Positions 1-64,000 of a stretch of DNA of 64,000 nt are shown here, in pieces; within the stretch, counting starts at the first letter, position 1; each line of letters opens with the position of its first letter. Where the stretch lies: IMG/VR virus record IMGVR_UViG_3300031994_000039, positions 32,001 through 96,000 of that record. The stretch is one strand, 5' to 3'. Position numbers and translations under genes: made by a program. This DNA comes from a virus (taxonomy: Duplodnaviria; Caudoviricetes). A model generated the notes under the pieces. That model made no database searches. It was not told the origin of the DNA and worked only from the letters and a program-made list of their open reading frames with translations.

Positions 1-631
1 TTGGAGCACCGAGAACCACAAGTTCCTGCTTCTCAAGAGTAACATAAGCGTTGAGCGAATCAAATTTGAACGGAATTCCCGACTCATTACCATCCTGATG
101 ACTCTCGATTTCCGCCCAGATATCATCAGCTACATCGCTGAACTCCGGGATCTCGTCTGACGATGTAAAACTAATCATTACATCGTCAAGTCGTGTATAA
201 ATTTCCTGAGCAAGGTCTTCCTTGGTTCTGTCGCAGCAATCCGCCTGACATTCTCCCAGAGCAACAAATACGTTTCTTCTGAAAGCTGCATCGACTATGT
301 TCGACGCAAGCATTTCATATTCTTTCTCGCTGGATCTGCAAAGAATATCACTGAGCGCGATAAACTCCTGCAGACCTTCGACCGTAAGTTCGTCAGCATA
401 CCGCTTCGTAGTTTCCTTTGAGCTAAGACCCTCAAGAATATTAAAGGCATCTATCTGTTTGATACCCTTATCGACAAGATTCTGGATACCGAGATAGATG
501 CAGCGGTTCTGTTTGTTTGTAAAATGATTTGGTAGTAAATTTTCAGCCTGGTAAACCCAGTCCGGATGGTGTATCAGTGTTGCAATAACACCTGATTCAG
601 CTTCAAGACTGTTAATATCATCCGCTCTCAT
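1..631 (-). CDS. dnaB: Replicative DNA helicase, DnaB-like (5' part; runs off window start)
   Basis: Manual translation from ATG at 631: MRADDINSLEAESGVIATLIHHPD...GIPFKFDSLNAYVTLEKQELVVLGAP. DnaB N-domain followed by the start of Walker A. Confidence 0.85.
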   Translation of the reverse strand, partial: MRADDINSLEAESGVIATLIHHPDWVYQAENLLPNHFTNKQNRCIYLGIQNLVDKGIKQIDAFNILEGLSSKETTKRYADELTVEGLQEFIALSDILCRSSEKEYEMLASNIVDAAFRRNVFVALGECQADCCDRTKEDLAQEIYTRLDDVMISFTSSDEIPEFSDVADDIWAEIESHQDGNESGIPFKFDSLNAYVTLEKQELVVLGAP

Positions 632-636
632 ACTCC

Positions 637-1410
637 TCACCCCTTAATGTTATAATAACAACATTCGTCATGTACTCCGCAAAGATATCTGCACTTAAAA
701 TAATCAATTGCCGGATAAAAATCTTCTGCATCCCTGATCTTTCCGATAGTATCTATCACCCATCTTAATGCTTTATTATAAGCATCTTCGTTGAATTCCT
801 CCTGAATAAAAACTCCGTTCTTAAAACAGTTGAAACAAAGATACTTCGGAAATTTCCCGTATTCATCATAAACCGCAGCCGAATAAACATAGAGCTGCTT
901 CAACATATCATCGAGTTCCTTGTCCTTGACGAGATTATTTTTCTTACTACGAGGTTTTAGCTCTCTGGACTTATTATCCAGAACATAAATCTCCCCGTCC
1001 TTCTCGTACAGCAAATCAATAAACCCGATCATATCATACCCGCCGATATTGAACTCAACTTTCTTTTCAACTCCGAGAATTTTCCCGTCAACCGGCTCGA
1101 AGTTGTTAAAGTAATTGATTCCCTTCTCGACGTAGTTCGCTGCGATCTTATCTGATGGATACGGCTGAGCGACCGCACTGAATTCCCTAAGAAATGTTGC
1201 TGTAAGTTCGTCCCTCTGGAGTTTCCCTGTATAAAAACGTTCGAGGATAGAGTGAACTAACTTGCCATAGCTGGCATAAAATAATTCCTTATCCTCGCTC
1301 TCGTCTATATACTTGAGAAACCACTGATATCTGCAGTCGTTAAAACATGAAATCCTTGAATATGAGAATCTCATGTTATTAACTATTGCTTTATAGATTT
1401 GTTGTTCCAT
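637..1410 (-). CDS. PD-(D/E)XK exonuclease (RecB/AddB-like)
   Basis: FSYSRI...C N-terminus, GFIDLL...VLDNKS, QLYVY, C-terminal C-x3-C-x5-C; lies in a recombination operon with SSB and ERF. Confidence 0.85.
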   Translation of the reverse strand: MEQQIYKAIVNNMRFSYSRISCFNDCRYQWFLKYIDESEDKELFYASYGKLVHSILERFYTGKLQRDELTATFLREFSAVAQPYPSDKIAANYVEKGINYFNNFEPVDGKILGVEKKVEFNIGGYDMIGFIDLLYEKDGEIYVLDNKSRELKPRSKKNNLVKDKELDDMLKQLYVYSAAVYDEYGKFPKYLCFNCFKNGVFIQEEFNEDAYNKALRWVIDTIGKIRDAEDFYPAIDYFKCRYLCGVHDECCYYNIKG

Positions 1411-1526
1411 TTCTGACCCTCTCTTTCAATTGCTACTATCATTATATAAGCAACTACCTCACATATAAAATATGTGATAGCTGTTCCAGATATAACAATA
1501 GCTGCAACCAATAATCCCGTGGTCAT
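1383..1526 (-). CDS. Small membrane protein (47 aa)
   Basis: MTTGLLVAAIVISGTAITYFICEVVAYIMIVAIE...; ATG overlaps the SSB stop; one hydrophobic helix. Confidence 0.5.
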   Translation of the reverse strand: MTTGLLVAAIVISGTAITYFICEVVAYIMIVAIEREGQKWNNKSIKQ

Positions 1527-1918
1527 CAGAATGGAACAGCGCCGCCGCTGAGAATTCCTTCCGGATCATCCTGCTCTGCGGCCTTTTCAACCGCAGATTC
1601 TACTGCCGCTTCTGCTGAATTTCCTGAACCAGCCATTTCAAAGCCGAAGCAAGCATAGTTTGTATAAGTAATCTTCTTGTCCTTGTCGTACTTTGTAGTA
1701 ACGTCGATATCGCCGAGCTTAACTCTGTCCTTTGCGTTGAGGTGAGCTGCGAGTTCTGCGTTCTTTGCTCCTACGAAAGCGACAAATCCGCTGAAGTCTG
1801 TTTCCCAGTTTCCTGTCTGCTTATCCTTTCTGGATGTTGAAATTCTGACCTTAGTCATTGTCTGTGATGTTGGGTTTACTTCCCAAATTGTTGCGTAAGC
1901 ACCATTTCTGAATCCCAT
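1526..1918 (-). CDS. ssb: Single-stranded DNA-binding protein
   Basis: OB-fold-like N part (SRKDKQTGNWETDF) and acidic tail ending VPF. Confidence 0.8.
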   Translation of the reverse strand: MGFRNGAYATIWEVNPTSQTMTKVRISTSRKDKQTGNWETDFSGFVAFVGAKNAELAAHLNAKDRVKLGDIDVTTKYDKDKKITYTNYACFGFEMAGSGNSAEAAVESAVEKAAEQDDPEGILSGGAVPF

Positions 1919-1940
1919 AAATAAATCCTCCTGTTAATAA

Positions 1941-2645
1941 TTACTTAGTCTTTGCTGTATATTTTTTCTTAAGGTCTTCGAGAAGCTGAGTAGCTGTTTC
2001 GAGATCCTTAATTGCATTATAATTAGCATTCTTGACATACTTAGAAATGAACTCAATCATTTCTTCTCTCTTGTCAGCGTGCTCAGCGAGATATCCCTTA
2101 ACAAACTTGTCGATTTCTCCGATAACGCCGACAACAACTGCCTTGTTTACAGATTCCTCAGCTTCCTTCTGCTTGCTTCTGTAAGCGTCAACGTCATTAT
2201 CTGACTGAGCGATCTGGAAAAATGATGTGAGGAATGTTCTCATGTTGTAAGTCATCGCAGCTCCCATTGCCTGTGAAGGATCTGACATAGAACCTGTTGT
2301 AAACCACGGAACCTCGATAAAATCTGTAGCGTCGTCGTCATTTACCCAACGGTAAATCATTTCTGCCGAGAAAATCATTTCAGTTGTCTTGCTGTCAAAA
2401 GCCTCACCGGTCTTAGAAACCTTAGTGTTGCTAATAACATTCTGACTGATGCTTGCAGTTCCCGGAACAATACTTGGAATAAGTGAAACGCCGTACTTCT
2501 TCATTCCGGCTGTGACATTCGCAAGAATAACTGTAACATCAGCGTAGGTATAGTTATAACCCTTCTTGTTTTTCTTAACAACATCGCTGATGTCTCTGAT
2601 CTTTGCGAGCTTCTGAACGAGGTTCATTTTCTTTTCTTCTGCCAT
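1941..2645 (-). CDS. ERF-family single-strand annealing recombinase
   Basis: KGYNYTYA and DPSQAMGAAMTYNMRTFL...DVD match the ERF G-x3-T-Y-x2-R motif. Confidence 0.85.
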   Translation of the reverse strand: MAEEKKMNLVQKLAKIRDISDVVKKNKKGYNYTYADVTVILANVTAGMKKYGVSLIPSIVPGTASISQNVISNTKVSKTGEAFDSKTTEMIFSAEMIYRWVNDDDATDFIEVPWFTTGSMSDPSQAMGAAMTYNMRTFLTSFFQIAQSDNDVDAYRSKQKEAEESVNKAVVVGVIGEIDKFVKGYLAEHADKREEMIEFISKYVKNANYNAIKDLETATQLLEDLKKKYTAKTK

Positions 2646-2744
2646 AATAAATTACCTTACCTTTCTTGTTTAGGGATAAATCCCCAGTTAGTTAATATAT
2701 AAAAAGAGCCTTAATCAAAAAGACTAAGACTCTCTTTTTCTTAT

Positions 2745-3692
2745 TTAGTTGTAAAATACTTCAACCCAGCGGTCGTATTCTGCTTTATATTTTCTGGAGC
2801 GATCTATAATCTGTCTCTCCATTGTTCTGTAGGTTGTTGAATATTCTTTGCCTTCCATATCCTTTCGGGCAACATTAATAAAATCAACATCAATTCCTCT
2901 TAAACTATCCTGGTATGCACGGTAAAACAAACCAGACTCAATCACTGTTTCAATTTTTATTCTGGGAATAGATATTCCTAATCTATCCTGCATTGTCAGC
3001 CTTCGATTTATCATCGTCGATAATGTCTTTGGAGTAAGTATTCCTGTAGAACATCGTAGTAGTGTATCCTCTTGAATAAATCTTTTATCTTTCCCGTTGT
3101 AAAATGAATGCATCATAGCGAATTCCTCAAGCCCAATGCATAATTCCATTGCGTCTAATGACTGATCGTAAAGAGTATATGTATCTTCTCCTACAGTAAC
3201 CGTCTTATTTTTTAAATCAATTCCCGAAACTTTAACATTCTCAAAATCATTTCTGCTAAGCCCGGCGTAACATAGCCATAGTGCTGAGCGATATACAACA
3301 TCTACCGTTTTTGCAAGAACTGGCCTGAATAAGGCATTGAGAACCGCCTCAAGGTGCTCCGGACTCTTTACCATTCTCTCACGAATCTTAGCTGTTGGAT
3401 CACCTTTTGTTTCGAGTATATTTAAATTAACACCTTTAACCCCGGATTCAGCACGCCACTTAACATAGTTCTGTAACGCCTGAATTCTTGGTCCTTTATT
3501 TGTAGTTCCTCCACCCATGACCGACATGTCTGCAAGTATTGCTTTAATTTCCGTATCATCAAAGAAGCAAACATCCTTGTTAAGCTCTTCCTCGAAAGGT
3601 TCGGTAGTTTTGAATACGCTAGTAGCCATTTTAACGGCACTCACCTTACTCAAAGATCCCAAATATCGTTGCTTAACTTCTTCGTTATACAT
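2745..3692 (-). CDS. MrpR(YopR)-like phage repressor, degenerate tyrosine-recombinase fold
   Basis: MYNEEVKQRYL...FEEELNKDV N-terminus and LWLCYAGL integrase-like core lacking R/HxxR catalytic residues; own promoter upstream. Confidence 0.6.
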   Translation of the reverse strand: MYNEEVKQRYLGSLSKVSAVKMATSVFKTTEPFEEELNKDVCFFDDTEIKAILADMSVMGGGTTNKGPRIQALQNYVKWRAESGVKGVNLNILETKGDPTAKIRERMVKSPEHLEAVLNALFRPVLAKTVDVVYRSALWLCYAGLSRNDFENVKVSGIDLKNKTVTVGEDTYTLYDQSLDAMELCIGLEEFAMMHSFYNGKDKRFIQEDTLLRCSTGILTPKTLSTMINRRLTMQDRLGISIPRIKIETVIESGLFYRAYQDSLRGIDVDFINVARKDMEGKEYSTTYRTMERQIIDRSRKYKAEYDRWVEVFYN

Positions 3693-3745
3693 TAAAAACA
3701 CCTCATATTCACTTACTAAAACATCACGATCTGTTCTGCGTTTTT

Positions 3746-3775
3746 ATTATAACATTAAAAACATACTACTGTCAA
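3746..3775 (-). promoter_or_regulatory. Sigma-A promoter of the MrpR-like gene
   Basis: TTGACA-18 bp-TATAAT with extended TG. Confidence 0.7.
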
Positions 3776-4143
3776 CTTTCAGCCTTTGTCTGACCGGAGC
3801 AGTATAGATGTATGTCTAAGGAGTACCACTGTGACGAACCTTTAAATCCACAGATTACTGTGAACTTCCTGCTACCATCATTCGTCGTGCCGCAATCTAC
3901 TATCTTACTTATGCCTTCAAGACATAAAAAATCTACCGCATTAGTCCTAAGCGTTATGCTTCCCAATGTGGTAGAAACCATAATAGTTTTAAATTGTAAC
4001 ATAAACCGCGCGGTACTTCCCATCAGATCGGATGGCCCTCGTGACATTACCGAAATTCCTGTTATTCTTTCTTCGTTCTCTTTAATAAAAGAACCTATTC
4101 TTTCTATACCCTTTTTAACCTCCGAAGATTTAAACATTTTCAT
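3772..4143 (-). CDS. Hypothetical protein
   Basis: ORF with RBS (AAGGGGT) in operon orientation. Confidence 0.6.
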   Translation of the reverse strand: MKMFKSSEVKKGIERIGSFIKENEERITGISVMSRGPSDLMGSTARFMLQFKTIMVSTTLGSITLRTNAVDFLCLEGISKIVDCGTTNDGSRKFTVICGFKGSSQWYSLDIHLYCSGQTKAES

Positions 4144-4185
4144 CTTACCCCTTCTTATTTATTTTTTCTTACCTGTTTCAAAGGT

Positions 4186-4827
4186 TTACCTCCTGGCGAT
4201 ATACAAATACGGCCTCTTTGACGGATGCCAATAATACAAGCCTCCAATCGTTTTCATATTATCGTCCTGTACCCTAACACCGGTTATTGTCCCGTCGCGA
4301 AACTCGCCTATATCAGCATGTGCGCCGTCAATAAATCTCATTGGTTCTGAGATTCCATGATCGCGCAATTCCTTGTCAAGCCATATCATTATATCACGAT
4401 GAACTAACCACTTATTAACCTCTGCTCTATTCCAGACACCAGGACTTTTTATTCCGAATATAGCATCGTCGTGAGGTAATTTTCCCTGCTTACCGAGCTG
4501 AATCCTTTTTACCATTCCTGGATAAACTCTATTCAGGAAATTTATTATATCATCTTCACGGAAGTGGTATTCCTTGAGAACCTGACGTAGTTCATTCTGA
4601 TGTGGAATAGATTTGATAACATCTTCTACTTCGGTGTATGAAGTCTGCTTCGCTATCTCGTCTTCGTCAAACTGATCTGTTACGGTTCTCATCCATTCAG
4701 ACATACTGATCGTATCCCTGAGATATTCCTCTTGAAATTTCTTCTCTCTTGCTGCCGACACAGCATTCCGATATGAAGAAACTGCTATAATAATAATTAA
4801 TCCGATTGTGCCTATAATAAAGTTCAT
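4186..4827 (-). CDS. Membrane-anchored hypothetical protein
   Basis: N-terminal TM helix (MNFIIGTIGLIIIIAV). Confidence 0.65.
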   Translation of the reverse strand: MNFIIGTIGLIIIIAVSSYRNAVSAAREKKFQEEYLRDTISMSEWMRTVTDQFDEDEIAKQTSYTEVEDVIKSIPHQNELRQVLKEYHFREDDIINFLNRVYPGMVKRIQLGKQGKLPHDDAIFGIKSPGVWNRAEVNKWLVHRDIMIWLDKELRDHGISEPMRFIDGAHADIGEFRDGTITGVRVQDDNMKTIGGLYYWHPSKRPYLYIARR

Positions 4828-5057
4828 TAAGCTGTCGCCTCCGATATAGATTCCATCGCAGAATCAATATAGTCTATGGCATCTTCAAGGTTGCTGATTG
4901 CTTCCTCCATTTTTTCACCTCGCTCACCTTCCTGGAACTGTTCCGGAAGATTATCGAAGCTATACTGTTCGTCATCTACTACGTCCTGTAAGGACATTTT
5001 AAGTTCGTCAAGTTTTGATCTTACTGTGTCGAGTTTCTTACGTCTGCTATCATTCAT
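4827..5057 (-). CDS. Conserved phage coiled-coil protein
   Basis: MNDSRRKKL...DNLPEQFQEGERGEKMEE, a common phage small-protein pattern; GGAGG RBS. Confidence 0.7.
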   Translation of the reverse strand: MNDSRRKKLDTVRSKLDELKMSLQDVVDDEQYSFDNLPEQFQEGERGEKMEEAISNLEDAIDYIDSAMESISEATA

Positions 5058-5063
5058 GGCTAC

Positions 5064-5456
5064 TTACCTCCTACAATTAAAATGCAATTCCATGCAAATC
5101 ATATTCTTTTTCTCGCCATCATCAGATGTTATCTCGCCTGAATAGATAGAAAAACTATCGCCGCATTCAATTAAATCCAGAAGATGCCTACCTTCATCTT
5201 GCATATCAGCCACGCATATATACATGCCAAGTCTGATCGTAAAATATACGTCATCTTCAGAAGTTTCAAAACTAAACTCAAATTTTTCAACATCATAAAG
5301 TCCAGAATCCATCAAGCCTTTATTAGCCACATCAAGCATAACATTAGTGGCATTATTGACTTTCTCTGCCAGTCCCTCTGTGTCTGGAATATTATAACCA
5401 CAAGACCCCTGTTTAATATATTCATTCATTTTATCTTTAATATCCTGAAACATCAT
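5064..5456 (-). CDS. Hypothetical protein
   Basis: ORF with GGAGGT RBS. Confidence 0.6.
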   Translation of the reverse strand: MMFQDIKDKMNEYIKQGSCGYNIPDTEGLAEKVNNATNVMLDVANKGLMDSGLYDVEKFEFSFETSEDDVYFTIRLGMYICVADMQDEGRHLLDLIECGDSFSIYSGEITSDDGEKKNMICMELHFNCRR

Positions 5457-5878
5457 AATAACTTACCTCCGACCTTAATTATTACATCGAATGAAAAACT
5501 AATTTTAAGATAGCCATTGTCAGTTATTACTATCTCAAAAAACTTACACCCATCACAAACTTTTCTCAACTTTCTTACATCATCAAGATCCATTTGTAAT
5601 AAAACAACTTCAACTACAGCATCTCTACTGTCATTGATGTTAATATCAAACTTAAATTCCGTAGTACATTCTTTTATAAGAGACTTTATCTGTCCGGCTT
5701 TATCAAGAAACCATTTAAGTTTAGACGGGTCGATAGCTCTCTCTTTAGGACCATTAAGCTTTTCCATAAATTCTTTCTTTTCTTCTTCGGAAAGTGAACT
5801 ATACTGTTCGCATAAAGTTCCTAAGTAACTATCTTTATCCGGATCAAAACAACTATTATCTTTTCTATCAAATGTCAT
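5453..5878 (-). CDS. Hypothetical protein
   Basis: ORF with GGAGG RBS downstream of a promoter. Confidence 0.65.
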   Translation of the reverse strand: MTFDRKDNSCFDPDKDSYLGTLCEQYSSLSEEEKKEFMEKLNGPKERAIDPSKLKWFLDKAGQIKSLIKECTTEFKFDININDSRDAVVEVVLLQMDLDDVRKLRKVCDGCKFFEIVITDNGYLKISFSFDVIIKVGGKLL

Positions 5879-5927
5879 ATAACATCCTCCTACTTACCTA
5901 ACAAACTTAAAATATTCTTACGATTTA

Positions 5928-5957
5928 ATTATAACATATATTTAATATTTTTATCAA
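5928..5957 (-). promoter_or_regulatory. Sigma-A promoter
   Basis: TTGATA-18 bp-TATAAT with extended TG. Confidence 0.55.
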
Positions 5958-5966
5958 CCTCATCTA

Positions 5967-6128
5967 CTAGTAACCTTTACCTCCATTCAATGCTATAACC
6001 CAGATAAACCAACAAAACGCAACAAGCGCTATGAATGAAATCACCGTTTCAATTATATCGAGCAGCAAACTCTGTGGTTCATCCTTCTTATCTTCCTCAA
6101 GCAATTTCATTATCAACCATAACCTCAT
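5967..6128 (-). CDS. Small membrane protein (53 aa)
   Basis: MRLWLIMKLL...IIETVISFIALVAFCWFIWVIAL; GGAGG RBS. Confidence 0.55.
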   Translation of the reverse strand: MRLWLIMKLLEEDKKDEPQSLLLDIIETVISFIALVAFCWFIWVIALNGGKGY

Positions 6129-6131
6129 TAT

Positions 6132-6338
6132 TCATTCCTCCCGTAGAAATTCCTCGAAGTTTTGACACAAAGGATTCTTCTCGCCAACCTTACATCCACA
6201 ATCCGGACAAGCATCAGGCATTTCGATGTCTTCGAACTTACGAAATCCTCCGCCAAATACAAATATTTGTGTGCCACATTCAGAACAGATAACATACCTG
6301 TCTTTCTCTGAAGTAACACCGCCATTAATCCATTCCAT
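6132..6338 (-). CDS. Zinc-ribbon protein, last member of the paralog array
   Basis: CSECG...CPDCG; C-terminus NFEEFLREE. Confidence 0.7.
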   Translation of the reverse strand: MEWINGGVTSEKDRYVICSECGTQIFVFGGGFRKFEDIEMPDACPDCGCKVGEKNPLCQNFEEFLREE

Positions 6339-6339
6339 C

Positions 6340-6849
6340 TTACTTACCTCCTAGAAAACTTACAAATTCCTCATGAACTACTGGTGTATTTTCTGCTATA
6401 TTTTCTACCGCACATCTTACTTTCGATATACCACTAGGGCTATATAAATGTTCGCACACTGAGATCATCTCATTCCACTCTTTAATAGCAGCATCCCTGT
6501 TTGGGTTTGGAGCGCAATGCTTTGCAAATCCGCAATTTAAATTACTGCACATGAAAAAGTGTCCATGCAACTTACTCGGGTTGATTGTCGCTGTTGGTTC
6601 GGCTCCGCACACTGGACATGGTACTAATTTATTAGCTGTTTCACACATCGCATTCCATTCGGCTACCGCATCAGCCGGATCAACAGCAAAAGAATGTAAT
6701 TTAGAAGAGCATGACGGATTGCCACACATCACTAAACAACCATCTTTTGCAGGTTTCCTAAGCCAGTCCCATATAAGGTTGTCTCTCTTAGGTCTCATTA
6801 ATACTGACTCTTCTCCGCAAACCGGACATGGTTTCATTTCTTCTGCCAT
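6340..6849 (-). CDS. Tandem Lar-like (restriction alleviation) zinc-ribbon domains
   Basis: Two PCPVCG...C-x4-C...A-x-x-x-WN units; ends VHEEFVSFLGGK; start chosen at RBS GGAGGTGA. Confidence 0.7.
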   Translation of the reverse strand: MAEEMKPCPVCGEESVLMRPKRDNLIWDWLRKPAKDGCLVMCGNPSCSSKLHSFAVDPADAVAEWNAMCETANKLVPCPVCGAEPTATINPSKLHGHFFMCSNLNCGFAKHCAPNPNRDAAIKEWNEMISVCEHLYSPSGISKVRCAVENIAENTPVVHEEFVSFLGGK

Positions 6850-6850
6850 A

Positions 6851-7126
6851 TTACTCACCTCCGCCGTCATCATAATCCTCCACAAGAGCACAGTTGACTG
6901 GGATCACATCAAGGTCATCACTGATTTCCCAGAGCCCACCAGTGTCCATTCTTATAGCGTTAGCAATAACTTCTTTTCCGGTAGTGTTTCGGAGATAACA
7001 TTCCGAAATAGCCATGAAAATTATTTGCGAACCATACTTAGCCACCTTAAAAAGTTCACCGCTATAAAGGTCTGACCTTCTGCGTTTTAAAACCGTATCT
7101 TTGGTCATTACTTTTAACTTACCCAT
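6851..7126 (-). CDS. Hypothetical protein (probable paralog of 18794-19033)
   Basis: Shared pattern L..GE.FKV...N...D.G.LW......V.PV..A.VE. Confidence 0.65.
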   Translation of the reverse strand: MGKLKVMTKDTVLKRRRSDLYSGELFKVAKYGSQIIFMAISECYLRNTTGKEVIANAIRMDTGGLWEISDDLDVIPVNCALVEDYDDGGGE

Positions 7127-7127
7127 A

Positions 7128-7475
7128 TTAATTACTCCTTAAAAATTCCATGAAACTGTCGTGTAAATTTTCTTCTTGTTGATTCGCTAATTCTATTTCA
7201 GACTTAACAAACGAGTTAAAATTGATCATCGACTTATAATAGTCTTCCGCAAGATTATTCCACATCCTAATGCAATCTGAAAATTCACTAGAAAAAGGTG
7301 TTGTTAACGGAAGACAATCACCAGAATTCCCTGCGTGACAACAACCTACTGAATAAAGATCATGGCTGAGAAAATTCTCCCCGCAACTTATACCAGGACT
7401 CATACCACATATCGGACATGGTAGCAACTCATTACCGATCAATCTCTTAACTGCGTCACTCCAGCTATTATCCAT
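7128..7475 (-). CDS. Lar-like zinc-ribbon protein
   Basis: LLPCPICG...CCH...C...MWN; ends LHDSFMEFLRSN. Confidence 0.7.
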   Translation of the reverse strand: MDNSWSDAVKRLIGNELLPCPICGMSPGISCGENFLSHDLYSVGCCHAGNSGDCLPLTTPFSSEFSDCIRMWNNLAEDYYKSMINFNSFVKSEIELANQQEENLHDSFMEFLRSN

Positions 7476-7863
7476 TATTACCCTCCTCTAGGAAGTTTAA
7501 AAAATCTTTATGACTTACATCTTCAAAGGACTGAACGTCTTTATTGTGGCTAGATTTTATTTTCCCTTGCTCACTCATTACTATCTCCACTCTTCTGTTC
7601 CAGCCCAGTACAGCAGTATGGAGCCAGTCATGCGGTGCTGTACGCAATTCCGGCTTACATTTATCCTGGTGTTGGACGCATAGTAATCTAAACGCTATTT
7701 TATTCGCTTTATTTTCATAACATATTGCCAAAGGAGTTTTTTCACAAAATGGGCACGGCTTTATATTGAAGCTCATTAATTGTTGTTCGTCTAATATTTC
7801 TATATATGCATTTCCCTCTATAGGCATATCATTAAGTCCATCATATATCGAATGCCATCCCAT
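7468..7863 (-). CDS. Lar-like zinc-ribbon protein
   Basis: IKPCPFCE...C-x-x-H...AVLGWNRR; ends SHKDFLNFLEEG. Confidence 0.7.
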   Translation of the reverse strand: MGWHSIYDGLNDMPIEGNAYIEILDEQQLMSFNIKPCPFCEKTPLAICYENKANKIAFRLLCVQHQDKCKPELRTAPHDWLHTAVLGWNRRVEIVMSEQGKIKSSHNKDVQSFEDVSHKDFLNFLEEGNNG

Positions 7864-7864
7864 C

Positions 7865-8203
7865 TTACTCACCTCCTAAGAAACTTACGAAATCATCGTA
7901 CTTAACATCATCAAACTGAATAAGCCCCTTGCGTTTTGCTATACGATTTTTAACGAAATCCACTCTATTATTCCAGAAAATGATAGCACCATCTAAAGTT
8001 ATTTTGGGTGGAGTGCATAACGTGGGACTAAACCCAGATTGACATGTTGGACATTTTAATATGTAGTAGGGATCGTCACTATCGTAATATGTTCCCACCG
8101 GGAGATGATTACATCCCGGACATAGTTTCACATCCGGACATAGCTTCGCATCCAAATACTTTGTCAAATCCACAGATATCATAGCTTCAACATCCTGATC
8201 CAT
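7865..8203 (-). CDS. Lar-like zinc-ribbon protein
   Basis: LCPGCN...CPTC...AIIFWNNR; ends KYDDFVSFLGGE. Confidence 0.7.
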   Translation of the reverse strand: MDQDVEAMISVDLTKYLDAKLCPDVKLCPGCNHLPVGTYYDSDDPYYILKCPTCQSGFSPTLCTPPKITLDGAIIFWNNRVDFVKNRIAKRKGLIQFDDVKYDDFVSFLGGE

Positions 8204-8204
8204 C

Positions 8205-8513
8205 TTACTCACCACCTAGGAACTCAACAAACTTTTCATGAGAAACCATTTGCTCTGTACGAGTGGGGCGTTTTTGATTGGAGAAGATATCATACTCGCC
8301 ATCATTCCACGCCTTCTGGCATTTCCAAACCCTATCGAATGTTTTAGTTATACAAGATCGTATATTTGAGCGCGAACTGTGAGTACATACAAATCTGTAG
8401 CATGTTTTAGAATTAGGGTTAGAAAGAATCCCGGCGTTGTATGAAATTAACTTTGGTCTTCGTCCGCATACCGGACAAGGGTTTAATACAAGGTCTACCT
8501 CTGTTATCGGCAT
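8205..8513 (-). CDS. Lar-like zinc-ribbon protein
   Basis: LNPCPVCG...CTH...AWN; ends SHEKFVEFLGGE. Confidence 0.7.
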   Translation of the reverse strand: MPITEVDLVLNPCPVCGRRPKLISYNAGILSNPNSKTCYRFVCTHSSRSNIRSCITKTFDRVWKCQKAWNDGEYDIFSNQKRPTRTEQMVSHEKFVEFLGGE

Positions 8514-8515
8514 CG

Positions 8516-8845
8516 CTAACCGCCTCCCAGGAATTCTACAAACTTATCATGGTTATGAAAAGTCATTTTCATACGCATTTTTGACCTTATATATTCATCG
8601 AACGTGTCGAGTATATCATCATAATCCATACCTCTAAGCACACGTGATTTTAAATTCCACGCAAGCATCGCCTCGGTAAGATCAGTGCAAGGGTCGGTTA
8701 TTACTGTCTCATATGGTATATCTTTAAACAGGTGCGAACAATGCAATCTATATCTTTTTTCTACACCATTTTTAGTACCATATTTGTAACTGTGCCTCTT
8801 AGGTTGATCGCCACAGTATGGACAAGGTTCAAGTGTTAAATTCAT
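8516..8845 (-). CDS. Lar-like zinc-ribbon protein
   Basis: LEPCPYCG...CSH...AMLAWN; ends NHDKFVEFLGGG. Confidence 0.7.
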   Translation of the reverse strand: MNLTLEPCPYCGDQPKRHSYKYGTKNGVEKRYRLHCSHLFKDIPYETVITDPCTDLTEAMLAWNLKSRVLRGMDYDDILDTFDEYIRSKMRMKMTFHNHDKFVEFLGGG

Positions 8846-8846
8846 C

Positions 8847-9146
8847 TTACATTCCTTTCTCGAATTCCTCGATGCAGTTATTGATAAACCCTGCTAGATC
8901 CTCGGCGTCTTTTTCCGATAACCGATCAGCTATCTTGGATAACATACCGAGCATATGCCGCATCTTTCGATTACAGTCAGCTACTTCGTTTCTTAACCCC
9001 TGCCCTAGTAATTCTATATCTGAAGCCGATTCTGCTCGTAATACTGCAGCGTTAGCATTAGAACAGCTTAAGCTAGACCAATCCACACGGTGTGACACAT
9101 CAGCCCAATCCATATGAATTGCTGTTGTTTCTTCCGGGCCCATCAA
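8847..9146 (-). CDS. Hypothetical protein
   Basis: ORF with AGGAG RBS, helical; lies inside the array. Confidence 0.55.
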   Translation of the reverse strand: MMGPEETTAIHMDWADVSHRVDWSSLSCSNANAAVLRAESASDIELLGQGLRNEVADCNRKMRHMLGMLSKIADRLSEKDAEDLAGFINNCIEEFEKGM

Positions 9147-9147
9147 A

Positions 9148-9702
9148 TCACTCCTTTAAAAAATCTGTAAGCTCATTATGAACTTTCTCTTCTTCTTTGT
9201 TGCATACTGAAATCCATTCATTAAATGCCTCATAAGGGTCTTCGTGCCACTCAGTTCTGAACAGTTCGTTGTTGGCTTGTTGATGCTTGTTACAATGCAG
9301 CGCAAAACGGTGTTCGCCAGCCACCGTCTTTCCCGTTCTGAATATTGGTTTGTTTCCGCAGATCGGACAAGTTCTAGCCCTATCCGGATCATCAATAATT
9401 GAAGCGCCTGTGATATGGACCACCTCATTCTCGCCTTCTGCGGACATGCTTTCTTCGTGAGATTTAATGCCTAGACGATTCATAACTATTCCATCCCATT
9501 CTATTTCAGCCTTTTCAAGACTTGAATACCAAAGGGTACGAATGTCTTGATGTTGTCCACAATATAACCTATAACTATTATGTTCGTCCTGCACCAAATA
9601 AGGTGCTTTACCGCAGAGCGGACAACCACTAATCTCTCTTTCATTAGTCGTCGCAACAAAATCTCCGCTCTCATTAAGGAACCCTGCTGTCATAATACTC
9701 AC
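9148..9702 (-). CDS. Tandem Lar-like zinc-ribbon domains
   Basis: Two CP(L/I)CG...C-x-x-H...RT-x-W...A-x-x-EW units; ends VHNELTDFLKE. Confidence 0.7.
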   Translation of the reverse strand: MSIMTAGFLNESGDFVATTNEREISGCPLCGKAPYLVQDEHNSYRLYCGQHQDIRTLWYSSLEKAEIEWDGIVMNRLGIKSHEESMSAEGENEVVHITGASIIDDPDRARTCPICGNKPIFRTGKTVAGEHRFALHCNKHQQANNELFRTEWHEDPYEAFNEWISVCNKEEEKVHNELTDFLKE

Positions 9703-9710
9703 TCCTTACC

Positions 9711-10883
9711 TTACCTTTCTGGATTCAACATCAGAACCCCTTCAACAATCTTATCAAGTGCGTAGTTAATCTTTTCTTCTGTCAAAAACCAGTCGAACGA
9801 TATTCTTACTGTGCAGAACGCCTCTTCGTCAGTCATCCCGATTGCTTTGAGCACATAACTTGGTACTGTTTCGTGTGAAGTACAAGCTGACCCCGCTGAT
9901 ATATACACTTCATTAGTGTCCAGATACATCAGTAATGTCTCACTGTCAACTCCGAAGAATGTAATGCTCAACGTCTTACCGTTGTTAAATTCCTGGCAGT
10001 TGATTCTGTATCTGCTCGGAGATAATCTCTTAGAAAGCTCATCACAGAAATACTCAGACAAATCCTTAGTATAATCAAGGAATCCTACATTTTCTGATAA
10101 TGTCAGAGCTGCTTCACCGAACCCTACAATACCCGGGACATTTTCTGTTCCCGCTCTCATTCCAAATTCCTGAGCAGAACCGCCATCAATCAGATGAGTT
10201 TCCACCTTCGGAAGACTTGGAAGCGAGAACCCTAAAGACTTAGGATCCCTTATATAAAGACATCCAACTCCCTTAGGTCCGTGTATCTTATGTGCTGAGA
10301 ATGAAGCGTAATCACAGCCGAGTTTCTTAACATCAACCTGAAGGCAAGATAATGCCTGGACACAATCAACATGAAGTTTCATTCCGAATTTCTTGCAATA
10401 TTCTGAGATCATTTCGATATCATTCACCGCACCTGTTTCGTTGTTGACATACATTGTAGAAACTAATGTCTTATGTGGTACTGCCACGCTACTGAGCTTT
10501 GTCTTAACTTCCTCTTCGGACAGAACACACTGTTCATTTACCTTTAACACTGGAGAACCAAGCACTTCATGGTATATTGAACTGTACTTTAAAACAGATT
10601 TATGTTCGACATTAGAACATATAATATTTGAGCATCCCTTGGCATTCTTGATTGCAAGATTGTTTGCTTCAGAACCGCCAGATGTAAAGATTATCTGTTC
10701 CGGTTCCGCATTGATTAACGCAGCAACCTGTTCTCTCGCCTTATCAATTGCAGCCTTAGCTTCTCTTCCAAGATTATACTTACTTCCTGGATTGCCATAG
10801 CACTCCTGTAAATAAGGGAGCATCGCGTTCACTACGTTACCAAGTGGCTTTGTTGTGGCTGCGCTATCTAAATAAACCTGCAT
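9711..10883 (-). CDS. iscS: Cysteine desulfurase (IscS/NifS, group I)
   Basis: YLDSAATT, FTSGGSEANN, PLP lysine in SAHKIHGPKG, catalytic Cys in SAGSACTS. Confidence 0.95.
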   Translation of the reverse strand: MQVYLDSAATTKPLGNVVNAMLPYLQECYGNPGSKYNLGREAKAAIDKAREQVAALINAEPEQIIFTSGGSEANNLAIKNAKGCSNIICSNVEHKSVLKYSSIYHEVLGSPVLKVNEQCVLSEEEVKTKLSSVAVPHKTLVSTMYVNNETGAVNDIEMISEYCKKFGMKLHVDCVQALSCLQVDVKKLGCDYASFSAHKIHGPKGVGCLYIRDPKSLGFSLPSLPKVETHLIDGGSAQEFGMRAGTENVPGIVGFGEAALTLSENVGFLDYTKDLSEYFCDELSKRLSPSRYRINCQEFNNGKTLSITFFGVDSETLLMYLDTNEVYISAGSACTSHETVPSYVLKAIGMTDEEAFCTVRISFDWFLTEEKINYALDKIVEGVLMLNPER

Positions 10884-11701
10884 TAACTTACTTCCTCCTT
10901 AACTTCCACAATATCACAACCGGATAAGTAGTTGTGATCTACGGAGCCGAGATTTAAATTCCTATACGCTTCGTCAATTTCCTCCGCCGTGATTCCTATG
11001 TAAGCAAGTGTTTGTGCTGGGGAAGAATGATTCAACATCTTCTGAAGCAACATTAACTTACGTGGATCGTTATGGCTCATTAACATCTGATGATAACAGA
11101 ATGTCTTTCTCAACGAGTGAGTGGACATCTTCATATCCAGTGATAAATCATCTGCGATCCTGTACAGAATTCCATTGATTGACCTAACATCAAGCGGACT
11201 GTTCACGTTCTTTCCTCTATTGGACAAGCTACGAAACATGAAATCGCTGAGCGAAACGCCGTCTGTATGTTCAAGATATAATGTAACCGCCTCAATTACT
11301 GCATCGTTGACGGTTATATATCTGTTGACTTTCTTTTTCCTGGTGTTCCTTGTCTTCTTCTCGAAGACCGGAAATCTGTCTTTAAAAACAAAATTCGGAT
11401 TGATAATGTTAGCAAACCTCAGAAGCCTGAGGTCGCTAACTCTCAACCCGAAGTTAATTCCTACAACAAACAGCATGTAATCACGCCATCTGCCGTTCTT
11501 TTTTAAATAATCACAAACCCTTTCAATATCTTTCATACTCTTGATCGGGTCTGATGTTCTGTCTTCACAGACATCTTCTGGACAACTCTGTGTTGCCGGA
11601 GCAATAAGCCCCGCACTGAGCTGCTTGTTGTTTCTCTTGAGCTCTGATACATCAATTGTCTTATACATTCCTGCATCAACTGTCATGAGAATCACCACCA
11701 T
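10883..11701 (-). CDS. Tyrosine recombinase (catalytic domain only)
   Basis: GLRVSDL, EKKT, HSLRKT, LNHSS, TLAYIG: complete R-K-H-R-H-Y set; true start may be MYKT at 11668. Confidence 0.9.
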   Translation of the reverse strand: MVVILMTVDAGMYKTIDVSELKRNNKQLSAGLIAPATQSCPEDVCEDRTSDPIKSMKDIERVCDYLKKNGRWRDYMLFVVGINFGLRVSDLRLLRFANIINPNFVFKDRFPVFEKKTRNTRKKKVNRYITVNDAVIEAVTLYLEHTDGVSLSDFMFRSLSNRGKNVNSPLDVRSINGILYRIADDLSLDMKMSTHSLRKTFCYHQMLMSHNDPRKLMLLQKMLNHSSPAQTLAYIGITAEEIDEAYRNLNLGSVDHNYLSGCDIVEVKEEVS

Positions 11702-12090
11702 TCATAATAAAAGACTTCATATGTGTTAAAATTGACCGTTCGTAAGATCTCGGTAAGTTCCCTCGCTGTTCGTTCAACCTCATCATAATACCACCGGTCA
11801 TATTCAGTTCCTCCGAAGAAGTAGCCATCACTCGACGGAAGTAATTTCCTTGATGTACGATGATTTTTATTCTTCTTATAAGCTTCAACAACCTTCAGAC
11901 AGTCATCACGAAGCTGAGTAAGCTGCTCCTTTGTTACCGGATGTTCCTCACAATTTGACTCTGTGTTGTATCCTGTATTGTCTACAAACCACTGGCGAAT
12001 CTGATTCGCTTTTCTCCAGTACATAATCTCTCTTGGTTCTGGTGGTTCCTTAACCTTAACCCTCTTGTATAAAAACATATCAAGTCCCAT
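11692..12090 (-). CDS. Conserved phage hypothetical protein
   Basis: MGLDMFL...YWRKANQI..WF...LLP...G.FFG. Confidence 0.75.
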   Translation of the reverse strand: MGLDMFLYKRVKVKEPPEPREIMYWRKANQIRQWFVDNTGYNTESNCEEHPVTKEQLTQLRDDCLKVVEAYKKNKNHRTSRKLLPSSDGYFFGGTEYDRWYYDEVERTARELTEILRTVNFNTYEVFYYEWW

Positions 12091-12119
12091 ACTATACTTA
12101 CCTATCCTTTCTACTTACC

Positions 12120-12740
12120 TTAATGTTGATCAAATACTACCTGTTCGCCGTTCTTCAGCGACCAGCAATTAGCAAACGCTAATGCACAATCTGTACAATT
12201 TCCCGGACACGGCTTTGCATCTGGTCTGTGTGTCCAGTGATGCGCCTTGTTCTTAACATGTGCTTCCGGAAGATTGTGCGGATTACTATATTCTTGAGCA
12301 ATCCATATACTGAAGATAACCCTGAGGTTCTCAGGAATCTCAGGGGTTGTTTCATCTTCAATATATTCATTCACAATTTCATACTGCTTTGTAAAGCAGA
12401 GGATTCTGCATTCCGGATTATTGATTGCTGCCTGAACCATGTTCTTGAAGTATTCCATATTAGGAATATCTCCTGACACATGGAATCGGAAGAACTTATT
12501 AAGTGCAAGCACCGCATTAATTTCCTTCCAGAAAACCTCAGGCTGATTGTTAAGCACCTCCCAGTTATGCATATAAGCTGCTCTTACTGGAGGTCTTAAA
12601 TTTTCAAGCTTTCTTGCATAGCAGTTCTTGATGCACTTGGCACCCGGTCTGCATGAAAGTACTGATGGAAGAGATACACTTGCGATCTTTCCCATCTTTG
12701 AGTTGCCCTCTGAAATTTTAAGTGTCATAATCTTACCCAA
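12120..12740 (-). CDS. GP88-like (radical-SAM-like, Cys-rich) protein
   Basis: GNSKMG...C-x5-C-x3-CYA, FRFHVSGD, C-terminal CPGNCTDC...CW. Confidence 0.7.
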   Translation of the reverse strand: MGKIMTLKISEGNSKMGKIASVSLPSVLSCRPGAKCIKNCYARKLENLRPPVRAAYMHNWEVLNNQPEVFWKEINAVLALNKFFRFHVSGDIPNMEYFKNMVQAAINNPECRILCFTKQYEIVNEYIEDETTPEIPENLRVIFSIWIAQEYSNPHNLPEAHVKNKAHHWTHRPDAKPCPGNCTDCALAFANCWSLKNGEQVVFDQH

Positions 12741-12751
12741 CCTTTCTTTAC

Positions 12752-12952
12752 TTACGCTAAACTTTGCTTTATAACACGCTTTTTCCAGTTGTGCATTTCC
12801 TGTCTTGATGCAAACTCAGGAATCTTCTCGTTAACGCCAAAGTCATAGAGAAGACTCTTGAGATGCTTGAGTTCCCTTGGAGTAGGAACTTTGTTAAAGT
12901 CGTAGTACACATTGGGACCGATATTACTCGGCACCCATCTTGGTCCGCCCAT
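12752..12952 (-). CDS. Hypothetical protein
   Basis: ORF with AAGGGG RBS. Confidence 0.55.
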   Translation of the reverse strand: MGGPRWVPSNIGPNVYYDFNKVPTPRELKHLKSLLYDFGVNEKIPEFASRQEMHNWKKRVIKQSLA

Positions 12953-12974
12953 TGGTTAATCCCCTTTCTGTGAA

Positions 12975-15242
12975 TCATTCTTCGTAGTCGCAGAGGATTT
13001 TTCCCTTGTATTCTTTACCTTCATCTGATTCAAGGAATGCATTTCTGAGCCCAATAATATCGTATGAACGAATTTCCTGCCCCTCTTCCTTGATTCTTCT
13101 GAGGAATCCGTAGAACATATTCATGATTGGTGTTGTAAGTTTGCTTGTTTCGTGCATATAACCCTGTCTGCCAACGACCTGAGCTACCATTCTCATGAAC
13201 TTCCAGAAGTTATAGTAGTTAAGTTTCATCTTAGTCATGTAACCGTTAGCATCTTCAAGAACGAATCCCTCGATTTCCTTGCCGTCATACAGGTAGTCAT
13301 TCTTATGGCATTCATTGTAGAACTTATTGAACTCTGTCCAGTCATTAAACACCGCTGCCTTTTCCTTGCACTCTACACCAATTGTATTCGCAATCACCTG
13401 AGTTTCCTCGTAGCTGTATGCCTCGAAGAATGTGTAGTTGTGAACGACATTTAGGAGTACAAGTTTCTGCTTTGGATATTCTATGATGTGTGGATCATTT
13501 ACTGGGTCAATCACCTCGAAGACGAATGTAACATTATTCTCCTTAGTGTATCCTTTTATTGCCTCAATTGCTTCCTTGGAAACAGTCTTCTCAAGAATTT
13601 CTCTGATGTATCCTGCATGACTGCCTGTTGTACTTGACTTGGACGCAATGAACAGGTCGTCCTTGTATGGATCATATGATACAAGTCCGAGGAAACCATT
13701 TTCTTTTCTGTATGCCGTTACAGGGAATACGAATTTCCTCTTCAGCCATTCAAGCTTTGTTTCTTCACGTTCACCGATGTTGAAGAACTTATCATAAGCA
13801 CGAGCAATTATTCTCTCATTCGGCACATCGACGAATAATCCTCTTGCTCTTGTGGTCATGCCATTCCATTCTTTGTTCTGGAAAGCTTCTCTTGTGAAGT
13901 TGAAGGACGAAATCTCACCCTCTTTAGTTTCCTTGATGAGCTTGCTTGCTCTCATTGCAAGAACCATATCACCAACGGTACCATCGTGTGGATGATGCTG
14001 TGCATAATCATCTGTCTCAGGTTCAAATTCCTTGAATACATCATTCTTCATTTCATGTGTTTCGATCTTTCCATCCGGATAAATCGTTACACCTCTGAGA
14101 CATCCGCCGAACTCAACCTTGCCTTCAAGATTGTAGCAGCAATCATTGACCTCGATCGGAACATCATCAACATTTCTATGACCGTGAATCTGAATACAGT
14201 CAACTGTGTTCTGCATAAATGCATTATCCACTTCAACTGAATCCTTATAATTGCCGACACCCTTAATCATTGTCTTTGTTGGGACAAGTGTAAGATTGTC
14301 AGGCATACAGCTAAGTCCACCGTGAGTTATAAGGAATTCCTTACCGGCAAAATTAAAGTGAGCCATCTGCCATAATTTACGGTAGAACTGCTTTGCATCC
14401 GATCTTGAGATACCGCCTTCTTCAAGCTGCGGTCTTGTATGGAACTCAAATTCCTTGGATACTGATACACAGTCATGACCCCAGTCATTAAGATGGTGTT
14501 CGTGATTTCCTTCGAGGAACACTATATTCTTAAGCTGAGATAATTCGTAGAGGTATGCGAATGTTTCTGCATTCTCGATTCCTCGATCCAGGTAATCACC
14601 AAGGAATATAAAAAGCTCGTCTTCATTAAAAGCCGAGCCATGAAATTCTTCTATGTATTTTTTCAGTGCTGTATAACATCCATGAATATCTCCGATAACA
14701 TGAATCTTCTTATACACACCATTGTAATCTGCAGGTGCGCCCCATACTGTATCCAGTTCATCAGGCTTGATAACCTTGATTCTTCCCGGAATCTTCTGTG
14801 TCTTGAATCTTGCATAAATCTTGTCGATTGCAAATTCCGGAACAACCTTGTAGCCGATTCGCTGTCTATTGCGACGCTTTACTTCCTCTGGATCAATATC
14901 GGTCATATCAATACAGTAGCAGCGATAGCGATAACGTTCACAGAGATCCTTGTATCTGTTCATTTCTGTTGTCTTTGAATTAACTGCGTCGATGACCGTA
15001 AACTCTCCGTTAGCCATACGACGTTCCAGGATTTCAAAGAGGAGATTCCATGCATCATTGCTTAAGCTCTGATCAATTTCCTCATTACCTTCCTTGTTAA
15101 GGATAGGTGAGCCGTATAACATTCTCAGCGAGTCTGCTGAAAGTGTGTACGGCTCTAAGTAGTTGTTTTTAATGAATGTGGACTTCCCGCAACCGGGAGC
15201 ACCACGGAACAGAAGTAATACTCTCATTGTAAATTCCTCCAT
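12975..15242 (-). CDS. RNA repair enzyme: polynucleotide kinase + metallophosphoesterase + Rnl1-type RNA ligase
   Basis: GAPGCGKS P-loop; GDIHG, GDYLDRG, GNHE, HGH phosphoesterase; KENG adenylation motif, EGFV, KFFN. Confidence 0.9.
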   Translation of the reverse strand: MEEFTMRVLLLFRGAPGCGKSTFIKNNYLEPYTLSADSLRMLYGSPILNKEGNEEIDQSLSNDAWNLLFEILERRMANGEFTVIDAVNSKTTEMNRYKDLCERYRYRCYCIDMTDIDPEEVKRRNRQRIGYKVVPEFAIDKIYARFKTQKIPGRIKVIKPDELDTVWGAPADYNGVYKKIHVIGDIHGCYTALKKYIEEFHGSAFNEDELFIFLGDYLDRGIENAETFAYLYELSQLKNIVFLEGNHEHHLNDWGHDCVSVSKEFEFHTRPQLEEGGISRSDAKQFYRKLWQMAHFNFAGKEFLITHGGLSCMPDNLTLVPTKTMIKGVGNYKDSVEVDNAFMQNTVDCIQIHGHRNVDDVPIEVNDCCYNLEGKVEFGGCLRGVTIYPDGKIETHEMKNDVFKEFEPETDDYAQHHPHDGTVGDMVLAMRASKLIKETKEGEISSFNFTREAFQNKEWNGMTTRARGLFVDVPNERIIARAYDKFFNIGEREETKLEWLKRKFVFPVTAYRKENGFLGLVSYDPYKDDLFIASKSSTTGSHAGYIREILEKTVSKEAIEAIKGYTKENNVTFVFEVIDPVNDPHIIEYPKQKLVLLNVVHNYTFFEAYSYEETQVIANTIGVECKEKAAVFNDWTEFNKFYNECHKNDYLYDGKEIEGFVLEDANGYMTKMKLNYYNFWKFMRMVAQVVGRQGYMHETSKLTTPIMNMFYGFLRRIKEEGQEIRSYDIIGLRNAFLESDEGKEYKGKILCDYEE

Positions 15243-15301
15243 TTATGTTGTTTTCTTCTGAGATAAGAATCGCCCCTGGATTTCAGGAGCGAATTAGATT
15301 G

Positions 15302-15544
15302 TTTGTAATCTAAAGACTGAGATCATGATCGTCATTTCTTTCGGGCCGCCAGGCCAGGAAGAAATTTCGATCCTGATCTTTAGGGTTTGCTATTTTGCAA
15401 ACTAACTTTGCTTTACTTTCGCTGACAGCAAAAGCCGCCTTTATTATTCTTAGCCTACTTCCATCGTAGGGAGGAAGAGCGGATTCCCACCGCATTGCCA
15501 ACTTATCAGGTTGGAGGTAAATAAAAGCATGATGTCATTACAAA
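15302..15544 (-). ncRNA. Structured RNA closed by terminal inverted repeats; candidate third retron-like msr-msd
   Basis: TTTGTAAT/ATTACAAA terminal IR followed by G; six internal hairpins including a long CTAAAGA..GATCG/CGATC..TCTTTAG stem. Confidence 0.45.
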
Positions 15545-15697
15545 TCTCTAAACCAGTAATTATTCTTGTTAATAATTAACAAGACCCCTCTTTATCTGGC
15601 TACCTTCTGTCTTCCTTGGAGTCAGACAGCTTGGTGACGCATCGCAATAGGCTGTGCGTACTTCAAAGGGTAAATGCGGAGTCTACCTTCCGCCAGG

Positions 15698-15768
15698 TAA
15701 GGTACTAGGGAGTTGCACCCTAATCTCTGCCTTCCAAGGGCAGGGCTTTACTATTAAGCTAGTACCTC
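15698..15768 (-). tRNA. tRNA-Pro(TGG)
   Basis: Acceptor GAGGTAC/GTACCTT, anticodon arm CTGCC-CTTGGAA-GGCAG, T arm TAGGG-TGCAACT-CCCTA. Confidence 0.85.
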
Positions 15769-15967
15769 ATATAAATATAAGGGAGTTAGATTTCTCCGAC
15801 TCCCTCAAGTATACATCCGAAAACGTATACCCCAATTACTAATCATTGCCTTCACACTAATAGCTAACAGAACTTCCCGCCATAGCTGGGCGGTTATGTG
15901 AAAAGCAAACTCCCGACTACTCAACCGGTATGTTCGTTGGGAGATTTAATTGAAGTTCTCTTTTACA

Positions 15968-16290
15968 CACGCATGTGGCTAATTTCAAACCGGTTATTAT
16001 CCGAAGATTTACCGGAGCAACTAAACCCCTCACGCCACCAGGCGGGCTGCTTAGAAACACGGCTCATTAAAGAGCTCTTCAGTATGTCCTGATTATTTGG
16101 TTGAGGGAAGTAGGTTTCTATTATAATCTCCGCAAGCCTACAAATCCGGGTCCGAAAATATCGCAAAACATTTCTGCTCCGCAACGCAAACGGCGATAAC
16201 CGTTTTCCAATAATGTTCCACCTTTAAGGCAGTGGGACACCTAAAAACTTGCCTCGGTCCGCAGTACATTTCTGTCTTATGCGTGGCAAG
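15968..16290 (-). ncRNA. Unidentified ~320-nt structured RNA in the tRNA cluster
   Basis: Nested long-range pairs CACGCAT/ATGCGTG, CGGTTAT/ATAACCG, CGGAGCA/TGCTCCG plus local hairpins; no credible ORF. Confidence 0.55.
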
Positions 16291-16294
16291 CAAG

Positions 16295-16376
16295 TGGGAG
16301 AAGATGGACTCGAACCATCGAAGGACATAGCCAGCGGATTTACAATCCGCCCTCATTGCCGCTAGAGAATTCTCCC
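16295..16376 (-). tRNA. tRNA-Tyr(GTA)
   Basis: GGGAGAA/TTCTCCC acceptor, GCGGA-TTGTAAA-TCCGC, long variable arm, TTCGAGT T loop. Confidence 0.9.
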
Positions 16377-16384
16377 GTATTATA

Positions 16385-16549
16385 TCAAGGCACATAATTG
16401 TACATTTCTTGACTTCCTAATTTACGATAATTATTATTCGTAAGTTCTTCTTTTGAATGTCTTACTCTGCGATTCCAAAGTTTCTTGTAGTGCTTCTTAG
16501 ATTCCTTGATACCATCTTTTAACCATCTGTCTTTCTTAGAACCTTTCAT
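16385..16549 (-). CDS. Small basic protein between tRNAs (54 aa)
   Basis: MKGSKKDRWLK...WNRRVRH; AAAGGG RBS. Confidence 0.55.
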   Translation of the reverse strand: MKGSKKDRWLKDGIKESKKHYKKLWNRRVRHSKEELTNNNYRKLGSQEMYNYVP

Positions 16550-16569
16550 ATTAAATACCCTTTCGTAGA

Positions 16570-16641
16570 TTGGAGCACCGGGATTTGAACCCGGGAATGA
16601 CGGAGTCAAAGTCCGTTGCCTTACCGCTTGGCTATGCCCCA
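16570..16641 (-). tRNA. tRNA-Gln(TTG)
   Basis: TGGGGCATAGCCAAGCGGTAAGGC..ACGGA-CTTTGAC-TCCGT..GGTTCAAATCC. Confidence 0.92.
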
Positions 16642-16742
16642 GGGCAGCTGCAGGAGTTGAACCCGCACCCTCGTCGATTACTTACTGACTGTTTTATCAT
16701 GAATTAACAGTCTGCTTTCACCAACGAGAACCGTTCACTGCC
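16642..16742 (-). ncRNA. tRNA-like RNA with an elongated arm replacing the anticodon arm
   Basis: Acceptor GGCAGT/GCTGCC, T arm GCGGG-TTCAACT-CCTGC, no D stem, 9-bp + 7-bp extended arm. Confidence 0.55.
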
Positions 16743-16880
16743 GTTTGTTCCAACTTTGTTTTCCGTGAGAAGACTTTTCATCCTCTCTTTGAACTCTACT
16801 AAATTAAGGATTTCCTTCCTGTCTGATTCATCAATCTTGCTAAGTCTTTCAGAATCAAAATACCCACCAGAAGTTTTCAT
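16704..16880 (-). CDS. Small protein (58 aa) overlapping the tRNA-like RNA
   Basis: GAGGTGA RBS, MKTSGGYFDSERL... Confidence 0.4.
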   Translation of the reverse strand: MKTSGGYFDSERLSKIDESDRKEILNLVEFKERMKSLLTENKVGTNGSERFSLVKADC

Positions 16881-16895
16881 AATATCACCTCGAAA

Positions 16896-16970
16896 GTACC
16901 TCTACCGGAATCGAACCGGCGCCTCTTTCCATTACTGGAAAGCGTGTTACCATTCTATCACTAAGCGGCA
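16896..16970 (-). tRNA. Atypical tRNA, identity undetermined (8-nt anticodon loop)
   Basis: Cloverleaf with GCCGG-TTCGATT-CCGGT T arm; anticodon arm CTTTC-CAGTAATG-GAAAG; one acceptor mismatch. Confidence 0.55.
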
Positions 16971-16976
16971 CAATAA

Positions 16977-17048
16977 CAAGAGCCCCAGGAATCGAACCCA
17001 GTCTATCTGTCTTGACAACAGATGTGCTATCCTTTACACTATGCTCTT
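16977..17048 (-). tRNA. Atypical tRNA (positional anticodon TCA with G33, or distorted Asp-GTC)
   Basis: AAGAGC/GCTCTT acceptor, GTGT/GCAC D stem, TCTGT-TGTCAAG-ACAGA, GGTTCGATTCC. Confidence 0.55.
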
Positions 17049-17230
17049 GAAGCATATACTATGTGTGGTCAACAACATGGTAGTGAAAACCCGGCATTAA
17101 AGGGGATGCCGGGGAAACTTTAAATGGAGGTTTGAAAGTATGCACAACACCGAAATTTAATATGCTTTTGAAAAGGAGAGTAACTTATGAATAAAAATAC
17201 CACCACACATAGCCTTATATTAGATAATGA

Positions 17231-17302
17231 TTGCGGGAGCCGGACTCGAACCGACGACTTCCAGAATATGGGTCTGGCGATCTACCTCTGCTCTATCCCG
17301 CC
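17231..17302 (-). tRNA. tRNA-Met/Ile2 (CAT)
   Basis: CCAGA-CCCATAT-TCTGG; G1:A72 mismatch; GGTTCGAGTCC. Confidence 0.8.
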
Positions 17303-17371
17303 ATACATAAGCCGCCGACCACTTCCAAAACCGGCGACTTAGAAACCCTTTGTACACATGGCACACGGGCG

Positions 17372-17430
17372 ATTCCGGACCGGGGCCTCGAACCCCGATG
17401 ACCTCCCGGCTTACCATTGCCTGCCCGGAA
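17372..17430 (-). ncRNA. Mini-tRNA lacking the anticodon arm
   Basis: TTCCGGGC/GTCCGGAA acceptor, GGC-AATGGTAA-GCC D arm, CGGGG-TTCGAGG-CCCCG T arm, only 10 nt between the D and T arms. Confidence 0.6.
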
Positions 17431-17757
17431 CTCAGTCACGTTTTATTTTTATGTCGAGTCAGAACTGAGACACTCGACAATTACGAATCGTTTATTGGCA
17501 CACTGTATATTTAGATATACATTAATAGAAATACTGTCAAGTTGTTTATAATTCCCACAGTTATGTGGATCAAACAGTATAATTTTTTCAAACACTGACT
17601 GAAGAACTTTTAAATATTTTTGTTTTGCGATCAAACAGAAATTTTAAAACAAAATTCGGTGATCAAGTTTTCGCGTTACTTTCGCTGACAGCAAAAGCAT
17701 GTTATAGTCAACATCATTTCTTCTATCAATCAGTCCCGCGTCTACTGCTGAACGATA

Positions 17758-17958
17758 TTACAGACCATTCTTGTCATATAACGGATGGGCTTCCACTAAG
17801 AAACTGTCGCTCTGCCCATTCGCTGCTTCCCTTACTGCATTATCACTCATAGGAAGCCCTGTGATTTCTGCTATCATCTTCTGTACTGCCTGTTTTGAAC
17901 TACAGAAGTACGACTGTCCGTTTCCTGTGTCTATTAGCTGGAAAATTTCTTTATTCAT
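17758..17958 (-). CDS. Hypothetical protein
   Basis: ORF with AGGAG/AAGGT RBS. Confidence 0.55.
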   Translation of the reverse strand: MNKEIFQLIDTGNGQSYFCSSKQAVQKMIAEITGLPMSDNAVREAANGQSDSFLVEAHPLYDKNGL

Positions 17959-18150
17959 GCTTACCTTACTCCTTTGAATTATTGTTTTAACCAGACTTTT
18001 AAAGTTTCCCTAACCTTCAGAAACTTTAAAACATTATTAACAAATACCTCTGCTTATCTTCCGGTAACACCAAAAGAATATCCTGCCGGATATGTCTTAA
18101 TGCTGCGGCAAAACATATCTTACATGATATCATCTCTCTGGTCGCTTACG

Positions 18151-18345
18151 TTATTTACAAGGGCTAACGATAAACCCTATAAATGCATCCTGTTCTGCGT
18201 CAACTACACGCAGAACATTTCCGCCTTTCTTCATTCTCGACGCAGCCTTAACTGCATCAAGAAATGAAAGATAGATCTCGGTTGTCTTACTTATCCTGTC
18301 TACATCCTGACTGGATAAGAGTTTTGTATCACATGCCAGAAACAT
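18151..18345 (-). CDS. Hypothetical protein
   Basis: Start overlaps the upstream stop. Confidence 0.5.
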   Translation of the reverse strand: MFLACDTKLLSSQDVDRISKTTEIYLSFLDAVKAASRMKKGGNVLRVVDAEQDAFIGFIVSPCK

Positions 18346-18797
18346 TACCTTAACAGCTTCCCTTTCTTATACATTGCGTTTAGTGCTGACCGCCACTTAT
18401 CATTTATTTCCGGATCAATTATGATTCTTGGAATATGATAGATGTCACACACAGCCATCTCAACACGACAGCCTTTTGCGTCATCATAATCCTCGCTAAA
18501 CAGCGCCTCGTCGCACGTAGACAGCAGTTTAATCGCCTCGCCTAAGCAGTACACCCTTCCTTTGAAACATGCCCTCACGCCCGCTGTAGGGGCTGTATTA
18601 GGCTTCGTTTCAACAGTGATCCTGCCGTCAACGAACTCAACTTCATCTTCTTTTATCTTCCGGAATCTTGGTTCGCCATCCTGAGGAACTTCCATGATAT
18701 ATCTGTTGCTACAAAACCAGGATTTCATACGCTCAATTTCACGCTCTATACGCTCGTCAGAGCGTCCATCGAACGGGAGTGATAAGAATACCCTCAT
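18345..18797 (-). CDS. DUF4406 / nucleoside 2-deoxyribosyltransferase-like protein
   Basis: MRVFLSLPFDG...LSTCD...AKGCRVE. Confidence 0.7.
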   Translation of the reverse strand: MRVFLSLPFDGRSDERIEREIERMKSWFCSNRYIMEVPQDGEPRFRKIKEDEVEFVDGRITVETKPNTAPTAGVRACFKGRVYCLGEAIKLLSTCDEALFSEDYDDAKGCRVEMAVCDIYHIPRIIIDPEINDKWRSALNAMYKKGKLLR

Positions 18798-19033
18798 TCC
18801 TCTGCACCCTCTACAAACGCGCCCTGAACGGGATATACGAGCTCATCCTTCTCGAATGTCCAGAGATAACCTACATCAAGAGCAGCGCAGTTGCATCTAT
18901 ACCCTGCCTCCTGAAGCTTCTCATCTCTTTCTCCGAGGTAGATATACATCGTTTTGTCCTCAAGATTTACCTTAAAAACCTCACCCTGTTCAAGCTTTCC
19001 CAAAGGTACTGGCTTTTTATGAATTATCTTCAT
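18794..19033 (-). CDS. Hypothetical protein (paralog of 6851-7126)
   Basis: GGAGG RBS; shared motif pattern. Confidence 0.65.
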   Translation of the reverse strand: MKIIHKKPVPLGKLEQGEVFKVNLEDKTMYIYLGERDEKLQEAGYRCNCAALDVGYLWTFEKDELVYPVQGAFVEGAEE

Positions 19034-19496
19034 TTAAATCCTCCTTAAGTCTGTTGCAATCATTGCAGGCGTATTTTCGAGTATATTTTTCGCTAATATA
19101 TTCAAGGCCCTCTCTAAGTCCTAAATTGCTTTTGTCTGTGCTTTCTGCATTTCCTCCGCACTTACGCAACTCATTAAAACCATCCTCTCCGTATATGATG
19201 AAACCTGATTTCTTAATTGTGTTGTTGAACTGTGCTCTCAGCTGATGCATATCATTGTTGCACATCATCTTTCTGAGAGCTCTTAGAAAGCCTTGTGCCT
19301 GGAATCTGTACTTCTGCTCGATCTTTTCAGCAACTTCCTTGCCCTCTCCAGCATCAATACTTGTCTTAACTTCTTTTAACCATGTGTATAAAAGTTTGTT
19401 ATATTCTCTGAGCACGAGGTTAATATCAACCAGTTTTCCAGTCTTCTTAAGATCACCCATGATAATTTCTCTCCTTCCTGAATGCAGCGTAGTCAT
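19017..19496 (-). CDS. Hypothetical protein
   Basis: ORF track; likely start MGDL near 19460. Confidence 0.6.
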   Translation of the reverse strand: MTTLHSGRREIIMGDLKKTGKLVDINLVLREYNKLLYTWLKEVKTSIDAGEGKEVAEKIEQKYRFQAQGFLRALRKMMCNNDMHQLRAQFNNTIKKSGFIIYGEDGFNELRKCGGNAESTDKSNLGLREGLEYISEKYTRKYACNDCNRLKEDLNEDNS

Positions 19497-19734
19497 TTTC
19501 CCATTGCTGCCGGATCATTTTCTTTCGCTTCGCTGTATCTCTTTCCATCTTTTCTCTCTGTTCTTTTCTGTTGTCAAGTATTACCCACACGCAAACAATT
19601 ACGAACATGGATATATAAATTGTTTTAAAAATAATAGAGCAAACTATATTTAAACTAGGTGTGGTTGCATCTGTTATCATAAACGCTGTTGATAAGATAA
19701 TTCCAAATATCCCAGAATAACCTTTCATTTTCAC
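19453..19734 (-). CDS. Two-TM membrane protein with basic tail
   Basis: Two hydrophobic segments followed by a K/R/E-rich tail. Confidence 0.6.
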   Translation of the reverse strand: MKMKGYSGIFGIILSTAFMITDATTPSLNIVCSIIFKTIYISMFVIVCVWVILDNRKEQREKMERDTAKRKKMIRQQWENDYAAFRKERNYHG

Positions 19735-20255
19735 ATTACCTCTTGTTTTGTTTTTACTTCATAATTTTTGCATTTTCTCTTTAACTTAAATGGTTCTTCA
19801 TCACGTCTAAGAACAAAGCGTCTGTCGCTAAATCGTTTTGCGCGTTCCTGCCCTTTAAGGAATATACACTCGTGATGCATACCAATCTCTGTCCTATCAG
19901 TCTTATAATATTTACAGGTGAGACATTTGTATTGCTTGCAGAGTTCCTTATATTCAGCGTCGCACTCATCTTTAAAGCTACGCTCTACCATTTCCTTAGT
20001 CCATTCCGGAAGTATAAGCCATCTCCAGACTGGTAAGCCGTTGTAGATATCCTGAGTAAACCGTTCATAAACATCCTCTTTCGTCAGACACTCAAAGTAG
20101 TCAGTCGCAAACCTAAATGATTCAAGATATGCCGAAATTTCCTCGTAGTTAATTTCATACTGACCGCCGATCTCTGTGTCTGCAAAAATCCTAAGGATAT
20201 CAACAATAGCAGAGCAAGCCATTGCCTGTTTTGGGTTCATCATATTCCTCCTCAA
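19731..20255 (-). CDS. Cys-containing hypothetical protein directly downstream of the RT
   Basis: CLTC...C...C motif; likely start at MMNP after GAGGAGG. Confidence 0.6.
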   Translation of the reverse strand: MRRNMMNPKQAMACSAIVDILRIFADTEIGGQYEINYEEISAYLESFRFATDYFECLTKEDVYERFTQDIYNGLPVWRWLILPEWTKEMVERSFKDECDAEYKELCKQYKCLTCKYYKTDRTEIGMHHECIFLKGQERAKRFSDRRFVLRRDEEPFKLKRKCKNYEVKTKQEVM

Positions 20256-20273
20256 GCCATGAATGGTATCACC

Positions 20274-21440
20274 TTATAAAGTTTTCAAGTCATTCTTAAT
20301 TGACTCAGCTATATTCAAGCCGACCTTCTGACTCATCTTGTCAACTATTTTCTGAATGGCTTCCTTTTCGACCATCGAGAAGTAATTACGATACCCTTCG
20401 AGCACTTGAATGTCATTCAACGACCAGTCCTTTCCGTTCTTTTTGTCCATGCCGTATGAATACAACATTGCGGTGAACTTTTTCTTGTTCTTATATCCGA
20501 CTGTAATCTGATTGTCCTTATTAAGCATTACGCCAAGATTCCAGTTTGAACCTGCAGAAGAACCATACCTTGTCTTCTTTCTATTAAGCTCGAACGGAGC
20601 TCCGAATTCCTGAAGAACCTTTACTATTTCGTCCTCAATCATCTTGTAACTGAAGTCTATCTTACATGATATGATGAAGTCATCCGCATATCTTGTATAC
20701 ACAAACTTCCTGTTATCATAATCCCTGAACATATTAAACAGCTTGTAGTCAATTGGGATCATCATGATGTTTGTTATTAGTGGGCTGATCGGAGTTCCTT
20801 GAGGAAGCCCGCCGTTTAAGAACGCAAGGCTGATTGCCTGCTCGAAATATTTCTTTCCTTCCGGAACCGCAAGAACTCTGGAAAACGGAAAAATCATACT
20901 GAACATCTTTGTCACGAATTCCGGAGTTGTGCTTCCAAAGAAGTTATGAAGGTCGAACTTTGCAAACCACTTACTTTCATTACCCTGATGTCTCTTTACT
21001 GCATCCAGTGTGCTTCTGCCTTTTATATATGCAAATGCTGATGTATGATACATCGCACCAAATCCATCCTCGAAGATGAACTTAAGTTCCCGAAGCGCCT
21101 CCATAAGTCTCGGCTTAGGTGCATCGATTCTACGAAGGCCGCCGGATCTCTTCGGAATGTGGAATGATCTATAAAGTTCCGCTCTATCCACTTCAAAGAG
21201 ATCCTTGTACTTCTCGTTAAAGCACCACAATTCATTAATGAGTGACTGAATATTCAAACTGCCGAATATCTTTTCAGCATTTCTGGATAAGTATGTTCGT
21301 GTGTTTGTATTCCTGCCGTCCTTGCGTGTATAGTTTTTATATCTTTCGTTCCATTCATTATCTGGTAACGAAAAGAAATCGTCCAGAGATAGCTGAACTG
21401 TTTTCTTATTAAGAACAACTACTACATACTCATTGTACAT
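20274..21440 (-). CDS. Retron-type reverse transcriptase (388 aa)
   Basis: IPKRSGGLRRIDAP, region-X-like SAFAY..GRS...DAVKRH, KFDLHNFFGS, GLPQGTPISP, YTRYADD, region-Y-like NLGV; start at ATG after AAAGGAGG. Confidence 0.9.
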   Translation of the reverse strand: MYNEYVVVVLNKKTVQLSLDDFFSLPDNEWNERYKNYTRKDGRNTNTRTYLSRNAEKIFGSLNIQSLINELWCFNEKYKDLFEVDRAELYRSFHIPKRSGGLRRIDAPKPRLMEALRELKFIFEDGFGAMYHTSAFAYIKGRSTLDAVKRHQGNESKWFAKFDLHNFFGSTTPEFVTKMFSMIFPFSRVLAVPEGKKYFEQAISLAFLNGGLPQGTPISPLITNIMMIPIDYKLFNMFRDYDNRKFVYTRYADDFIISCKIDFSYKMIEDEIVKVLQEFGAPFELNRKKTRYGSSAGSNWNLGVMLNKDNQITVGYKNKKKFTAMLYSYGMDKKNGKDWSLNDIQVLEGYRNYFSMVEKEAIQKIVDKMSQKVGLNIAESIKNDLKTL

Positions 21441-21459
21441 AGAGTTTCCTCCTTTCAAA

Positions 21460-21651
21460 TTAATTGTCAACCTCCACGACAATCTTATTATTGTCCAGAG
21501 AGAAGAAGACCACGGCGTGATCGAGGAAATCCTCAACCCGCTGTGGACTTTCGTTCTTTGTGCTTTCAATTATAACTTCCTGACTGCCTGCAGAAACCAG
21601 TGTGAAGTCTATGCTCAGTGCAGCCTTACTGTAAAAATCCCCAAATTTCAT
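21460..21651 (-). CDS. Small protein (63 aa) between DUF5688 and the RT
   Basis: AGAGGA RBS; fills the gap upstream of the RT. Confidence 0.6.
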   Translation of the reverse strand: MKFGDFYSKAALSIDFTLVSAGSQEVIIESTKNESPQRVEDFLDHAVVFFSLDNNKIVVEVDN

Positions 21652-21672
21652 TTTTCCTAGTCCTCTTTATTT

Positions 21673-22584
21673 TTAGCAATTAACCGTCGTAAATTCTTTC
21701 GTGTCTTTATTGAAGAAGAATATCTCTCCAGAAAGAGTATCCGCTGGTCCGAATATTCTATTTGTTTCCGTTACATTACGCTTAATGCTCGTCGGATCGA
21801 TGCTTCCAACCTTGTGAACCATAGCCTCGTGTATACTTGTGAACGCTACGTAGAAGCTATCGCCGTACATTTCTGCAAGCTTTTCCTTAACTCCCGGACA
21901 GAACATTGCGATCGCTCCGTTTGTTTTCCTGCTGGTTGTGACGAGCGTGACTCTGTTGTTACTAAGTCTTTCCTTGCTTTCGAGAACTTTCTTTCCGCTT
22001 CCGTCAGTTATGTTAAACATGTCTGTGTAGAACATTGGAACCTGATTCTTTACTGTGTTCTCCATTGCAGCCGCGAAGATATCCAAATCCTTCATACCTG
22101 TCTGCTTCTTATATCCTTCGACACATCTCATCGGAACCTTTATTGTGTTCAAGATTCCGTCGCAGTCACTCATAATAAGGTAAAGAACCAGCGCAATATC
22201 ACCCTTCTTGCAGTACATGCAAGGTTCTTTTGCATTCTTCTGGATAAATTCCGCACTATAATTCACAGGTCTGATGATTAATTCGTCCTTAATCTTAGTG
22301 TAGTCTTCTATTCTGTCGATCTTATTCATGAATCCACCAGCCCTTTTTCTGATGCTTGTCAAAGCCTCGCCAGTTGCCCTAAGGACAATGTCCCATCCTC
22401 TTTCGTTTACTGACTTCTGTGTATCTGCCAGTCTTACTGCCATTGATACCTCATCGCCGTTCAGTTTTATTCTTGCAACCTCTACATCATTTACACATTC
22501 AACGAGGAATTCCTCATTTGCCTGGATAAGATTGTATTCTTCCATTTTTTCTTTTAATACCTTTGCAAATTCTTTGTTAGTCAT
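21673..22584 (-). CDS. DUF5688-family protein
   Basis: LIIRPVNY...GDIALVLY...TNGAIAMF.P...FYVAFTSIHE...LSGEIFFF. Confidence 0.7.
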   Translation of the reverse strand: MTNKEFAKVLKEKMEEYNLIQANEEFLVECVNDVEVARIKLNGDEVSMAVRLADTQKSVNERGWDIVLRATGEALTSIRKRAGGFMNKIDRIEDYTKIKDELIIRPVNYSAEFIQKNAKEPCMYCKKGDIALVLYLIMSDCDGILNTIKVPMRCVEGYKKQTGMKDLDIFAAAMENTVKNQVPMFYTDMFNITDGSGKKVLESKERLSNNRVTLVTTSRKTNGAIAMFCPGVKEKLAEMYGDSFYVAFTSIHEAMVHKVGSIDPTSIKRNVTETNRIFGPADTLSGEIFFFNKDTKEFTTVNC

Positions 22585-22625
22585 AATCAAAACCTCCAAG
22601 TTTAATTATCTTACTACCATTGTTC

Positions 22626-22903
22626 GTGTAACCTGATTACCTTTCAGGATCTCAGGGCAGCGGGCGCTGGTGCCACCGGCGCGCGTCAAAGCGATCTTTT
22701 ATTTGTTCCTTTGCGGAACAAAAGAACGAAGGTCCACGTATTTGCGTGCTTCCTGAGATCTGTTTCTCTAATCAGGGCGGCTCCAGATCCGGAGATGGCG
22801 ACTTGAGTTGTCGCCTCTCCTCCTCCTTCGCCTTATCATGTCGAGCCTTTTAATTACATCAAAAGGTTATTTCATATTGGATATAAAATAATATGCGTTA
22901 CAC
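22626..22903 (-). ncRNA. Retron-like msr-msd ncRNA 1
   Basis: Terminal IR GTGTAAC/GTTACAC; G immediately 3' of the 5' repeat (22896); two short 5' hairpins; long 3' stem CCTGATTA..GATCTCAGG / CCTGAGATC..TAATCAGG. Confidence 0.75.
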
Positions 22904-22932
22904 ATTTTCATGTATTAATAAAAGATAGCGTG

Positions 22933-23017
22933 ATACATAAATTACATAAACAATACCGCCGCAAAAATCCCGCAAACCACGTAGCTATCAGGTTTGCGGG
23001 GGATAGTTTTTTCCAAC
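22933..23017 (-). promoter_or_regulatory. Promoter/operator-like element, homologous to 41509-41584
   Basis: GTTGGAAA-A-AACTA + IR enclosing TAGCTACGTGGTT + ATTTATGTAT. Confidence 0.55.
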
Positions 23018-23057
23018 TTTCTTGCGGAGTTATGTTTTATTACGTTTTGTCGCTCGC

Positions 23058-23720
23058 TTAAAAAGCGTCGATTTCAAAGCTCTTCAGATCAACTAAAACC
23101 ATCTTCTTAATTCCTTCGCCCTTTACGAAGTGTATGAAGTTGGTTACTGCGATTGACGATACCACTCTAACAACAGGGCACACGCCCAGTGTAATGCCGC
23201 AAGCTGATGTGGGAGTTTCTGCCTTCGCTTCTTCATGGCTGAACTGCATTGTAGCCAGAAGATTTTCCCTCATGCTTTTATCTGACCAGTCAGCAGCGTA
23301 ATGCTGTGCGTGCTCTAACAAAGTTCTTATGTCGAACACTGCTTTAACCATCGGATTAAGCATATGTTTTTCACAGATTTCTCTGCGGATCTCGATACTG
23401 TCTACGCAAAGGAAGACATATCCTGCAAGAGTTTCACCGTTCCAACCCTTCTTTGTTTTGATCTCGATGTCCGGATTGATGTTCTGGAGAATACCCTTGA
23501 GAGCTTCTGTCTTTTCCTTGCCGACATCTTCTTTCGTGAACATCTGGTTCACGATATTATGTTCCTCTACCTTATCAAAATCCCAGAGAACCATTGACTT
23601 TACGCCACAGCGGGCGAGGTTTTCTGCGATTGTTGAACCGACAGATCCACATCCGATGATGTGGATGTTGCCGTTTACATTGCTTGGGTTGAAGTATTCG
23701 AGTGATTTTGATAAATTCAT
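23058..23720 (-). CDS. ThiF/E1-like adenylyltransferase
   Basis: IIGCGSVGS, WDFDKVEEHNIVNQ, FLCVDS, SACG (candidate catalytic Cys); no CxxC zinc pairs. Confidence 0.9.
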   Translation of the reverse strand: MNLSKSLEYFNPSNVNGNIHIIGCGSVGSTIAENLARCGVKSMVLWDFDKVEEHNIVNQMFTKEDVGKEKTEALKGILQNINPDIEIKTKKGWNGETLAGYVFLCVDSIEIRREICEKHMLNPMVKAVFDIRTLLEHAQHYAADWSDKSMRENLLATMQFSHEEAKAETPTSACGITLGVCPVVRVVSSIAVTNFIHFVKGEGIKKMVLVDLKSFEIDAF

Positions 23721-23721
23721 A

Positions 23722-24333
23722 TTAACACGCCTCCACAAATAATTCTTCAAGGTTCACCTTTTCTTCTTCAGGTTCTTCTTTGATCTGGACTTCCGTTGTA
23801 CAGTACTCTTCAAATGCCTTCATGAGTTCTTCGGCAAATTCACTTTCCTGTTCTTCTGTAAGAGCTGGTGTCTCAGGTTCAGGTTCCTCTTCCGGAATCT
23901 CATAATTGTCAACAATTTCATGGATGATGTCCATTATATCTGTTGCTGCTTCCCCTTCTGCGGCAGGTTCTTCTTCCTCCTCAGGGTCATCCTCTTCTTC
24001 GGGTTCATCTTCCCATTCCTGGTTGTTGTCCATATATGATTTGAGATCGTCTTTATAATCATTGAACTGCCCGTCGTTGTCGTCTGTTCCTCTCCACGTT
24101 CCGTCGTAGTCGTCGTGTATATATCTGTCATACCTGTCACTTGGTATATCATCAACCAAGCTTCTTAAATCTGACAGAGAGTCGCAGTACTTTGCGTCAT
24201 CGAGAATTCTGCTTTCAAATTCGCCGTGCGTATATAAACCGCCTGTGAAAACATCATTAAAATAATCATAATCCCTTGCGCATTGTTCCAGTTCATCATA
24301 GGTGGTGATATCTTCAAACTCTGTTCGTGTCAT
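23722..24333 (-). CDS. Highly acidic protein in the Ubl operon
   Basis: D/E-rich throughout, with EEEDDPEEEEEP tracts. Confidence 0.7.
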   Translation of the reverse strand: MTRTEFEDITTYDELEQCARDYDYFNDVFTGGLYTHGEFESRILDDAKYCDSLSDLRSLVDDIPSDRYDRYIHDDYDGTWRGTDDNDGQFNDYKDDLKSYMDNNQEWEDEPEEEDDPEEEEEPAAEGEAATDIMDIIHEIVDNYEIPEEEPEPETPALTEEQESEFAEELMKAFEEYCTTEVQIKEEPEEEKVNLEELFVEAC

Positions 24334-24352
24334 ATTTCAGACCCTCCTTACC

Positions 24353-25162
24353 TTACCATCCGCAACCAAATCTTTCGCTCAGCCACGCTTCGTATTCCTC
24401 ATCTGTCATGCCAGCGTAGTAGTCACTATATTTTGATTTCTTACCGCCTTTGCCTTTGCCGATAGTCTTTGTGTCGGCTAAGGTACCCTTCAGATTGTAA
24501 ATCTGTGTACCTGTGTATCTTGGGAAGTATTCATCAACCACGAGTTCCTTCGCTTTTTCTGCGAACTCCAGGATTTCCTCTTCGACATCGACGAATACCG
24601 TAACATCATTGTCTTCATAGACTGTGTTACTCTGTTTATCGTAAATGTTTACGTATACGTCTCCTTTTTTATTTGTAACCAAGAAGATATAGAAGTCGTC
24701 GTCTCTGAGCTGATCAACGATTCCTCCGTAATAGGTTTCGTCTACGCTTGAAGGAGTTACGCCCATGTTTACATGGCTGTGCCCCTGCATTCTTAAGTTC
24801 TGAAAAACCTCGTCTGGCTGTTCGTAGAGCCACATCTGATACTTTTCCTGATCCGTAGTGACAGTTGAACCTGTTACCTTCTGCGGGTAAACTACTATGT
24901 CGTCGATGACATAATCGCCGTCCTTTACCTTTCTGGCGATGCCGTGCCATGCAACCTCTTTATCAAACTTATCAACCAGTGCTCTCATTTTCTTATCGGC
25001 AAGCTGACTGATTTCCAGTGAAGCTTTTTTGCCGGTATTCAGTGTGAGTTTCTTGCTGTAGTTGACTGTGTTATTCTTGAAGACTCCGGCTGCGAGAAAT
25101 TTTAAAAATTCCTCACGGATCTTTTCAATTTCTGTCTGATCTATATTAAATGCACGACTCAT
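24353..25162 (-). CDS. JAB/MPN+ metallopeptidase (deubiquitinase-like)
   Basis: EVAWHG...GHSHVNMGVTPSSVD = E...HxH-x7-S-x2-D. Confidence 0.9.
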   Translation of the reverse strand: MSRAFNIDQTEIEKIREEFLKFLAAGVFKNNTVNYSKKLTLNTGKKASLEISQLADKKMRALVDKFDKEVAWHGIARKVKDGDYVIDDIVVYPQKVTGSTVTTDQEKYQMWLYEQPDEVFQNLRMQGHSHVNMGVTPSSVDETYYGGIVDQLRDDDFYIFLVTNKKGDVYVNIYDKQSNTVYEDNDVTVFVDVEEEILEFAEKAKELVVDEYFPRYTGTQIYNLKGTLADTKTIGKGKGGKKSKYSDYYAGMTDEEYEAWLSERFGCGW

Positions 25163-25166
25163 ATGA

Positions 25167-26570
25167 TTAACCTTCCTTTCTAAGTTCCTCAAGAACTTCA
25201 TTGAGTGTGTAGCTGTTTCCGTTTAATTCAAAAGCTCTCTTGTTTGTTCTTGTTATGCGAGTTGTAAACTCTTCCATAACGGTGCTGTCTGCGAAGTTCA
25301 ATGAACGAACTGACATTCCGCAGAGACTGAGACACTGGATTGTATCGCCCGCCTTGAGCGCATCGACCATCATCATTTCATAGTCACCTAAACAGTGGTA
25401 ACGGTCGATATGTGTATTCGGGAAGTAATCCTGAACTTCTGGAATGTAGCTTGCGTCTGCTATTCCAGTCACTCTGAACTCGCTTATCTTTATTCTGTAA
25501 GCTGCAACACTCTTGAGCTTCACACTATGTTCTACGAAGATCGCATTGAAGAGTTTTTCTGTGTCCTCTCTGCTGATGTTTGAATAATCGTAAATAATAC
25601 TATCGTAATTATCTACAAATTCCTCAGCTGTATCCGAATCAAATACATCAAGATATCCAGTAGCAAAAAACTCGATTGAGTCGCCGCTGCATGAATTGAA
25701 TACGAGATTTTTATTTGCCTTGAAGAAGTCGAGAATTTCGTTACTTTCATTCTTCACAACATTTCTTAATCCATCAATAATGATGTTCTTATCTCTTATC
25801 TTTATGAGCAGATTCGAAATTTCCTCACGCTTCATAGCTATCGTCTGTTCCAGTGATGAGATTTCGTTCTTGTGATATTCTAACTTATTCTTTGCAAAGC
25901 GAGTCTCAATTCCTGAAAGTGCTGCTTCCATTTTCCTTTCCCGGATGCCCTTGATAGCTGCGATGTTTGCGATTGCCTTTAAGAAAGGTTCTACGTTAGT
26001 CTTGCTGAGAGTTTCAAGGAACTCTGTTTCCTCTTTGGTGATAGGCTTTTCCTTGAAGAACCACGGCAGATATACCGGAGTTCCCATTAATACATAACGT
26101 TCTGTTTCAAGAGACATATTTTCTATCGGCTTATAGATTACGATTGTCCGCTTGCCGCATGTGAAACATGTTACCTCAGTTCTGCTAAAGAACTTTCTAA
26201 CCTTCGCAGTTTCAACCCATTCCGGGCTCTTTTCCTTAACTCCCTCGCTGAGTTCGTCAAACCACTTTGTATCCGATCTCTTTACAGATATCAGCCATAA
26301 ATCCTCATCACACTTTTCTGTGTCGAATGTGAGTAATCTGTTGTGTAATTCATCGTATGATGAATCATACATGCCAGCGTTTCTGGTTATTTCGTTATAC
26401 CTGATTTTGAATGGCGCGTCGTCTTCGACCCTGTCGATTAATAACGCTCTTACAACCATATTGAATACTACGTCTGTACTATAATTCCATTCGATCTTAT
26501 AGATCTTCTTATCATCTTCGTCTTCGTTGTAACTGAAGGCAGTTGATGCTGGGATTCTTCCGTTGAACAT
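25167..26570 (-). CDS. Coiled-coil + prokaryotic E2-like conjugating enzyme
   Basis: Central coiled coil; C-terminal PNTHIDRYHCLG resembles the E2 HPH/HPN...CLG active site; context with E1, JAB and Ubl. Confidence 0.65.
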   Translation of the reverse strand: MFNGRIPASTAFSYNEDEDDKKIYKIEWNYSTDVVFNMVVRALLIDRVEDDAPFKIRYNEITRNAGMYDSSYDELHNRLLTFDTEKCDEDLWLISVKRSDTKWFDELSEGVKEKSPEWVETAKVRKFFSRTEVTCFTCGKRTIVIYKPIENMSLETERYVLMGTPVYLPWFFKEKPITKEETEFLETLSKTNVEPFLKAIANIAAIKGIRERKMEAALSGIETRFAKNKLEYHKNEISSLEQTIAMKREEISNLLIKIRDKNIIIDGLRNVVKNESNEILDFFKANKNLVFNSCSGDSIEFFATGYLDVFDSDTAEEFVDNYDSIIYDYSNISREDTEKLFNAIFVEHSVKLKSVAAYRIKISEFRVTGIADASYIPEVQDYFPNTHIDRYHCLGDYEMMMVDALKAGDTIQCLSLCGMSVRSLNFADSTVMEEFTTRITRTNKRAFELNGNSYTLNEVLEELRKEG

Positions 26571-26630
26571 TTAAAAATTCCTCCTTAGAAAGATTGGCGG
26601 GGTGTTGTGTTCCCCGCCTTTTGGTTTTGG

Positions 26631-26943
26631 TTTGTGTAACCTAATTAGAAGTTGATCCTGATGAAGGATGAGTTCTGGGCTACTCAACCAGGTGAACTTC
26701 TATTACGATGACCTTTTTCCTGATCTGCGGGCTGCGCAATCTTGGGGCTTCCTGAACATATTTCTGCTTGGATGTTGATTGAGCTTTTAATTTTTTTTTT
26801 TAGTATGTTTTAATCAGATAAAACAGTACCCAGCTCGTGTCCAGATACCTCCTTCCGGCGGAGGTGCCTCCTTTCCCTTAACAATGCGATCCATTCACTG
26901 ACAGTAAATGGTTGTTTTAAAAAAACAAAATGCGTTACACAAA
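26631..26943 (-). ncRNA. Retron-like msr-msd ncRNA 2
   Basis: 10-bp terminal IR TTTGTGTAAC/GTTACACAAA, G at 26933; 5' ~90 nt and 3' TAATTAGGTTACAC are homologous to ncRNA 1. Confidence 0.75.
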
Positions 26944-26972
26944 AATCAAATACTAGTTTTATTCAGCAGAAA

Positions 26973-27200
26973 TTAAGCGTTGTCTGCTTTAACCACCTGT
27001 AAGAGGTAGCATTTATCAGTAACGCCGTAGTCTGCAAAGGTCTTATTGAAATCCGCACTGCCTACGACGCTGCCGTTGAGTGTGATTCCGCCTGCGGCAA
27101 CATTGAGATTTGCCTGTTCTGCGGCTTCGAGAATTGTAGTGCTTGGGTCAAGAACTAATTCTGTTTTATTGAGTGATGTTCCGCTTATTACCTTAATCAT
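26973..27200 (-). CDS. Ubiquitin-like (beta-grasp) protein, copy 1 (75 aa, ends KADNA)
   Basis: Size, TT(I/L)xE...LNG...KTF.DYGV pattern; AAGGAGG RBS; context. Confidence 0.75.
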   Translation of the reverse strand: MIKVISGTSLNKTELVLDPSTTILEAAEQANLNVAAGGITLNGSVVGSADFNKTFADYGVTDKCYLLQVVKADNA

Positions 27201-27284
27201 GGTTAAATTCCTCCTTAATTTACAGGGGCGAGGCAAATGCCCAGCCCCGACTTACCTGTTATTTATGAATTGTGAAGAATGTTA

Positions 27285-27665
27285 TCACATAATTGTGATG
27301 CTATCCATTGCTGTGCTGAGTGCGTTCTTGGCAGCTTCGATCTTTTCCGGAGCAGTTGCCTCGAATGCGTTCATTTTAGCAAGAGCCTTGCCATACTTTT
27401 CAGCAATGAACCCCTTGATCTTATCCGGTTCAAGATCGCCGACAGAAACTGAAGTGCTTGCGTAGCCGCTTGCATCAGTCTTATCGAAGGTGATTCCGTA
27501 TGTTCCGATTGAGCCTGTGGTTCCTGTTGCAACCTTAAAATCAATTTCCTTTTCCTCGTTCTTAACGACGAGTGCTTCAGGTGTTACTGTTGCAAGTGTT
27601 TCGAGATCTGCTGTGAGAATTGTGCTTGTGAAAACTGCGATGCCTGAGATTACTGTTACCTTCAT
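27285..27665 (-). CDS. 126-aa protein, paralog A in the Ubl operon
   Basis: Same length and clearly similar to 27751-28131. Confidence 0.8.
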   Translation of the reverse strand: MKVTVISGIAVFTSTILTADLETLATVTPEALVVKNEEKEIDFKVATGTTGSIGTYGITFDKTDASGYASTSVSVGDLEPDKIKGFIAEKYGKALAKMNAFEATAPEKIEAAKNALSTAMDSITIM

Positions 27666-27750
27666 TTAGATTTCCTCCTTAAAATTACAGGGGCGAGATT
27701 AAGAAACCCCGCCCCACTTACGTGAATGAATGTTTGTTTCCGCTGAGCGA

Positions 27751-28131
27751 TTACATAATTGTGATGTTGTTCATTGCTGTTTCAAGAGCTGACTTAGCAA
27801 GTGCGATACGCTCTGGTGCAACCTCTTCAAAAGAGTTCATCTTTGCGATTGCCTTGCCATATTTAGTGGCAATGAATTCCTTCACCTTGTCTGCCGGAAT
27901 GTTACCGATTTCAACAGATGTTGAAGCGAAGCCGCTTGCGTCTGTCTTGTCGAAGGTGATTCCGTAGGTACCAACTGAGCCCTTTGAGCCTGTGTCAACC
28001 ACAAACTCAATTTCTTTTTCTTCGTTCTTGGCGATGAGCACTTCCGGAGTTACCTTCTTGAGTGTTTCCAGATCAGACATGAGAACTGCACTTGTGAAAA
28101 CCGCGATTCCGCTGATTACAGTAATTTTCAT
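27751..28131 (-). CDS. 126-aa protein, paralog B in the Ubl operon
   Basis: MKITVISGIAVFTS...GTYGITFDKTDASG shared with paralog A. Confidence 0.8.
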   Translation of the reverse strand: MKITVISGIAVFTSAVLMSDLETLKKVTPEVLIAKNEEKEIEFVVDTGSKGSVGTYGITFDKTDASGFASTSVEIGNIPADKVKEFIATKYGKAIAKMNSFEEVAPERIALAKSALETAMNNITIM

Positions 28132-28294
28132 TTTAAATTCCTCCTAGAATTTTCTTACTTGTGTTTTGAGAGATGTGAAATTGTGTGTCTATTATGTTAA
28201 ACTCCTAAACGGTTGGGTTGAATTCCGCAAGCCCGAAATTGGGGGCGATAACCGTTCCGCTTAGGAGGTAACATCAGATTGTTTTTCCAGTAGC

Positions 28295-28522
28295 TTAAGC
28301 GTTGTCTGCCTTAACTACCTGGAGTAAGTAACATTTATCTGTTACTCCGTAGTCGTTGAAAGTCTTGTTGAAATCCCCACCGGAAACCATTGAGCCGTTG
28401 AGTGTGATTCCGCCCGCAGGAACGTTGAGTCCTGCCTGCTCTGCAGCTTCCATGAGTGTTGTTGATGGGTCGATAACGAGTTCTGTCTTGTTGAGTGATG
28501 TTCCTGAGATTACCTTGATCAT
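28295..28522 (-). CDS. Ubiquitin-like protein, copy 2 (75 aa, ends KADNA)
   Basis: 65/75 residues identical to copy 1. Confidence 0.75.
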   Translation of the reverse strand: MIKVISGTSLNKTELVIDPSTTLMEAAEQAGLNVPAGGITLNGSMVSGGDFNKTFNDYGVTDKCYLLQVVKADNA

Positions 28523-28592
28523 TTGAAATTCCTCCTAAGTTTTTCGTTTAAATTCTTACTAATTCTTACTGGAACTTTTAATTCCTTACTTA

Positions 28593-28621
28593 ACTATATC
28601 ACAGCGTTGTCTGTTTGTCAA
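28593..28621 (-). promoter_or_regulatory. Sigma-A promoter of the Ubl operon
   Basis: TTGACA-17 bp-TATAGT with extended TG. Confidence 0.75.
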
Positions 28622-28783
28622 GTATATTTTTAAAAGCTCTTTTCTTACCCTGACCAAAATCCGTCCTTTCTTGTTTATGGTTTGTTACTTTCCTACAGTG
28701 GTTCATTGGTTGGTTATCCACTCACGCCGCGTGGAGGCTGAACCTTGTGAGCTGTAGCTCCTACGAGAGGAGCAAGTATCAAA

Positions 28784-28864
28784 TTAAATTCCGAGCCCTG
28801 CGATGAGGACAGCAATTGCCGTTCCCCACATGAGCAAGCTATAGCAGCTTTTAGAATTCCTCAT
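28784..28864 (-). CDS. 26-aa hydrophobic peptide
   Basis: MRNSKSCYSLLMWGTAIAVLIAGLGI after AAGGTGGTGA RBS. Confidence 0.45.
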   Translation of the reverse strand: MRNSKSCYSLLMWGTAIAVLIAGLGI

Positions 28865-28883
28865 GTGATTATCACCACCTTTC

Positions 28884-29267
28884 TTATACGCTTCCTATTT
28901 TCAGAGTATCGTAAGCCTCGAACTTCTTGAAGAGCTGCTTGTAGTATGCCCTTACATCGTTGAGTTTTCTTACGAATACCGTCTTCTCGTAGATAGTTTT
29001 CCAGCCGTACTTAGTCTTTAATGCCGGATTGTTTTTCTCGTATCCCTCCTTAACTGTGACGAACCTTCTGTTTAATTCCCTGTACCTTCTGATTGAGAAA
29101 TCCTCGGTTCCTGTATAGTGGATTTTCCCTTCATCATCAAGATCCATGTATTCTATTTCATACATAGCAACCTTGTTTCCTTTTATGTCTGCGTCTTTGC
29201 TTACCCAGCCGATTCCCTCGACGTATTTGTTTACGATTCCCGTGTATACTCTATGAAGTTCATACAT
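28884..29267 (-). CDS. Hypothetical early protein
   Basis: MYELHR start after GAGGTG. Confidence 0.6.
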   Translation of the reverse strand: MYELHRVYTGIVNKYVEGIGWVSKDADIKGNKVAMYEIEYMDLDDEGKIHYTGTEDFSIRRYRELNRRFVTVKEGYEKNNPALKTKYGWKTIYEKTVFVRKLNDVRAYYKQLFKKFEAYDTLKIGSV

Positions 29268-29338
29268 GATTAAACACCTCTCAGACCTTCTGTAATGCCC
29301 CACAAGGGCGTTGCTGATTTTAATTGACAACTTTACCC

Positions 29339-29587
29339 CTACCAGTTGAGGAGTGCCTTCTTGGCTTCCCTAGAAAGTTCCTGAGGGTTTATTCCCAGTG
29401 CATTGAGGAGGCTTCTGATTCCGTCCTCATATCCATACTGGTACTCGCAGTTCCTGCGGTATTCCTCGAAGTCTGTGTTTGCGAGTTCCGTGTCCTTAGG
29501 GTAAACCCTTTTCACAGATTCCCAGTTTGTTTTCATTACAGTCAGAACTGGATTTGTTAAGATTCCCATGTGTTTATTTCCTCCCAT
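29339..29587 (-). CDS. Hypothetical early protein
   Basis: ORF track; likely start MGIL after GGAGG. Confidence 0.6.
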   Translation of the reverse strand: MGGNKHMGILTNPVLTVMKTNWESVKRVYPKDTELANTDFEEYRRNCEYQYGYEDGIRSLLNALGINPQELSREAKKALLNW

Positions 29588-29844
29588 TTTCTTTCGTAAT
29601 TCTTTACAGCTTTCCTGTATTCCTCGAAAAGCGCGTCCTCAAGAGGTTTGTATTCCTCGTAGGTCGCAAATGCATATGTAAGACCTGAGCAATATCCTTT
29701 TATGTGGAAGTACTCGTCGTTTGAGAAATCCAAATCTGACATTCCATCGGTAATCATATTCCTCGCCCTTTTACGTATTGCGGAAACATAGCTGTCATAG
29801 ATTCTTCTTCCCTGCACGCTGAGCTTTTTAACATACGGTTTCAT
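29557..29844 (-). CDS. Hypothetical early protein
   Basis: ORF with RBS. Confidence 0.6.
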   Translation of the reverse strand: MKPYVKKLSVQGRRIYDSYVSAIRKRARNMITDGMSDLDFSNDEYFHIKGYCSGLTYAFATYEEYKPLEDALFEEYRKAVKNYERKWEEINTWES

Positions 29845-30375
29845 TTAAAATTCCCCCGTTTCTGCTGCTTCCATTTTGGTAAGTTCCCAAGTTTCCAAAT
29901 CCATGTATGAGTAAATTGAATCATCTTCAATTTCCTCTGTCCAGTGAGTGTTAAGTCTGAGTTTGTAGGTTTCATATTCCTGCAGGTCTTCCTTTACGCA
30001 GTAAATTTCCCCTGCGTAAATTCCTGTAAGGCAGAAGAACTGCCCGCCTCCGAGTGCTACTGCCTCGGTGGAATAGAGAACTTCTTCTATTGGACAGAAA
30101 TCTACAATTTCCTCGGAGAAATCGTTGTTTCCTAACCAAACTTGTGTTTCATATTCCTCGCCTTTTACTACTTCTACGTTTGCGCCAAGGTCAAACACAT
30201 TTCCGGATTCATCAACCATGCAGTGTTCTGAGATTCCGTACATTACACGATGTTCAAATTCCTGAGCTTCTTCAGCTTCCTCGGCGTTTATATACTGTCC
30301 AGTAATGCCGTAAAAACAAAGCCCTGCGATAAGTGGCAGGGCATGGAATGTTCTGTTTACGTCTTTGTATGCCAT
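29845..30375 (-). CDS. Acidic protein with N-terminal hydrophobic segment
   Basis: MAYKD start after GAGGAGG; ALPLIAGLCFYGITG. Confidence 0.6.
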   Translation of the reverse strand: MAYKDVNRTFHALPLIAGLCFYGITGQYINAEEAEEAQEFEHRVMYGISEHCMVDESGNVFDLGANVEVVKGEEYETQVWLGNNDFSEEIVDFCPIEEVLYSTEAVALGGGQFFCLTGIYAGEIYCVKEDLQEYETYKLRLNTHWTEEIEDDSIYSYMDLETWELTKMEAAETGEF

Positions 30376-30376
30376 T

Positions 30377-30628
30377 TTAAAATTCCTCCTCGTCAAGTTC
30401 CTCGTCGAGTTCTTCTGTGAACCCTTCGATTTCCTCGTCGTTTTCATCATCTACAACTTCGGTAGCTGTGAAGAGCTTCGAGTAATACGGATCCTTTTCA
30501 TTTTCCTTGACTTTTGCCTTGTATTCCTCTGTGGTTTTGCATGACTTCTTGAATTCCTCGCAGTCTGCAAGAAAATCCTTGCAAAGCTGACGGAACTCCT
30601 TATGAGTGATTTTGATTGTGATTTTCAT
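30377..30628 (-). CDS. Small protein with acidic tail
   Basis: AGGAGG RBS; tail DDENDEEIEGFTEELDEELDEEEF. Confidence 0.65.
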   Translation of the reverse strand: MKITIKITHKEFRQLCKDFLADCEEFKKSCKTTEEYKAKVKENEKDPYYSKLFTATEVVDDENDEEIEGFTEELDEELDEEEF

Positions 30629-30757
30629 TTGAAATTCCTCCTGTTTATGGTTTAGGTTTGTTTTGAAATTCCGCCTGTTTAGGCGTGATTCCCCGCCCTG
30701 CCATTGCAGGCAGGCAAGCCGGCTTTTCCGGACGGAGATAAACCATAAACCTTTATA

Positions 30758-31105
30758 TCAATTTTCTTTGGAGGTATCGATTCCAAGGAGATTCAGCACA
30801 GCTGTAATTCCCACAAAGCTGAAATTCCCCATTTTTTCCGGAATAGCTTCCCAAACACCTGGGTAAAGTTCTTTTACTCCGGACAGAAGCATATTTCCCC
30901 AGTCACCACCGCACGCAGTGCAGTATTTCCCAAGGAATTCCTTGATTCCGTATGCGAATGGCGCTGCTTTTTCGCATTCCTCGATTACACGGAGTCCGTC
31001 GCCGTCCCAAAGGCGGTACACGATTCCTGCAAAGTCGTTTATGTCGAGAAGCTCGTTAATTTCCTGAGCTGTGATTTTTGCATCTAAAATTCCTGTTCCT
31101 GTCAT
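30758..31105 (-). CDS. Hypothetical protein
   Basis: CTACGGDWG.MLLSG motif; RBS. Confidence 0.65.
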   Translation of the reverse strand: MTGTGILDAKITAQEINELLDINDFAGIVYRLWDGDGLRVIEECEKAAPFAYGIKEFLGKYCTACGGDWGNMLLSGVKELYPGVWEAIPEKMGNFSFVGITAVLNLLGIDTSKEN

Positions 31106-31118
31106 TTGAAATTCCCCC

Positions 31119-31262
31119 TTATATACAAATCGGTTCGTCTTCTACGTTCCACTCATCTGAGCTTGACTCAGATTCTTTAGCTTCCTGTGTTTCTATTGCA
31201 CGAGCACGAGCCCGTGCTGCCATAATTTCAAAGTTTAAAGCGTCTTTTGCAATTTTAAACAT
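31119..31262 (-). CDS. Small protein (47 aa)
   Basis: MFKIAKDALNFEIM after AGGAGG. Confidence 0.5.
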   Translation of the reverse strand: MFKIAKDALNFEIMAARARARAIETQEAKESESSSDEWNVEDEPICI

Positions 31263-31379
31263 ATTGATTCCTCCTAAAGGTTTGGTTTTGGTTTATGGGT
31301 TTGCGATAACCCCGTTCCGGCATTGCACCGGAAAGCCGCTTTTACGGCGGGGTTTAGGGGATTTATTGGGGTAAGATGA

Positions 31380-32195
31380 TTACTTCTTTGCCTTGTACTC
31401 GACTGTGTACATTGAGCCCTCAGATTTCGACTCTTTTACCTTGATGATATTGCAGAGAATATCCATGATTATCATGCGGAACGCCTTGTGTGTGGCTGCT
31501 GTTACGCTAAGGGCAGCTTTACCCTTCTTTGTCTGAGTTGCAAGCAGGTATGAAACGTCGTGTGATGAGCCCTTGAAATCTTTTCCGACCATTTGTGCGA
31601 CAAGCACATTGAGTGATTTGAGGAGCTGCGTCTTAGAAGTCGGGTCGGCAGTTTTGTTAATGTCTTCAAGGTTACCCGCATTTCTGAGGTCTTCACAAAG
31701 TTTTGAGAACGAATAGCTGTCATTGATGCTTTTCAGCTGATTTTCGGTCAACCCTAAATTTTTGCCTACCGCAAGAGTAAGGCGGAAATTGAGTCGTTCA
31801 CACGTCCACACCCAGTTCTTGTCTTCACCGATAGTTTTTCCGGCGTATTTCTGAAGCTCTAACGGGTCAATCTGTGTCATGCGGGTGGATATTTCTTTGG
31901 AGATATGCCCAAATTCATCCTTTACGTCCTTGACGCTTAAAGCGTCGAAGTGGTGGAGCGATGCCGCATTTACGATAATGTTACCGTCCTTTTCAAGGAT
32001 TGCTTCAAAAGTCGCAACCTTTACAGCTGTGCCGTAGTTTTTGATTGACTTGTCGATTGCGTCCTTTGTGTCGTTAAGAACCTTGATTGAAGGGGCTTCC
32101 TTGTTTGATTCTGTGTTCCACTCTTTTACGAGTTCTTCAAGATTGATCTTTTCCTCTTCCATGTTGGCAAGAGCATTTTTCATTTTTTCAGTCAT
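31380..32195 (-). CDS. Hypothetical early protein (271 aa)
   Basis: AGGAGGT RBS. Confidence 0.75.
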   Translation of the reverse strand: MTEKMKNALANMEEEKINLEELVKEWNTESNKEAPSIKVLNDTKDAIDKSIKNYGTAVKVATFEAILEKDGNIIVNAASLHHFDALSVKDVKDEFGHISKEISTRMTQIDPLELQKYAGKTIGEDKNWVWTCERLNFRLTLAVGKNLGLTENQLKSINDSYSFSKLCEDLRNAGNLEDINKTADPTSKTQLLKSLNVLVAQMVGKDFKGSSHDVSYLLATQTKKGKAALSVTAATHKAFRMIIMDILCNIIKVKESKSEGSMYTVEYKAKK

Positions 32196-32665
32196 GATAA
32201 ATTACCTCCTGTGTAAATTGACTGTGGTTTATGTGCTGCCCTTTACAGCACTAAACCCCGTGGCAGTGTCGCAACTGCCTGTGTGCAAGCACACAATCCG
32301 CTTTTAGGAAACGGGGTAATATGTAAAGCCCTGTACACGCTTATGTAAGGGCTGAATTTACATTTATCCGCGGGTTTATCTCATGGGTCAAAGCCATGTA
32401 TCAGAGAACCCGAAACTGTATCCATGCAAACGGGCAAGCCTCCATTTGCACGTTTCACCCATTTTCACCTACTGGGCAACCGTCGGCAACCGTCATTTAT
32501 TCACTCTATCGGGCTTGAGCGCCTGCTACACCGTCAATTTTCCATCAAGTAAAAACCGTCCAATTTGTTCGATTCTCGTAGAGAAGCTCAAGAGCACACC
32601 GTAGGTGTTCAAACTCGTTGGCTTATAGATTTTTGCTATTTGGAAAAAATCCATAGTAGCAAGGG

Positions 32666-32846
32666 GTCAACGCAAGGGGGGTGCAAGCCCCCCGACCGTC
32701 AACGCAAGGGGGGTGCAAGCCCCCCGACCGTCAACGCAAGGGGGGTGCAAGCCCCCCGACCGTCAACGCAAGGGGGGTGCAAGCCCCCCGACCGTCAACG
32801 CAAGGGGGGTGCAAGCCCCCCGACCGTCAACGCAAGGGGGGTGCAA
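32666..32846. repeat. Perfect 32-bp tandem repeat, about 5.7 copies
   Basis: Unit GTCAACGCAAGGGGGGTGCAAGCCCCCCGACC at 32666, 32698, 32730, 32762, 32794 and partial at 32826. Confidence 0.95.
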
Positions 32847-32930
32847 AAGTCCAAAGCAAACAAAAAAAAGTCCCTCAGACAACGTATTTACGTCATTTGA
32901 GGGACTTGCTAAGGGGATTAGAGTGTTATA

Positions 32931-34262
32931 TTATCTGATAACAATTGCGCCTTTATGACTATTTGCAAACATCCACGTAGCATATGAAATATTTTCCAGT
33001 TTGCCGTAGTGCTCGAAAATAGGCGGGTTTAAATAGTCTGTTGACTTGTGAAGATTGACTTTGTATTCATTAGCTACTATGCTAATATCAGCACCTGTAA
33101 ACTCTGCGTCACTCTGTGGGTCAACGTGTATCGGAATGTTACTCATTTCTGACAGCTTGTTTGCAGTTTCAGTATCGTATGAACCGCGTGAAATAGGGCT
33201 TGAATCCTTTTCGTTCCAGGAATTGGCAAGTATCTCGTGGGCACTTGCATTGTTAAAGTCAAGTACATTTTTCAGTGATTCAATGCTTAAAGCCTTATTA
33301 CGGATACGCTTTAAAGCACTTTTTACAGTTTCTTGACTCATTTTTAAACTTTTAGCAATGACTTTGTATCCGGCAAACGGCATTTTAAGTCTAAATGCGA
33401 GCACTTTTGTTTCTGATTCCGACAGCTTAAGGTCGGCTGTCGATACTCTGAGTCTGTTTTCGTCCTCTAACGTATCAATATTATACACGAGTCGCTGATA
33501 GATTTTAGTGCCTTCTGTCGCATTATCTAACTCAATATAGCTGTAGCGCCCGTCGTAAGACTTGAAGCTGTCGTAAGAAGCGATGTTCTGTCTGATTTTG
33601 TGGAATATTTCACGAAGAACAGACGTCTCAACTTCACGATATGTTGCAACAGTGTCTAGTGTGTCAGATATTACGACCTGTTTTGTTGGTTTATTTACCA
33701 TGATTTTACGGGTTAACCAATATCTATGACAAATATTCGGAGTTTTGAGCAGTTCAAACTGGAATTTATTCTCAGTTTTCATAGCGCTCCAAAGTTCAAT
33801 AAATGCCGTGTTTACGTGATCTGAAGCGCTTCCACTCCATGGATTTTTGATACAGTCATAATACATTTCACGTACCTTTTCGTTGTCCGGTGTTACGTCA
33901 AGCATGCGTCTAAGTACACAGAGTACCATAGCAGGACTTAAAGCTCTAAAAGTCGACTCACACGGATTCTTTTCAGCGTCACTTACAAGGTCGGAAAATA
34001 CGTGTTTTTCAGCACTTTCAGCCTTCCATGATTCAATGATTATCATGAAATTTTTCCATGATTCAGTTGACAGAATGTCTACCGGAACGTCAAAATGTTT
34101 ATCGTCTTTCCAGTTGATGTTTAAAGGCTTGAAAGTCACGTTTTCACGGGCTTTTAAAGCGTTTTTACGGTTCAGCATTTCTTGACGTTCTGTGAATGTC
34201 ATGCCGGAAAATGTGTTGTTTGCGTCGTTTGTGGTTGCGGTTGTGTTTGCGTACTTTTTCAT
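32931..34262 (-). CDS. Putative early regulator with sigma-region-4/LuxR-like HTH
   Basis: LSESETKVLAFRL...GYKVIAKSLKMSQETVKSALKRIRNK; AGGAGG RBS; consensus promoter upstream. Confidence 0.65.
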   Translation of the reverse strand: MKKYANTTATTNDANNTFSGMTFTERQEMLNRKNALKARENVTFKPLNINWKDDKHFDVPVDILSTESWKNFMIIIESWKAESAEKHVFSDLVSDAEKNPCESTFRALSPAMVLCVLRRMLDVTPDNEKVREMYYDCIKNPWSGSASDHVNTAFIELWSAMKTENKFQFELLKTPNICHRYWLTRKIMVNKPTKQVVISDTLDTVATYREVETSVLREIFHKIRQNIASYDSFKSYDGRYSYIELDNATEGTKIYQRLVYNIDTLEDENRLRVSTADLKLSESETKVLAFRLKMPFAGYKVIAKSLKMSQETVKSALKRIRNKALSIESLKNVLDFNNASAHEILANSWNEKDSSPISRGSYDTETANKLSEMSNIPIHVDPQSDAEFTGADISIVANEYKVNLHKSTDYLNPPIFEHYGKLENISYATWMFANSHKGAIVIR

Positions 34263-34352
34263 AAAAATCATCCTCCTAAGATGTTGTGTCACTTTTTGTG
34301 ACAAGGTTTAAAAGTTTATGATATAGAGAAAATTTCTTTTCTCTATGGTTTT

Positions 34353-34381
34353 ATTATACGCCTAAATACGTGGTTTGTCAA
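34353..34381 (-). promoter_or_regulatory. Perfect consensus sigma-A promoter
   Basis: TTGACA-AACCACGTATTTAGGCG(17)-TATAAT. Confidence 0.85.
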
Positions 34382-34722
34382 GTGTTTTTTTAAAATCTGA
34401 TACAAAATTATTCTATTTCCGATTTTCTCACTTGTGGATATAGGTTTTAGTATTACCGAAGGCAGACCGGACAACCGGAAGACAGGTCACTTCTCCTCCC
34501 AAGCCTCACCTCCAAATCCTCTAACCCCATCCACCCCCGCAAATAAGCGATTTACCGATATCGATTTTTTCTCTGACCCGGAAAATGACGAGTAGAAATT
34601 TTTTACGAGTGTTAATTCTGACTGGATCGTGTCCATACCCACCAGTATCCAAAATAGTGAGCATATGTAGATTAACTTAACAAATCATCTATACCCGAAA
34701 ACTTAAACTCTTAAAAGACTAC

Positions 34723-34751
34723 TTGACGGAATAGAATAAATATGATATAAT
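34723..34751 (+). promoter_or_regulatory. Divergent sigma-A promoter
   Basis: TTGACG-17 bp-TATAAT with extended TG. Confidence 0.8.
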
Positions 34752-34820
34752 ATAAGTAGAATATTAAAAGTTGTTTATCCAGAGAAGAAACCTACCCGGT
34801 TTCCTTACTGGACAAGATAA

Positions 34821-35087
34821 ATGAGGAGGATGCAGATGAGTGATTTAATATTTGGATTCTATTTTAAAGAACCAGGTAAGAACCCAGTAGCCGGAATGGT
34901 AGGCCCTTACGAACTGGCTAAGCAAATACTCATAGACCTGACCGAAGAATCTCCGACTGGAACCAAAGGATATATCATAGACCAGTACAATGAAAAGTAC
35001 GAAGGTTTTGAAATGTGCGAAGAAAACGATCCTAGGTTACTCGAACAGAAAGCGAGAAACAAGAAAAGGAATAAGGGAAAGAAATAA
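34821..35087 (+). CDS. Hypothetical protein
   Basis: GAGGAGG RBS; first gene after the promoter. Confidence 0.6.
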   Translation: MRRMQMSDLIFGFYFKEPGKNPVAGMVGPYELAKQILIDLTEESPTGTKGYIIDQYNEKYEGFEMCEENDPRLLEQKARNKKRNKGKK

Positions 35088-35335
35088 ACCACGCAGTTTC
35101 GAGCTTGCGAGGCACTATCATGTTTTGCCTCGCAAAATAATTTTTAACTGGCGTATCTACGTCGATTGAGGGGTACTCCCCTTTAAAATATTTAACATAG
35201 GAAAACAGGTAGGCATAACCCACGTATCTATGGGTTTGCGAGGCGGTCCTTGCATTTGCCTCGCAAATCTTCTCACAACCCACGTATTTTCCTCGTTTGG
35301 ACAGTATTCCCCTTTAAATATATTTATATAGGAAA
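35087..35335. repeat. Two degenerate ~118-bp direct repeats with TTGCGAGGC/GCCTCGCAA IRs and AT-rich ends (origin/operator-like)
   Basis: Copies start near 35087 and 35218; each has a CCACG(T/C)A motif, IR, CCCCTTTAAA..ATAGGAAA. Confidence 0.6.
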
Positions 35336-35479
35336 TATCCAAATCGAATGACATAGGTATCCAGTATCCTGCAAGTGTAACTTTCCCGGCGGGAGTGAAG
35401 CTGCAAAAAAATCGCAATGTAGGATTTTTGCAAAAAAGTACTCAAATTGCAGAGATTTTTTCTTTAAGGAGATGTATTT

Positions 35480-35878
35480 ATGTACACAATAGTAATAAAA
35501 CAAAAAGGTAGAGTTACCACTGAAGAGGTGAGCTCTCTCAAAAAAGCTAAGGATAAAATAGTAGAACTTGAGTCCAATTTCGAGTCCTCCCTAATGGCTG
35601 TTGTTCTGGATAAAGATTTTAATATGGTAATGTATAAAAACAAGGATGCGTGGGATAACGCATTTAAACCTGCGTCGGAAGCAAAAGAATGGAAGAATTT
35701 CAAACCTAGATCCTGTAGACATTGCGGATCCAAAGGAATTTTACGATACGCTAATTTTGGGCAGTGGGCAGGGTATAAATTCAGGGTTGAGTGTGAGAAT
35801 CCTGAATGCACCGGGGATCCGCCACGGTTTGCTGTCAGTCCAGAAGAAGCCATTGAAATTTGGAATTACAATCTATAG
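35480..35878 (+). CDS. Protein with C-terminal Lar-like zinc ribbon
   Basis: CRHCG...CENPEC...EEAIEIWN. Confidence 0.65.
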   Translation: MYTIVIKQKGRVTTEEVSSLKKAKDKIVELESNFESSLMAVVLDKDFNMVMYKNKDAWDNAFKPASEAKEWKNFKPRSCRHCGSKGILRYANFGQWAGYKFRVECENPECTGDPPRFAVSPEEAIEIWNYNL

Positions 35879-35890
35879 GGTGGTGAGGGA

Positions 35891-37288
35891 ATGATTTATA
35901 TATGTGATGCGATAATGGGTAGTGGCAAGACTTCTGCTGCCATAAATTACCTGAAAGCTCACAGGGCCGACAAAACGATATATGTCACTCCTTTTCTGGA
36001 TGAAGTTGACAGGATCCTGACTCAGTGCCACGGCATCGCCCTTCATACTCCTTCAGCTGCAACTGCCAAAAGAGAATGTGGTGAATATGCAAAACGCAAA
36101 GACTTTGAACGTTTGGTCCGTCAGGGCAAAAGTGTGGTGACTACCCACTCCCTGTTCCGGGAGCTGGCTCCTGAGATTACAGATGTTATTAAGGAGCAGG
36201 GGTATACACTTATAGTAGACGAAAACCTTGAGGAGATACAGATGAGCGGAGACAGTGAAGAAGAGACGGATACCGTCAACGGGTTCACTATTTCGGATAT
36301 AGCTGTATTTGTTCGTGCTGGAGATTTAATTGAAACCATTGATTACTCAAGTGAGTCTGTTGAGATAGCAACGTACAGAAGAAGTGAGGCTGCTAAGGAT
36401 TTGAGCGCAGACGGGAAATTTAGTGAGTTTTATAAACAGGTAGACGAAAGGATACTCAGGGCGTATATCTTTAAAAGTGATGGCAAAAGAACCGGAGCCT
36501 CATTCTACTGGATGGTCCGCCCGGAACTCTTCACAGTATTTAAAGACGTAATTGTCATGACCTACAGATTTGAGGGGCAGGGATTGTACAACATCTTTAA
36601 ATTATTTGAACTGGAGTATCAGTATATATCAATTAACAAAACTCAGAAAGGTTTCTTTTTCGACTTCTCCGGAGGGGTTAGTAAGTACATACCAGACTAC
36701 ACGAAGCATATATATAATATGATTCATATACTGGATGATGAAGCTCTTAACGAGATAGGTAATGAGGAAAATGCATTATCGGTTAGCTGGTTTATCCGTG
36801 AGGATGGAAAGGCTACAGAGGGCAAAGGAGATAAGATAAAGAAATTAAAGAACAATATAGGTAACTGTTACAGGCATAAGTGGCCAGAATCAAGCGGTGG
36901 TGCAGGTTCTATTTCTGGAAAACATTTAAATGAGAAGAGACTTTGGTCTACCTATAAGATGTTCCAGGAGAAGTTGGCGGGTGCGGGATACTCGCAGAAT
37001 TTCCTCTCCTTTAATACAAAGGCAACTAACGATTACCGAAATGCAGAGTATCTGGTTTATGCAGTGAATCTGTATTACTTCCTTCCGGTAAAGTTTATGT
37101 ATAATGCTCTGGGGATAGAGATAAACGACGAACTTTACGCTCTGTCTACGATGATTCAGTGGATCTGGCGTTCAGCTATAAGAGACGGTAAGCCAGTGTA
37201 CTTATACCTGCCGAGCAGCCGTATGAGAAGAATACTTATTAACTGGATGAATGAGATATCGGGAGGGGTGAAGAAAATAGATGTTTAA
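35891..37288 (+). CDS. SF2-like P-loop helicase / origin-binding protein
   Basis: DAIMGSGKT Walker A, IVDE Walker B, QWIWRSAIRDG motif VI-like. Confidence 0.75.
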   Translation: MIYICDAIMGSGKTSAAINYLKAHRADKTIYVTPFLDEVDRILTQCHGIALHTPSAATAKRECGEYAKRKDFERLVRQGKSVVTTHSLFRELAPEITDVIKEQGYTLIVDENLEEIQMSGDSEEETDTVNGFTISDIAVFVRAGDLIETIDYSSESVEIATYRRSEAAKDLSADGKFSEFYKQVDERILRAYIFKSDGKRTGASFYWMVRPELFTVFKDVIVMTYRFEGQGLYNIFKLFELEYQYISINKTQKGFFFDFSGGVSKYIPDYTKHIYNMIHILDDEALNEIGNEENALSVSWFIREDGKATEGKGDKIKKLKNNIGNCYRHKWPESSGGAGSISGKHLNEKRLWSTYKMFQEKLAGAGYSQNFLSFNTKATNDYRNAEYLVYAVNLYYFLPVKFMYNALGIEINDELYALSTMIQWIWRSAIRDGKPVYLYLPSSRMRRILINWMNEISGGVKKIDV

Positions 37289-37505
37289 GTGTTGGAACTG
37301 CCAATGGCATGATTCCAATCAGTGTGACAAGGGATATGGCGGTATAGGCTGTTCCTACTCTCCTATCGACGAATACATCGACGATGAAGAAGCGGACATA
37401 CTGATTGAGGAAAACAGATACGAATTCAGAAAAGAATTTAATAGGATTACCGAAGAGGATAAAACAGGCTTTCTGAGCCTGAAAAATTTTGATCCTATGA
37501 AGTAG
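37281..37505 (+). CDS. Small Cys-rich protein
   Basis: CWNC...C...C. Confidence 0.6.
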   Translation: MFKCWNCQWHDSNQCDKGYGGIGCSYSPIDEYIDDEEADILIEENRYEFRKEFNRITEEDKTGFLSLKNFDPMK

Positions 37506-37606
37506 CATTTTAAGAGTAAATAACTGGTAAAATACTTCATCGACTGGATAACAACCTGGTCGGTGAAGTATCCAGTTTAATATATATAATTTATGATGAA
37601 TAGGAT

Positions 37607-40600
37607 GTGGTTACTATTAGCAAGCAGTTGACATGTCAGAAGTACATTCTGAAGATTAACAGCTCAAGGCTTCGCAGAGAGAAGTGGAATCTTAACGTCT
37701 CACTTGACGAAGCCAGGAACAATGACGAGATCATCTCACTGGCGGACAGTCAGATGCTCAGGTGGATCGACGAGCTGAATGGAGTAACGGACGCTGACAG
37801 AAAGGCAAAGTCAATCAAAAAGCAGATAAGGGAACTGCGTAAGTGCGAACCGTCTTTACAAATACGCCGTGAAATGCGCAGGCTCTATTCTGATCTGGAT
37901 GCACTTCAGTTTAAACCGGACTATCTTTGTTTAATTATAGACAAAGGTAAAGATTATCTGCGAGCAGTAAAGGGATTTAAAGTAAACGGAATAAAGTATA
38001 AACGTTTGCTTGGAACTACTGGTGGTATTAAGAACTCCACCATAGTGTTTGTCTCGGAAAGGCTCTCGGACGAGCTGCACAGGCGTATCAACAACGGTAG
38101 GGATATGACCAAGGCTATGGTGCCCGCCAAGCTGAATGCATACATGGCGCTGACCTGTAGTGCTTCAGTTCCGGTATCACTACCGAAAGGGATCCTGGTT
38201 GTGGATGATGTAGAGACTGAGTTCCTCTCAGATATCATTTATCTCTCCAGTCAGGATGAGGGCGAACCGGTGATGGAATACAAGAAGGATTATCTTATGA
38301 AGCTTGATGCCACTGACGGCTTCGGACTGATGCTTCCCTCTCTGGCACAGAGGTGGAGTGAGGAGATAGGTCTTGACTATACGGCAAGCGGTATGTGCTG
38401 TAGGTACAGCTTTACTAAGGGTATGGTTTTTACGTTTGACTTTCTGGACTTTGCTGATAAGGTCGCAGGCGGCAAATATCTTGTCAAGGACGTATGGGGC
38501 AACGAGGTGGATATCAGGAATGTAGAACTGATACTGACCACATCTATGTTAAAGTTATGGGACAGCTATCCAAGCTGTGAGGAGTTTATCAGATTATCTG
38601 AGGAGAATCACTATACATTCGCTATAACCAAAGCGTGCCCGGAGGTACTTGAGGATGAACGATGTTTAAACTATCAGTTTGTACAGCCATTTAACCTCGA
38701 TGAGGATGATATACAGGAACTTATCTCCCCTACCCTTAACGAGATATGGGATGTGCTGCAAGGCGACTGGCGGCGTGCTCTCGTATTCCTCAGAGGCGTA
38801 GGTATGACGGAAGAAAACATTGGCCGCTCAGCTGATGATATCGCTAAGGCTATAATGGCGGACCAGAGAGTGTTCGATGATCCATATGTCCAGAATAGTA
38901 TTTATCAGCTTATCAGGAACAGAATTAACGCTGCGAAGATAGGCGTGCTCAAGGTTCACGCAAATTATTCGATTGTATCTGGAGATCCATATATTCTGTG
39001 CCAGAAAGTATTTGGTCTGGAGGAAACCGGATTACTTAAGGCCGGGGAGATATATAATCAGTATTGGGCTGATAACAGCTCTGATGAAGTAGTGTGCTTC
39101 AGAGCCCCGATGTCTTGTCATGAAAATATAAGGAAAATGAAAGTTTGTAAGTCCGATGAGGTTCGGTACTGGTATCAGTATATGAAGACCTGCACAATAC
39201 TTAATGCGTGGGATGAAACAATGCCCTCATTAAATGGATTAGACTTCGACGGAGATCTCACGTTTATAACAGATAACGAAGTTCTACTCCGCAGACATGA
39301 AAAGCTTCCGGCTATTGTTTGTATCCAGAAGAAGGCAGAAAAGAAAATAGCTTCGGAAGAAGACTTCGTTGTATCTGATATGAATGCTTTCGGTAATGAT
39401 ATTGGCAGTATTACAAACAGAACTACTTCAATGTATGAGGTTAGGTATAACTATGAAAAAGGAAGCAGAGAATATGAAGAGCTTACATACCGCATAAGGT
39501 GTGGTCAGCTCCTACAACAGGATTATCAATTATCGACTAGTCCGCTTGTACAGAAATGTGCTTGAAAAACGACTCATTGAATTGCTGGAATCCCTTAAAG
39601 CTTACAGTGCTACAACGGAGGAGCGAACAGTTCCAAACGTGAATGCGGCGAAAGCAGAAAGAAACTGTAAGATGGTATATGGTTAAATCCTAAGTATTAA
39701 GCAATAGGCAATCTAGCAGCTAAGTTCCGAACAGGAGAAAGTTCAACGACTAACTCTTATGAGTGTAGGGATACAAGCTATTGGTATTTCGAAGTGGTGG
39801 GCATCCTTAGGGATGATGATATAGTCTTCTCTCAGTCGAAATGGCTGAGGACGAAAGTCGGCAAGGAGTAGCGTCCTATTATAACTTAAATAGTTTAGCC
39901 AAAAGGAAAGGGCAATTGATAAAGCAAAGGGTATTATATCTCTTCCGGCTCCGAGAGAGTGGTACGATCGTCATGCGGTAGCTAAGATCGAAGATGATGA
40001 GAAGCGTGATTTCTACCGCACGATCATCGCAGACAAAAAGCCAATGTTCATGACCTACATCTACCCTTCTCTGGCGAGAGATTATAAGGACTTTCTATCC
40101 AGTACAAACAAGAACGCGTTGAGAGAGTTTGGTATGACAGTAGGAGAACTTAAAGAAAAGAGATATGATGAACTCACACCGAGACAGATTGAGTTCCTGC
40201 ATTATTACGATAAGATGATGCCGGTTGGCTTAAATGACTGTGTAATGAACAGAATCTGCAGAATCTTCGAGAGAGAGTTTGATGACTTCATCAAGAACAA
40301 GTCCGGTACAAATGCTGAATTTGATCCGGAGATCCTGAAGAGTGGCATAACTTATACTGACAAGGATTATAAGGCCGTTAGGAATCTGCATAATGATTAT
40401 CTTAACAGACTCAAGAATTATAAAACCAGAGCGTGCTATGAGCGTGTTGATGGTGATGAATTCAATGAACAGCTCGACAGAATCAAAGCTGAGTTTGAGG
40501 AAGAATGTGACAAGGTTTGTCCGTGTAGAAGAACACTCACAGACATCCTTATTGATATTTGTTATTCAAACGCATCCACCAAGAGATATATCTGGAGCTC

Positions 40601-40757
40601 ATGCGGTAATATCGTTGTTGATAATCTTCTTAAGAACAACGACAACACGCTACGCTTCCCGGAACTCTGTGCCGAGGGTGAATTTGAATATGGTGGCAAA
40701 CGTTTTACGATAAAGGAAAAGAAAGTTGAGGGAGAAGAAAATGATAGTGCTGAATGA
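37607..40757 (+). CDS. YonO-like single-subunit RNA polymerase, spliced (exons 37607-39523 and 39912-40757; ~920 aa)
   Basis: TDGFG, FRAPM, GLDFDGD catalytic motif; the splice restores QQD|AIDKAKG in frame. Confidence 0.85.
39524..39911 (+). mobile_element. Group I intron (no ORF) in the RNAP gene
   Basis: P1 GGAU|UA..UAGUCC with U.G pair; P10 UAUCAAUU/AAUUGAUA; AAUUGCUGGAA, GUUCAACGACUA, GAUAUAGUC; terminal G. Confidence 0.9.
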
Positions 40758-41499
40758 ATACGAGTGGGCTGAAGAAGCTATCCGTGAACACTCACTTGGT
40801 AATAAACCATCTGAAACATTATACAGGGTTGCGAAATATTATGTATCCAAAGGTGAAACGAAGAACCAGGTTCGCAAACGTCTTGAAGATTTTCTTCGAG
40901 CCTGTGACTCATCAGCATCTATTCCTAAATGGGGTGATACAATCGACTTCGCCGTAAAGCGTGCTCAGAAGTATGGACTTGTCGAGATTGACTATATACC
41001 GATTACAGATAAGGAACTTGAACGCATAGGGCAGCTTGATGGTAAGCCGATAAGGAGATTAGCGTTTACATTGCTCTGCTTGTCTAAGTACTGGAGGACT
41101 ATTAACGAGAAAGCTGATGGCTGGGTATCAAACAAAGACTCAGATATTATGAAACTCGCTAATATCAATACTTCAGTCCGCAGACAGAGCGCAATGTTCG
41201 CAGAACTAAATAAGAATGAAATGATTCAGTTCTCCAGAAAAGTTGATAACAATAACGTTAGGGTTTGCTTCGAGGCCGAGGGTGAAGTTGTTATGAAGGT
41301 AGATAACTTCCTTGATCTCGGAAATCAATATCTGATGTTTTGCGGTCAGCCGTACTACAAGTGTGAGACTTGCGGTCGAATTATAAAAAAGAAGTCTAAA
41401 ACCGGTAGGAATCCGAAGTATTGCCCTGAGTGTGCAGCTAGAATGAAGCTGAAACAGAGCGTTGAATCTGTTATGAGAAGTAGAAAAAGTAGCAGTTAA
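40726..41499 (+). CDS. Conserved protein with C-terminal zinc finger
   Basis: CETCG...YCPEC; likely start MIVLNE at 40741. Confidence 0.75.
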   Translation: MREKKMIVLNEYEWAEEAIREHSLGNKPSETLYRVAKYYVSKGETKNQVRKRLEDFLRACDSSASIPKWGDTIDFAVKRAQKYGLVEIDYIPITDKELERIGQLDGKPIRRLAFTLLCLSKYWRTINEKADGWVSNKDSDIMKLANINTSVRRQSAMFAELNKNEMIQFSRKVDNNNVRVCFEAEGEVVMKVDNFLDLGNQYLMFCGQPYYKCETCGRIIKKKSKTGRNPKYCPECAARMKLKQSVESVMRSRKSSS

Positions 41500-41508
41500 T
41501 TTGTAATT

Positions 41509-41584
41509 GTTGGAAATAACTACGCCCCTCGACTTGCGTAAATGCGTGAGTTGTCAGGGGCGTAAAATATTTCTATTTATGTAT
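41509..41584 (+). promoter_or_regulatory. Candidate late (phage-RNAP) promoter/operator element
   Basis: GTTGGAAA-T-AACTA + TACGCCCCT/AGGGGCGTA IR + ATTTATGTAT; heads the late operon; homologous to 22933-23017. Confidence 0.55.
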
Positions 41585-41652
41585 ATAAACAAAACGTTTG
41601 TTAGGGTGCGACACGCGCATCTATAATTTTATAACGAAAGGAAGGTTGCCAG

Positions 41653-41817
41653 TTGGTTATGGTAACAAAGCAGGAAAAAGAACAGATCCTTAAACTTTTT
41701 CCTGACGTACATATTGTTCGCACAATGAAGCAGAAGTCAAAGAGACATCGTTATTATTGTGCTGAGGAATGCGGTGTTGTCGAAGCTCTCCAGAAGATGA
41801 GAAGCGAGAATAAGTAA
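41653..41817 (+). CDS. Small basic protein (54 aa)
   Basis: ..VTKQEKEQIL..RTMKQKSKRHRYYC; AAGGAAGG RBS. Confidence 0.55.
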   Translation: MVMVTKQEKEQILKLFPDVHIVRTMKQKSKRHRYYCAEECGVVEALQKMRSENK

Positions 41818-41835
41818 CACCAATTTATAAAGGAG

Positions 41836-42870
41836 ATGATTATAATGCCGAGGAAAACACAGATGAATGAAATCACCTCCCCGGAACTTATAAGTCAGAT
41901 CCTTCCGGAGAACAGAATATTACTGAAAGATTTCATGGATTATCTTCGCTCGATTCAGAGGAGCGAAACAACTATTGCCGCCTACGAGAACGATATACAG
42001 ATTGCGTTCGTGTGGAATTTAAAGTTTAACGGCAATAAGGAATTTTATAACTGGACAAAGAGAAATGTGGTAGCGTATCAGAATTGGCTGTTAAATAATA
42101 ACGGCAACTCCCCAGCCAGAGTAAGAAGGCTTAAAGCTTCACTTTCTTCTTTAAGTAACTATATCGAGAATGTTCTTGATGACGAATACCCAGGATTCAG
42201 GAATATTATCAATAAGGTCGAGAGTCCGGTAATAACTCCAGTAAGAGAAAAGACTGTCTTCACGGAGGAACAAATTGAAACTCTGCTGAATACTCTTACT
42301 GAAAAGAAGAAGTATGATAAGGCTTGTGCGGTTGCACTTGCTTTATATTCTGGAAGAAGAAAATCAGAACTGTTAAGATTTAAGGTTTCTGATTTTGATG
42401 ACAGTCATTTAACATGCGGCGGATCCTTATACAGAAGCGATCCGATTAAAACTAAAGGCAGGGGTGCTCAGGGTAAGATGCTTGAGTGTTATACACTTGC
42501 CAAACAATTTAAACCATACCTTGACAACTGGATGAGATACAGAGAAGAAAACAATATTCATAGCGAATGGTTGTTCCCTGATTCAGAGCAGCCAGGGCTG
42601 ACGATGACTATAGTAACGCTCAATAGTTGGGCTGAAGTATTTTCACGAATGATGGGTATAGACTTCTACTGGCACGCATTACGTCATATGACGGTTACAA
42701 ACTTCAAGCGTGCAGGAATACCTGACTCTGTTATTCAGTCTTACATAGGCTGGTCCGACCTCTCGATGGTGTCGGTATATTCAGACCTCAAGGCTGATGA
42801 ACAGCTCGGTATGTATTTCACTGAGAATGGTATGGTAGCACCGAAGGCTAAAGGCCTCGATGAAATTTAA
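41836..42870 (+). CDS. Tyrosine recombinase/integrase
   Basis: SAM-like N domain; SGRRKSEL, KTKG, HALRH, GW, VSVY. Confidence 0.9.
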   Translation: MIIMPRKTQMNEITSPELISQILPENRILLKDFMDYLRSIQRSETTIAAYENDIQIAFVWNLKFNGNKEFYNWTKRNVVAYQNWLLNNNGNSPARVRRLKASLSSLSNYIENVLDDEYPGFRNIINKVESPVITPVREKTVFTEEQIETLLNTLTEKKKYDKACAVALALYSGRRKSELLRFKVSDFDDSHLTCGGSLYRSDPIKTKGRGAQGKMLECYTLAKQFKPYLDNWMRYREENNIHSEWLFPDSEQPGLTMTIVTLNSWAEVFSRMMGIDFYWHALRHMTVTNFKRAGIPDSVIQSYIGWSDLSMVSVYSDLKADEQLGMYFTENGMVAPKAKGLDEI

Positions 42871-42889
42871 ATGAAAGGAATGAAAGGTT

Positions 42890-43444
42890 TTGGATTTTAA
42901 CGGTTTAGTCCGTGCCGTTACCAATACGCTCAAGGAAGCTAATGTTGGTAAGGTGGTTAAGACATCAAAGCATGTTCTGCATATTAAGGATGAGGAAGGC
43001 AACAACGCCGACTTCATATTTAACATGAAAGAAAGAGAATCGCCGTTTAACTCAGACGACGTTAAGGAAATCTTAATGACGCTCATCCAGGTAATAGAAG
43101 CTTGTATGCAGCGTGGCGAAGCCGTAGCTATTCGTGGCTTTGGCAGATTTGAAATTAAATACTATAATCCGCGTGTCTCAAGAAATATTCAGACTGGTGA
43201 GCCAGTACATATTCCGGGCAGATGTATTCCGAAGTTCGTCTGCGGTCGTGACCTGAAGACAATGGCACAGTTGTACGAGAACTCGCTTACAGAAAGTTCA
43301 ATCGAAACTCGTATTGATAATAACTGTCTTGATGATGAGTGGTATAACACCAATCTGTTTGAAGACAGTAACAACAACGAGGAAGATGATCTCCAGCTTG
43401 TGGATCTGTTTGCCGAGGCAGCTAAAGAAACCAGCGAAGAGTAG
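42890..43444 (+). CDS. HU/IHF-like DNA-binding protein
   Basis: GEAVAIRGFGRF...RNIQTGE.V.IP...PKF. Confidence 0.85.
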   Translation: MDFNGLVRAVTNTLKEANVGKVVKTSKHVLHIKDEEGNNADFIFNMKERESPFNSDDVKEILMTLIQVIEACMQRGEAVAIRGFGRFEIKYYNPRVSRNIQTGEPVHIPGRCIPKFVCGRDLKTMAQLYENSLTESSIETRIDNNCLDDEWYNTNLFEDSNNNEEDDLQLVDLFAEAAKETSEE

Positions 43445-43454
43445 GTGATGGCTG

Positions 43455-44471
43455 ATGGCAATGGAAGCGTTCTCGGAATGCGTAATCTGTTCGAGATGCG
43501 GAATTAAATATTCTAAGAGAAAGGGAAACTTCCCTGCTAACTTCTCGGATTTATACAGAGGCACGGGCACGCTTCATATTTGCAATACGTGCCTCGAAGA
43601 TATATTTAATAAATACTATGCGGAGTGTCAGGATAGCAGGACGGCAGTAAGATTGACCTGCCGAGCTTTAAACCTTTATTGGAACGAGCAGGAGTTCATT
43701 CTTGCGACGAAGCAGACTGCTATCAAGAATACAATGAGAGCATATGTGTCCAATATCAGAAAAGCAAAGAATTTGCATAAGACGTATGATGATACTCTTC
43801 GCGAAGAAGATATGCTTTTTACATTCGGCAAACCGGAGGAGAAAGAACCGGAACCGGAGATAATAGAAGAACCGGAAGAGATATATGAAGAAGAACCGGT
43901 TTATGACATTTCGGAACAGACAAAAATTTTCTGGGGTCCGGGATACACAGACGAAATGTATCACGAACTTGACTGTAGGTATCAGTACTGGATGTCAGAG
44001 TTTCCGGAGAACAGTGAACTTGATATCGGTACCAAGGCAATCATCAAACAGATTTGCTCACTCGAACTTGATATAAACAGAGATCGTGCTGCGGGCAGAC
44101 CGATAGATAAATCGGTTAATGCATTGAATACTTTACTTGGCAGCGCGAACTTGAAGCCAGCTCAGAGGAAAACAGAGGCGGATGCGGAGAATGAACTGAT
44201 GAGCACTCCGCTGGGCGTATGGCTCTGGAAGTATGAGAATAAAAGACCTCTACCGGAGATAGATCCGGACTTGAAAGATGTGAACGGAATAAAGAAATAC
44301 GTGTTCACTTGGATGGGGCATTTAGGAAAAATGCTCGGATTAAAGAACTCTTACACAAAGTTGTATGAAGAGGAAATTGAGCGGCTAAGAGTGGAGCGTC
44401 CTGAATATGAGGACGAAGATGATGAGTCATTGCTGATTGATTCGTATAGCGATGGTGATAGCCATGAATAG
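43455..44471 (+). CDS. Zn-finger protein upstream of terminase (possible small subunit)
   Basis: CSRCG, CNTC; position. Confidence 0.6.
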   Translation: MAMEAFSECVICSRCGIKYSKRKGNFPANFSDLYRGTGTLHICNTCLEDIFNKYYAECQDSRTAVRLTCRALNLYWNEQEFILATKQTAIKNTMRAYVSNIRKAKNLHKTYDDTLREEDMLFTFGKPEEKEPEPEIIEEPEEIYEEEPVYDISEQTKIFWGPGYTDEMYHELDCRYQYWMSEFPENSELDIGTKAIIKQICSLELDINRDRAAGRPIDKSVNALNTLLGSANLKPAQRKTEADAENELMSTPLGVWLWKYENKRPLPEIDPDLKDVNGIKKYVFTWMGHLGKMLGLKNSYTKLYEEEIERLRVERPEYEDEDDESLLIDSYSDGDSHE

Positions 44472-46750
44472 GCGTGAAGCTATCATGGAGGGAGCTGCCT
44501 ACTGGGGCAGCTTCTATCGTCACAATATTGATAAATTCGTTGAGGATTACTTACACATAAGGCTCAAACGATTCCAGAGAGTTATTTTAAGCATGATGGT
44601 TTACGTCACTGTATTTGTACTGATAGCTTGCCGTGGTTTAGGTAAGACATATCTCAGTGGCGTGTATTGTTGTGTTCGCTGTATCCTGTGGCCCGGCACG
44701 AAAATATGCATAGCCTCAGGAACACGTAACCAGGCAGGCGCAGTTCTTGAAAAGATAATGCTCGAACTGGTTCCGAATTCTCCAGAACTTAGAAACGAGA
44801 TTGATTACAAACAAACAAAGATCAATGGTACTCAGGCTCAGATAGTTTTTAAAAACACAAGCGTTATTAAGGTTGTTACAGCGAGCGATAGTTCTCGTGG
44901 TAATAGATGTAACGTTTTACTTTTGGATGAATTTAGATTAATTCACAAAGATATAATTGACACAATCCTCAGAAAGTTCTTAACACTTAGGCGTATGCCA
45001 AGATACGAAGAGCTTACCGAAGTAGAGCGAAGAGCTGAGTATGACAAGGAAAAGAACTTGACACTCTATATGAGTTCTGCATATTTTAAGGACCATTGGT
45101 CATACCAAAAATGTGTTGATACATTTAAAGCTATGATGGATGATACACGCAGACAGTTCGTCTGTGGATTTCCATATCAGCTTTCAATTTCAGAAGGTTT
45201 ACTTGATGCTGAAGCGGTTGCGGATGAAATGTCTGAGTCTGACTTTAGCGAAGTAAAGTGGAGCATAAACATTTCTGTGCTCCTTAAACTCATTGAACTC
45301 ATTAACCTAATGAGGGTACTACAATGTAGTGCTAACAGGGAAACCCTAAGTGCATAAGCATATGGCAATCCTGTGCCAAGACATAATTATATGTAAGGTG
45401 CAACGACCATCCTATATGGAGTACATCAGAGACAGGTACTGGTGGAAGCGGTGAGAACGAGTAGTCGTTATGATATGGTCTGATCTATTATGAAAGTAAT
45501 AGCTAACAAATAAATAGGAAATGGATGCGCTCTTCTACGGAAGTGGCGAAGACGCGTTCTTTGATTTCTCTTCTATTTCAAAGAACCGCAGAATAAAATA
45601 CCCAATGTTGCCGGAGAAACTTGCAAACAAGCTCGGCAACTCTAATCAGGTTAAGATACCTCAGAAGGCTCACGGTGAGGTAAGAATACTTTCTGCCGAT
45701 ATTGCGCTCATGTCGTCGAAGAAACATAATAACGACGCGACTGCGATATTTATTAATCAGATGAGTGCTACTAAAATTGGCAGGTATGTGAGCAACATTG
45801 TTTATGCAGACACATACGAAGGCCTGCGAACAAATGAACAAGCGTTAATAATACGCAAACTATATGAAGAGTATGATTGCGATTACATTGTACTTGATAC
45901 TAACGGTAGACTGATGCCGCTTTGCATAGTAATATGCATTGAAAAAGTGAAGAATCAAGCGGGAAGGCTGAGATGCTAACCCGAACCGAAGGCTATTGGT
46001 AATACGATAGTCAGGGGCAACGCATAGGTGTGAAACTAGTTATAGAATATAATCACCCACGAGGCTTCACCATCTGAACAATTCAGATGAAAAGATATGC
46101 TGAACTTGTAGGAAATCAACTACAAGAGCTATGAGATAAAAAGCTCATAGGATAACAATGACCTGATCGGTCTTGGTGTGTTCGATGAACTCGCCCACGA
46201 TATTATTGATGCAGACACTGGAGAAATCTACCCTGCCCTCTCTTGCTATAACGACAAGACGATGGCAGAAAGATGTACAGTACCCGGTGCCGACAAAGTT
46301 ATATATTCAGTTAAAGCTTCAGCGCAGTTCAACTCAGACTGCGCATTTTTATTGCGTGAAGCATTTAAGAGCGGTCGTGTTAGATTGCTTGCAACAGAAT
46401 ACGATGCTGACGAATATCTAATGGAAATAAAGGGTTATGCTTCCCTGTCACCATCAGAGAAGCTTTCGATAAAACTTCCTTATATTCATACCACACTGTT
46501 GATAGACGAACTTACAAAACTGCAACACGAAACATCGGGCGGCAAGGTTCGTATCTTCGAGAAGCCGGGTATGCGTAAGGATAGATACTCATCATTATCA
46601 TATAACTACTACGTAGCTATTCAGATAGAAAACAAACTCAGCAAGAAGGCAAATAACAGTATAGAAGAAAGTTTCTTCGTTGTTAAACCTCCGAGCATTG
46701 GAAAGGCGGTGAACAGACACGGCACAAACAGAAAACAAACATTCTGGTAA
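44464..46750 (+). CDS. Terminase large subunit, spliced (exons 44464-45266, 45517-45907, 46166-46750; ~592 aa)
   Basis: ACRGLGKT, LLLDEFR, SADIA, LDTNG|IGLGV, KDRYSS nuclease motifs; the joined exons are in frame. Confidence 0.88.
45267..45516 (+). mobile_element. Group I intron 1 in terminase (one non-canonical splice site)
   Basis: P1 GGAGCAU/GUGCUCC, P10 CAUUUC/GAAAUG, P7 GACCA/UGGUC; the in-frame join makes the last base A. Confidence 0.8.
45908..46165 (+). mobile_element. Group I intron 2 in terminase
   Basis: P1 CGGU/GCCG, P10 AGACUGAU/AUCGGUCU, P7 GCAUA/UAUGC, terminal G. Confidence 0.88.
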
Positions 46751-46814
46751 TAGACGCAACTATAACAGAAATAAATCAAAGATTGTTGCGAAAGATAAAA
46801 CCACTCCCCCGATT

Positions 46815-48242
46815 ATGTCTTCGGAGGCGTTTGCGATTCTTAACAAAATTATTACCAGGAACTTGAACAAAAATACTTCAGCTCCTGTATTCACCTTATA
46901 TACCAAGGACGATATTACAAGGTTCATCGGCAATCCTTACAGATACGAAAAAGAAATCAGAAAAGCAATGATATATATGTACGGCGCTTCTCCGCATTTC
47001 TACAGACTCATTCAGTATTTTGTAGGACTGACGGACTTATCGTACTTCGTATCTCCATACAGAACTGATCCGAACGCACAGTCAGCGAAGTTTATTAACA
47101 GAAACTACAGACGAGTGCTTAATGCTCTCTCAGCTATGAGTATCAAGTCGCAGTTTCCGAAGATACTTACTGTGTGTTTGAGAGAGGACGTATTCTATGG
47201 TACGTTCTGGGTAACTCCGGACTGCATAACAATTCAGAGATTACCAAGTGATTACTGTGCTATCTCAACAATAGTCGGTAATGTTTTAAATGTTACTTTC
47301 AACTTCTCGTACTTTGATGCGAAACCGGAACAGCTTGATTACTACCCGGACGAATTCCGCATCAAGTATGAAATGTATAAGAAGGACAGGGCGAACAGAT
47401 GGATCGAACTCGACTCCCCTAACTCGTTCTGTATAAAGTGCAATAATGATATTCTCGATTATCCGCTGCCGCCTTTCATCGGTCTGCTTCGTGATATTTA
47501 TGATCTCGAAGATTACAAGCAGATGAAGCTTGCGAAGACTGTTCTTGAGAACTACGCAATGCTTAACATGAAGATACCAATGGATAAGGAAGGTAACTGG
47601 CTGCTCGATGGCGATAAGGCTAAAGAGTTCTGGCAGAACCTTGACGCGGTCCTTCCGGAGGAAGTAGGTTCAGTGCTTAGCCCTATGGATATCGACAAGA
47701 TTTCATTCGAGCGTTCTAACGTTGGCGATACTAACTATATCGCCGATGCGGAAAAGAATCTCTTTACTGCGGCGGGCGTAAGCTCGTTGATCTTTAATGG
47801 CGGTACATCAGCCAATGCTCTCCTGCTTTCTATTAAAGCAGACCAGTGTATTACATATGGCATTGTAAAGAGCATAGAAGATGTTGTAAATAGATTTATC
47901 CAGGGTCAGGGGTATGGCAAATACTTCAAAGTAACATTCATTGACTCAAGCCCATTCAACCGTAAGGAAGTCGGCGACCAGTATCTCAAGGCCGCTCAGT
48001 ATGGCCTCCCTACTGTTATGATGTATGGTGCATCACAGGGACTTGGGCAGTCAGAATTTGATACTATGAACTTCCTCGAAAACGATATTCTCAAGCTCAA
48101 GGAAGTACTCATCCCGCTCAGAACATCTACATCAATGGGTTCCGCTGACGATAACTCGGAAGGTGGCAGACCTATGAAGGATAATTCAGAGCTTACGGAT
48201 AGCGGCGAGCAGAACCGTGAAGATCAGGACGATTGGGGGTAA
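46815..48242 (+). CDS. Portal protein (possible upstream ACG start at 46719)
   Basis: Position after terminase, size, AAGVSSLIF, acidic GGRP tail. Confidence 0.75.
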   Translation: MSSEAFAILNKIITRNLNKNTSAPVFTLYTKDDITRFIGNPYRYEKEIRKAMIYMYGASPHFYRLIQYFVGLTDLSYFVSPYRTDPNAQSAKFINRNYRRVLNALSAMSIKSQFPKILTVCLREDVFYGTFWVTPDCITIQRLPSDYCAISTIVGNVLNVTFNFSYFDAKPEQLDYYPDEFRIKYEMYKKDRANRWIELDSPNSFCIKCNNDILDYPLPPFIGLLRDIYDLEDYKQMKLAKTVLENYAMLNMKIPMDKEGNWLLDGDKAKEFWQNLDAVLPEEVGSVLSPMDIDKISFERSNVGDTNYIADAEKNLFTAAGVSSLIFNGGTSANALLLSIKADQCITYGIVKSIEDVVNRFIQGQGYGKYFKVTFIDSSPFNRKEVGDQYLKAAQYGLPTVMMYGASQGLGQSEFDTMNFLENDILKLKEVLIPLRTSTSMGSADDNSEGGRPMKDNSELTDSGEQNREDQDDWG

Positions 48243-48248
48243 GACCTA

Positions 48249-48419
48249 ATGTTCGTATATGTTTTCAAAAAGGAAGACAGAGATCTGCTATTAAGACTTG
48301 GCTATAGTTTACATAAGAATAACGAAGCCAATAACATATATGTGTTTGATAACGACGAGATCGTTTCTCTTGAAGATTTAGGAATTGATTTCACTTATTC
48401 AAACAAATTAACTTTTTAA
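48249..48419 (+). CDS. Small protein (56 aa)
   Basis: MFVYVFKKEDRDLLLRLGY...SNKLTF. Confidence 0.55.
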   Translation: MFVYVFKKEDRDLLLRLGYSLHKNNEANNIYVFDNDEIVSLEDLGIDFTYSNKLTF

Positions 48420-48433
48420 GGGAAGGGGGTGCT

Positions 48434-50092
48434 ATGATGGGAAAAGAATCAGAAAGACTTTCTATCCGATATACCTTTTCTTCGTCGGCTATCTTCGATG
48501 TCGAGGATATAAACTCCTCCTTTGCAAAAGGTAAATTAAGAGTTATGTATCTGGGAAAGAACCAGAACAAGACAAATTTCACTCAGAAAAACGTAGAGCG
48601 TGCGTTACCTACTCTTTATAATGTTCCGATTGTTTGTAATTACAGCATTATCGATAATACAATAGGCGGACATGATATGGGAATCGCTAAAGATGAAAAG
48701 GGTAATATTAAAATTGTAAACATTACAGAACCATGCGGTGTAGTTCCTGAAAGTGCTGAATTCAGCATAGCAACTGAAACTGACGACGATGGTAATGAAC
48801 ATGATTATCTTATTGCCGATGGTGTGATCTTATGGAAACGCCAGGAGGTTTATTCGCATATTAAAGACGATCTTGATGGCAAGGTAGACCATTCAATGGA
48901 AGTTGATATATTCAGCAAACAGAAGATGGACGATGGCTACTCAGATATTATAGATTTTCAGTTCACAGCTCTTTGTTTACTTGAAAGAGATGCTCCGTGT
49001 TTTGAAGGCAGCAATCTCACACTCTATTCAGTTGCTGGAGATACAGAAGCATTCAGAGCAAAGTTTGAACTCATGCTTAATGAACTCAGTGAAATTTTAC
49101 CGGTTAATTCCTCTAACGAGGATGACATAAAAAATAATTTCTCGACGGAAGGAGGAGACAATAAGTTGGACGAAAAGAAATCTTTAGTTGAAAAGTATGG
49201 TCTTACTGTTGAAACACTTGATTTCAGCATTGAAGATATGACACTTGAAGATCTGGAAGCAAAGCTTAAGACATACAGCAAGGGTGCTGAATCAGAAGGA
49301 ACAGAACCTACTGGAAAACCGGAGGCTGCAAGCGCTTCTGAGCCAGAGACAAATCCAGAGTCAAGCTATTCAAAGGTTGAGGGCGAACCAACATCCGAAC
49401 CAAAGACAAGTGAAAATTATTCACTCAATTCACAGACAGAAAAGGAACTTCGTATAGCAGTAGCTGAACTCGAAACAGTCCAGTATAGCTGGGGCGCTGA
49501 TCCGCGCTATATGTTTGTAGACTACGACGCAGAAAAGAGCGAAGTTTACGCAAACGATATGAAAGAACACTGGACACTGGTTGGATTTAAATACTCAGTA
49601 AATGGTGATGCAGTAGAAGTTGATGTTAATTCAAGAGCAAGAATGAAGTACACAATCGCTCCATTTGAAGATGGCGGCGCATCTCAGCTTGAAGGTATGA
49701 CAGCAGTATTTGCAAATATCGATAAGAAGATCAATGATGATGCTGAGGCCCTTGCTAAGTTTAGCACACTTGAGGCCGAAGTTGAAGAGCTCAGAAAATT
49801 CAAGGCTGAGGTTGAATCTTCTAAGGCGGCTGAAGAGAAGGCAGAAATGCTTGGTAAGTTCTCTGCCCTTAACGGCAACGAAATGTTTGAAGCTCTTGTA
49901 AAGGATGCTGAAAAATATACAGTCGAAGAACTTGAAGATAAATGCTATTCAATCCTTGGAAGAGTAACATCTGCAAAGTTCTCAGTACAGCCAGAAGCAA
50001 AGGTACCGACTATCAAGATTGATAGACCGGAAGATAATAAGAAGAACGCTGAACCTTACGGCGGCATCTTCGAAAGATTTAATATCAAATAA
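48434..50092 (+). CDS. Prohead protease/scaffold
   Basis: GKNQNKT, GGH, HSMEV, FTALCLL protease-like N half; acidic coiled-coil C half. Confidence 0.75.
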   Translation: MMGKESERLSIRYTFSSSAIFDVEDINSSFAKGKLRVMYLGKNQNKTNFTQKNVERALPTLYNVPIVCNYSIIDNTIGGHDMGIAKDEKGNIKIVNITEPCGVVPESAEFSIATETDDDGNEHDYLIADGVILWKRQEVYSHIKDDLDGKVDHSMEVDIFSKQKMDDGYSDIIDFQFTALCLLERDAPCFEGSNLTLYSVAGDTEAFRAKFELMLNELSEILPVNSSNEDDIKNNFSTEGGDNKLDEKKSLVEKYGLTVETLDFSIEDMTLEDLEAKLKTYSKGAESEGTEPTGKPEAASASEPETNPESSYSKVEGEPTSEPKTSENYSLNSQTEKELRIAVAELETVQYSWGADPRYMFVDYDAEKSEVYANDMKEHWTLVGFKYSVNGDAVEVDVNSRARMKYTIAPFEDGGASQLEGMTAVFANIDKKINDDAEALAKFSTLEAEVEELRKFKAEVESSKAAEEKAEMLGKFSALNGNEMFEALVKDAEKYTVEELEDKCYSILGRVTSAKFSVQPEAKVPTIKIDRPEDNKKNAEPYGGIFERFNIK

Positions 50093-50115
50093 AAATAAGA
50101 AGGAGGAACAATAGA

Positions 50116-50658
50116 ATGAAAAATTATCCAGTAGTTAGAACAGATAAGATGTTCGGTACTGATAACCGCACTGGACTTTACTCAGTAAAGTACATTGTTG
50201 AAACAACTGAAAGCGGTTCTACAGTAAAGACACCTACAGCAATTACAAACGGCTCTGTTGTTAAGCTCGGCGCACTTGTATCAACAGTAACACCAGCATA
50301 CACAGCAAGAGAAGTATACGAAGCAAACGACGTTGCAGCAGACACACCACTCTCAGAGGTAGTACTTATCGCTTCACCAGAAGTATGCTACGACGAAAGA
50401 CTCCGTGATCTTGATGACTTCACAAACGAAGCAGATACAATTGCAAGAGCATACACACTCCCAGTTAATGCTATGTTCAGCCTCACAGCTAATGCATTTG
50501 ACGGCACACCTGCAAAGGGCAAGCTCGTTGAACTCAAGGCTGGTCACAAGTTTAATGCAGTAACATCTATCACATCAGGTTCAACAAAGGTCGGCGTTAT
50601 CGACGCTGTTGAAACAGCAGGCAAGTACACTTACTACGTAGTAAGAGTTACAGGCTGA
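50116..50658 (+). CDS. Capsid decoration/cement protein
   Basis: Between scaffold and MCP; beta-rich; strong RBS. Confidence 0.6.
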   Translation: MKNYPVVRTDKMFGTDNRTGLYSVKYIVETTESGSTVKTPTAITNGSVVKLGALVSTVTPAYTAREVYEANDVAADTPLSEVVLIASPEVCYDERLRDLDDFTNEADTIARAYTLPVNAMFSLTANAFDGTPAKGKLVELKAGHKFNAVTSITSGSTKVGVIDAVETAGKYTYYVVRVTG

Positions 50659-50686
50659 TAAAACTTTTTGAAAGGAGGAATTTAGA

Positions 50687-51715
50687 ATGCCTATTACAAA
50701 TGAAGAAATGAACAATGTAGTTAAAGCTGCAGTTGACGGCTACAAAGGTTGTGTGGAAAAGTACTCAGTAGCTCAGTCAAATGATCTCGTTCGTGAAGCT
50801 CTTATCGAAGCTAACGGCGGTTCAACAAAGCTCGATTATAGAAAGATGAGAGACGGCGAATGCAAGGGTGTGTTCACTCTCCTCGAACAGATCCTTAAGA
50901 GAACAACAATCGAAGGCCTTCAGCAGAACGACTTCTTCACGTCACTCGTTGAGTATGTTGACGTAGCTGCTGGTGACAAGCCAACATTTATTCTCCCAGA
51001 TACAACACTCTTTACAGTTGATGAATCAGCAGACGGCACACAGGCTATCCGCAGACAGAGACTCGGTGGCACATCTGAGATCACAATTCCTACATCAGTT
51101 AAGTCAATCAGAGTTTACGAAGAACTTTCAAGAGTTCTCGCTGGCCGTGTTGACTTTAACGACCTTATCGCTAAGGTAAGCGAATCTTACCAGAAGAGAA
51201 TTCTCGAAGATATCTATAAGGTATGGGCTGGCATCACAGCTAATCAGATCGGTGCAACATATTACCAGATGAGAGGTTCTTATGACGAAGCTACACTTCT
51301 CGACCTCATCGCACACGTAGAAGCTGCAGGTAACGGCGGTCAGGCAATGATCCTCGGTACAAAGAAGGCTCTTAGAAATCTTGCTCCTTCTATCATTTCC
51401 GATATTAACAAGCAGGATATCTACAACATGGGTTACTATGGCAAGTTCTTCGGCTCACCGGTTATGGCTCTTCCGCAGCGTCACCAGACAGGTACAACAA
51501 ACTTTGTACTTCCTGACGATATTCTTACAGTAATCGTAGGCGACGCAGGCAAGCCAATCAAGCTCGTTCGTGAAGGCGATCCGCTTATCATCCCAGTAGA
51601 TCCAACACAGAATCAGGATCTTACACAGGAATACTTCTATGCTGAAAAGTACGGCGTAGGTTTCGTATTCGCTGGCAACCAGAATACAGGTCTTGGCCTC
51701 TACGATATCGCGTAA
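50687..51715 (+). CDS. Major capsid protein
   Basis: 342 aa, high-expression codon bias, position, followed by a terminator. Confidence 0.8.
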   Translation: MPITNEEMNNVVKAAVDGYKGCVEKYSVAQSNDLVREALIEANGGSTKLDYRKMRDGECKGVFTLLEQILKRTTIEGLQQNDFFTSLVEYVDVAAGDKPTFILPDTTLFTVDESADGTQAIRRQRLGGTSEITIPTSVKSIRVYEELSRVLAGRVDFNDLIAKVSESYQKRILEDIYKVWAGITANQIGATYYQMRGSYDEATLLDLIAHVEAAGNGGQAMILGTKKALRNLAPSIISDINKQDIYNMGYYGKFFGSPVMALPQRHQTGTTNFVLPDDILTVIVGDAGKPIKLVREGDPLIIPVDPTQNQDLTQEYFYAEKYGVGFVFAGNQNTGLGLYDIA

Positions 51716-51723
51716 TAATAACT

Positions 51724-51754
51724 AAGCCGGGCAGTTTATACTGTCTGGCTTTTT
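51724..51754 (+). terminator. Rho-independent terminator
   Basis: AAGCCGGGCAG-TTTATA-CTGTCTGGCTTTTT. Confidence 0.75.
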
Positions 51755-51775
51755 GAAAGAAAGGATTTTTAACTT

Positions 51776-52336
51776 ATGGAAGAAAAGACACAGAAGCGTG
51801 GCAGAACTCAGAATAAGAATACTGAACCGGCTGCTAAGTCAGCTCCGGTATCTGCTGTCGCTGAATCTAACAAACCTATTATCCCAAAGAGCATCGACGA
51901 TAGTCAGTATGTGACTGTAAAGAATGGATGCCACGGCGTTCTTGTTTACAAAAGCAAGAGAACTGGCGAAACATTCAAGTGGGACGGATACTGTTCAGAA
52001 CAGGAAATGCAGTTACGTGAACTGAAGGATGCTAAGAATTCAAGCAGAAAATTCTTTGAGAGCAACTGGTTTATCTTTGATGATGATAACCAGTGGGTAG
52101 TTGATTATCTCGGTATGCGTCGTTACTATGCCAATGCAATTGGCTGCGGCAAGTTTGATGATCTCTTCAAGCTCCCGCTCGACGAAATGACAGAGCAGAT
52201 CAAGGCTATGTCAAAGGGCCAGAAGGACTCGGTTGCACATAGAGCATATCAGCTTATCGTTGATGGCGAAATCGACTCAAGGAAGTGTATTGCTACACTC
52301 GAAGACCTTCTCGGCGTTCAGCTTATCGAAAAGTAA
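51776..52336 (+). CDS. Head morphogenesis protein
   Basis: Position after MCP. Confidence 0.6.
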   Translation: MEEKTQKRGRTQNKNTEPAAKSAPVSAVAESNKPIIPKSIDDSQYVTVKNGCHGVLVYKSKRTGETFKWDGYCSEQEMQLRELKDAKNSSRKFFESNWFIFDDDNQWVVDYLGMRRYYANAIGCGKFDDLFKLPLDEMTEQIKAMSKGQKDSVAHRAYQLIVDGEIDSRKCIATLEDLLGVQLIEK

Positions 52337-52347
52337 GGTGAACGGAG

Positions 52348-52830
52348 ATGGCTATCGAGGTAGTATCATACGATGACTTTCTGGCAGTATTTCTTGATAA
52401 GATAAAGGAATATGAATTTCTGCAGATGACTGAAGATAGCAGAGATAAAATAATTGATGGTTATATGAAGAGAGCGTTAACAAAATTTCGTAAGAATCTT
52501 AGATACGATTTCTATACTACGGCTGATGATACATTGAGACAGTTTGACTTCTCAAGTCAGACCGATAGTTTTAAGGAGCAGCTTGAGGCCGACCTTGATG
52601 AAATCGTGAGCATCGTTACGGATGGGATGATACTCGAATGGTTAAAGCCATACAAGAATAATCAGGAAATTCTTGAGAACGTTCTTAACACTCGTGACTT
52701 TACGATGTACTCTCCTGCTGAACTTTTAAAACAGGTTCGCACAACATATAATGATGTGAATAAGGAGTACACTCAATTGATCCGAGAGTATTCCTATAAC
52801 CACATGAAGCTGGAGGAATTACACATATGA
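52348..52830 (+). CDS. Head-tail adaptor
   Basis: Position, helical, DFTMYSPAELL. Confidence 0.55.
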   Translation: MAIEVVSYDDFLAVFLDKIKEYEFLQMTEDSRDKIIDGYMKRALTKFRKNLRYDFYTTADDTLRQFDFSSQTDSFKEQLEADLDEIVSIVTDGMILEWLKPYKNNQEILENVLNTRDFTMYSPAELLKQVRTTYNDVNKEYTQLIREYSYNHMKLEELHI

Positions 52831-53165
52831 TTGCTCTGGCTATTGAAAATACTGTAGTTGATGAAAAGCTTATGAAGAATTACTTCACAAGATTAGTCAA
52901 CTCTATCTTTAAGATACTGCCTATGAAAGAAAGTGGTGAAAGCACACTTCCGGTTTACTTAAAGAGTTTACAGTCTGAGATTACTGGTCTTGCCAGTGTT
53001 GTTGAAGTAGCTAAGGACGATGCAATGATCTTGCAGCTCGTCTCGATACTTCAGTATCAGGCTGATAACCCCGACTGTCCTGTCGAAGAAACTCGCAGAG
53101 AAGTTTTTAAAGCTATCGCTGTTTGTAATAAACTTAAAGGACAGTACTCGAAGGGGGCTGATTGA
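52827..53165 (+). CDS. Hypothetical structural-region protein
   Basis: FKILP.KE motif; overlapping start. Confidence 0.65.
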   Translation: MIALAIENTVVDEKLMKNYFTRLVNSIFKILPMKESGESTLPVYLKSLQSEITGLASVVEVAKDDAMILQLVSILQYQADNPDCPVEETRREVFKAIAVCNKLKGQYSKGAD

Positions 53166-53166
53166 A

Positions 53167-54964
53167 ATGGGCGCATGGGATATATATGAAAGTCGTGCCT
53201 CAATTCACGGCGAAACAAGAAGGTCTGCGGAGTTAATTAAAGAGTCCAGGAGACTCCTTAAGAAAACAAGAGAAAGCCTGTCGTATTTCAACGTACTTGT
53301 TGACGGAGTGGAACGTCAGGTTTGTATCATAGACTCTGACAACCTAAACGAGAAAAAAATGCTTTCGATGCCGGGTGAAGATTTCGACTGCGGCGGACTT
53401 GTTGAGTGGATGGATAACCATTGGCTTATCGAGGAGAAAGATGCTCATAATGAATTATATACTCGTGTTAAACTTCTTCAGTGTAACTACTTGCTTAAGT
53501 GGGTGGACGAAGATGATGTTATTCACGAGCAGTATTGTGTGATTGAAGACGGAACGAAATTGAGAAATCAGTTTCCGTACAGCGTGAGCTGTATGTTAAA
53601 ACATCTGTTTAATTGCTGGAACATCCTAAAGCAATATATACTACAGCATAGCAATGAAAGATATGCAGGTGCGAATGTTACGAAAGTAGAAAGAAATATA
53701 TTGATGGCATAGGGTTAAATCCTAAGTGTTATGGAATGGATAATCAGCAGCCAAGCCTTGAACAGAGGAAGGTTCAACGATCATCCCTTTATGGGAGTAG
53801 GGTGATAATCATCATTCGAAATAGCAGACATCCGGAAGGATGAAGATATGATCTGCTCTTTGTAGAAATACAAAGTAAGAATAATAAATTCTTATATTAT
53901 GTCAAATAAGGAGTTGTAAACATTGTCAACAAGATGTATAGACTTAACTGGTCAGAAATTTGGTAGACTAACAGTTATATCAAGAGGAGAAAATGATTCG
54001 CATGGTACGGCTAGATGGCTATGCCTTTGTGAATGCGGAAACATAAAACTTATCAGAGGTGATAAGTTACGTCATAATGAAATAATGTCATGTGGTTGTT
54101 ATCAGGCCGAATTAAGAAAGAGTACCGAACGCGCTGAGAATATTAGCAAAGCGAAGACAAGGCATGGCATGAGTAATACAAAATTGTATTATGTTTATAA
54201 CAATATGATTAGAAGATGTTATTCTCCTAATAACGAAAGGTATAATAACTATGGTGATAGAGGGATCATTGTTTGTAATGAATGGCGAAATAATATTGAT
54301 AGCTTTTTTGAATGGGCTATTGCTACTGGTTATACTGATGGGCTTACCCTTGATAGAATAAATGTTAATGGTAATTATTGCCCGGAAAATTGCAGATGGG
54401 CATCTCAAAAGGTTCAAGCTAACAACAGAACGAGCAATGCATATATAACACATAACGGTGAGACTCATACAATAGCAGAATGGTCTGACATAACTGGATT
54501 ATCCCCGAAATTATTATATCAAAGAAAACGTCTCGGATGGGACGATAGCAGAATATTAACAGAACCAGTGAGACATAATAAACATAGCTAAGGACTTAAC
54601 CGGCGAGCTAGAAGATCGTACCTTCGTGACCACTCGTGGAGATGCGAGAATTGCATTACACATTGGTAAGAACGAAGATACTGCTAAGTTCAACAGGAAC
54701 AGTCGTTTTATCGTAGACGATTTGATTTCTGGAACGAAGCTTGCTTTCCTTCTCACAAAACCGTTGAAAATCGGACACACATATAACGATAAAGGAATCT
54801 ACCTTTTCGTACTTCAAGAAGTTGTTACAACAGATAACGACAATCTTGAACTTAATATTGCAGATTATTACAAACATTTTCCTAAGGAAGATACAGTTCC
54901 GGACTTCGACGATCCGGTTGACACAAGCCACACTACACCATCTGGAAAGGAGATATGGATCTGA
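53167..54964 (+). CDS. Head-closure-like protein, spliced (exons 53167-53560 and 54594-54964; ~254 aa)
   Basis: The join restores EDGTK-Y-LTGELEDR in frame. Confidence 0.75.
53561..54593 (+). mobile_element. Group I intron carrying a homing endonuclease
   Basis: P1 GAAAU/GUUUC with U.G; AAUUGCUGGAA, AAUCAGCAG, GUUCAACGAUCA/GAUAUGAUC; terminal G at 54593. Confidence 0.88.
53923..54591 (+). CDS. Intron-encoded HNH homing endonuclease
   Basis: DLTGQKFGRLTV, CxCG, SCGC, YGDRGI.VC.EW, TLDRINVNGNYCPENCRW. Confidence 0.88.
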   Translation: MSTRCIDLTGQKFGRLTVISRGENDSHGTARWLCLCECGNIKLIRGDKLRHNEIMSCGCYQAELRKSTERAENISKAKTRHGMSNTKLYYVYNNMIRRCYSPNNERYNNYGDRGIIVCNEWRNNIDSFFEWAIATGYTDGLTLDRINVNGNYCPENCRWASQKVQANNRTSNAYITHNGETHTIAEWSDITGLSPKLLYQRKRLGWDDSRILTEPVRHNKHS

Positions 54965-55458
54965 TGCAGTTACGTGAATTATTTAATTATAAGAACCAGC
55001 TCATGAAAGACCTCCTGACCAACGAAAAAATAGTGAAGCTTATTGACGATACAGTTCCTATAAGCGAGGCTTCAAAGCTTGCCTACAAAAAAGTTTTCCC
55101 TTATGAATATTTGCCGGACACAGCAAAGAACGGCGATACATTCATTTGCTTCGATGTTGATGTAACAAATGTTTATAACAAAACTTTTCTTGCCCCGGTC
55201 TTATATGTCTGGATATTTACACACAGAAGTAATTTAAGGCTTAAGCAAGGCGGTCTGCTTATAGATACATTATGTTCTGAAATTTGCGAGGTGCTTAATG
55301 GCAGCCGAATGTACGGCATGGGTGAAATGAATTTCGCTTCGATGCGAAGGTTCGCACCTATGACAGACTTTCAGGGCAAGTGTCTGACATTTAATATTAC
55401 TGAAGTAAACAGATATCATACTCCGCTTAAACCGGTTCCTGAAAATCGCAGAGCGTAA
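54955..55458 (+). CDS. Tail completion/terminator-like protein
   Basis: Position and size. Confidence 0.55.
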   Translation: MDLMQLRELFNYKNQLMKDLLTNEKIVKLIDDTVPISEASKLAYKKVFPYEYLPDTAKNGDTFICFDVDVTNVYNKTFLAPVLYVWIFTHRSNLRLKQGGLLIDTLCSEICEVLNGSRMYGMGEMNFASMRRFAPMTDFQGKCLTFNITEVNRYHTPLKPVPENRRA

Positions 55459-55467
55459 GGAGATTGA

Positions 55468-56190
55468 ATGGCAACATTAAATCTGCTTTACGAACATGAG
55501 TATGTTATAAATGATAAAATCAAAGTCGTGATACCGACCGTCGGTCAGGTACTTGATAACGAGGATGAATATTATTCTATGGTTACGGCCTTTACCGCTA
55601 TGCCTATAGACCTGATGGTACAGCTCGACGATATGAAGATAGACTTCGAGCAAATCACCGACTATGATTTATTCATTATACTATTCAACGGGCTGCGATT
55701 ACAGAACGTTGGTTTGATCCTGAAGGATATTGACTTCAGCAAATTTATTCTGGATATCGATGAAGAAAAACAGGAACTATTCTTGATAGACGAGGAGAAC
55801 GATATAAAGATCGACCGGTCTGTCTACTTGCAGATTTCTGCGGTCCTGAGGAAAATTCATAATATAAAAAAGAATATTCGAAAGCCGGGCAATAAAGATG
55901 CGAGAGATTATATGCTTAAGCGAGCACGTGAAAAAATGAAGCGTGCGAAAAATCGCAAAACAGAATCTCAGACTGAATCTTTAATCGTGGCTTTGGTAAA
56001 TGCTCCTGAGTTTAAGTATGATTATCAGTCCGTCCGGGATCTGACAATTTACCAATTCAATAAGAGCTTATATCAGATAGTTAATCGTGTAGATTATAAC
56101 AACCGCATGGTCGGCATCTACACTGGTAACATAAATCCAAAAGATATGAGCCAGGATGATTTGAACTGGCTCACTACAAAATCAAAATAA
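55468..56190 (+). CDS. Tail-region protein
   Basis: Position; LTIYQF motif. Confidence 0.6.
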   Translation: MATLNLLYEHEYVINDKIKVVIPTVGQVLDNEDEYYSMVTAFTAMPIDLMVQLDDMKIDFEQITDYDLFIILFNGLRLQNVGLILKDIDFSKFILDIDEEKQELFLIDEENDIKIDRSVYLQISAVLRKIHNIKKNIRKPGNKDARDYMLKRAREKMKRAKNRKTESQTESLIVALVNAPEFKYDYQSVRDLTIYQFNKSLYQIVNRVDYNNRMVGIYTGNINPKDMSQDDLNWLTTKSK

Positions 56191-56208
56191 AAGAAGGAGG
56201 AATATATA

Positions 56209-57018
56209 ATGGTAAACGTTAATGACCTTACTATTACTTCCCTTGAAACAATTACAGCGTTTGACGTTGCTACAGGTGACTACAAGTTCACACTCGACGA
56301 ACTTCAGAACGCAACAATTGCTCAGGGTCAGGAAACAACTGATATCACCGGTAAGGGTGGTAGAAAGCTTAACACACTCAAGAAGAACAAGAGTGTAACA
56401 ATCAGCGGTTCAAACGGCGTTATCTCAGGCGGTCTTCTCGAAGTACAGACAGGCGGCACATTTGAGAACAAGGCTACAGAAGTACTCTGGACAGATTACC
56501 TCGTAGTTGACGCAAGCCACGAAGCTACAACATCATATAAGGCTATCGGTACAGCTGGTGCTGAAATTATCGGTCTTATTGTTAAGGATGCTAATGGTAT
56601 CCCAACAACAGAACTCGTTCAGGACACAACTGCAGCTGAAGGCAAGTTTGCATATGATCCATCTACAAAGAAACTCAGCTTCTATACAGATATCGCAGAA
56701 GGTACAGAAATCGTAGCAACATACAAGAGAAAGATCACAGCTGATGTTCTCTCTAATATGTCTGACAACTATTCAGGCAAGTGTACACTTTATGTTGACG
56801 CATTTGCTGAAGATAAGTGTGCAAGAGTATATCGTGTACAGTTCTTCTTCCCTAAGGTTGACTTCTCAGGCGAATTCTCTATCGAACTTGGCGGCGACCA
56901 GGCAGTTCATTCATTTGAATCTCAGTCACTCGCAGGCGGTTGCGGTTCAGGTTCAGTCGGTGCAGGTCTTCTCTGGACATACACAGTATTCGGCGAAACA
57001 GCACCTGACGCTCCATGA
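56209..57018 (+). CDS. Major tail (tube) protein
   Basis: T/G-rich beta protein, strong RBS and codon bias, DITGKGG motif. Confidence 0.7.
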   Translation: MVNVNDLTITSLETITAFDVATGDYKFTLDELQNATIAQGQETTDITGKGGRKLNTLKKNKSVTISGSNGVISGGLLEVQTGGTFENKATEVLWTDYLVVDASHEATTSYKAIGTAGAEIIGLIVKDANGIPTTELVQDTTAAEGKFAYDPSTKKLSFYTDIAEGTEIVATYKRKITADVLSNMSDNYSGKCTLYVDAFAEDKCARVYRVQFFFPKVDFSGEFSIELGGDQAVHSFESQSLAGGCGSGSVGAGLLWTYTVFGETAPDAP

Positions 57019-57030
57019 TGAGGTAAAATT

Positions 57031-57438
57031 ATGCCAGGAATCAGAAAATGTAAAATTTGCGGAAAAGAGTATGAATACTGTCATACTCTCCGAAGCAATA
57101 CAGTATTTCGCTGGCAGGACGTTGCTTGCTGCATAGAGCATGGTACTGAGTATTTTGCTAAGGTCGCTGCTTCCCGTGGCGAAACTTTCGATGCGGCAGC
57201 TGCAGAACCTAAGGCATCAAATTCACCTAAGGCAGATCCGAAGGTGGCTGAAGTTATCGTCGAAGATAACAAGGTTGAGATCGAAGTCGAAGAACCGGAA
57301 ACTGTTGAGGTTGATGATGGGGCTTCTGACGAATTCGACTCATTTGATATTACCAGGGGTTTTGACGACGAACCTGCTGAAGAAGCTAAGGAAGATTCTG
57401 ATTCTTTCAGCTTCCTTAGATTTAATAAAAAGAAATAA
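57031..57438 (+). CDS. Zn-finger protein with acidic tail
   Basis: CKICGKEYEYC...ACCIEH. Confidence 0.7.
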   Translation: MPGIRKCKICGKEYEYCHTLRSNTVFRWQDVACCIEHGTEYFAKVAASRGETFDAAAAEPKASNSPKADPKVAEVIVEDNKVEIEVEEPETVEVDDGASDEFDSFDITRGFDDEPAEEAKEDSDSFSFLRFNKKK

Positions 57439-57466
57439 TAACGCACGGTTAGCCGTGTTAGTAGCT

Positions 57467-57500
57467 ATAGCTGCATCCATTTTGGGTGCGGCTATTTTTT
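57467..57500 (+). terminator. Rho-independent terminator
   Basis: ATAGCTGCATCC-ATTTT-GGGTGCGGCTAT-TTTTT. Confidence 0.7.
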
Positions 57501-57514
57501 CAACTATGATATAC

Positions 57515-57601
57515 GGCGGATGCTAAGTGTGACATTATGTCGCACACTATTTGATGTTCGGAAGGTCATCGCGCCCTGTCCGGGGAGAACGGACATCCGC
57601 C
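57515..57601 (+). ncRNA. Candidate multi-stem structured element
   Basis: Closing GGCGGATG/CATCCGCC with three internal hairpins. Confidence 0.4.
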
Positions 57602-57620
57602 ATTTTTAATAAGGATTTAT

Positions 57621-58064
57621 ATGAAACAAAAGAAAATTTCGTTTACAATAGACAATGAAACGTTGCTTTTATATTCATCATGTTATTTCAAGTTACATCC
57701 GAGAGCACATAAGATCCCTATCCCCCACCCTTATCATGAGTCGATAAACGTATGGATGATTATGCGCAGACCGATGATGAATGCTTTAAAGCAGAAATGG
57801 AAAGATTTTATAAAGTGGCTGGTAGATACAAAAGGTTATACTAACCTGCACGTTGAAAAATGTGAGATAACACAATGTGTCTACTATCCTAATAATAGAA
57901 GACACGACATAGACAATTCGGTCCCGAAGTTTATCTTGGATGGATTGGTTGAAAGCGGTATGATCGTCGATGACGACCATCTGCATATATCAAAGTTAAC
58001 TTTAACATGCGGCGTGGATGTCGATAATCCACGCACTGAAATAATGATAAGAGTTTTAGAATGA
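57621..58064 (+). CDS. RusA-like Holliday junction resolvase
   Basis: RRHDIDN..PKFILDGL...IVDDD. Confidence 0.85.
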   Translation: MKQKKISFTIDNETLLLYSSCYFKLHPRAHKIPIPHPYHESINVWMIMRRPMMNALKQKWKDFIKWLVDTKGYTNLHVEKCEITQCVYYPNNRRHDIDNSVPKFILDGLVESGMIVDDDHLHISKLTLTCGVDVDNPRTEIMIRVLE

Positions 58065-58077
58065 AAGGATTTTAATT

Positions 58078-58743
58078 ATGGCAAGAACAAAAAAGACACC
58101 TGCTAAGGAAGCAGAAACAAAGGCAACAGAAACAAAGGCAATTTCAATTGACGAGTTTGCAGACAGTATCACTACCGAAAACGGCAAACTTTCATGGAAT
58201 GGTTTTGAAATTACTGTTAAGCCAAGATTAACGATGAAAGAAGTTTCTAGATTTACAGCTATTATTGTCAGCTTATCTTTCGGCGATGACGGAATATACA
58301 TTCCGGAAGTATACGAATACGCAGTAGGCGTTGCTACAGTAATGATGTACACAGACCTTCAGTTACCTAAGGATGTCGAAGCACAGTATAAGCTTCTTAC
58401 ATTCACGGACCTTTATAGTCAGATCACAGACATGGTTGACGCAGACCAGTATTCATCTGCAGTTCACTCTGCTCTTGAAAGAATTCAGAACTTAACTCAG
58501 GCAAATACAGATGCTATAAGAAAGCAGGCTGCGGATGTCATCAGCGCTGTTGATGTTCTCGTAAAGAAGATAGAAGATACGTTCGGCGGAATTGATCCGG
58601 AATGGATGAACGGTATAGCTCAGGCTTTATCTTCTGGAAAGATCGACGAAGAAAAGCTTGCAAAGGGTGTTGTTAAGAATAGAAAAATCGACACTGATAA
58701 AATAGCAGAGGCAGTCGCTGAGAAAATTAAGAAAGAAAAATAA
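58078..58743 (+). CDS. Possible tail assembly chaperone
   Basis: Position upstream of the tape-measure gene. Confidence 0.5.
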   Translation: MARTKKTPAKEAETKATETKAISIDEFADSITTENGKLSWNGFEITVKPRLTMKEVSRFTAIIVSLSFGDDGIYIPEVYEYAVGVATVMMYTDLQLPKDVEAQYKLLTFTDLYSQITDMVDADQYSSAVHSALERIQNLTQANTDAIRKQAADVISAVDVLVKKIEDTFGGIDPEWMNGIAQALSSGKIDEEKLAKGVVKNRKIDTDKIAEAVAEKIKKEK

Positions 58744-58763
58744 ATTAAAAGGATGGTGATACT

Positions 58764-59351
58764 ATGCAGATAAACTTTGATATCATTAAAAGCAAAACTC
58801 AAAAATTCATAGAATCAGATGAAGGTCAGGAATTTGTAAGCAGTATCGCCATCCCGGAAGGAATGATGATAGAAGCTGCACAGAAATTAGCTGATATTAT
58901 CAGAAGAAACGTTCATTCAGGACTTTATGGGAATTCAATAAATAAAATCGTTGATAGCGGTATTATAATATCACGCCCTGTCAGGACCGGTAAATATAAA
59001 GGACGAAATACCTGGGCAATAGATATAAGCTTTGACCCAAGTATGTTACATCGTGACTCCTTGGAAATTAGACGAAAGGGCCGAGTAGTAGGTCATACAA
59101 GTATTGATGGAATAGATAATATCATGTCGTTGCTCGATACAGGATATCCTTATGAAGATGGAGCCCAGATGAAGTCAGTACGTGGCTACTGGAGGTCTAG
59201 ATGGGTTAATATAAAAACGCCTCTCGAAAGAGCAGGCGATCATTTTATGTCTGATTCAGTTAATGAGTTTAACGCTGTATACGGACAGGAATATTTTTGT
59301 TATGCTTCTATAGTTGCTCCTGATGAATATTATATGAGAATTAGTGATTAA
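58764..59351 (+). CDS. Tail-region hypothetical protein
   Basis: ORF with RBS. Confidence 0.6.
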   Translation: MQINFDIIKSKTQKFIESDEGQEFVSSIAIPEGMMIEAAQKLADIIRRNVHSGLYGNSINKIVDSGIIISRPVRTGKYKGRNTWAIDISFDPSMLHRDSLEIRRKGRVVGHTSIDGIDNIMSLLDTGYPYEDGAQMKSVRGYWRSRWVNIKTPLERAGDHFMSDSVNEFNAVYGQEYFCYASIVAPDEYYMRISD

Positions 59352-59390
59352 TAAATACATTACTTTAATAACAAAGGAAGGTGAATATAA

Positions 59391-62300
59391 ATGGCAGATA
59401 TTAGGCTTGATTTTGGCGTTGATAAAGGTGTTTCAAAAATAAATATAGAAAAAGACCTTACTGACATAGTGAACCAATTACCTACCTTTGGAATTAAGGT
59501 AGGTGTAAACGCTGAATCATTACAAGAGTTTAAAGCTCAACTTGAAAGCACAAAAGAACAGATAAACGGATTAAAGGATTTTCAGTTAAATCTCGGTGGT
59601 GCGAATGTAGCAATTCAAACTGCGGGGGAACTTGACTCAACAATAAAAGATATCTTAACTCAGCTCAAATCCTTTAACACAATACCAATAGATTTCGGTG
59701 ATGAGGTAATATCTTTTTCAACCGCATTTAAGGGTATAGCTACAGACATTGAAGCTATAAAAATGTCGCTAAGGTCATTAAGTTCGGCAATTAAAGGTGT
59801 AGGTACTGGAGATATTATAAGCATATCAACTCTGCTCGATAATATAGAAAATGCTATATTGACTATTGACGATACGATTAAAGATATGGGGAGGATTAAG
59901 CTTGATAGTTCTATTAAATCTCAATTTGAAGGTTTAGTAAATTCTATAACATTAATTGAAAATTCTCTTCAAAGCGTAAGAACTTTTACATTACCTCAAG
60001 GTTTAACAAATAATATTAACGATATTCTTGTCCAGCTTCGAAGTGTAAATCAGGCCATAACTGATATCTGGAGCTCGTTCGCTGAATTTGGGACACTGGA
60101 CAGCGCGGGTCAGCAGATGATCAGTCTTACTGAACAGTTTATTAAACTCAATAATGGTATCCACTCTGTTACGGATGCAATATCTGGTCTTAAAACGAAC
60201 CTTGCAATCGCCTTTTCAGATGGAAACCAAGGCCTTGTAAATTTCGATATTGAGTTAAATAGAATCAGAGATACAATAAAGAATAGCAAAACAGAGGTTT
60301 ATGCTGGCAGTAGCTGGTTCGGTTACGATGAAGCGAAACGCCTTGAAGTAATGAATGTGGATTTAAGAACCTTAACTGAACAATTATCTAAGATCCCGGA
60401 AATTCTTACGCAAATCGTTGCTCTCGTAGATACAATAAGCAAAAAGGAATTTAGCATTACAAATACTTTCACGGGTAATCTTGAAAACTTTAAAGATAAA
60501 GCCCAAGAAACAAGACTGTATAGAGATAGGCTCCTTGAACTTTACAAAGTCGTTCGTGATTATAATTCCGAAGCGGAACGTATGGCTTCAACGAGATATG
60601 TAAATGGCGAAGTTAATAGATTATTCCAGCAGATTCCGGGAACAGGAATTTCAAATGTTTTTGAAATGCTGAACCAGCTCGATGAACTCGGAGTATCAGA
60701 GCGGTCTATTTACTCAATGAGCAATATGAAGTCTATTGAAGCTAAAATGGGTAGACTTAATGAATTAAAGAGTATATATGAAACTCTTTTTCAGGAAGTA
60801 CAGAAATATCAGCAGGCAGAATCTAAAAGTGCGTTAGCAAAAACAGGCTTTGAAATCAAGATGCCAGATACATCAGGTTTTCAAAAGGCAAACGAGGCAC
60901 TTGATAAATATCTGAACAAGATAACCGAGATCAAGACTGCAGCTGCAGATGCTGCAATGCAGCAGGTAAGCTCCAAACAAACTACTGAACGCCTGGAAAC
61001 TGCTAAACAAATGGCGGCAATAGTAGAGCAGTCATTAGCTGCCCCGCAGCAACAGTTATCTGAACTTCAGACTAAAATTGCTGAAACATTTGATTTATCA
61101 AAGGTAACCCCTAATACAGAAAAAATAACACAAACTTTATTAGGGGTTAAACAACAGCTTACCGAAATACAGTCGCAAATCAGAAGCACGTTCGACCTGT
61201 CAACTATACCTTTTGATACAACAAAAATTACTTCTGGAGTTGCTGGTATTAAGAATCAACTTTCAGAAATTCAGGTTCAGGTAAATGGAATTTTTGATCC
61301 TTCAAAAATGATATTTGACCCAAAGAGTATTGAGCAAATTGCAGCAGCAACAAAGAATGCCTTTGATTTATCTGGTGCGAATCTTGATAGCTCTAAATTC
61401 ACAAGATTTACAGCTGAAATAACTCAGCAACTCACCCGGATTCAGAATCAGCTCCGCACAACATTTAATACAGCTAATCTCGTAATCGATACGGCGAAGG
61501 TTGATGATTTCCTCAGACATGTTAGTGGCGAGCTTGTTCGTATTCAGAATCAGTTAAGAGAAACATTTAACGGTGCAAGACTCGTTGTTGATACAGCAAA
61601 GGTCGGAGATTTTACTACAGAAGTCAAACGTCAGATTGCTGAAGTCAAAGCTGAGATTGCTACGATATTTGATTTGTCCGGTGTAACATTTGACTATACA
61701 CAGTTTGATGCATTTACTGGAAGAATCAAGAGCGGATTTGATGAAATCAGAACAAGTGTCAAGAGTTCACTCGATGGTATCAAGGCGTATATCAATGAGG
61801 TAACTGGTGCGTATGCTAACCTTCTTGTTCAGATTGATAAGGCGGCTAATAATCCGGTAGTTCAGAAGGTTGCGGACTCTGCAATCCCTGCTTCACAGGA
61901 CGCTCAGAAGGTGCGACAGGCTACAGCTGTACGTGACCTTGCACAGGCACATGTTGAATTGGGTCAGGCTGAAACACAAGCTGCAAAGGCTGCTAATCAG
62001 CAAGAAATGGCTGAAACTAAAAAATTAGCTATAGCACGTGTTTTATTTAACACAGAAGAACAGCTTGCTACTCTGGTTGCTAAGAACGCTATGGATGAGA
62101 GACTGGAGTATGATAGTCTTAGAGAGGCTCTATTATCAGTTTCAGAAGCAGCAGATATAGTCAGAGAAGATATAAATCAGGTAGATGTAGTTTTTAAAGA
62201 TAAGGCAGACAAAACAACTACATACTTATCTAGAGTAAGAACTGAAATAGCTGCTTATAAAGCCGAGCTTAAGAAATTCGAAATCGGCGGAGTTGTAACA

Positions 62301-64000
62301 CCTACGCAGTTCTATAGTGCTATGGGCTCGTTAAAGAAAATCGAAACGTCGTATCCTGAAAAGAAAGGCATACAGGTATATGATGAGATTCTTCATAAGC
62401 TTAATGAACTTAGAATTGCAGAAGAATTAGTCACAGAGAACGGTTTGAATTTAAACGAGGCATTTAATGAACTGGGTATGTCGAGTGCAAAAGGATTCTT
62501 TGAAGAAATAAATGCTTTGATCAAAGAGTTCAACGCTCAGGTAACAGGCGAAACTCCGATCCTTAAACTTCACGAACAGATAGCTTCTCTTTCCGGAGTG
62601 ATTAAACAAGCAAAGAACAATAAAAATGTTCTGGACACCGATCAGTATAAAAACATAGTTAATACTATGGGCGTGTTTAAGAATGTTCTTGATCAGGTTG
62701 AAAATAAGGGTAAATCTGTAAACCAAGCATTTGCAGATTTGAAGACAACAACTAAACAAGCTTTTGACCAGGCGAAAATTTATGCAAGCGACCTTAGAAC
62801 AGTTCTTAACGAAACAGCCAAACCGGCTAAAGAAGGTGCTGCAAAAATCTTTGACGCAAGTGCGTTAGAAAAATCTATAGCTAAAATGCAGGGTCTTGCA
62901 AATCAGGCTCTTAGAGACCCTAATGCTAAAAAGACCAAGGAATACCTCGACCTGGCTAACCATCTTAGCCTTGCAAATCAGGCATTTGAAGCATTAAAGC
63001 AGAATGAACTTACAGCTGAACAGGCATTAGCTCAGTATGGCACTAACGGAACTGAGTATGTAAGGGATCTTACAACTGTAGTTGATGCATTTAATATTGT
63101 TCTGAAGAAGACTGCGAATGAAACAATTAAGTCTAACAACGCAGCTAAGGCTCAGGCTCAGGCGGCCAAAGAAGCTGAAGCAGAACAGAAGAAACTTAAT
63201 CAGACGCAGGCTGAAGCACTGGCAAATGCTAAGCGGTTAAAGGAAGCTTATTTACAGGTTCTCAGAATGCAATCGTCAATGGTTACATCTCTGAATTCTG
63301 CTGGTAATAAGAATTCAGCTCTTACAGGTAGTAACGAATATCAGGCTGTGCAGAATTATCTTAATCAGTTTAAGAGTGCCACCGCTGCAATGGCATCGGA
63401 GAATTTAAATATATTTGATGCTTTTACAAGTATAGGAGGAAACTTCGAGAACGCTGTATTAAGAGCGAACGAGGCAATGGCTCAGCTCAAGATTGTTACC
63501 GGTGAAACCGCTAAGGAAACGAAGGACGCAGAAGCCAAAGTGACATCGTTAGCAAAGGCGTATGACGCTCTTGCTCGTGCCAACAGATTAATTAACAATA
63601 ACCAGAATCTTAAGAATACAGCAGAATACACATCCCTCGTAAGAAACAGAGATGAAATGCAGCATATTGTTGACCTTCTGGAAAATGGTGTTAAAACTGT
63701 CGGTGGTTATAGACGGCAGTACACTTCACTCGATGATGTATTCCAGCAGTTAAATGTTGACGGCGAACAGCTTTTTAAAAACCTTCGTGTGTCTGCTTCA
63801 AGATTCAATAATGAAATCGCTAAGACGGAAAAGAGCATCACCTTAGACGCAGCTTATAAGAAACTCGGAAGTCTTCAGAATCTTCTCAATGGCAAAAAGG
63901 GTAAAACTCTTATCGGAACTGACGAATACAATGCAGTTCTGAATTCTGTAAACCAGCTTACTACAGCTATTGCAAAGGCTGAATCACAGCAGATTTCGAT
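59391..64000 (+). CDS. Tape measure protein (5' part, >1500 aa, runs off window end)
   Basis: ATG after AAGGAAGGTGA; MADIRLDFGVDKG...; no terminated ORF reported here by the track; Ala/Gln-rich helical repeats. Confidence 0.8.
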   Translation, partial: MADIRLDFGVDKGVSKINIEKDLTDIVNQLPTFGIKVGVNAESLQEFKAQLESTKEQINGLKDFQLNLGGANVAIQTAGELDSTIKDILTQLKSFNTIPIDFGDEVISFSTAFKGIATDIEAIKMSLRSLSSAIKGVGTGDIISISTLLDNIENAILTIDDTIKDMGRIKLDSSIKSQFEGLVNSITLIENSLQSVRTFTLPQGLTNNINDILVQLRSVNQAITDIWSSFAEFGTLDSAGQQMISLTEQFIKLNNGIHSVTDAISGLKTNLAIAFSDGNQGLVNFDIELNRIRDTIKNSKTEVYAGSSWFGYDEAKRLEVMNVDLRTLTEQLSKIPEILTQIVALVDTISKKEFSITNTFTGNLENFKDKAQETRLYRDRLLELYKVVRDYNSEAERMASTRYVNGEVNRLFQQIPGTGISNVFEMLNQLDELGVSERSIYSMSNMKSIEAKMGRLNELKSIYETLFQEVQKYQQAESKSALAKTGFEIKMPDTSGFQKANEALDKYLNKITEIKTAAADAAMQQVSSKQTTERLETAKQMAAIVEQSLAAPQQQLSELQTKIAETFDLSKVTPNTEKITQTLLGVKQQLTEIQSQIRSTFDLSTIPFDTTKITSGVAGIKNQLSEIQVQVNGIFDPSKMIFDPKSIEQIAAATKNAFDLSGANLDSSKFTRFTAEITQQLTRIQNQLRTTFNTANLVIDTAKVDDFLRHVSGELVRIQNQLRETFNGARLVVDTAKVGDFTTEVKRQIAEVKAEIATIFDLSGVTFDYTQFDAFTGRIKSGFDEIRTSVKSSLDGIKAYINEVTGAYANLLVQIDKAANNPVVQKVADSAIPASQDAQKVRQATAVRDLAQAHVELGQAETQAAKAANQQEMAETKKLAIARVLFNTEEQLATLVAKNAMDERLEYDSLREALLSVSEAADIVREDINQVDVVFKDKADKTTTYLSRVRTEIAAYKAELKKFEIGGVVTPTQFYSAMGSLKKIETSYPEKKGIQVYDEILHKLNELRIAEELVTENGLNLNEAFNELGMSSAKGFFEEINALIKEFNAQVTGETPILKLHEQIASLSGVIKQAKNNKNVLDTDQYKNIVNTMGVFKNVLDQVENKGKSVNQAFADLKTTTKQAFDQAKIYASDLRTVLNETAKPAKEGAAKIFDASALEKSIAKMQGLANQALRDPNAKKTKEYLDLANHLSLANQAFEALKQNELTAEQALAQYGTNGTEYVRDLTTVVDAFNIVLKKTANETIKSNNAAKAQAQAAKEAEAEQKKLNQTQAEALANAKRLKEAYLQVLRMQSSMVTSLNSAGNKNSALTGSNEYQAVQNYLNQFKSATAAMASENLNIFDAFTSIGGNFENAVLRANEAMAQLKIVTGETAKETKDAEAKVTSLAKAYDALARANRLINNNQNLKNTAEYTSLVRNRDEMQHIVDLLENGVKTVGGYRRQYTSLDDVFQQLNVDGEQLFKNLRVSASRFNNEIAKTEKSITLDAAYKKLGSLQNLLNGKKGKTLIGTDEYNAVLNSVNQLTTAIAKAESQQIS

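What the first reader, a model, noticed from the sequence alone, without database searches (positions are those of the whole stretch)
23058..28621. Complete phage-encoded ubiquitin-like conjugation operon (2x Ubl, E2-like, JAB, E1) with Ubl ending in Ala
Seen: a sigma-A promoter drives Ubl - X - X' - Ubl' - [ncRNA 2] - E2-like (PNTH..CLG) - JAB (HSH-x7-S-x2-D) - acidic protein - ThiF/E1. Both Ubls end KADNA with no Gly. Established: E1-E2-JAB-Ubl operons in bacteria (Bil/Bub types, CBASS Cap2/Cap3) conjugate proteins and often act in anti-phage defence. Inference: here the phage owns the pathway, expressed early from a host promoter, perhaps to tag host defence proteins or competing phages. 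Conjugation would use a C-terminal Ala, or Asn after JAB trimming.
Basis: partly seen in the sequence, partly recalled or inferred. Interest (0 to 1): 0.82.

Follow-up and report, generated by a model that had tools for sequence, protein, structure and literature searches.

The report
Phage ubiquitin-like tagging operon
A 112-kb uncultured gut phage carries its own ubiquitin-style protein-tagging kit (two tags ending in Ala, an activating enzyme, a probable transfer enzyme, a trimming protease and a partner protein that relatives fuse to the tag), always next to a retron-type reverse transcriptase; I found such kits described only as bacterial anti-phage defences.

Summary
On the minus strand, downstream of a near-consensus sigma-70-type promoter, lie Ubl1, X1, X2, Ubl2, a retron-like ncRNA cassette, a 467-aa E2-like protein, a JAMM/JAB protease, an acidic protein and a 220-aa ThiF-type E1.

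Each part passed an independent test:
- **Ubl:** its ESM Atlas model matches ThiS/MoaD and ubiquitin.
- **E2-like protein:** the C-terminal domain (pLDDT 94.7) matches only UBC/RWD folds, including the bacterial E2 BilB. It keeps N-x-H-x5-C-x-G in 150 of 150 diverse relatives.
- **JAB and E1:** the catalytic motifs are invariant.

- The C-terminus K-A-D-N-A is the processing and activation site. One subclade has KADGG followed by C, CC or IH.
- At least 119 of the 204 longer relatives found are Ubl-X fusions joined at KADNA|A.
- The block X-Ubl-E2L-JAB-E1-RT is intact in 73 of 80 E1-anchored and 68 of 79 RT-anchored viral loci, while the flanking genes differ.

Most likely it is a working Ubl maturation, activation and conjugation pathway (0.62). 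Its targets and biological role are unknown, and early expression is untested. It is not a Bil member, because the E1 is minimal and the Ubl ends in Ala.

The scan has already found this block on other phage DNA. I found no paper describing it.

The parts
28593..28621 (-). Sigma-70-type promoter-like site TTGACA-17-TATAGT with an extended -10 TG
   Evidence: 11 of 12 positions match, the best in 19500-29500. An AGGAGG ribosome-binding site precedes the Ubl1 ATG. Consensus match only.
28295..28522 (-). Ubl1, 75 aa, beta-grasp, ends KADNA
   Evidence: ORF. The ESM Atlas model (pLDDT 0.77) matches ThiS/MoaD at TM 0.69 and ubiquitin families at 0.62-0.70. The C-terminal motif is conserved.
27751..28131 (-). 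X1, 126 aa, partner protein of unknown fold
   Evidence: Homologues sit next to the Ubl in all relatives and are fused to it at KADNA|A in at least 119 protein clusters. No hit in Pfam, PHROGs, PDB profile search or the Atlas.
27285..27665 (-). X2, 126 aa, paralogue of X1 (71% aa identity)
   Evidence: dN/dS against X1 is 0.14 at dS about 1.6, so both copies are kept under selection.
26973..27200 (-). Ubl2, 75 aa, 87% identical to Ubl1, ends KADNA
   Evidence: dN/dS against Ubl1 is 0.16.
26630..26941 (-). Retron-like ncRNA cassette 2, bounded by TGTGTAACGCAT and AGGTTACACAAAC (inverted GTGTAAC/GTTACAC)
   Evidence: Fold z-score of the surrounding gap is only -1.76. There is no ORF in the cassette.
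25167..26570 (-). E2-like protein, 467 aa: N-terminal alpha/beta domain, long helix 221-273, C-terminal UBC/RWD-like domain (residues 274-467, coordinates 25167-25751) with PNTH-x5-C393 (Cys codon 25392-25394)
   Evidence: AF2 full-length model, pLDDT 84. Domain model, pLDDT 94.7. In the VIA wide search about 40 of the 50 listed matches are UBC/RWD-type proteins, including BilB 8tyz_C at Z 5.8; in the second look unrelated folds score Z 2.7 or less. The motif N-x-H-x5-C-x-G is kept in 150 of 150 representatives.
24353..25162 (-). JAB/JAMM metalloprotease, 269 aa from the ATG at 25162, with a low-complexity basic/acidic tail
   Evidence: E69, H128-S-H130, S138 and D141 are invariant in 15 homologues. 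PADLOC JAB 7.2e-5. The PDB profile search puts RPN11 on top with HSH...S..D aligned, though E is only 0.58.
23722..24333 (-). Acidic 203-aa protein, a variable insert and not part of the conserved core
   Evidence: Homologues occur in only a few loci, and JAB abuts E1 in several relatives.
23058..23720 (-). Minimal E1 (ThiF-type adenylating enzyme), 220 aa from the ATG at 23720
   Evidence: Pfam ThiF 2.4e-25. PADLOC E1-E2 (Cap2) 7e-20 over the nucleotide-binding half. GCGSVGS, DFD.VE.HN..NQ and ETP.SAC are invariant.
22622..22904 (-). Retron-like ncRNA cassette 1, with the same terminal motifs as cassette 2
   Evidence: The region 22600-23057 folds with z -6.19.
20274..21443 (-). Retron-type reverse transcriptase, 389 aa, always linked to the cassette
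   Evidence: Pfam RVT_1 1.3e-17. PADLOC RT_II-A 1.6e-46 and NCBIfam retron St85 RT 1.9e-50, below its cut-off. Present in 79 of 80 E1-anchored loci.

Best explanation
This is a phage-encoded ubiquitin-like maturation, activation and conjugation pathway.

Proposed steps:
1. The Ubl is made either on its own or, in most relatives, as a Ubl-X precursor.
2. The JAB metalloprotease cuts after ...K-A-D-N-A. This releases X, which then begins with Ala, and exposes the Ubl's terminal Ala (Gly in a few lineages).
3. The minimal ThiF-type E1 adenylates that carboxylate. It may also hold the Ubl on its invariant Cys (ETP-x-S-A-C).
4. The Ubl passes to the invariant Cys393 of the UBC/RWD-like domain of the 467-aa protein. 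That protein's N-terminal domain and long helix would supply oligomerisation and target choice, in place of an E3.
5. The Ubl is joined to a lysine of a target. JAB can reverse this.

What is shown here: the fold or motif assignment of all four enzymes and carriers, the conserved processing site, and the conserved gene block.

What is inferred: every chemical step, the target and the role. X, the RT-msDNA complex, and host or phage proteins are all candidate targets. The most probable role is in phage-host or phage-phage conflict, working together with the adjacent retron-type RT and its two ncRNAs.
For: - **E1:** Pfam ThiF 2.4e-25, with the nucleotide-binding motif and the Cys invariant.
- **JAB:** JAMM motif invariant, PADLOC JAB 7.2e-5, and RPN11 as the top PDB profile hit with the active site aligned.
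- **Ubl:** structure neighbours are ThiS/MoaD at TM 0.69 and ubiquitin at 0.62-0.70, and all named neighbours are beta-grasp.
- **E2-like domain:** pLDDT 94.7. In an unbiased search of 48,161 chains about 40 of the 50 listed matches are UBC/RWD-type (SEA complex RWD Z 7.6, Knl1 6.3, Ltn1 6.1, BilB 8tyz_C Z 5.8 with rmsd 3.3 over 87 residues, Ubc12 and Ubc9 4.4-4.5, Cap2 3.8). In the second look, non-UBC folds drop to Z 2.7 or less. Asn385 lies 8 residues before Cys393, the same spacing as HPN-to-Cys in UbcH5 (the UbcH5 figure is from my own knowledge). N, H, C and G are kept in 150 of 150 representatives that are 50% identical or less.
- **Processing site:** in 119 Ubl-X fusions K and D are kept in 119, N in 118, the last A in 119, and the next residue is A in 114. 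Standalone Ubls end NA, or NA plus A, R, AA or GQ. Variants end KADGG+C, CC or IH, and KADGA or KADSA plus two residues.
- **Conserved block:** X-Ubl-E2L-JAB-E1-RT is complete in 73 of 80 and 68 of 79 loci. Most of the exceptions are cut by contig ends. The genes flanking the block in this window have no homologues in those loci.
- **Duplicates:** both gene pairs are under purifying selection.
Against: - No sequence profile links the E2-like protein to any E2 family (Pfam, NCBIfam, PADLOC and PHROGs all empty).
- Foldseek gave nothing significant.
- The best structural matches are non-catalytic RWD domains, and all Z scores are under 8, the range where a match may reflect only a common arrangement.
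- The residue-level equivalence of Cys393 with the E2 catalytic Cys could not be checked.
- A terminal Ala is unusual for E1 substrates.
- The E1 has no CYS, UFD or inactive-adenylation domain.
- No E3 and no target is identified.
- L010 has a Ubl ending KAD, and L201 has lost most of E2L together with JAB and E1 while keeping X, Ubl and RT.
- Expression was not tested, because the tools for sequencing runs were closed.
Confidence: 0.62

Rival explanations
1. The Ubl machinery is the effector or regulatory arm of a new retron type, and does not tag proteins generally. By analogy with CBASS Cap2/Cap3, which control the CD-NTase, E1 and E2L would attach the Ubl to one dedicated partner (X, the RT or the RT-msDNA complex) and JAB would remove it. 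This would switch a retron-based sensor on or off.
For: The RT is retron-type. It co-occurs with E1 in 79 of 80 loci, and with the full block in 68 of 79 RT-anchored loci. Two retron-like ncRNA cassettes lie inside the Ubl operon. The flanking genes are not conserved while the six-gene block is. X is made in one piece with the Ubl in most relatives.
Against: All the loci come from one group of related phages of about 100-130 kb, so linkage may partly reflect shared ancestry. No msDNA, no physical link and no conjugation site is shown. The ncRNA regions show no blastn similarity to relatives. This reading is compatible with the best explanation and narrows it rather than replacing it.
Confidence: 0.3
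2. The pathway needs no E2. The 467-aa protein would be a non-catalytic RWD/UEV-like scaffold or target adaptor, and the minimal E1 would transfer the Ubl directly, as the archaeal UbaA does with SAMPs.
For: The top structural matches are non-catalytic RWD domains, Z 5-7.6. No E2 sequence family matches. The E1 resembles MoeB/ThiF-size enzymes.
Against: The Cys, an Asn 8 residues upstream of it, a His and a Gly are kept in 150 of 150 divergent members. That pattern is typical of an active site and not of a scaffold. BilB and many true E2s are also in the match list.
Confidence: 0.12
3. This is a sulfur-carrier pathway. The Ubl would be a ThiS/MoaD-type carrier that E1 turns into a C-terminal thiocarboxylate, with JAB trimming the precursor as Mec+ does for CysO and QbsD does for QbsE. 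It would feed a thio-modification of a phage nucleic acid or cofactor.
For: The closest E1 profiles are ThiF/MoeB. The best named structure neighbour of the Ubl is ThiS/MoaD. The phage carries tRNA genes and tRNA repair enzymes.
Against: Sulfur carriers end in Gly-Gly (established knowledge), whereas here the end is Asn-Ala. There is no rhodanese, cysteine desulfurase or sulfur-acceptor enzyme in the block. The conserved UBC-like protein with a Cys, and the Ubl-X fusion, have no role in such a pathway.
Confidence: 0.05
4. The chemistry is MccB-like. JAB would remove the last Ala, and E1 would then modify the exposed C-terminal Asn to a peptidyl-nucleotide, as MccB does with MccA.
For: An Asn precedes the last residue in most members. 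MccB is a ThiF-family enzyme that acts on a C-terminal Asn (established knowledge).
Against: The Asn is replaced by Gly or Ser in several lineages, while the last small residue stays. Conservation runs through the Ala and stops after it. The E1 lacks an N-terminal peptide-clamp domain, being 220 aa in all.
Confidence: 0.03

Closest known systems
BilABCD (bacterial ISG15-like / ubiquitination-like anti-phage operons; PMC10557695, 10.1101/2023.09.04.556158)
   Same: Four separate genes for a beta-grasp Ubl, a UBC-like E2 with a Cys, a JAB protease that pre-processes the Ubl C-terminus, and an E1. BilB (8tyz_C) is among the structural matches of the E2-like domain, at Z 5.8.
   Different: - The system is owned by a phage and not by a bacterium.
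- The E1 is a 220-aa single adenylation domain, whereas BilD has IAD + AAD + CYS domains and a zinc site.
- The Ubl ends in Ala, not the universally conserved Gly.
- The E2-like protein is 467 aa, with an extra N-terminal domain and a long helix.
- There is an obligate partner X, usually fused to the Ubl.
- It is linked to a retron-type RT.
- No sequence-level similarity of the Ubl or E2 to Bil models was detected.
Type II CBASS Cap2 (E1-E2 fusion) and Cap3 (JAB) (PMC10097602; 10.1101/2022.03.31.486616)
   Same: The best defence-library hits of E1 and JAB are the Cap2 E1 domain (7e-20) and CBASS-type JAB (7.2e-5). Both use a minimal MoeB-like E1. The logic of an E1/E2/JAB set attached to a nucleotide-polymerising enzyme is also shared.
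   Different: E1 and E2 are separate proteins here. A dedicated beta-grasp Ubl exists, whereas in CBASS the enzyme's own C-terminus is conjugated. The partner enzyme is a retron-type RT and not a CD-NTase.
Bub pathways (PMC11601596)
   Same: The Ubl is made as a fusion precursor that a pathway peptidase must cleave (BubAB is cut by BubCD). Both have diverged E1 and E2.
   Different: Bub works through Ser oxyesters, lacks catalytic cysteines and uses Ser-His peptidases. Here the Cys residues are invariant and the peptidase is a JAMM enzyme. The Bub fusion partner is the E2, whereas here it is X.
Eukaryotic ubiquitin precursors (ubiquitin fused to ribosomal proteins or to itself; established knowledge)
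   Same: The modifier is translated in frame with an unrelated protein and is released by cleavage exactly at the modifier's last residue. This gives equal amounts of the two products.
   Different: The partner X is of unknown function. The cleavage site is NA|A and not GG|X. The protease is JAMM-type and encoded in the same operon.
ThiS-ThiF / MoaD-MoeB sulfur carrier pairs
   Same: The closest sequence families of E1 and the best named fold neighbour of the Ubl.
   Different: There is no Gly-Gly end and no sulfur-transfer partner. A UBC-like Cys protein and a JAB are present.
Retrons
   Same: A retron-type RT and ncRNA cassettes with terminal inverted repeats lie in one block with accessory proteins.
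   Different: No described retron type that I know of has Ubl/E1/E2/JAB accessory genes. There are two dispersed ncRNA cassettes, and the system is phage-borne.

Membership tests
BilABCD | Beta-grasp Ubl | tested here: met
   The ESM Atlas model of Ubl1 matches ThiS/MoaD at TM 0.69 and ubiquitin families at 0.62-0.70. This rests on a predicted model and not on an AF2 model of my own.
BilABCD | Universally conserved C-terminal Gly exposed by the DUB (PMC10557695) | tested here: not met
   The terminal conserved residue is Ala in this window and in 119 of 119 fusions. It is Gly only in a small subclade.
BilABCD | E1 with an inactive and an active adenylation domain plus a mobile CYS domain (about 500 aa) | tested here: not met
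   The E1 is 220 aa, a single ThiF domain covering residues 28-217.
BilABCD | UBC-fold E2 with a catalytic Cys | tested here: inconclusive
   The fold matches the UBC/RWD superfamily, including BilB at Z 5.8, rmsd 3.3 over 87 residues, and the Cys is invariant. All Z scores are under 8, there is no sequence-profile match, and catalysis is untested.
BilABCD | JAB/JAMM deubiquitinase | tested here: met
   E...HxH-x7-S-x2-D is invariant. PADLOC JAB 7.2e-5.
Type II CBASS (Cap2/Cap3) | E1 and E2 fused in one protein (Cap2), next to a CD-NTase whose own C-terminus is the substrate | tested here: not met
   E1 and the E2-like protein are separate genes. No CD-NTase was found in the block.
Bub | Catalysis through Ser oxyesters, an E1 lacking a catalytic Cys, and a Ser-His peptidase (PMC11601596) | tested here: not met
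   Invariant Cys in E1 (ETP.SAC) and in E2L. The peptidase is a JAMM metalloprotease.
ThiS/MoaD-ThiF/MoeB sulfur carriers | Carrier ends in Gly-Gly, and partner sulfur-transfer or acceptor enzymes lie in the neighbourhood | tested here: not met
   The carrier ends Asn-Ala. No rhodanese, desulfurase, ThiG or MoaE-like gene is in the block.
ThiF/E1 superfamily (E1 only) | Rossmann-type adenylation domain with GxGxxG and conserved Asp/Arg/Lys | tested here: met
   Pfam PF00899 at 89.5 bits against a cut-off of 28.1. The motifs are invariant.
Retron | Retron-clade RT | tested here: met
   PADLOC retron RT_II-A 1.6e-46 and RT_I-A 3.8e-41. NCBIfam retron St85 RT 1.9e-50, at 171.8 bits, which is below its cut-off of 235.
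Retron | msr-msd ncRNA with flanking inverted repeats that yields msDNA | tested here: inconclusive
   There are two cassettes with shared ends and GTGTAAC/GTTACAC inverted repeats, and one region folds with z -6.2. There is no Rfam hit, no covariation test and no evidence of msDNA.

The most novel reading that the evidence does not exclude
The six-gene block (X, Ubl, E2-like, JAB, E1, retron-type RT, with ncRNA cassettes interleaved) is one machine. In this reading it is a new class of retron whose accessory arm is a complete ubiquitin-like conjugation pathway, carried by lytic or temperate gut phages and not by bacteria. The Ubl is Ala-terminated and co-translated with its partner X. Ubl attachment to X, to the RT or to the RT-msDNA complex would be the switch.
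Probability: 0.35. Interest if true: 0.9.

Novelty: new variant of a known kind. Interest (0 to 1): 0.8.

Why it matters
In the papers I could search, ubiquitin-like conjugation in prokaryotes has been described only as a bacterial defence against phages (Bil, type II CBASS, probably Bub). Here the phage side owns a full set, and it is common:
- 237 viral contigs carry the E1.
- At least 204 longer relatives of the Ubl were found, most of the 120 listed being Ubl-X fusions.
- 2,226 clusters at 50% identity hold the E2-like domain, a family with no Pfam, PHROG or NCBIfam model.

Four things would follow if the reading holds.
1. It gives a natural Ubl that ends in Ala. This tests how strict E1, E2 and JAMM enzymes are about Gly-Gly.
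2. It gives a viral analogue of ubiquitin-fusion precursors.
3. It gives a minimal E1 working with a large, non-canonical E2.
4. Its constant linkage to a retron-type RT with interleaved ncRNAs suggests an unexplored coupling of reverse transcription and protein tagging.

All the parts are small, soluble-looking proteins that can be expressed in E. coli, so each step can be tested directly.

Tried and rejected
- **Family libraries.** Pfam, NCBIfam, PHROGs and PADLOC gave nothing for Ubl, X, the E2-like protein or the acidic protein.
- **PDB profile searches.** Those for Ubl and X gave only chance-level hits.
- **X against Ubl.** hhalign showed no relation, probability 0.1. The shared 'MK.TVISG' start is superficial.
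- **ESM Atlas.** It had no model and no feature hit for X.
- **Full-length E2-like model.** Foldseek found no E2. The VIA wide search was swamped by the 220-276 helix. The second look showed only weak MoaB/MogA-like matches to the N-terminal domain, Z 5.1 or less, which I treat as a generic alpha/beta resemblance. I therefore refolded the C-terminal domain alone.
- **Domain model.** Foldseek again gave nothing significant. Only VIA-align recovered the UBC/RWD matches.
- **Ubl-X fusion model.** I planned an AF2 model of a natural fusion, to get both folds in one job. MAFFT misaligned X onto the Ubl when more than 8 Ubl rows were present. I spent the last fold on the E2 question instead, so X has no model.
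- **Close-relative and phage-collection searches.** Megablast of the operon against 50,697 phage records found no match. tblastn of the E2-like protein found one unannotated faecal phage. The single-protein locus search found nothing.
- **Intergenic regions.** blastn against the relatives found no similarity.
- **Portal-anchored search.** It was meant to find related phages that lack the block, but returned only short fragments.
- **CBASS preprint.** I looked for a stated precedent for Ala-terminated E1 substrates and found none.

Full report
**Where the window lies.** The window is bases 32001-96000 of a 112,506-base IMG/VR virus record rated 95% complete. It carries a portal protein (PHROG 1.5e-103), a tape-measure-like protein and an integrase-like gene. 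It also has three group I introns and five tRNA genes, and a Pnkp-RNA ligase fusion. The leftward arm (1-34,300) is on the minus strand and holds the finding.

**Anatomy.** One search confirms all eight ORFs of the finding on the minus strand. In order of transcription they are:
- Ubl1 28295-28522
- X1 27751-28131
- X2 27285-27665
- Ubl2 26973-27200
- a 400-nt gap with no ORF of its own
- E2-like protein 25167-26570
- JAB 24353-25201
- acidic protein 23722-24333
- E1 23058-23750

Alignment with relatives moves the JAB start to the ATG at 25162 and the E1 start to the ATG at 23720. The genes are then packed with gaps of 1-4 nt from the E2-like gene to E1. Upstream of Ubl1 lies TTGACA-17-TATAGT preceded by TG, matching 11 of 12 positions and the best site in 10 kb, followed by an AGGAGG ribosome-binding site. 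This is a consensus match and not evidence of timing. The two Ubls are 87% identical and the two X proteins 71%. dS is about 1.0 and 1.6, and dN/dS is 0.16 and 0.14. Both copies are therefore old and maintained.

**E1.** Pfam ThiF scores 2.4e-25 over residues 28-217. The nearest curated families are ThiF/MoeB and the E1 part of CBASS-like Cap2 proteins. Across 22 homologues the GCGSVG(S/A) loop, DFD.VE.HN..NQ, the Asp of the metal site and ETP.SAC are invariant. The Cys sits where MoeB and ThiF have their conserved Cys (that position is from my own knowledge). The protein is only 220 aa and has no CYS, UFD or second adenylation domain.

**JAB.** No Pfam model reaches significance. The motif E69 ... 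H128-S-H130 ... S138 ... D141 is invariant in 15 aligned homologues. PADLOC's CBASS-type JAB model scores 7.2e-5. A profile search of the PDB puts three RPN11 entries on top, with HSH...S..D aligned to the RPN11 site. E is only 0.58, so this supports the assignment only together with the motif.

**Ubl.** Sequence libraries are silent. The ESM Atlas holds this exact protein with a model (pLDDT 0.77). Its named structural neighbours are all beta-grasp: ThiS/MoaD at TM 0.69 over 72 residues, and ubiquitin, Rad60-SLD and DDI1-UBL at 0.62-0.70. Its closest clusters are large groups of viral proteins, one with 952 members. The refutation test 'not beta-grasp' therefore fails, with the reservation that the model is not my own.

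**E2-like protein.** The 18 near-length homologues found share M1-F2, a central helix and the block PNTHIDRY.C.G.Y.

The full-length AF2 model (pLDDT 84) has three parts: an alpha/beta domain, a helix spanning 221-273, and a C-terminal alpha/beta domain. Searches with the whole model were uninformative.

The C-terminal 194 residues, folded alone with 18 rows, gave pLDDT 94.7 and pTM 0.89. The order of elements is helix, two strands, a helical insert, two strands, a loop carrying P-N-T-H, a short helix, Cys, then three helices. That is the UBC order (from my own knowledge).

Foldseek again found nothing. VIA-align against 48,161 representative chains returned a list in which about 40 of the 50 entries are UBC/RWD-type:
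- SEA-complex RWD, Z 7.6
- Knl1 6.3 and Ltn1 6.1
- the E2 of a bacterial E1-E2-Ubl complex, 8tyz_C, Z 5.8 with rmsd 3.3 over 87 residues
- FANCL 5.1, RNF25 5.0, GCN2 4.9
- Ubc12 4.5 and Ubc9 4.4
- about a dozen other E2s near 4
- Cap2 3.8

In the second look at Foldseek's 717 best chains only RWD domains exceeded Z 4, and everything else fell to 2.7 or less. All Z values are below 8, so each match alone is weak. The weight lies in the uniformity of the list and the gap to unrelated folds.

Asn385 lies 8 residues before Cys393, as Asn77 does before Cys85 in UbcH5 (from my own knowledge). Among 150 representatives that are mutually 50% identical or less, 143 keep PN.H-x5-C.G. The other seven change only the Pro or, in one case, the Asn. 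His, Cys and Gly never vary.

I conclude that the domain has the UBC/RWD fold and an E2-type active-site signature. Catalysis is inferred.

**The C-terminus and the fusion.** This is the most informative comparative result.
- In 16 Ubls that are 27-47% identical to Ubl1, the end V-V-K-A-D-N-A is conserved.
- Some carry extra residues after it: A, R, AA, GQ or AI.
- One subclade ends KADGG followed by C, CC or IH. Others end KADGA or KADSA plus two residues.
- The last two positions therefore correspond to the Gly-Gly of classical Ubls, and anything beyond them is variable. That is the pattern expected if JAB trims to the Ala or Gly.
- In locus L002 two genes encode Ubl joined directly to X.
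- A profile search restricted to longer proteins found 204 such proteins. Most of the 120 listed are about 205 aa.
- In 119 of them the junction reads K (119), A (112), D (119), N (118), A (119) | A (114). The sequence after the cut equals standalone X without its Met.

The Ubl is thus usually made as a precursor with X. This resembles ubiquitin-ribosomal protein fusions and the BubAB precursor (PMC11601596). This window has the split form in both orders, Ubl1-X1 and X2-Ubl2.

The Asn is replaceable by Gly or Ser, whereas the last small residue is not.

**X.** About 130 aa, with conserved G48, G57, K39 and a C-terminal I-T-V-x. It has no match in Pfam, PHROGs, PDB profile search, the Atlas or hhalign against the Ubl. 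Its fold and role are unknown. It could be a target, an adaptor or a cargo.

**The conserved block and the RT.**
- The 23 loci found with the E2-like profile all show X-Ubl-E2L-JAB-(variable)-E1-RT.
- So does the most distant relative, at 24% identity, an unannotated human faecal phage.
- Anchoring on E1 found 237 viral contigs. Of the best 80, 73 have all six genes. Five of the other seven end within 3.7 kb upstream of E1. One contig seemed to lack the RT only because an insert put it beyond the flank; the RT-anchored locus L174 is on the same contig.
- Anchoring on the RT found 512 relatives. Of the best 79 new loci, 68 have all six genes. Eight of the other eleven are cut by contig ends, and one (L174) has a long insert. 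L161 has a truncated E2-like gene and no X or Ubl. L201 is a deletion that removes most of E2L together with JAB and E1.
- None of seven genes flanking the block in this window (the 201-, 148-, 95- and 82-aa ORFs upstream and the 174-, 159- and 150-aa ORFs downstream) has a homologue in any of these loci. DUF5688 and the acidic protein recur in only one and a few loci respectively.

The six genes therefore travel as a unit amid variable neighbours.

The RT is retron-type: PADLOC RT_II-A 1.6e-46, and NCBIfam retron St85 1.9e-50, below its cut-off.

Two cassettes, 22622-22904 and 26630-26941, share the ends TGTGTAACGCAT and AGGTTACAC(G/A)AAC. These contain an inverted repeat, and each motif is found only at those places on this strand. 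The first region folds with z -6.19 and the second with -1.76. I did not test covariation.

**Distribution.**
- The E2-like domain profile finds 2,226 clusters at 50% identity in 1.84 billion representatives, 738 of them below 1e-30. The architecture is the same, about 480-500 aa, in the listed top 150.
- In one genome per 185,579 prokaryote species only four contigs match. All are MAG contigs: Eubacteriales, Clostridiaceae, Ca. Limimonas, and a 1.9-kb contig binned as Prevotella. The three long enough to judge have the X-Ubl-E2L-JAB-E1 order, and two of them also the RT.
- The kit is thus essentially phage-borne, and the hosts are probably gut Clostridia. One hit lies on a 359-kb contig, which, together with the integrase-like gene, leaves a temperate lifestyle open.

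**Literature.** Full-text searches found the Bil, CBASS and Bub papers and the 2006 survey of prokaryotic E1/E2/JAB operons. The survey mentions phages only for lambda-type tail-assembly Ubl domains. I found nothing on a phage E1-E2-JAB-Ubl set, an Ala-terminated Ubl, or a retron linked to such genes. Absence from this library is not proof of absence.

**Earlier notes of this scan.** The scan has met the same block on at least seven other phage genomes, with follow-ups reaching similar readings. Notes on this genome pointed me to the retron-like ncRNAs.

**Verdict.** This is a new phage-borne variant of prokaryotic ubiquitin-like conjugation systems. It fails the membership tests for Bil, CBASS, Bub and the sulfur carriers, but most probably works like Bil at the chemical level. 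Targets, timing and purpose are open. The tie to the retron-type RT is the most promising lead.

Noticed in passing
window 22622-22904 and 26630-26941 (minus strand): Two paralogous non-coding cassettes share the 5' end TGTGTAACGCAT and the 3' end AGGTTACAC(G/A)AAC, which form an inverted repeat like retron a1/a2. One lies between E1 and DUF5688, the other between Ubl2 and the E2-like gene. The region around the first folds with z -6.2.
   Followed up: partly
window 20274-21443 (minus strand): A retron-type RT lies downstream of E1. Here it is separated from E1 by a DUF5688 gene (21673-22599), which has a homologue in only one of the related loci compared.
   Followed up: partly
window 32634-32878: Six tandem copies of a 32-nt unit (GTCAACGCAAGGGGGGTGCAAGCCCCCCGACC), each with a G6/C6 hairpin, lie in the gap just downstream of the 457-aa minus-strand ORF (32931-34304) that has a weak sigma-70 region-4 match (E 0.006, below the Pfam cut-off).
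   Followed up: no
window 39514-39849, 45245-45502, 53551-53875: Three group I introns, all above the Rfam gathering score, lie in the rightward structural arm. Two of them share a 73-nt stretch at 75% identity.
   Followed up: no
window 12975-15242 and 15698-17302: A Pnkp-like kinase/phosphatase fused to a T4 Rnl1-type RNA ligase (755 aa) lies next to five tRNA genes. This looks like a tRNA repair set.
   Followed up: no
window 41836-42870: A tyrosine-recombinase/integrase-like gene (phrog_1, 8e-40) lies inside the structural arm. It bears on whether the phage is temperate.
   Followed up: no
window 27690-27715 (minus strand): A GC-rich hairpin of 11 pairs lies between X1 and X2 and was flagged as terminator-like. 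It may act as an attenuator that splits Ubl1-X1 from the rest of the operon.
   Followed up: no
L201:6782-9876 and L010:7074-7295: These are natural variants. L201 keeps X, Ubl, an 81-aa remnant of the E2-like gene and the RT, but has lost JAB and E1. The Ubl of L010 stops two residues early, at KAD followed by TGA.
   Followed up: partly
window 24353-24700 (JAB C-terminal tail) and relatives: All JAB homologues carry a long low-complexity tail that is rich in Gly and Tyr, then rich in Lys, then acidic. Its sequence is not conserved but its character is.
   Followed up: no
L026 (JAUNSG010000001.1, 359-kb Eubacteriales MAG contig): The complete block lies 16-33 kb from one end of a 359-kb contig. 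This may be a prophage, or a phage contig joined to host DNA.
   Followed up: no
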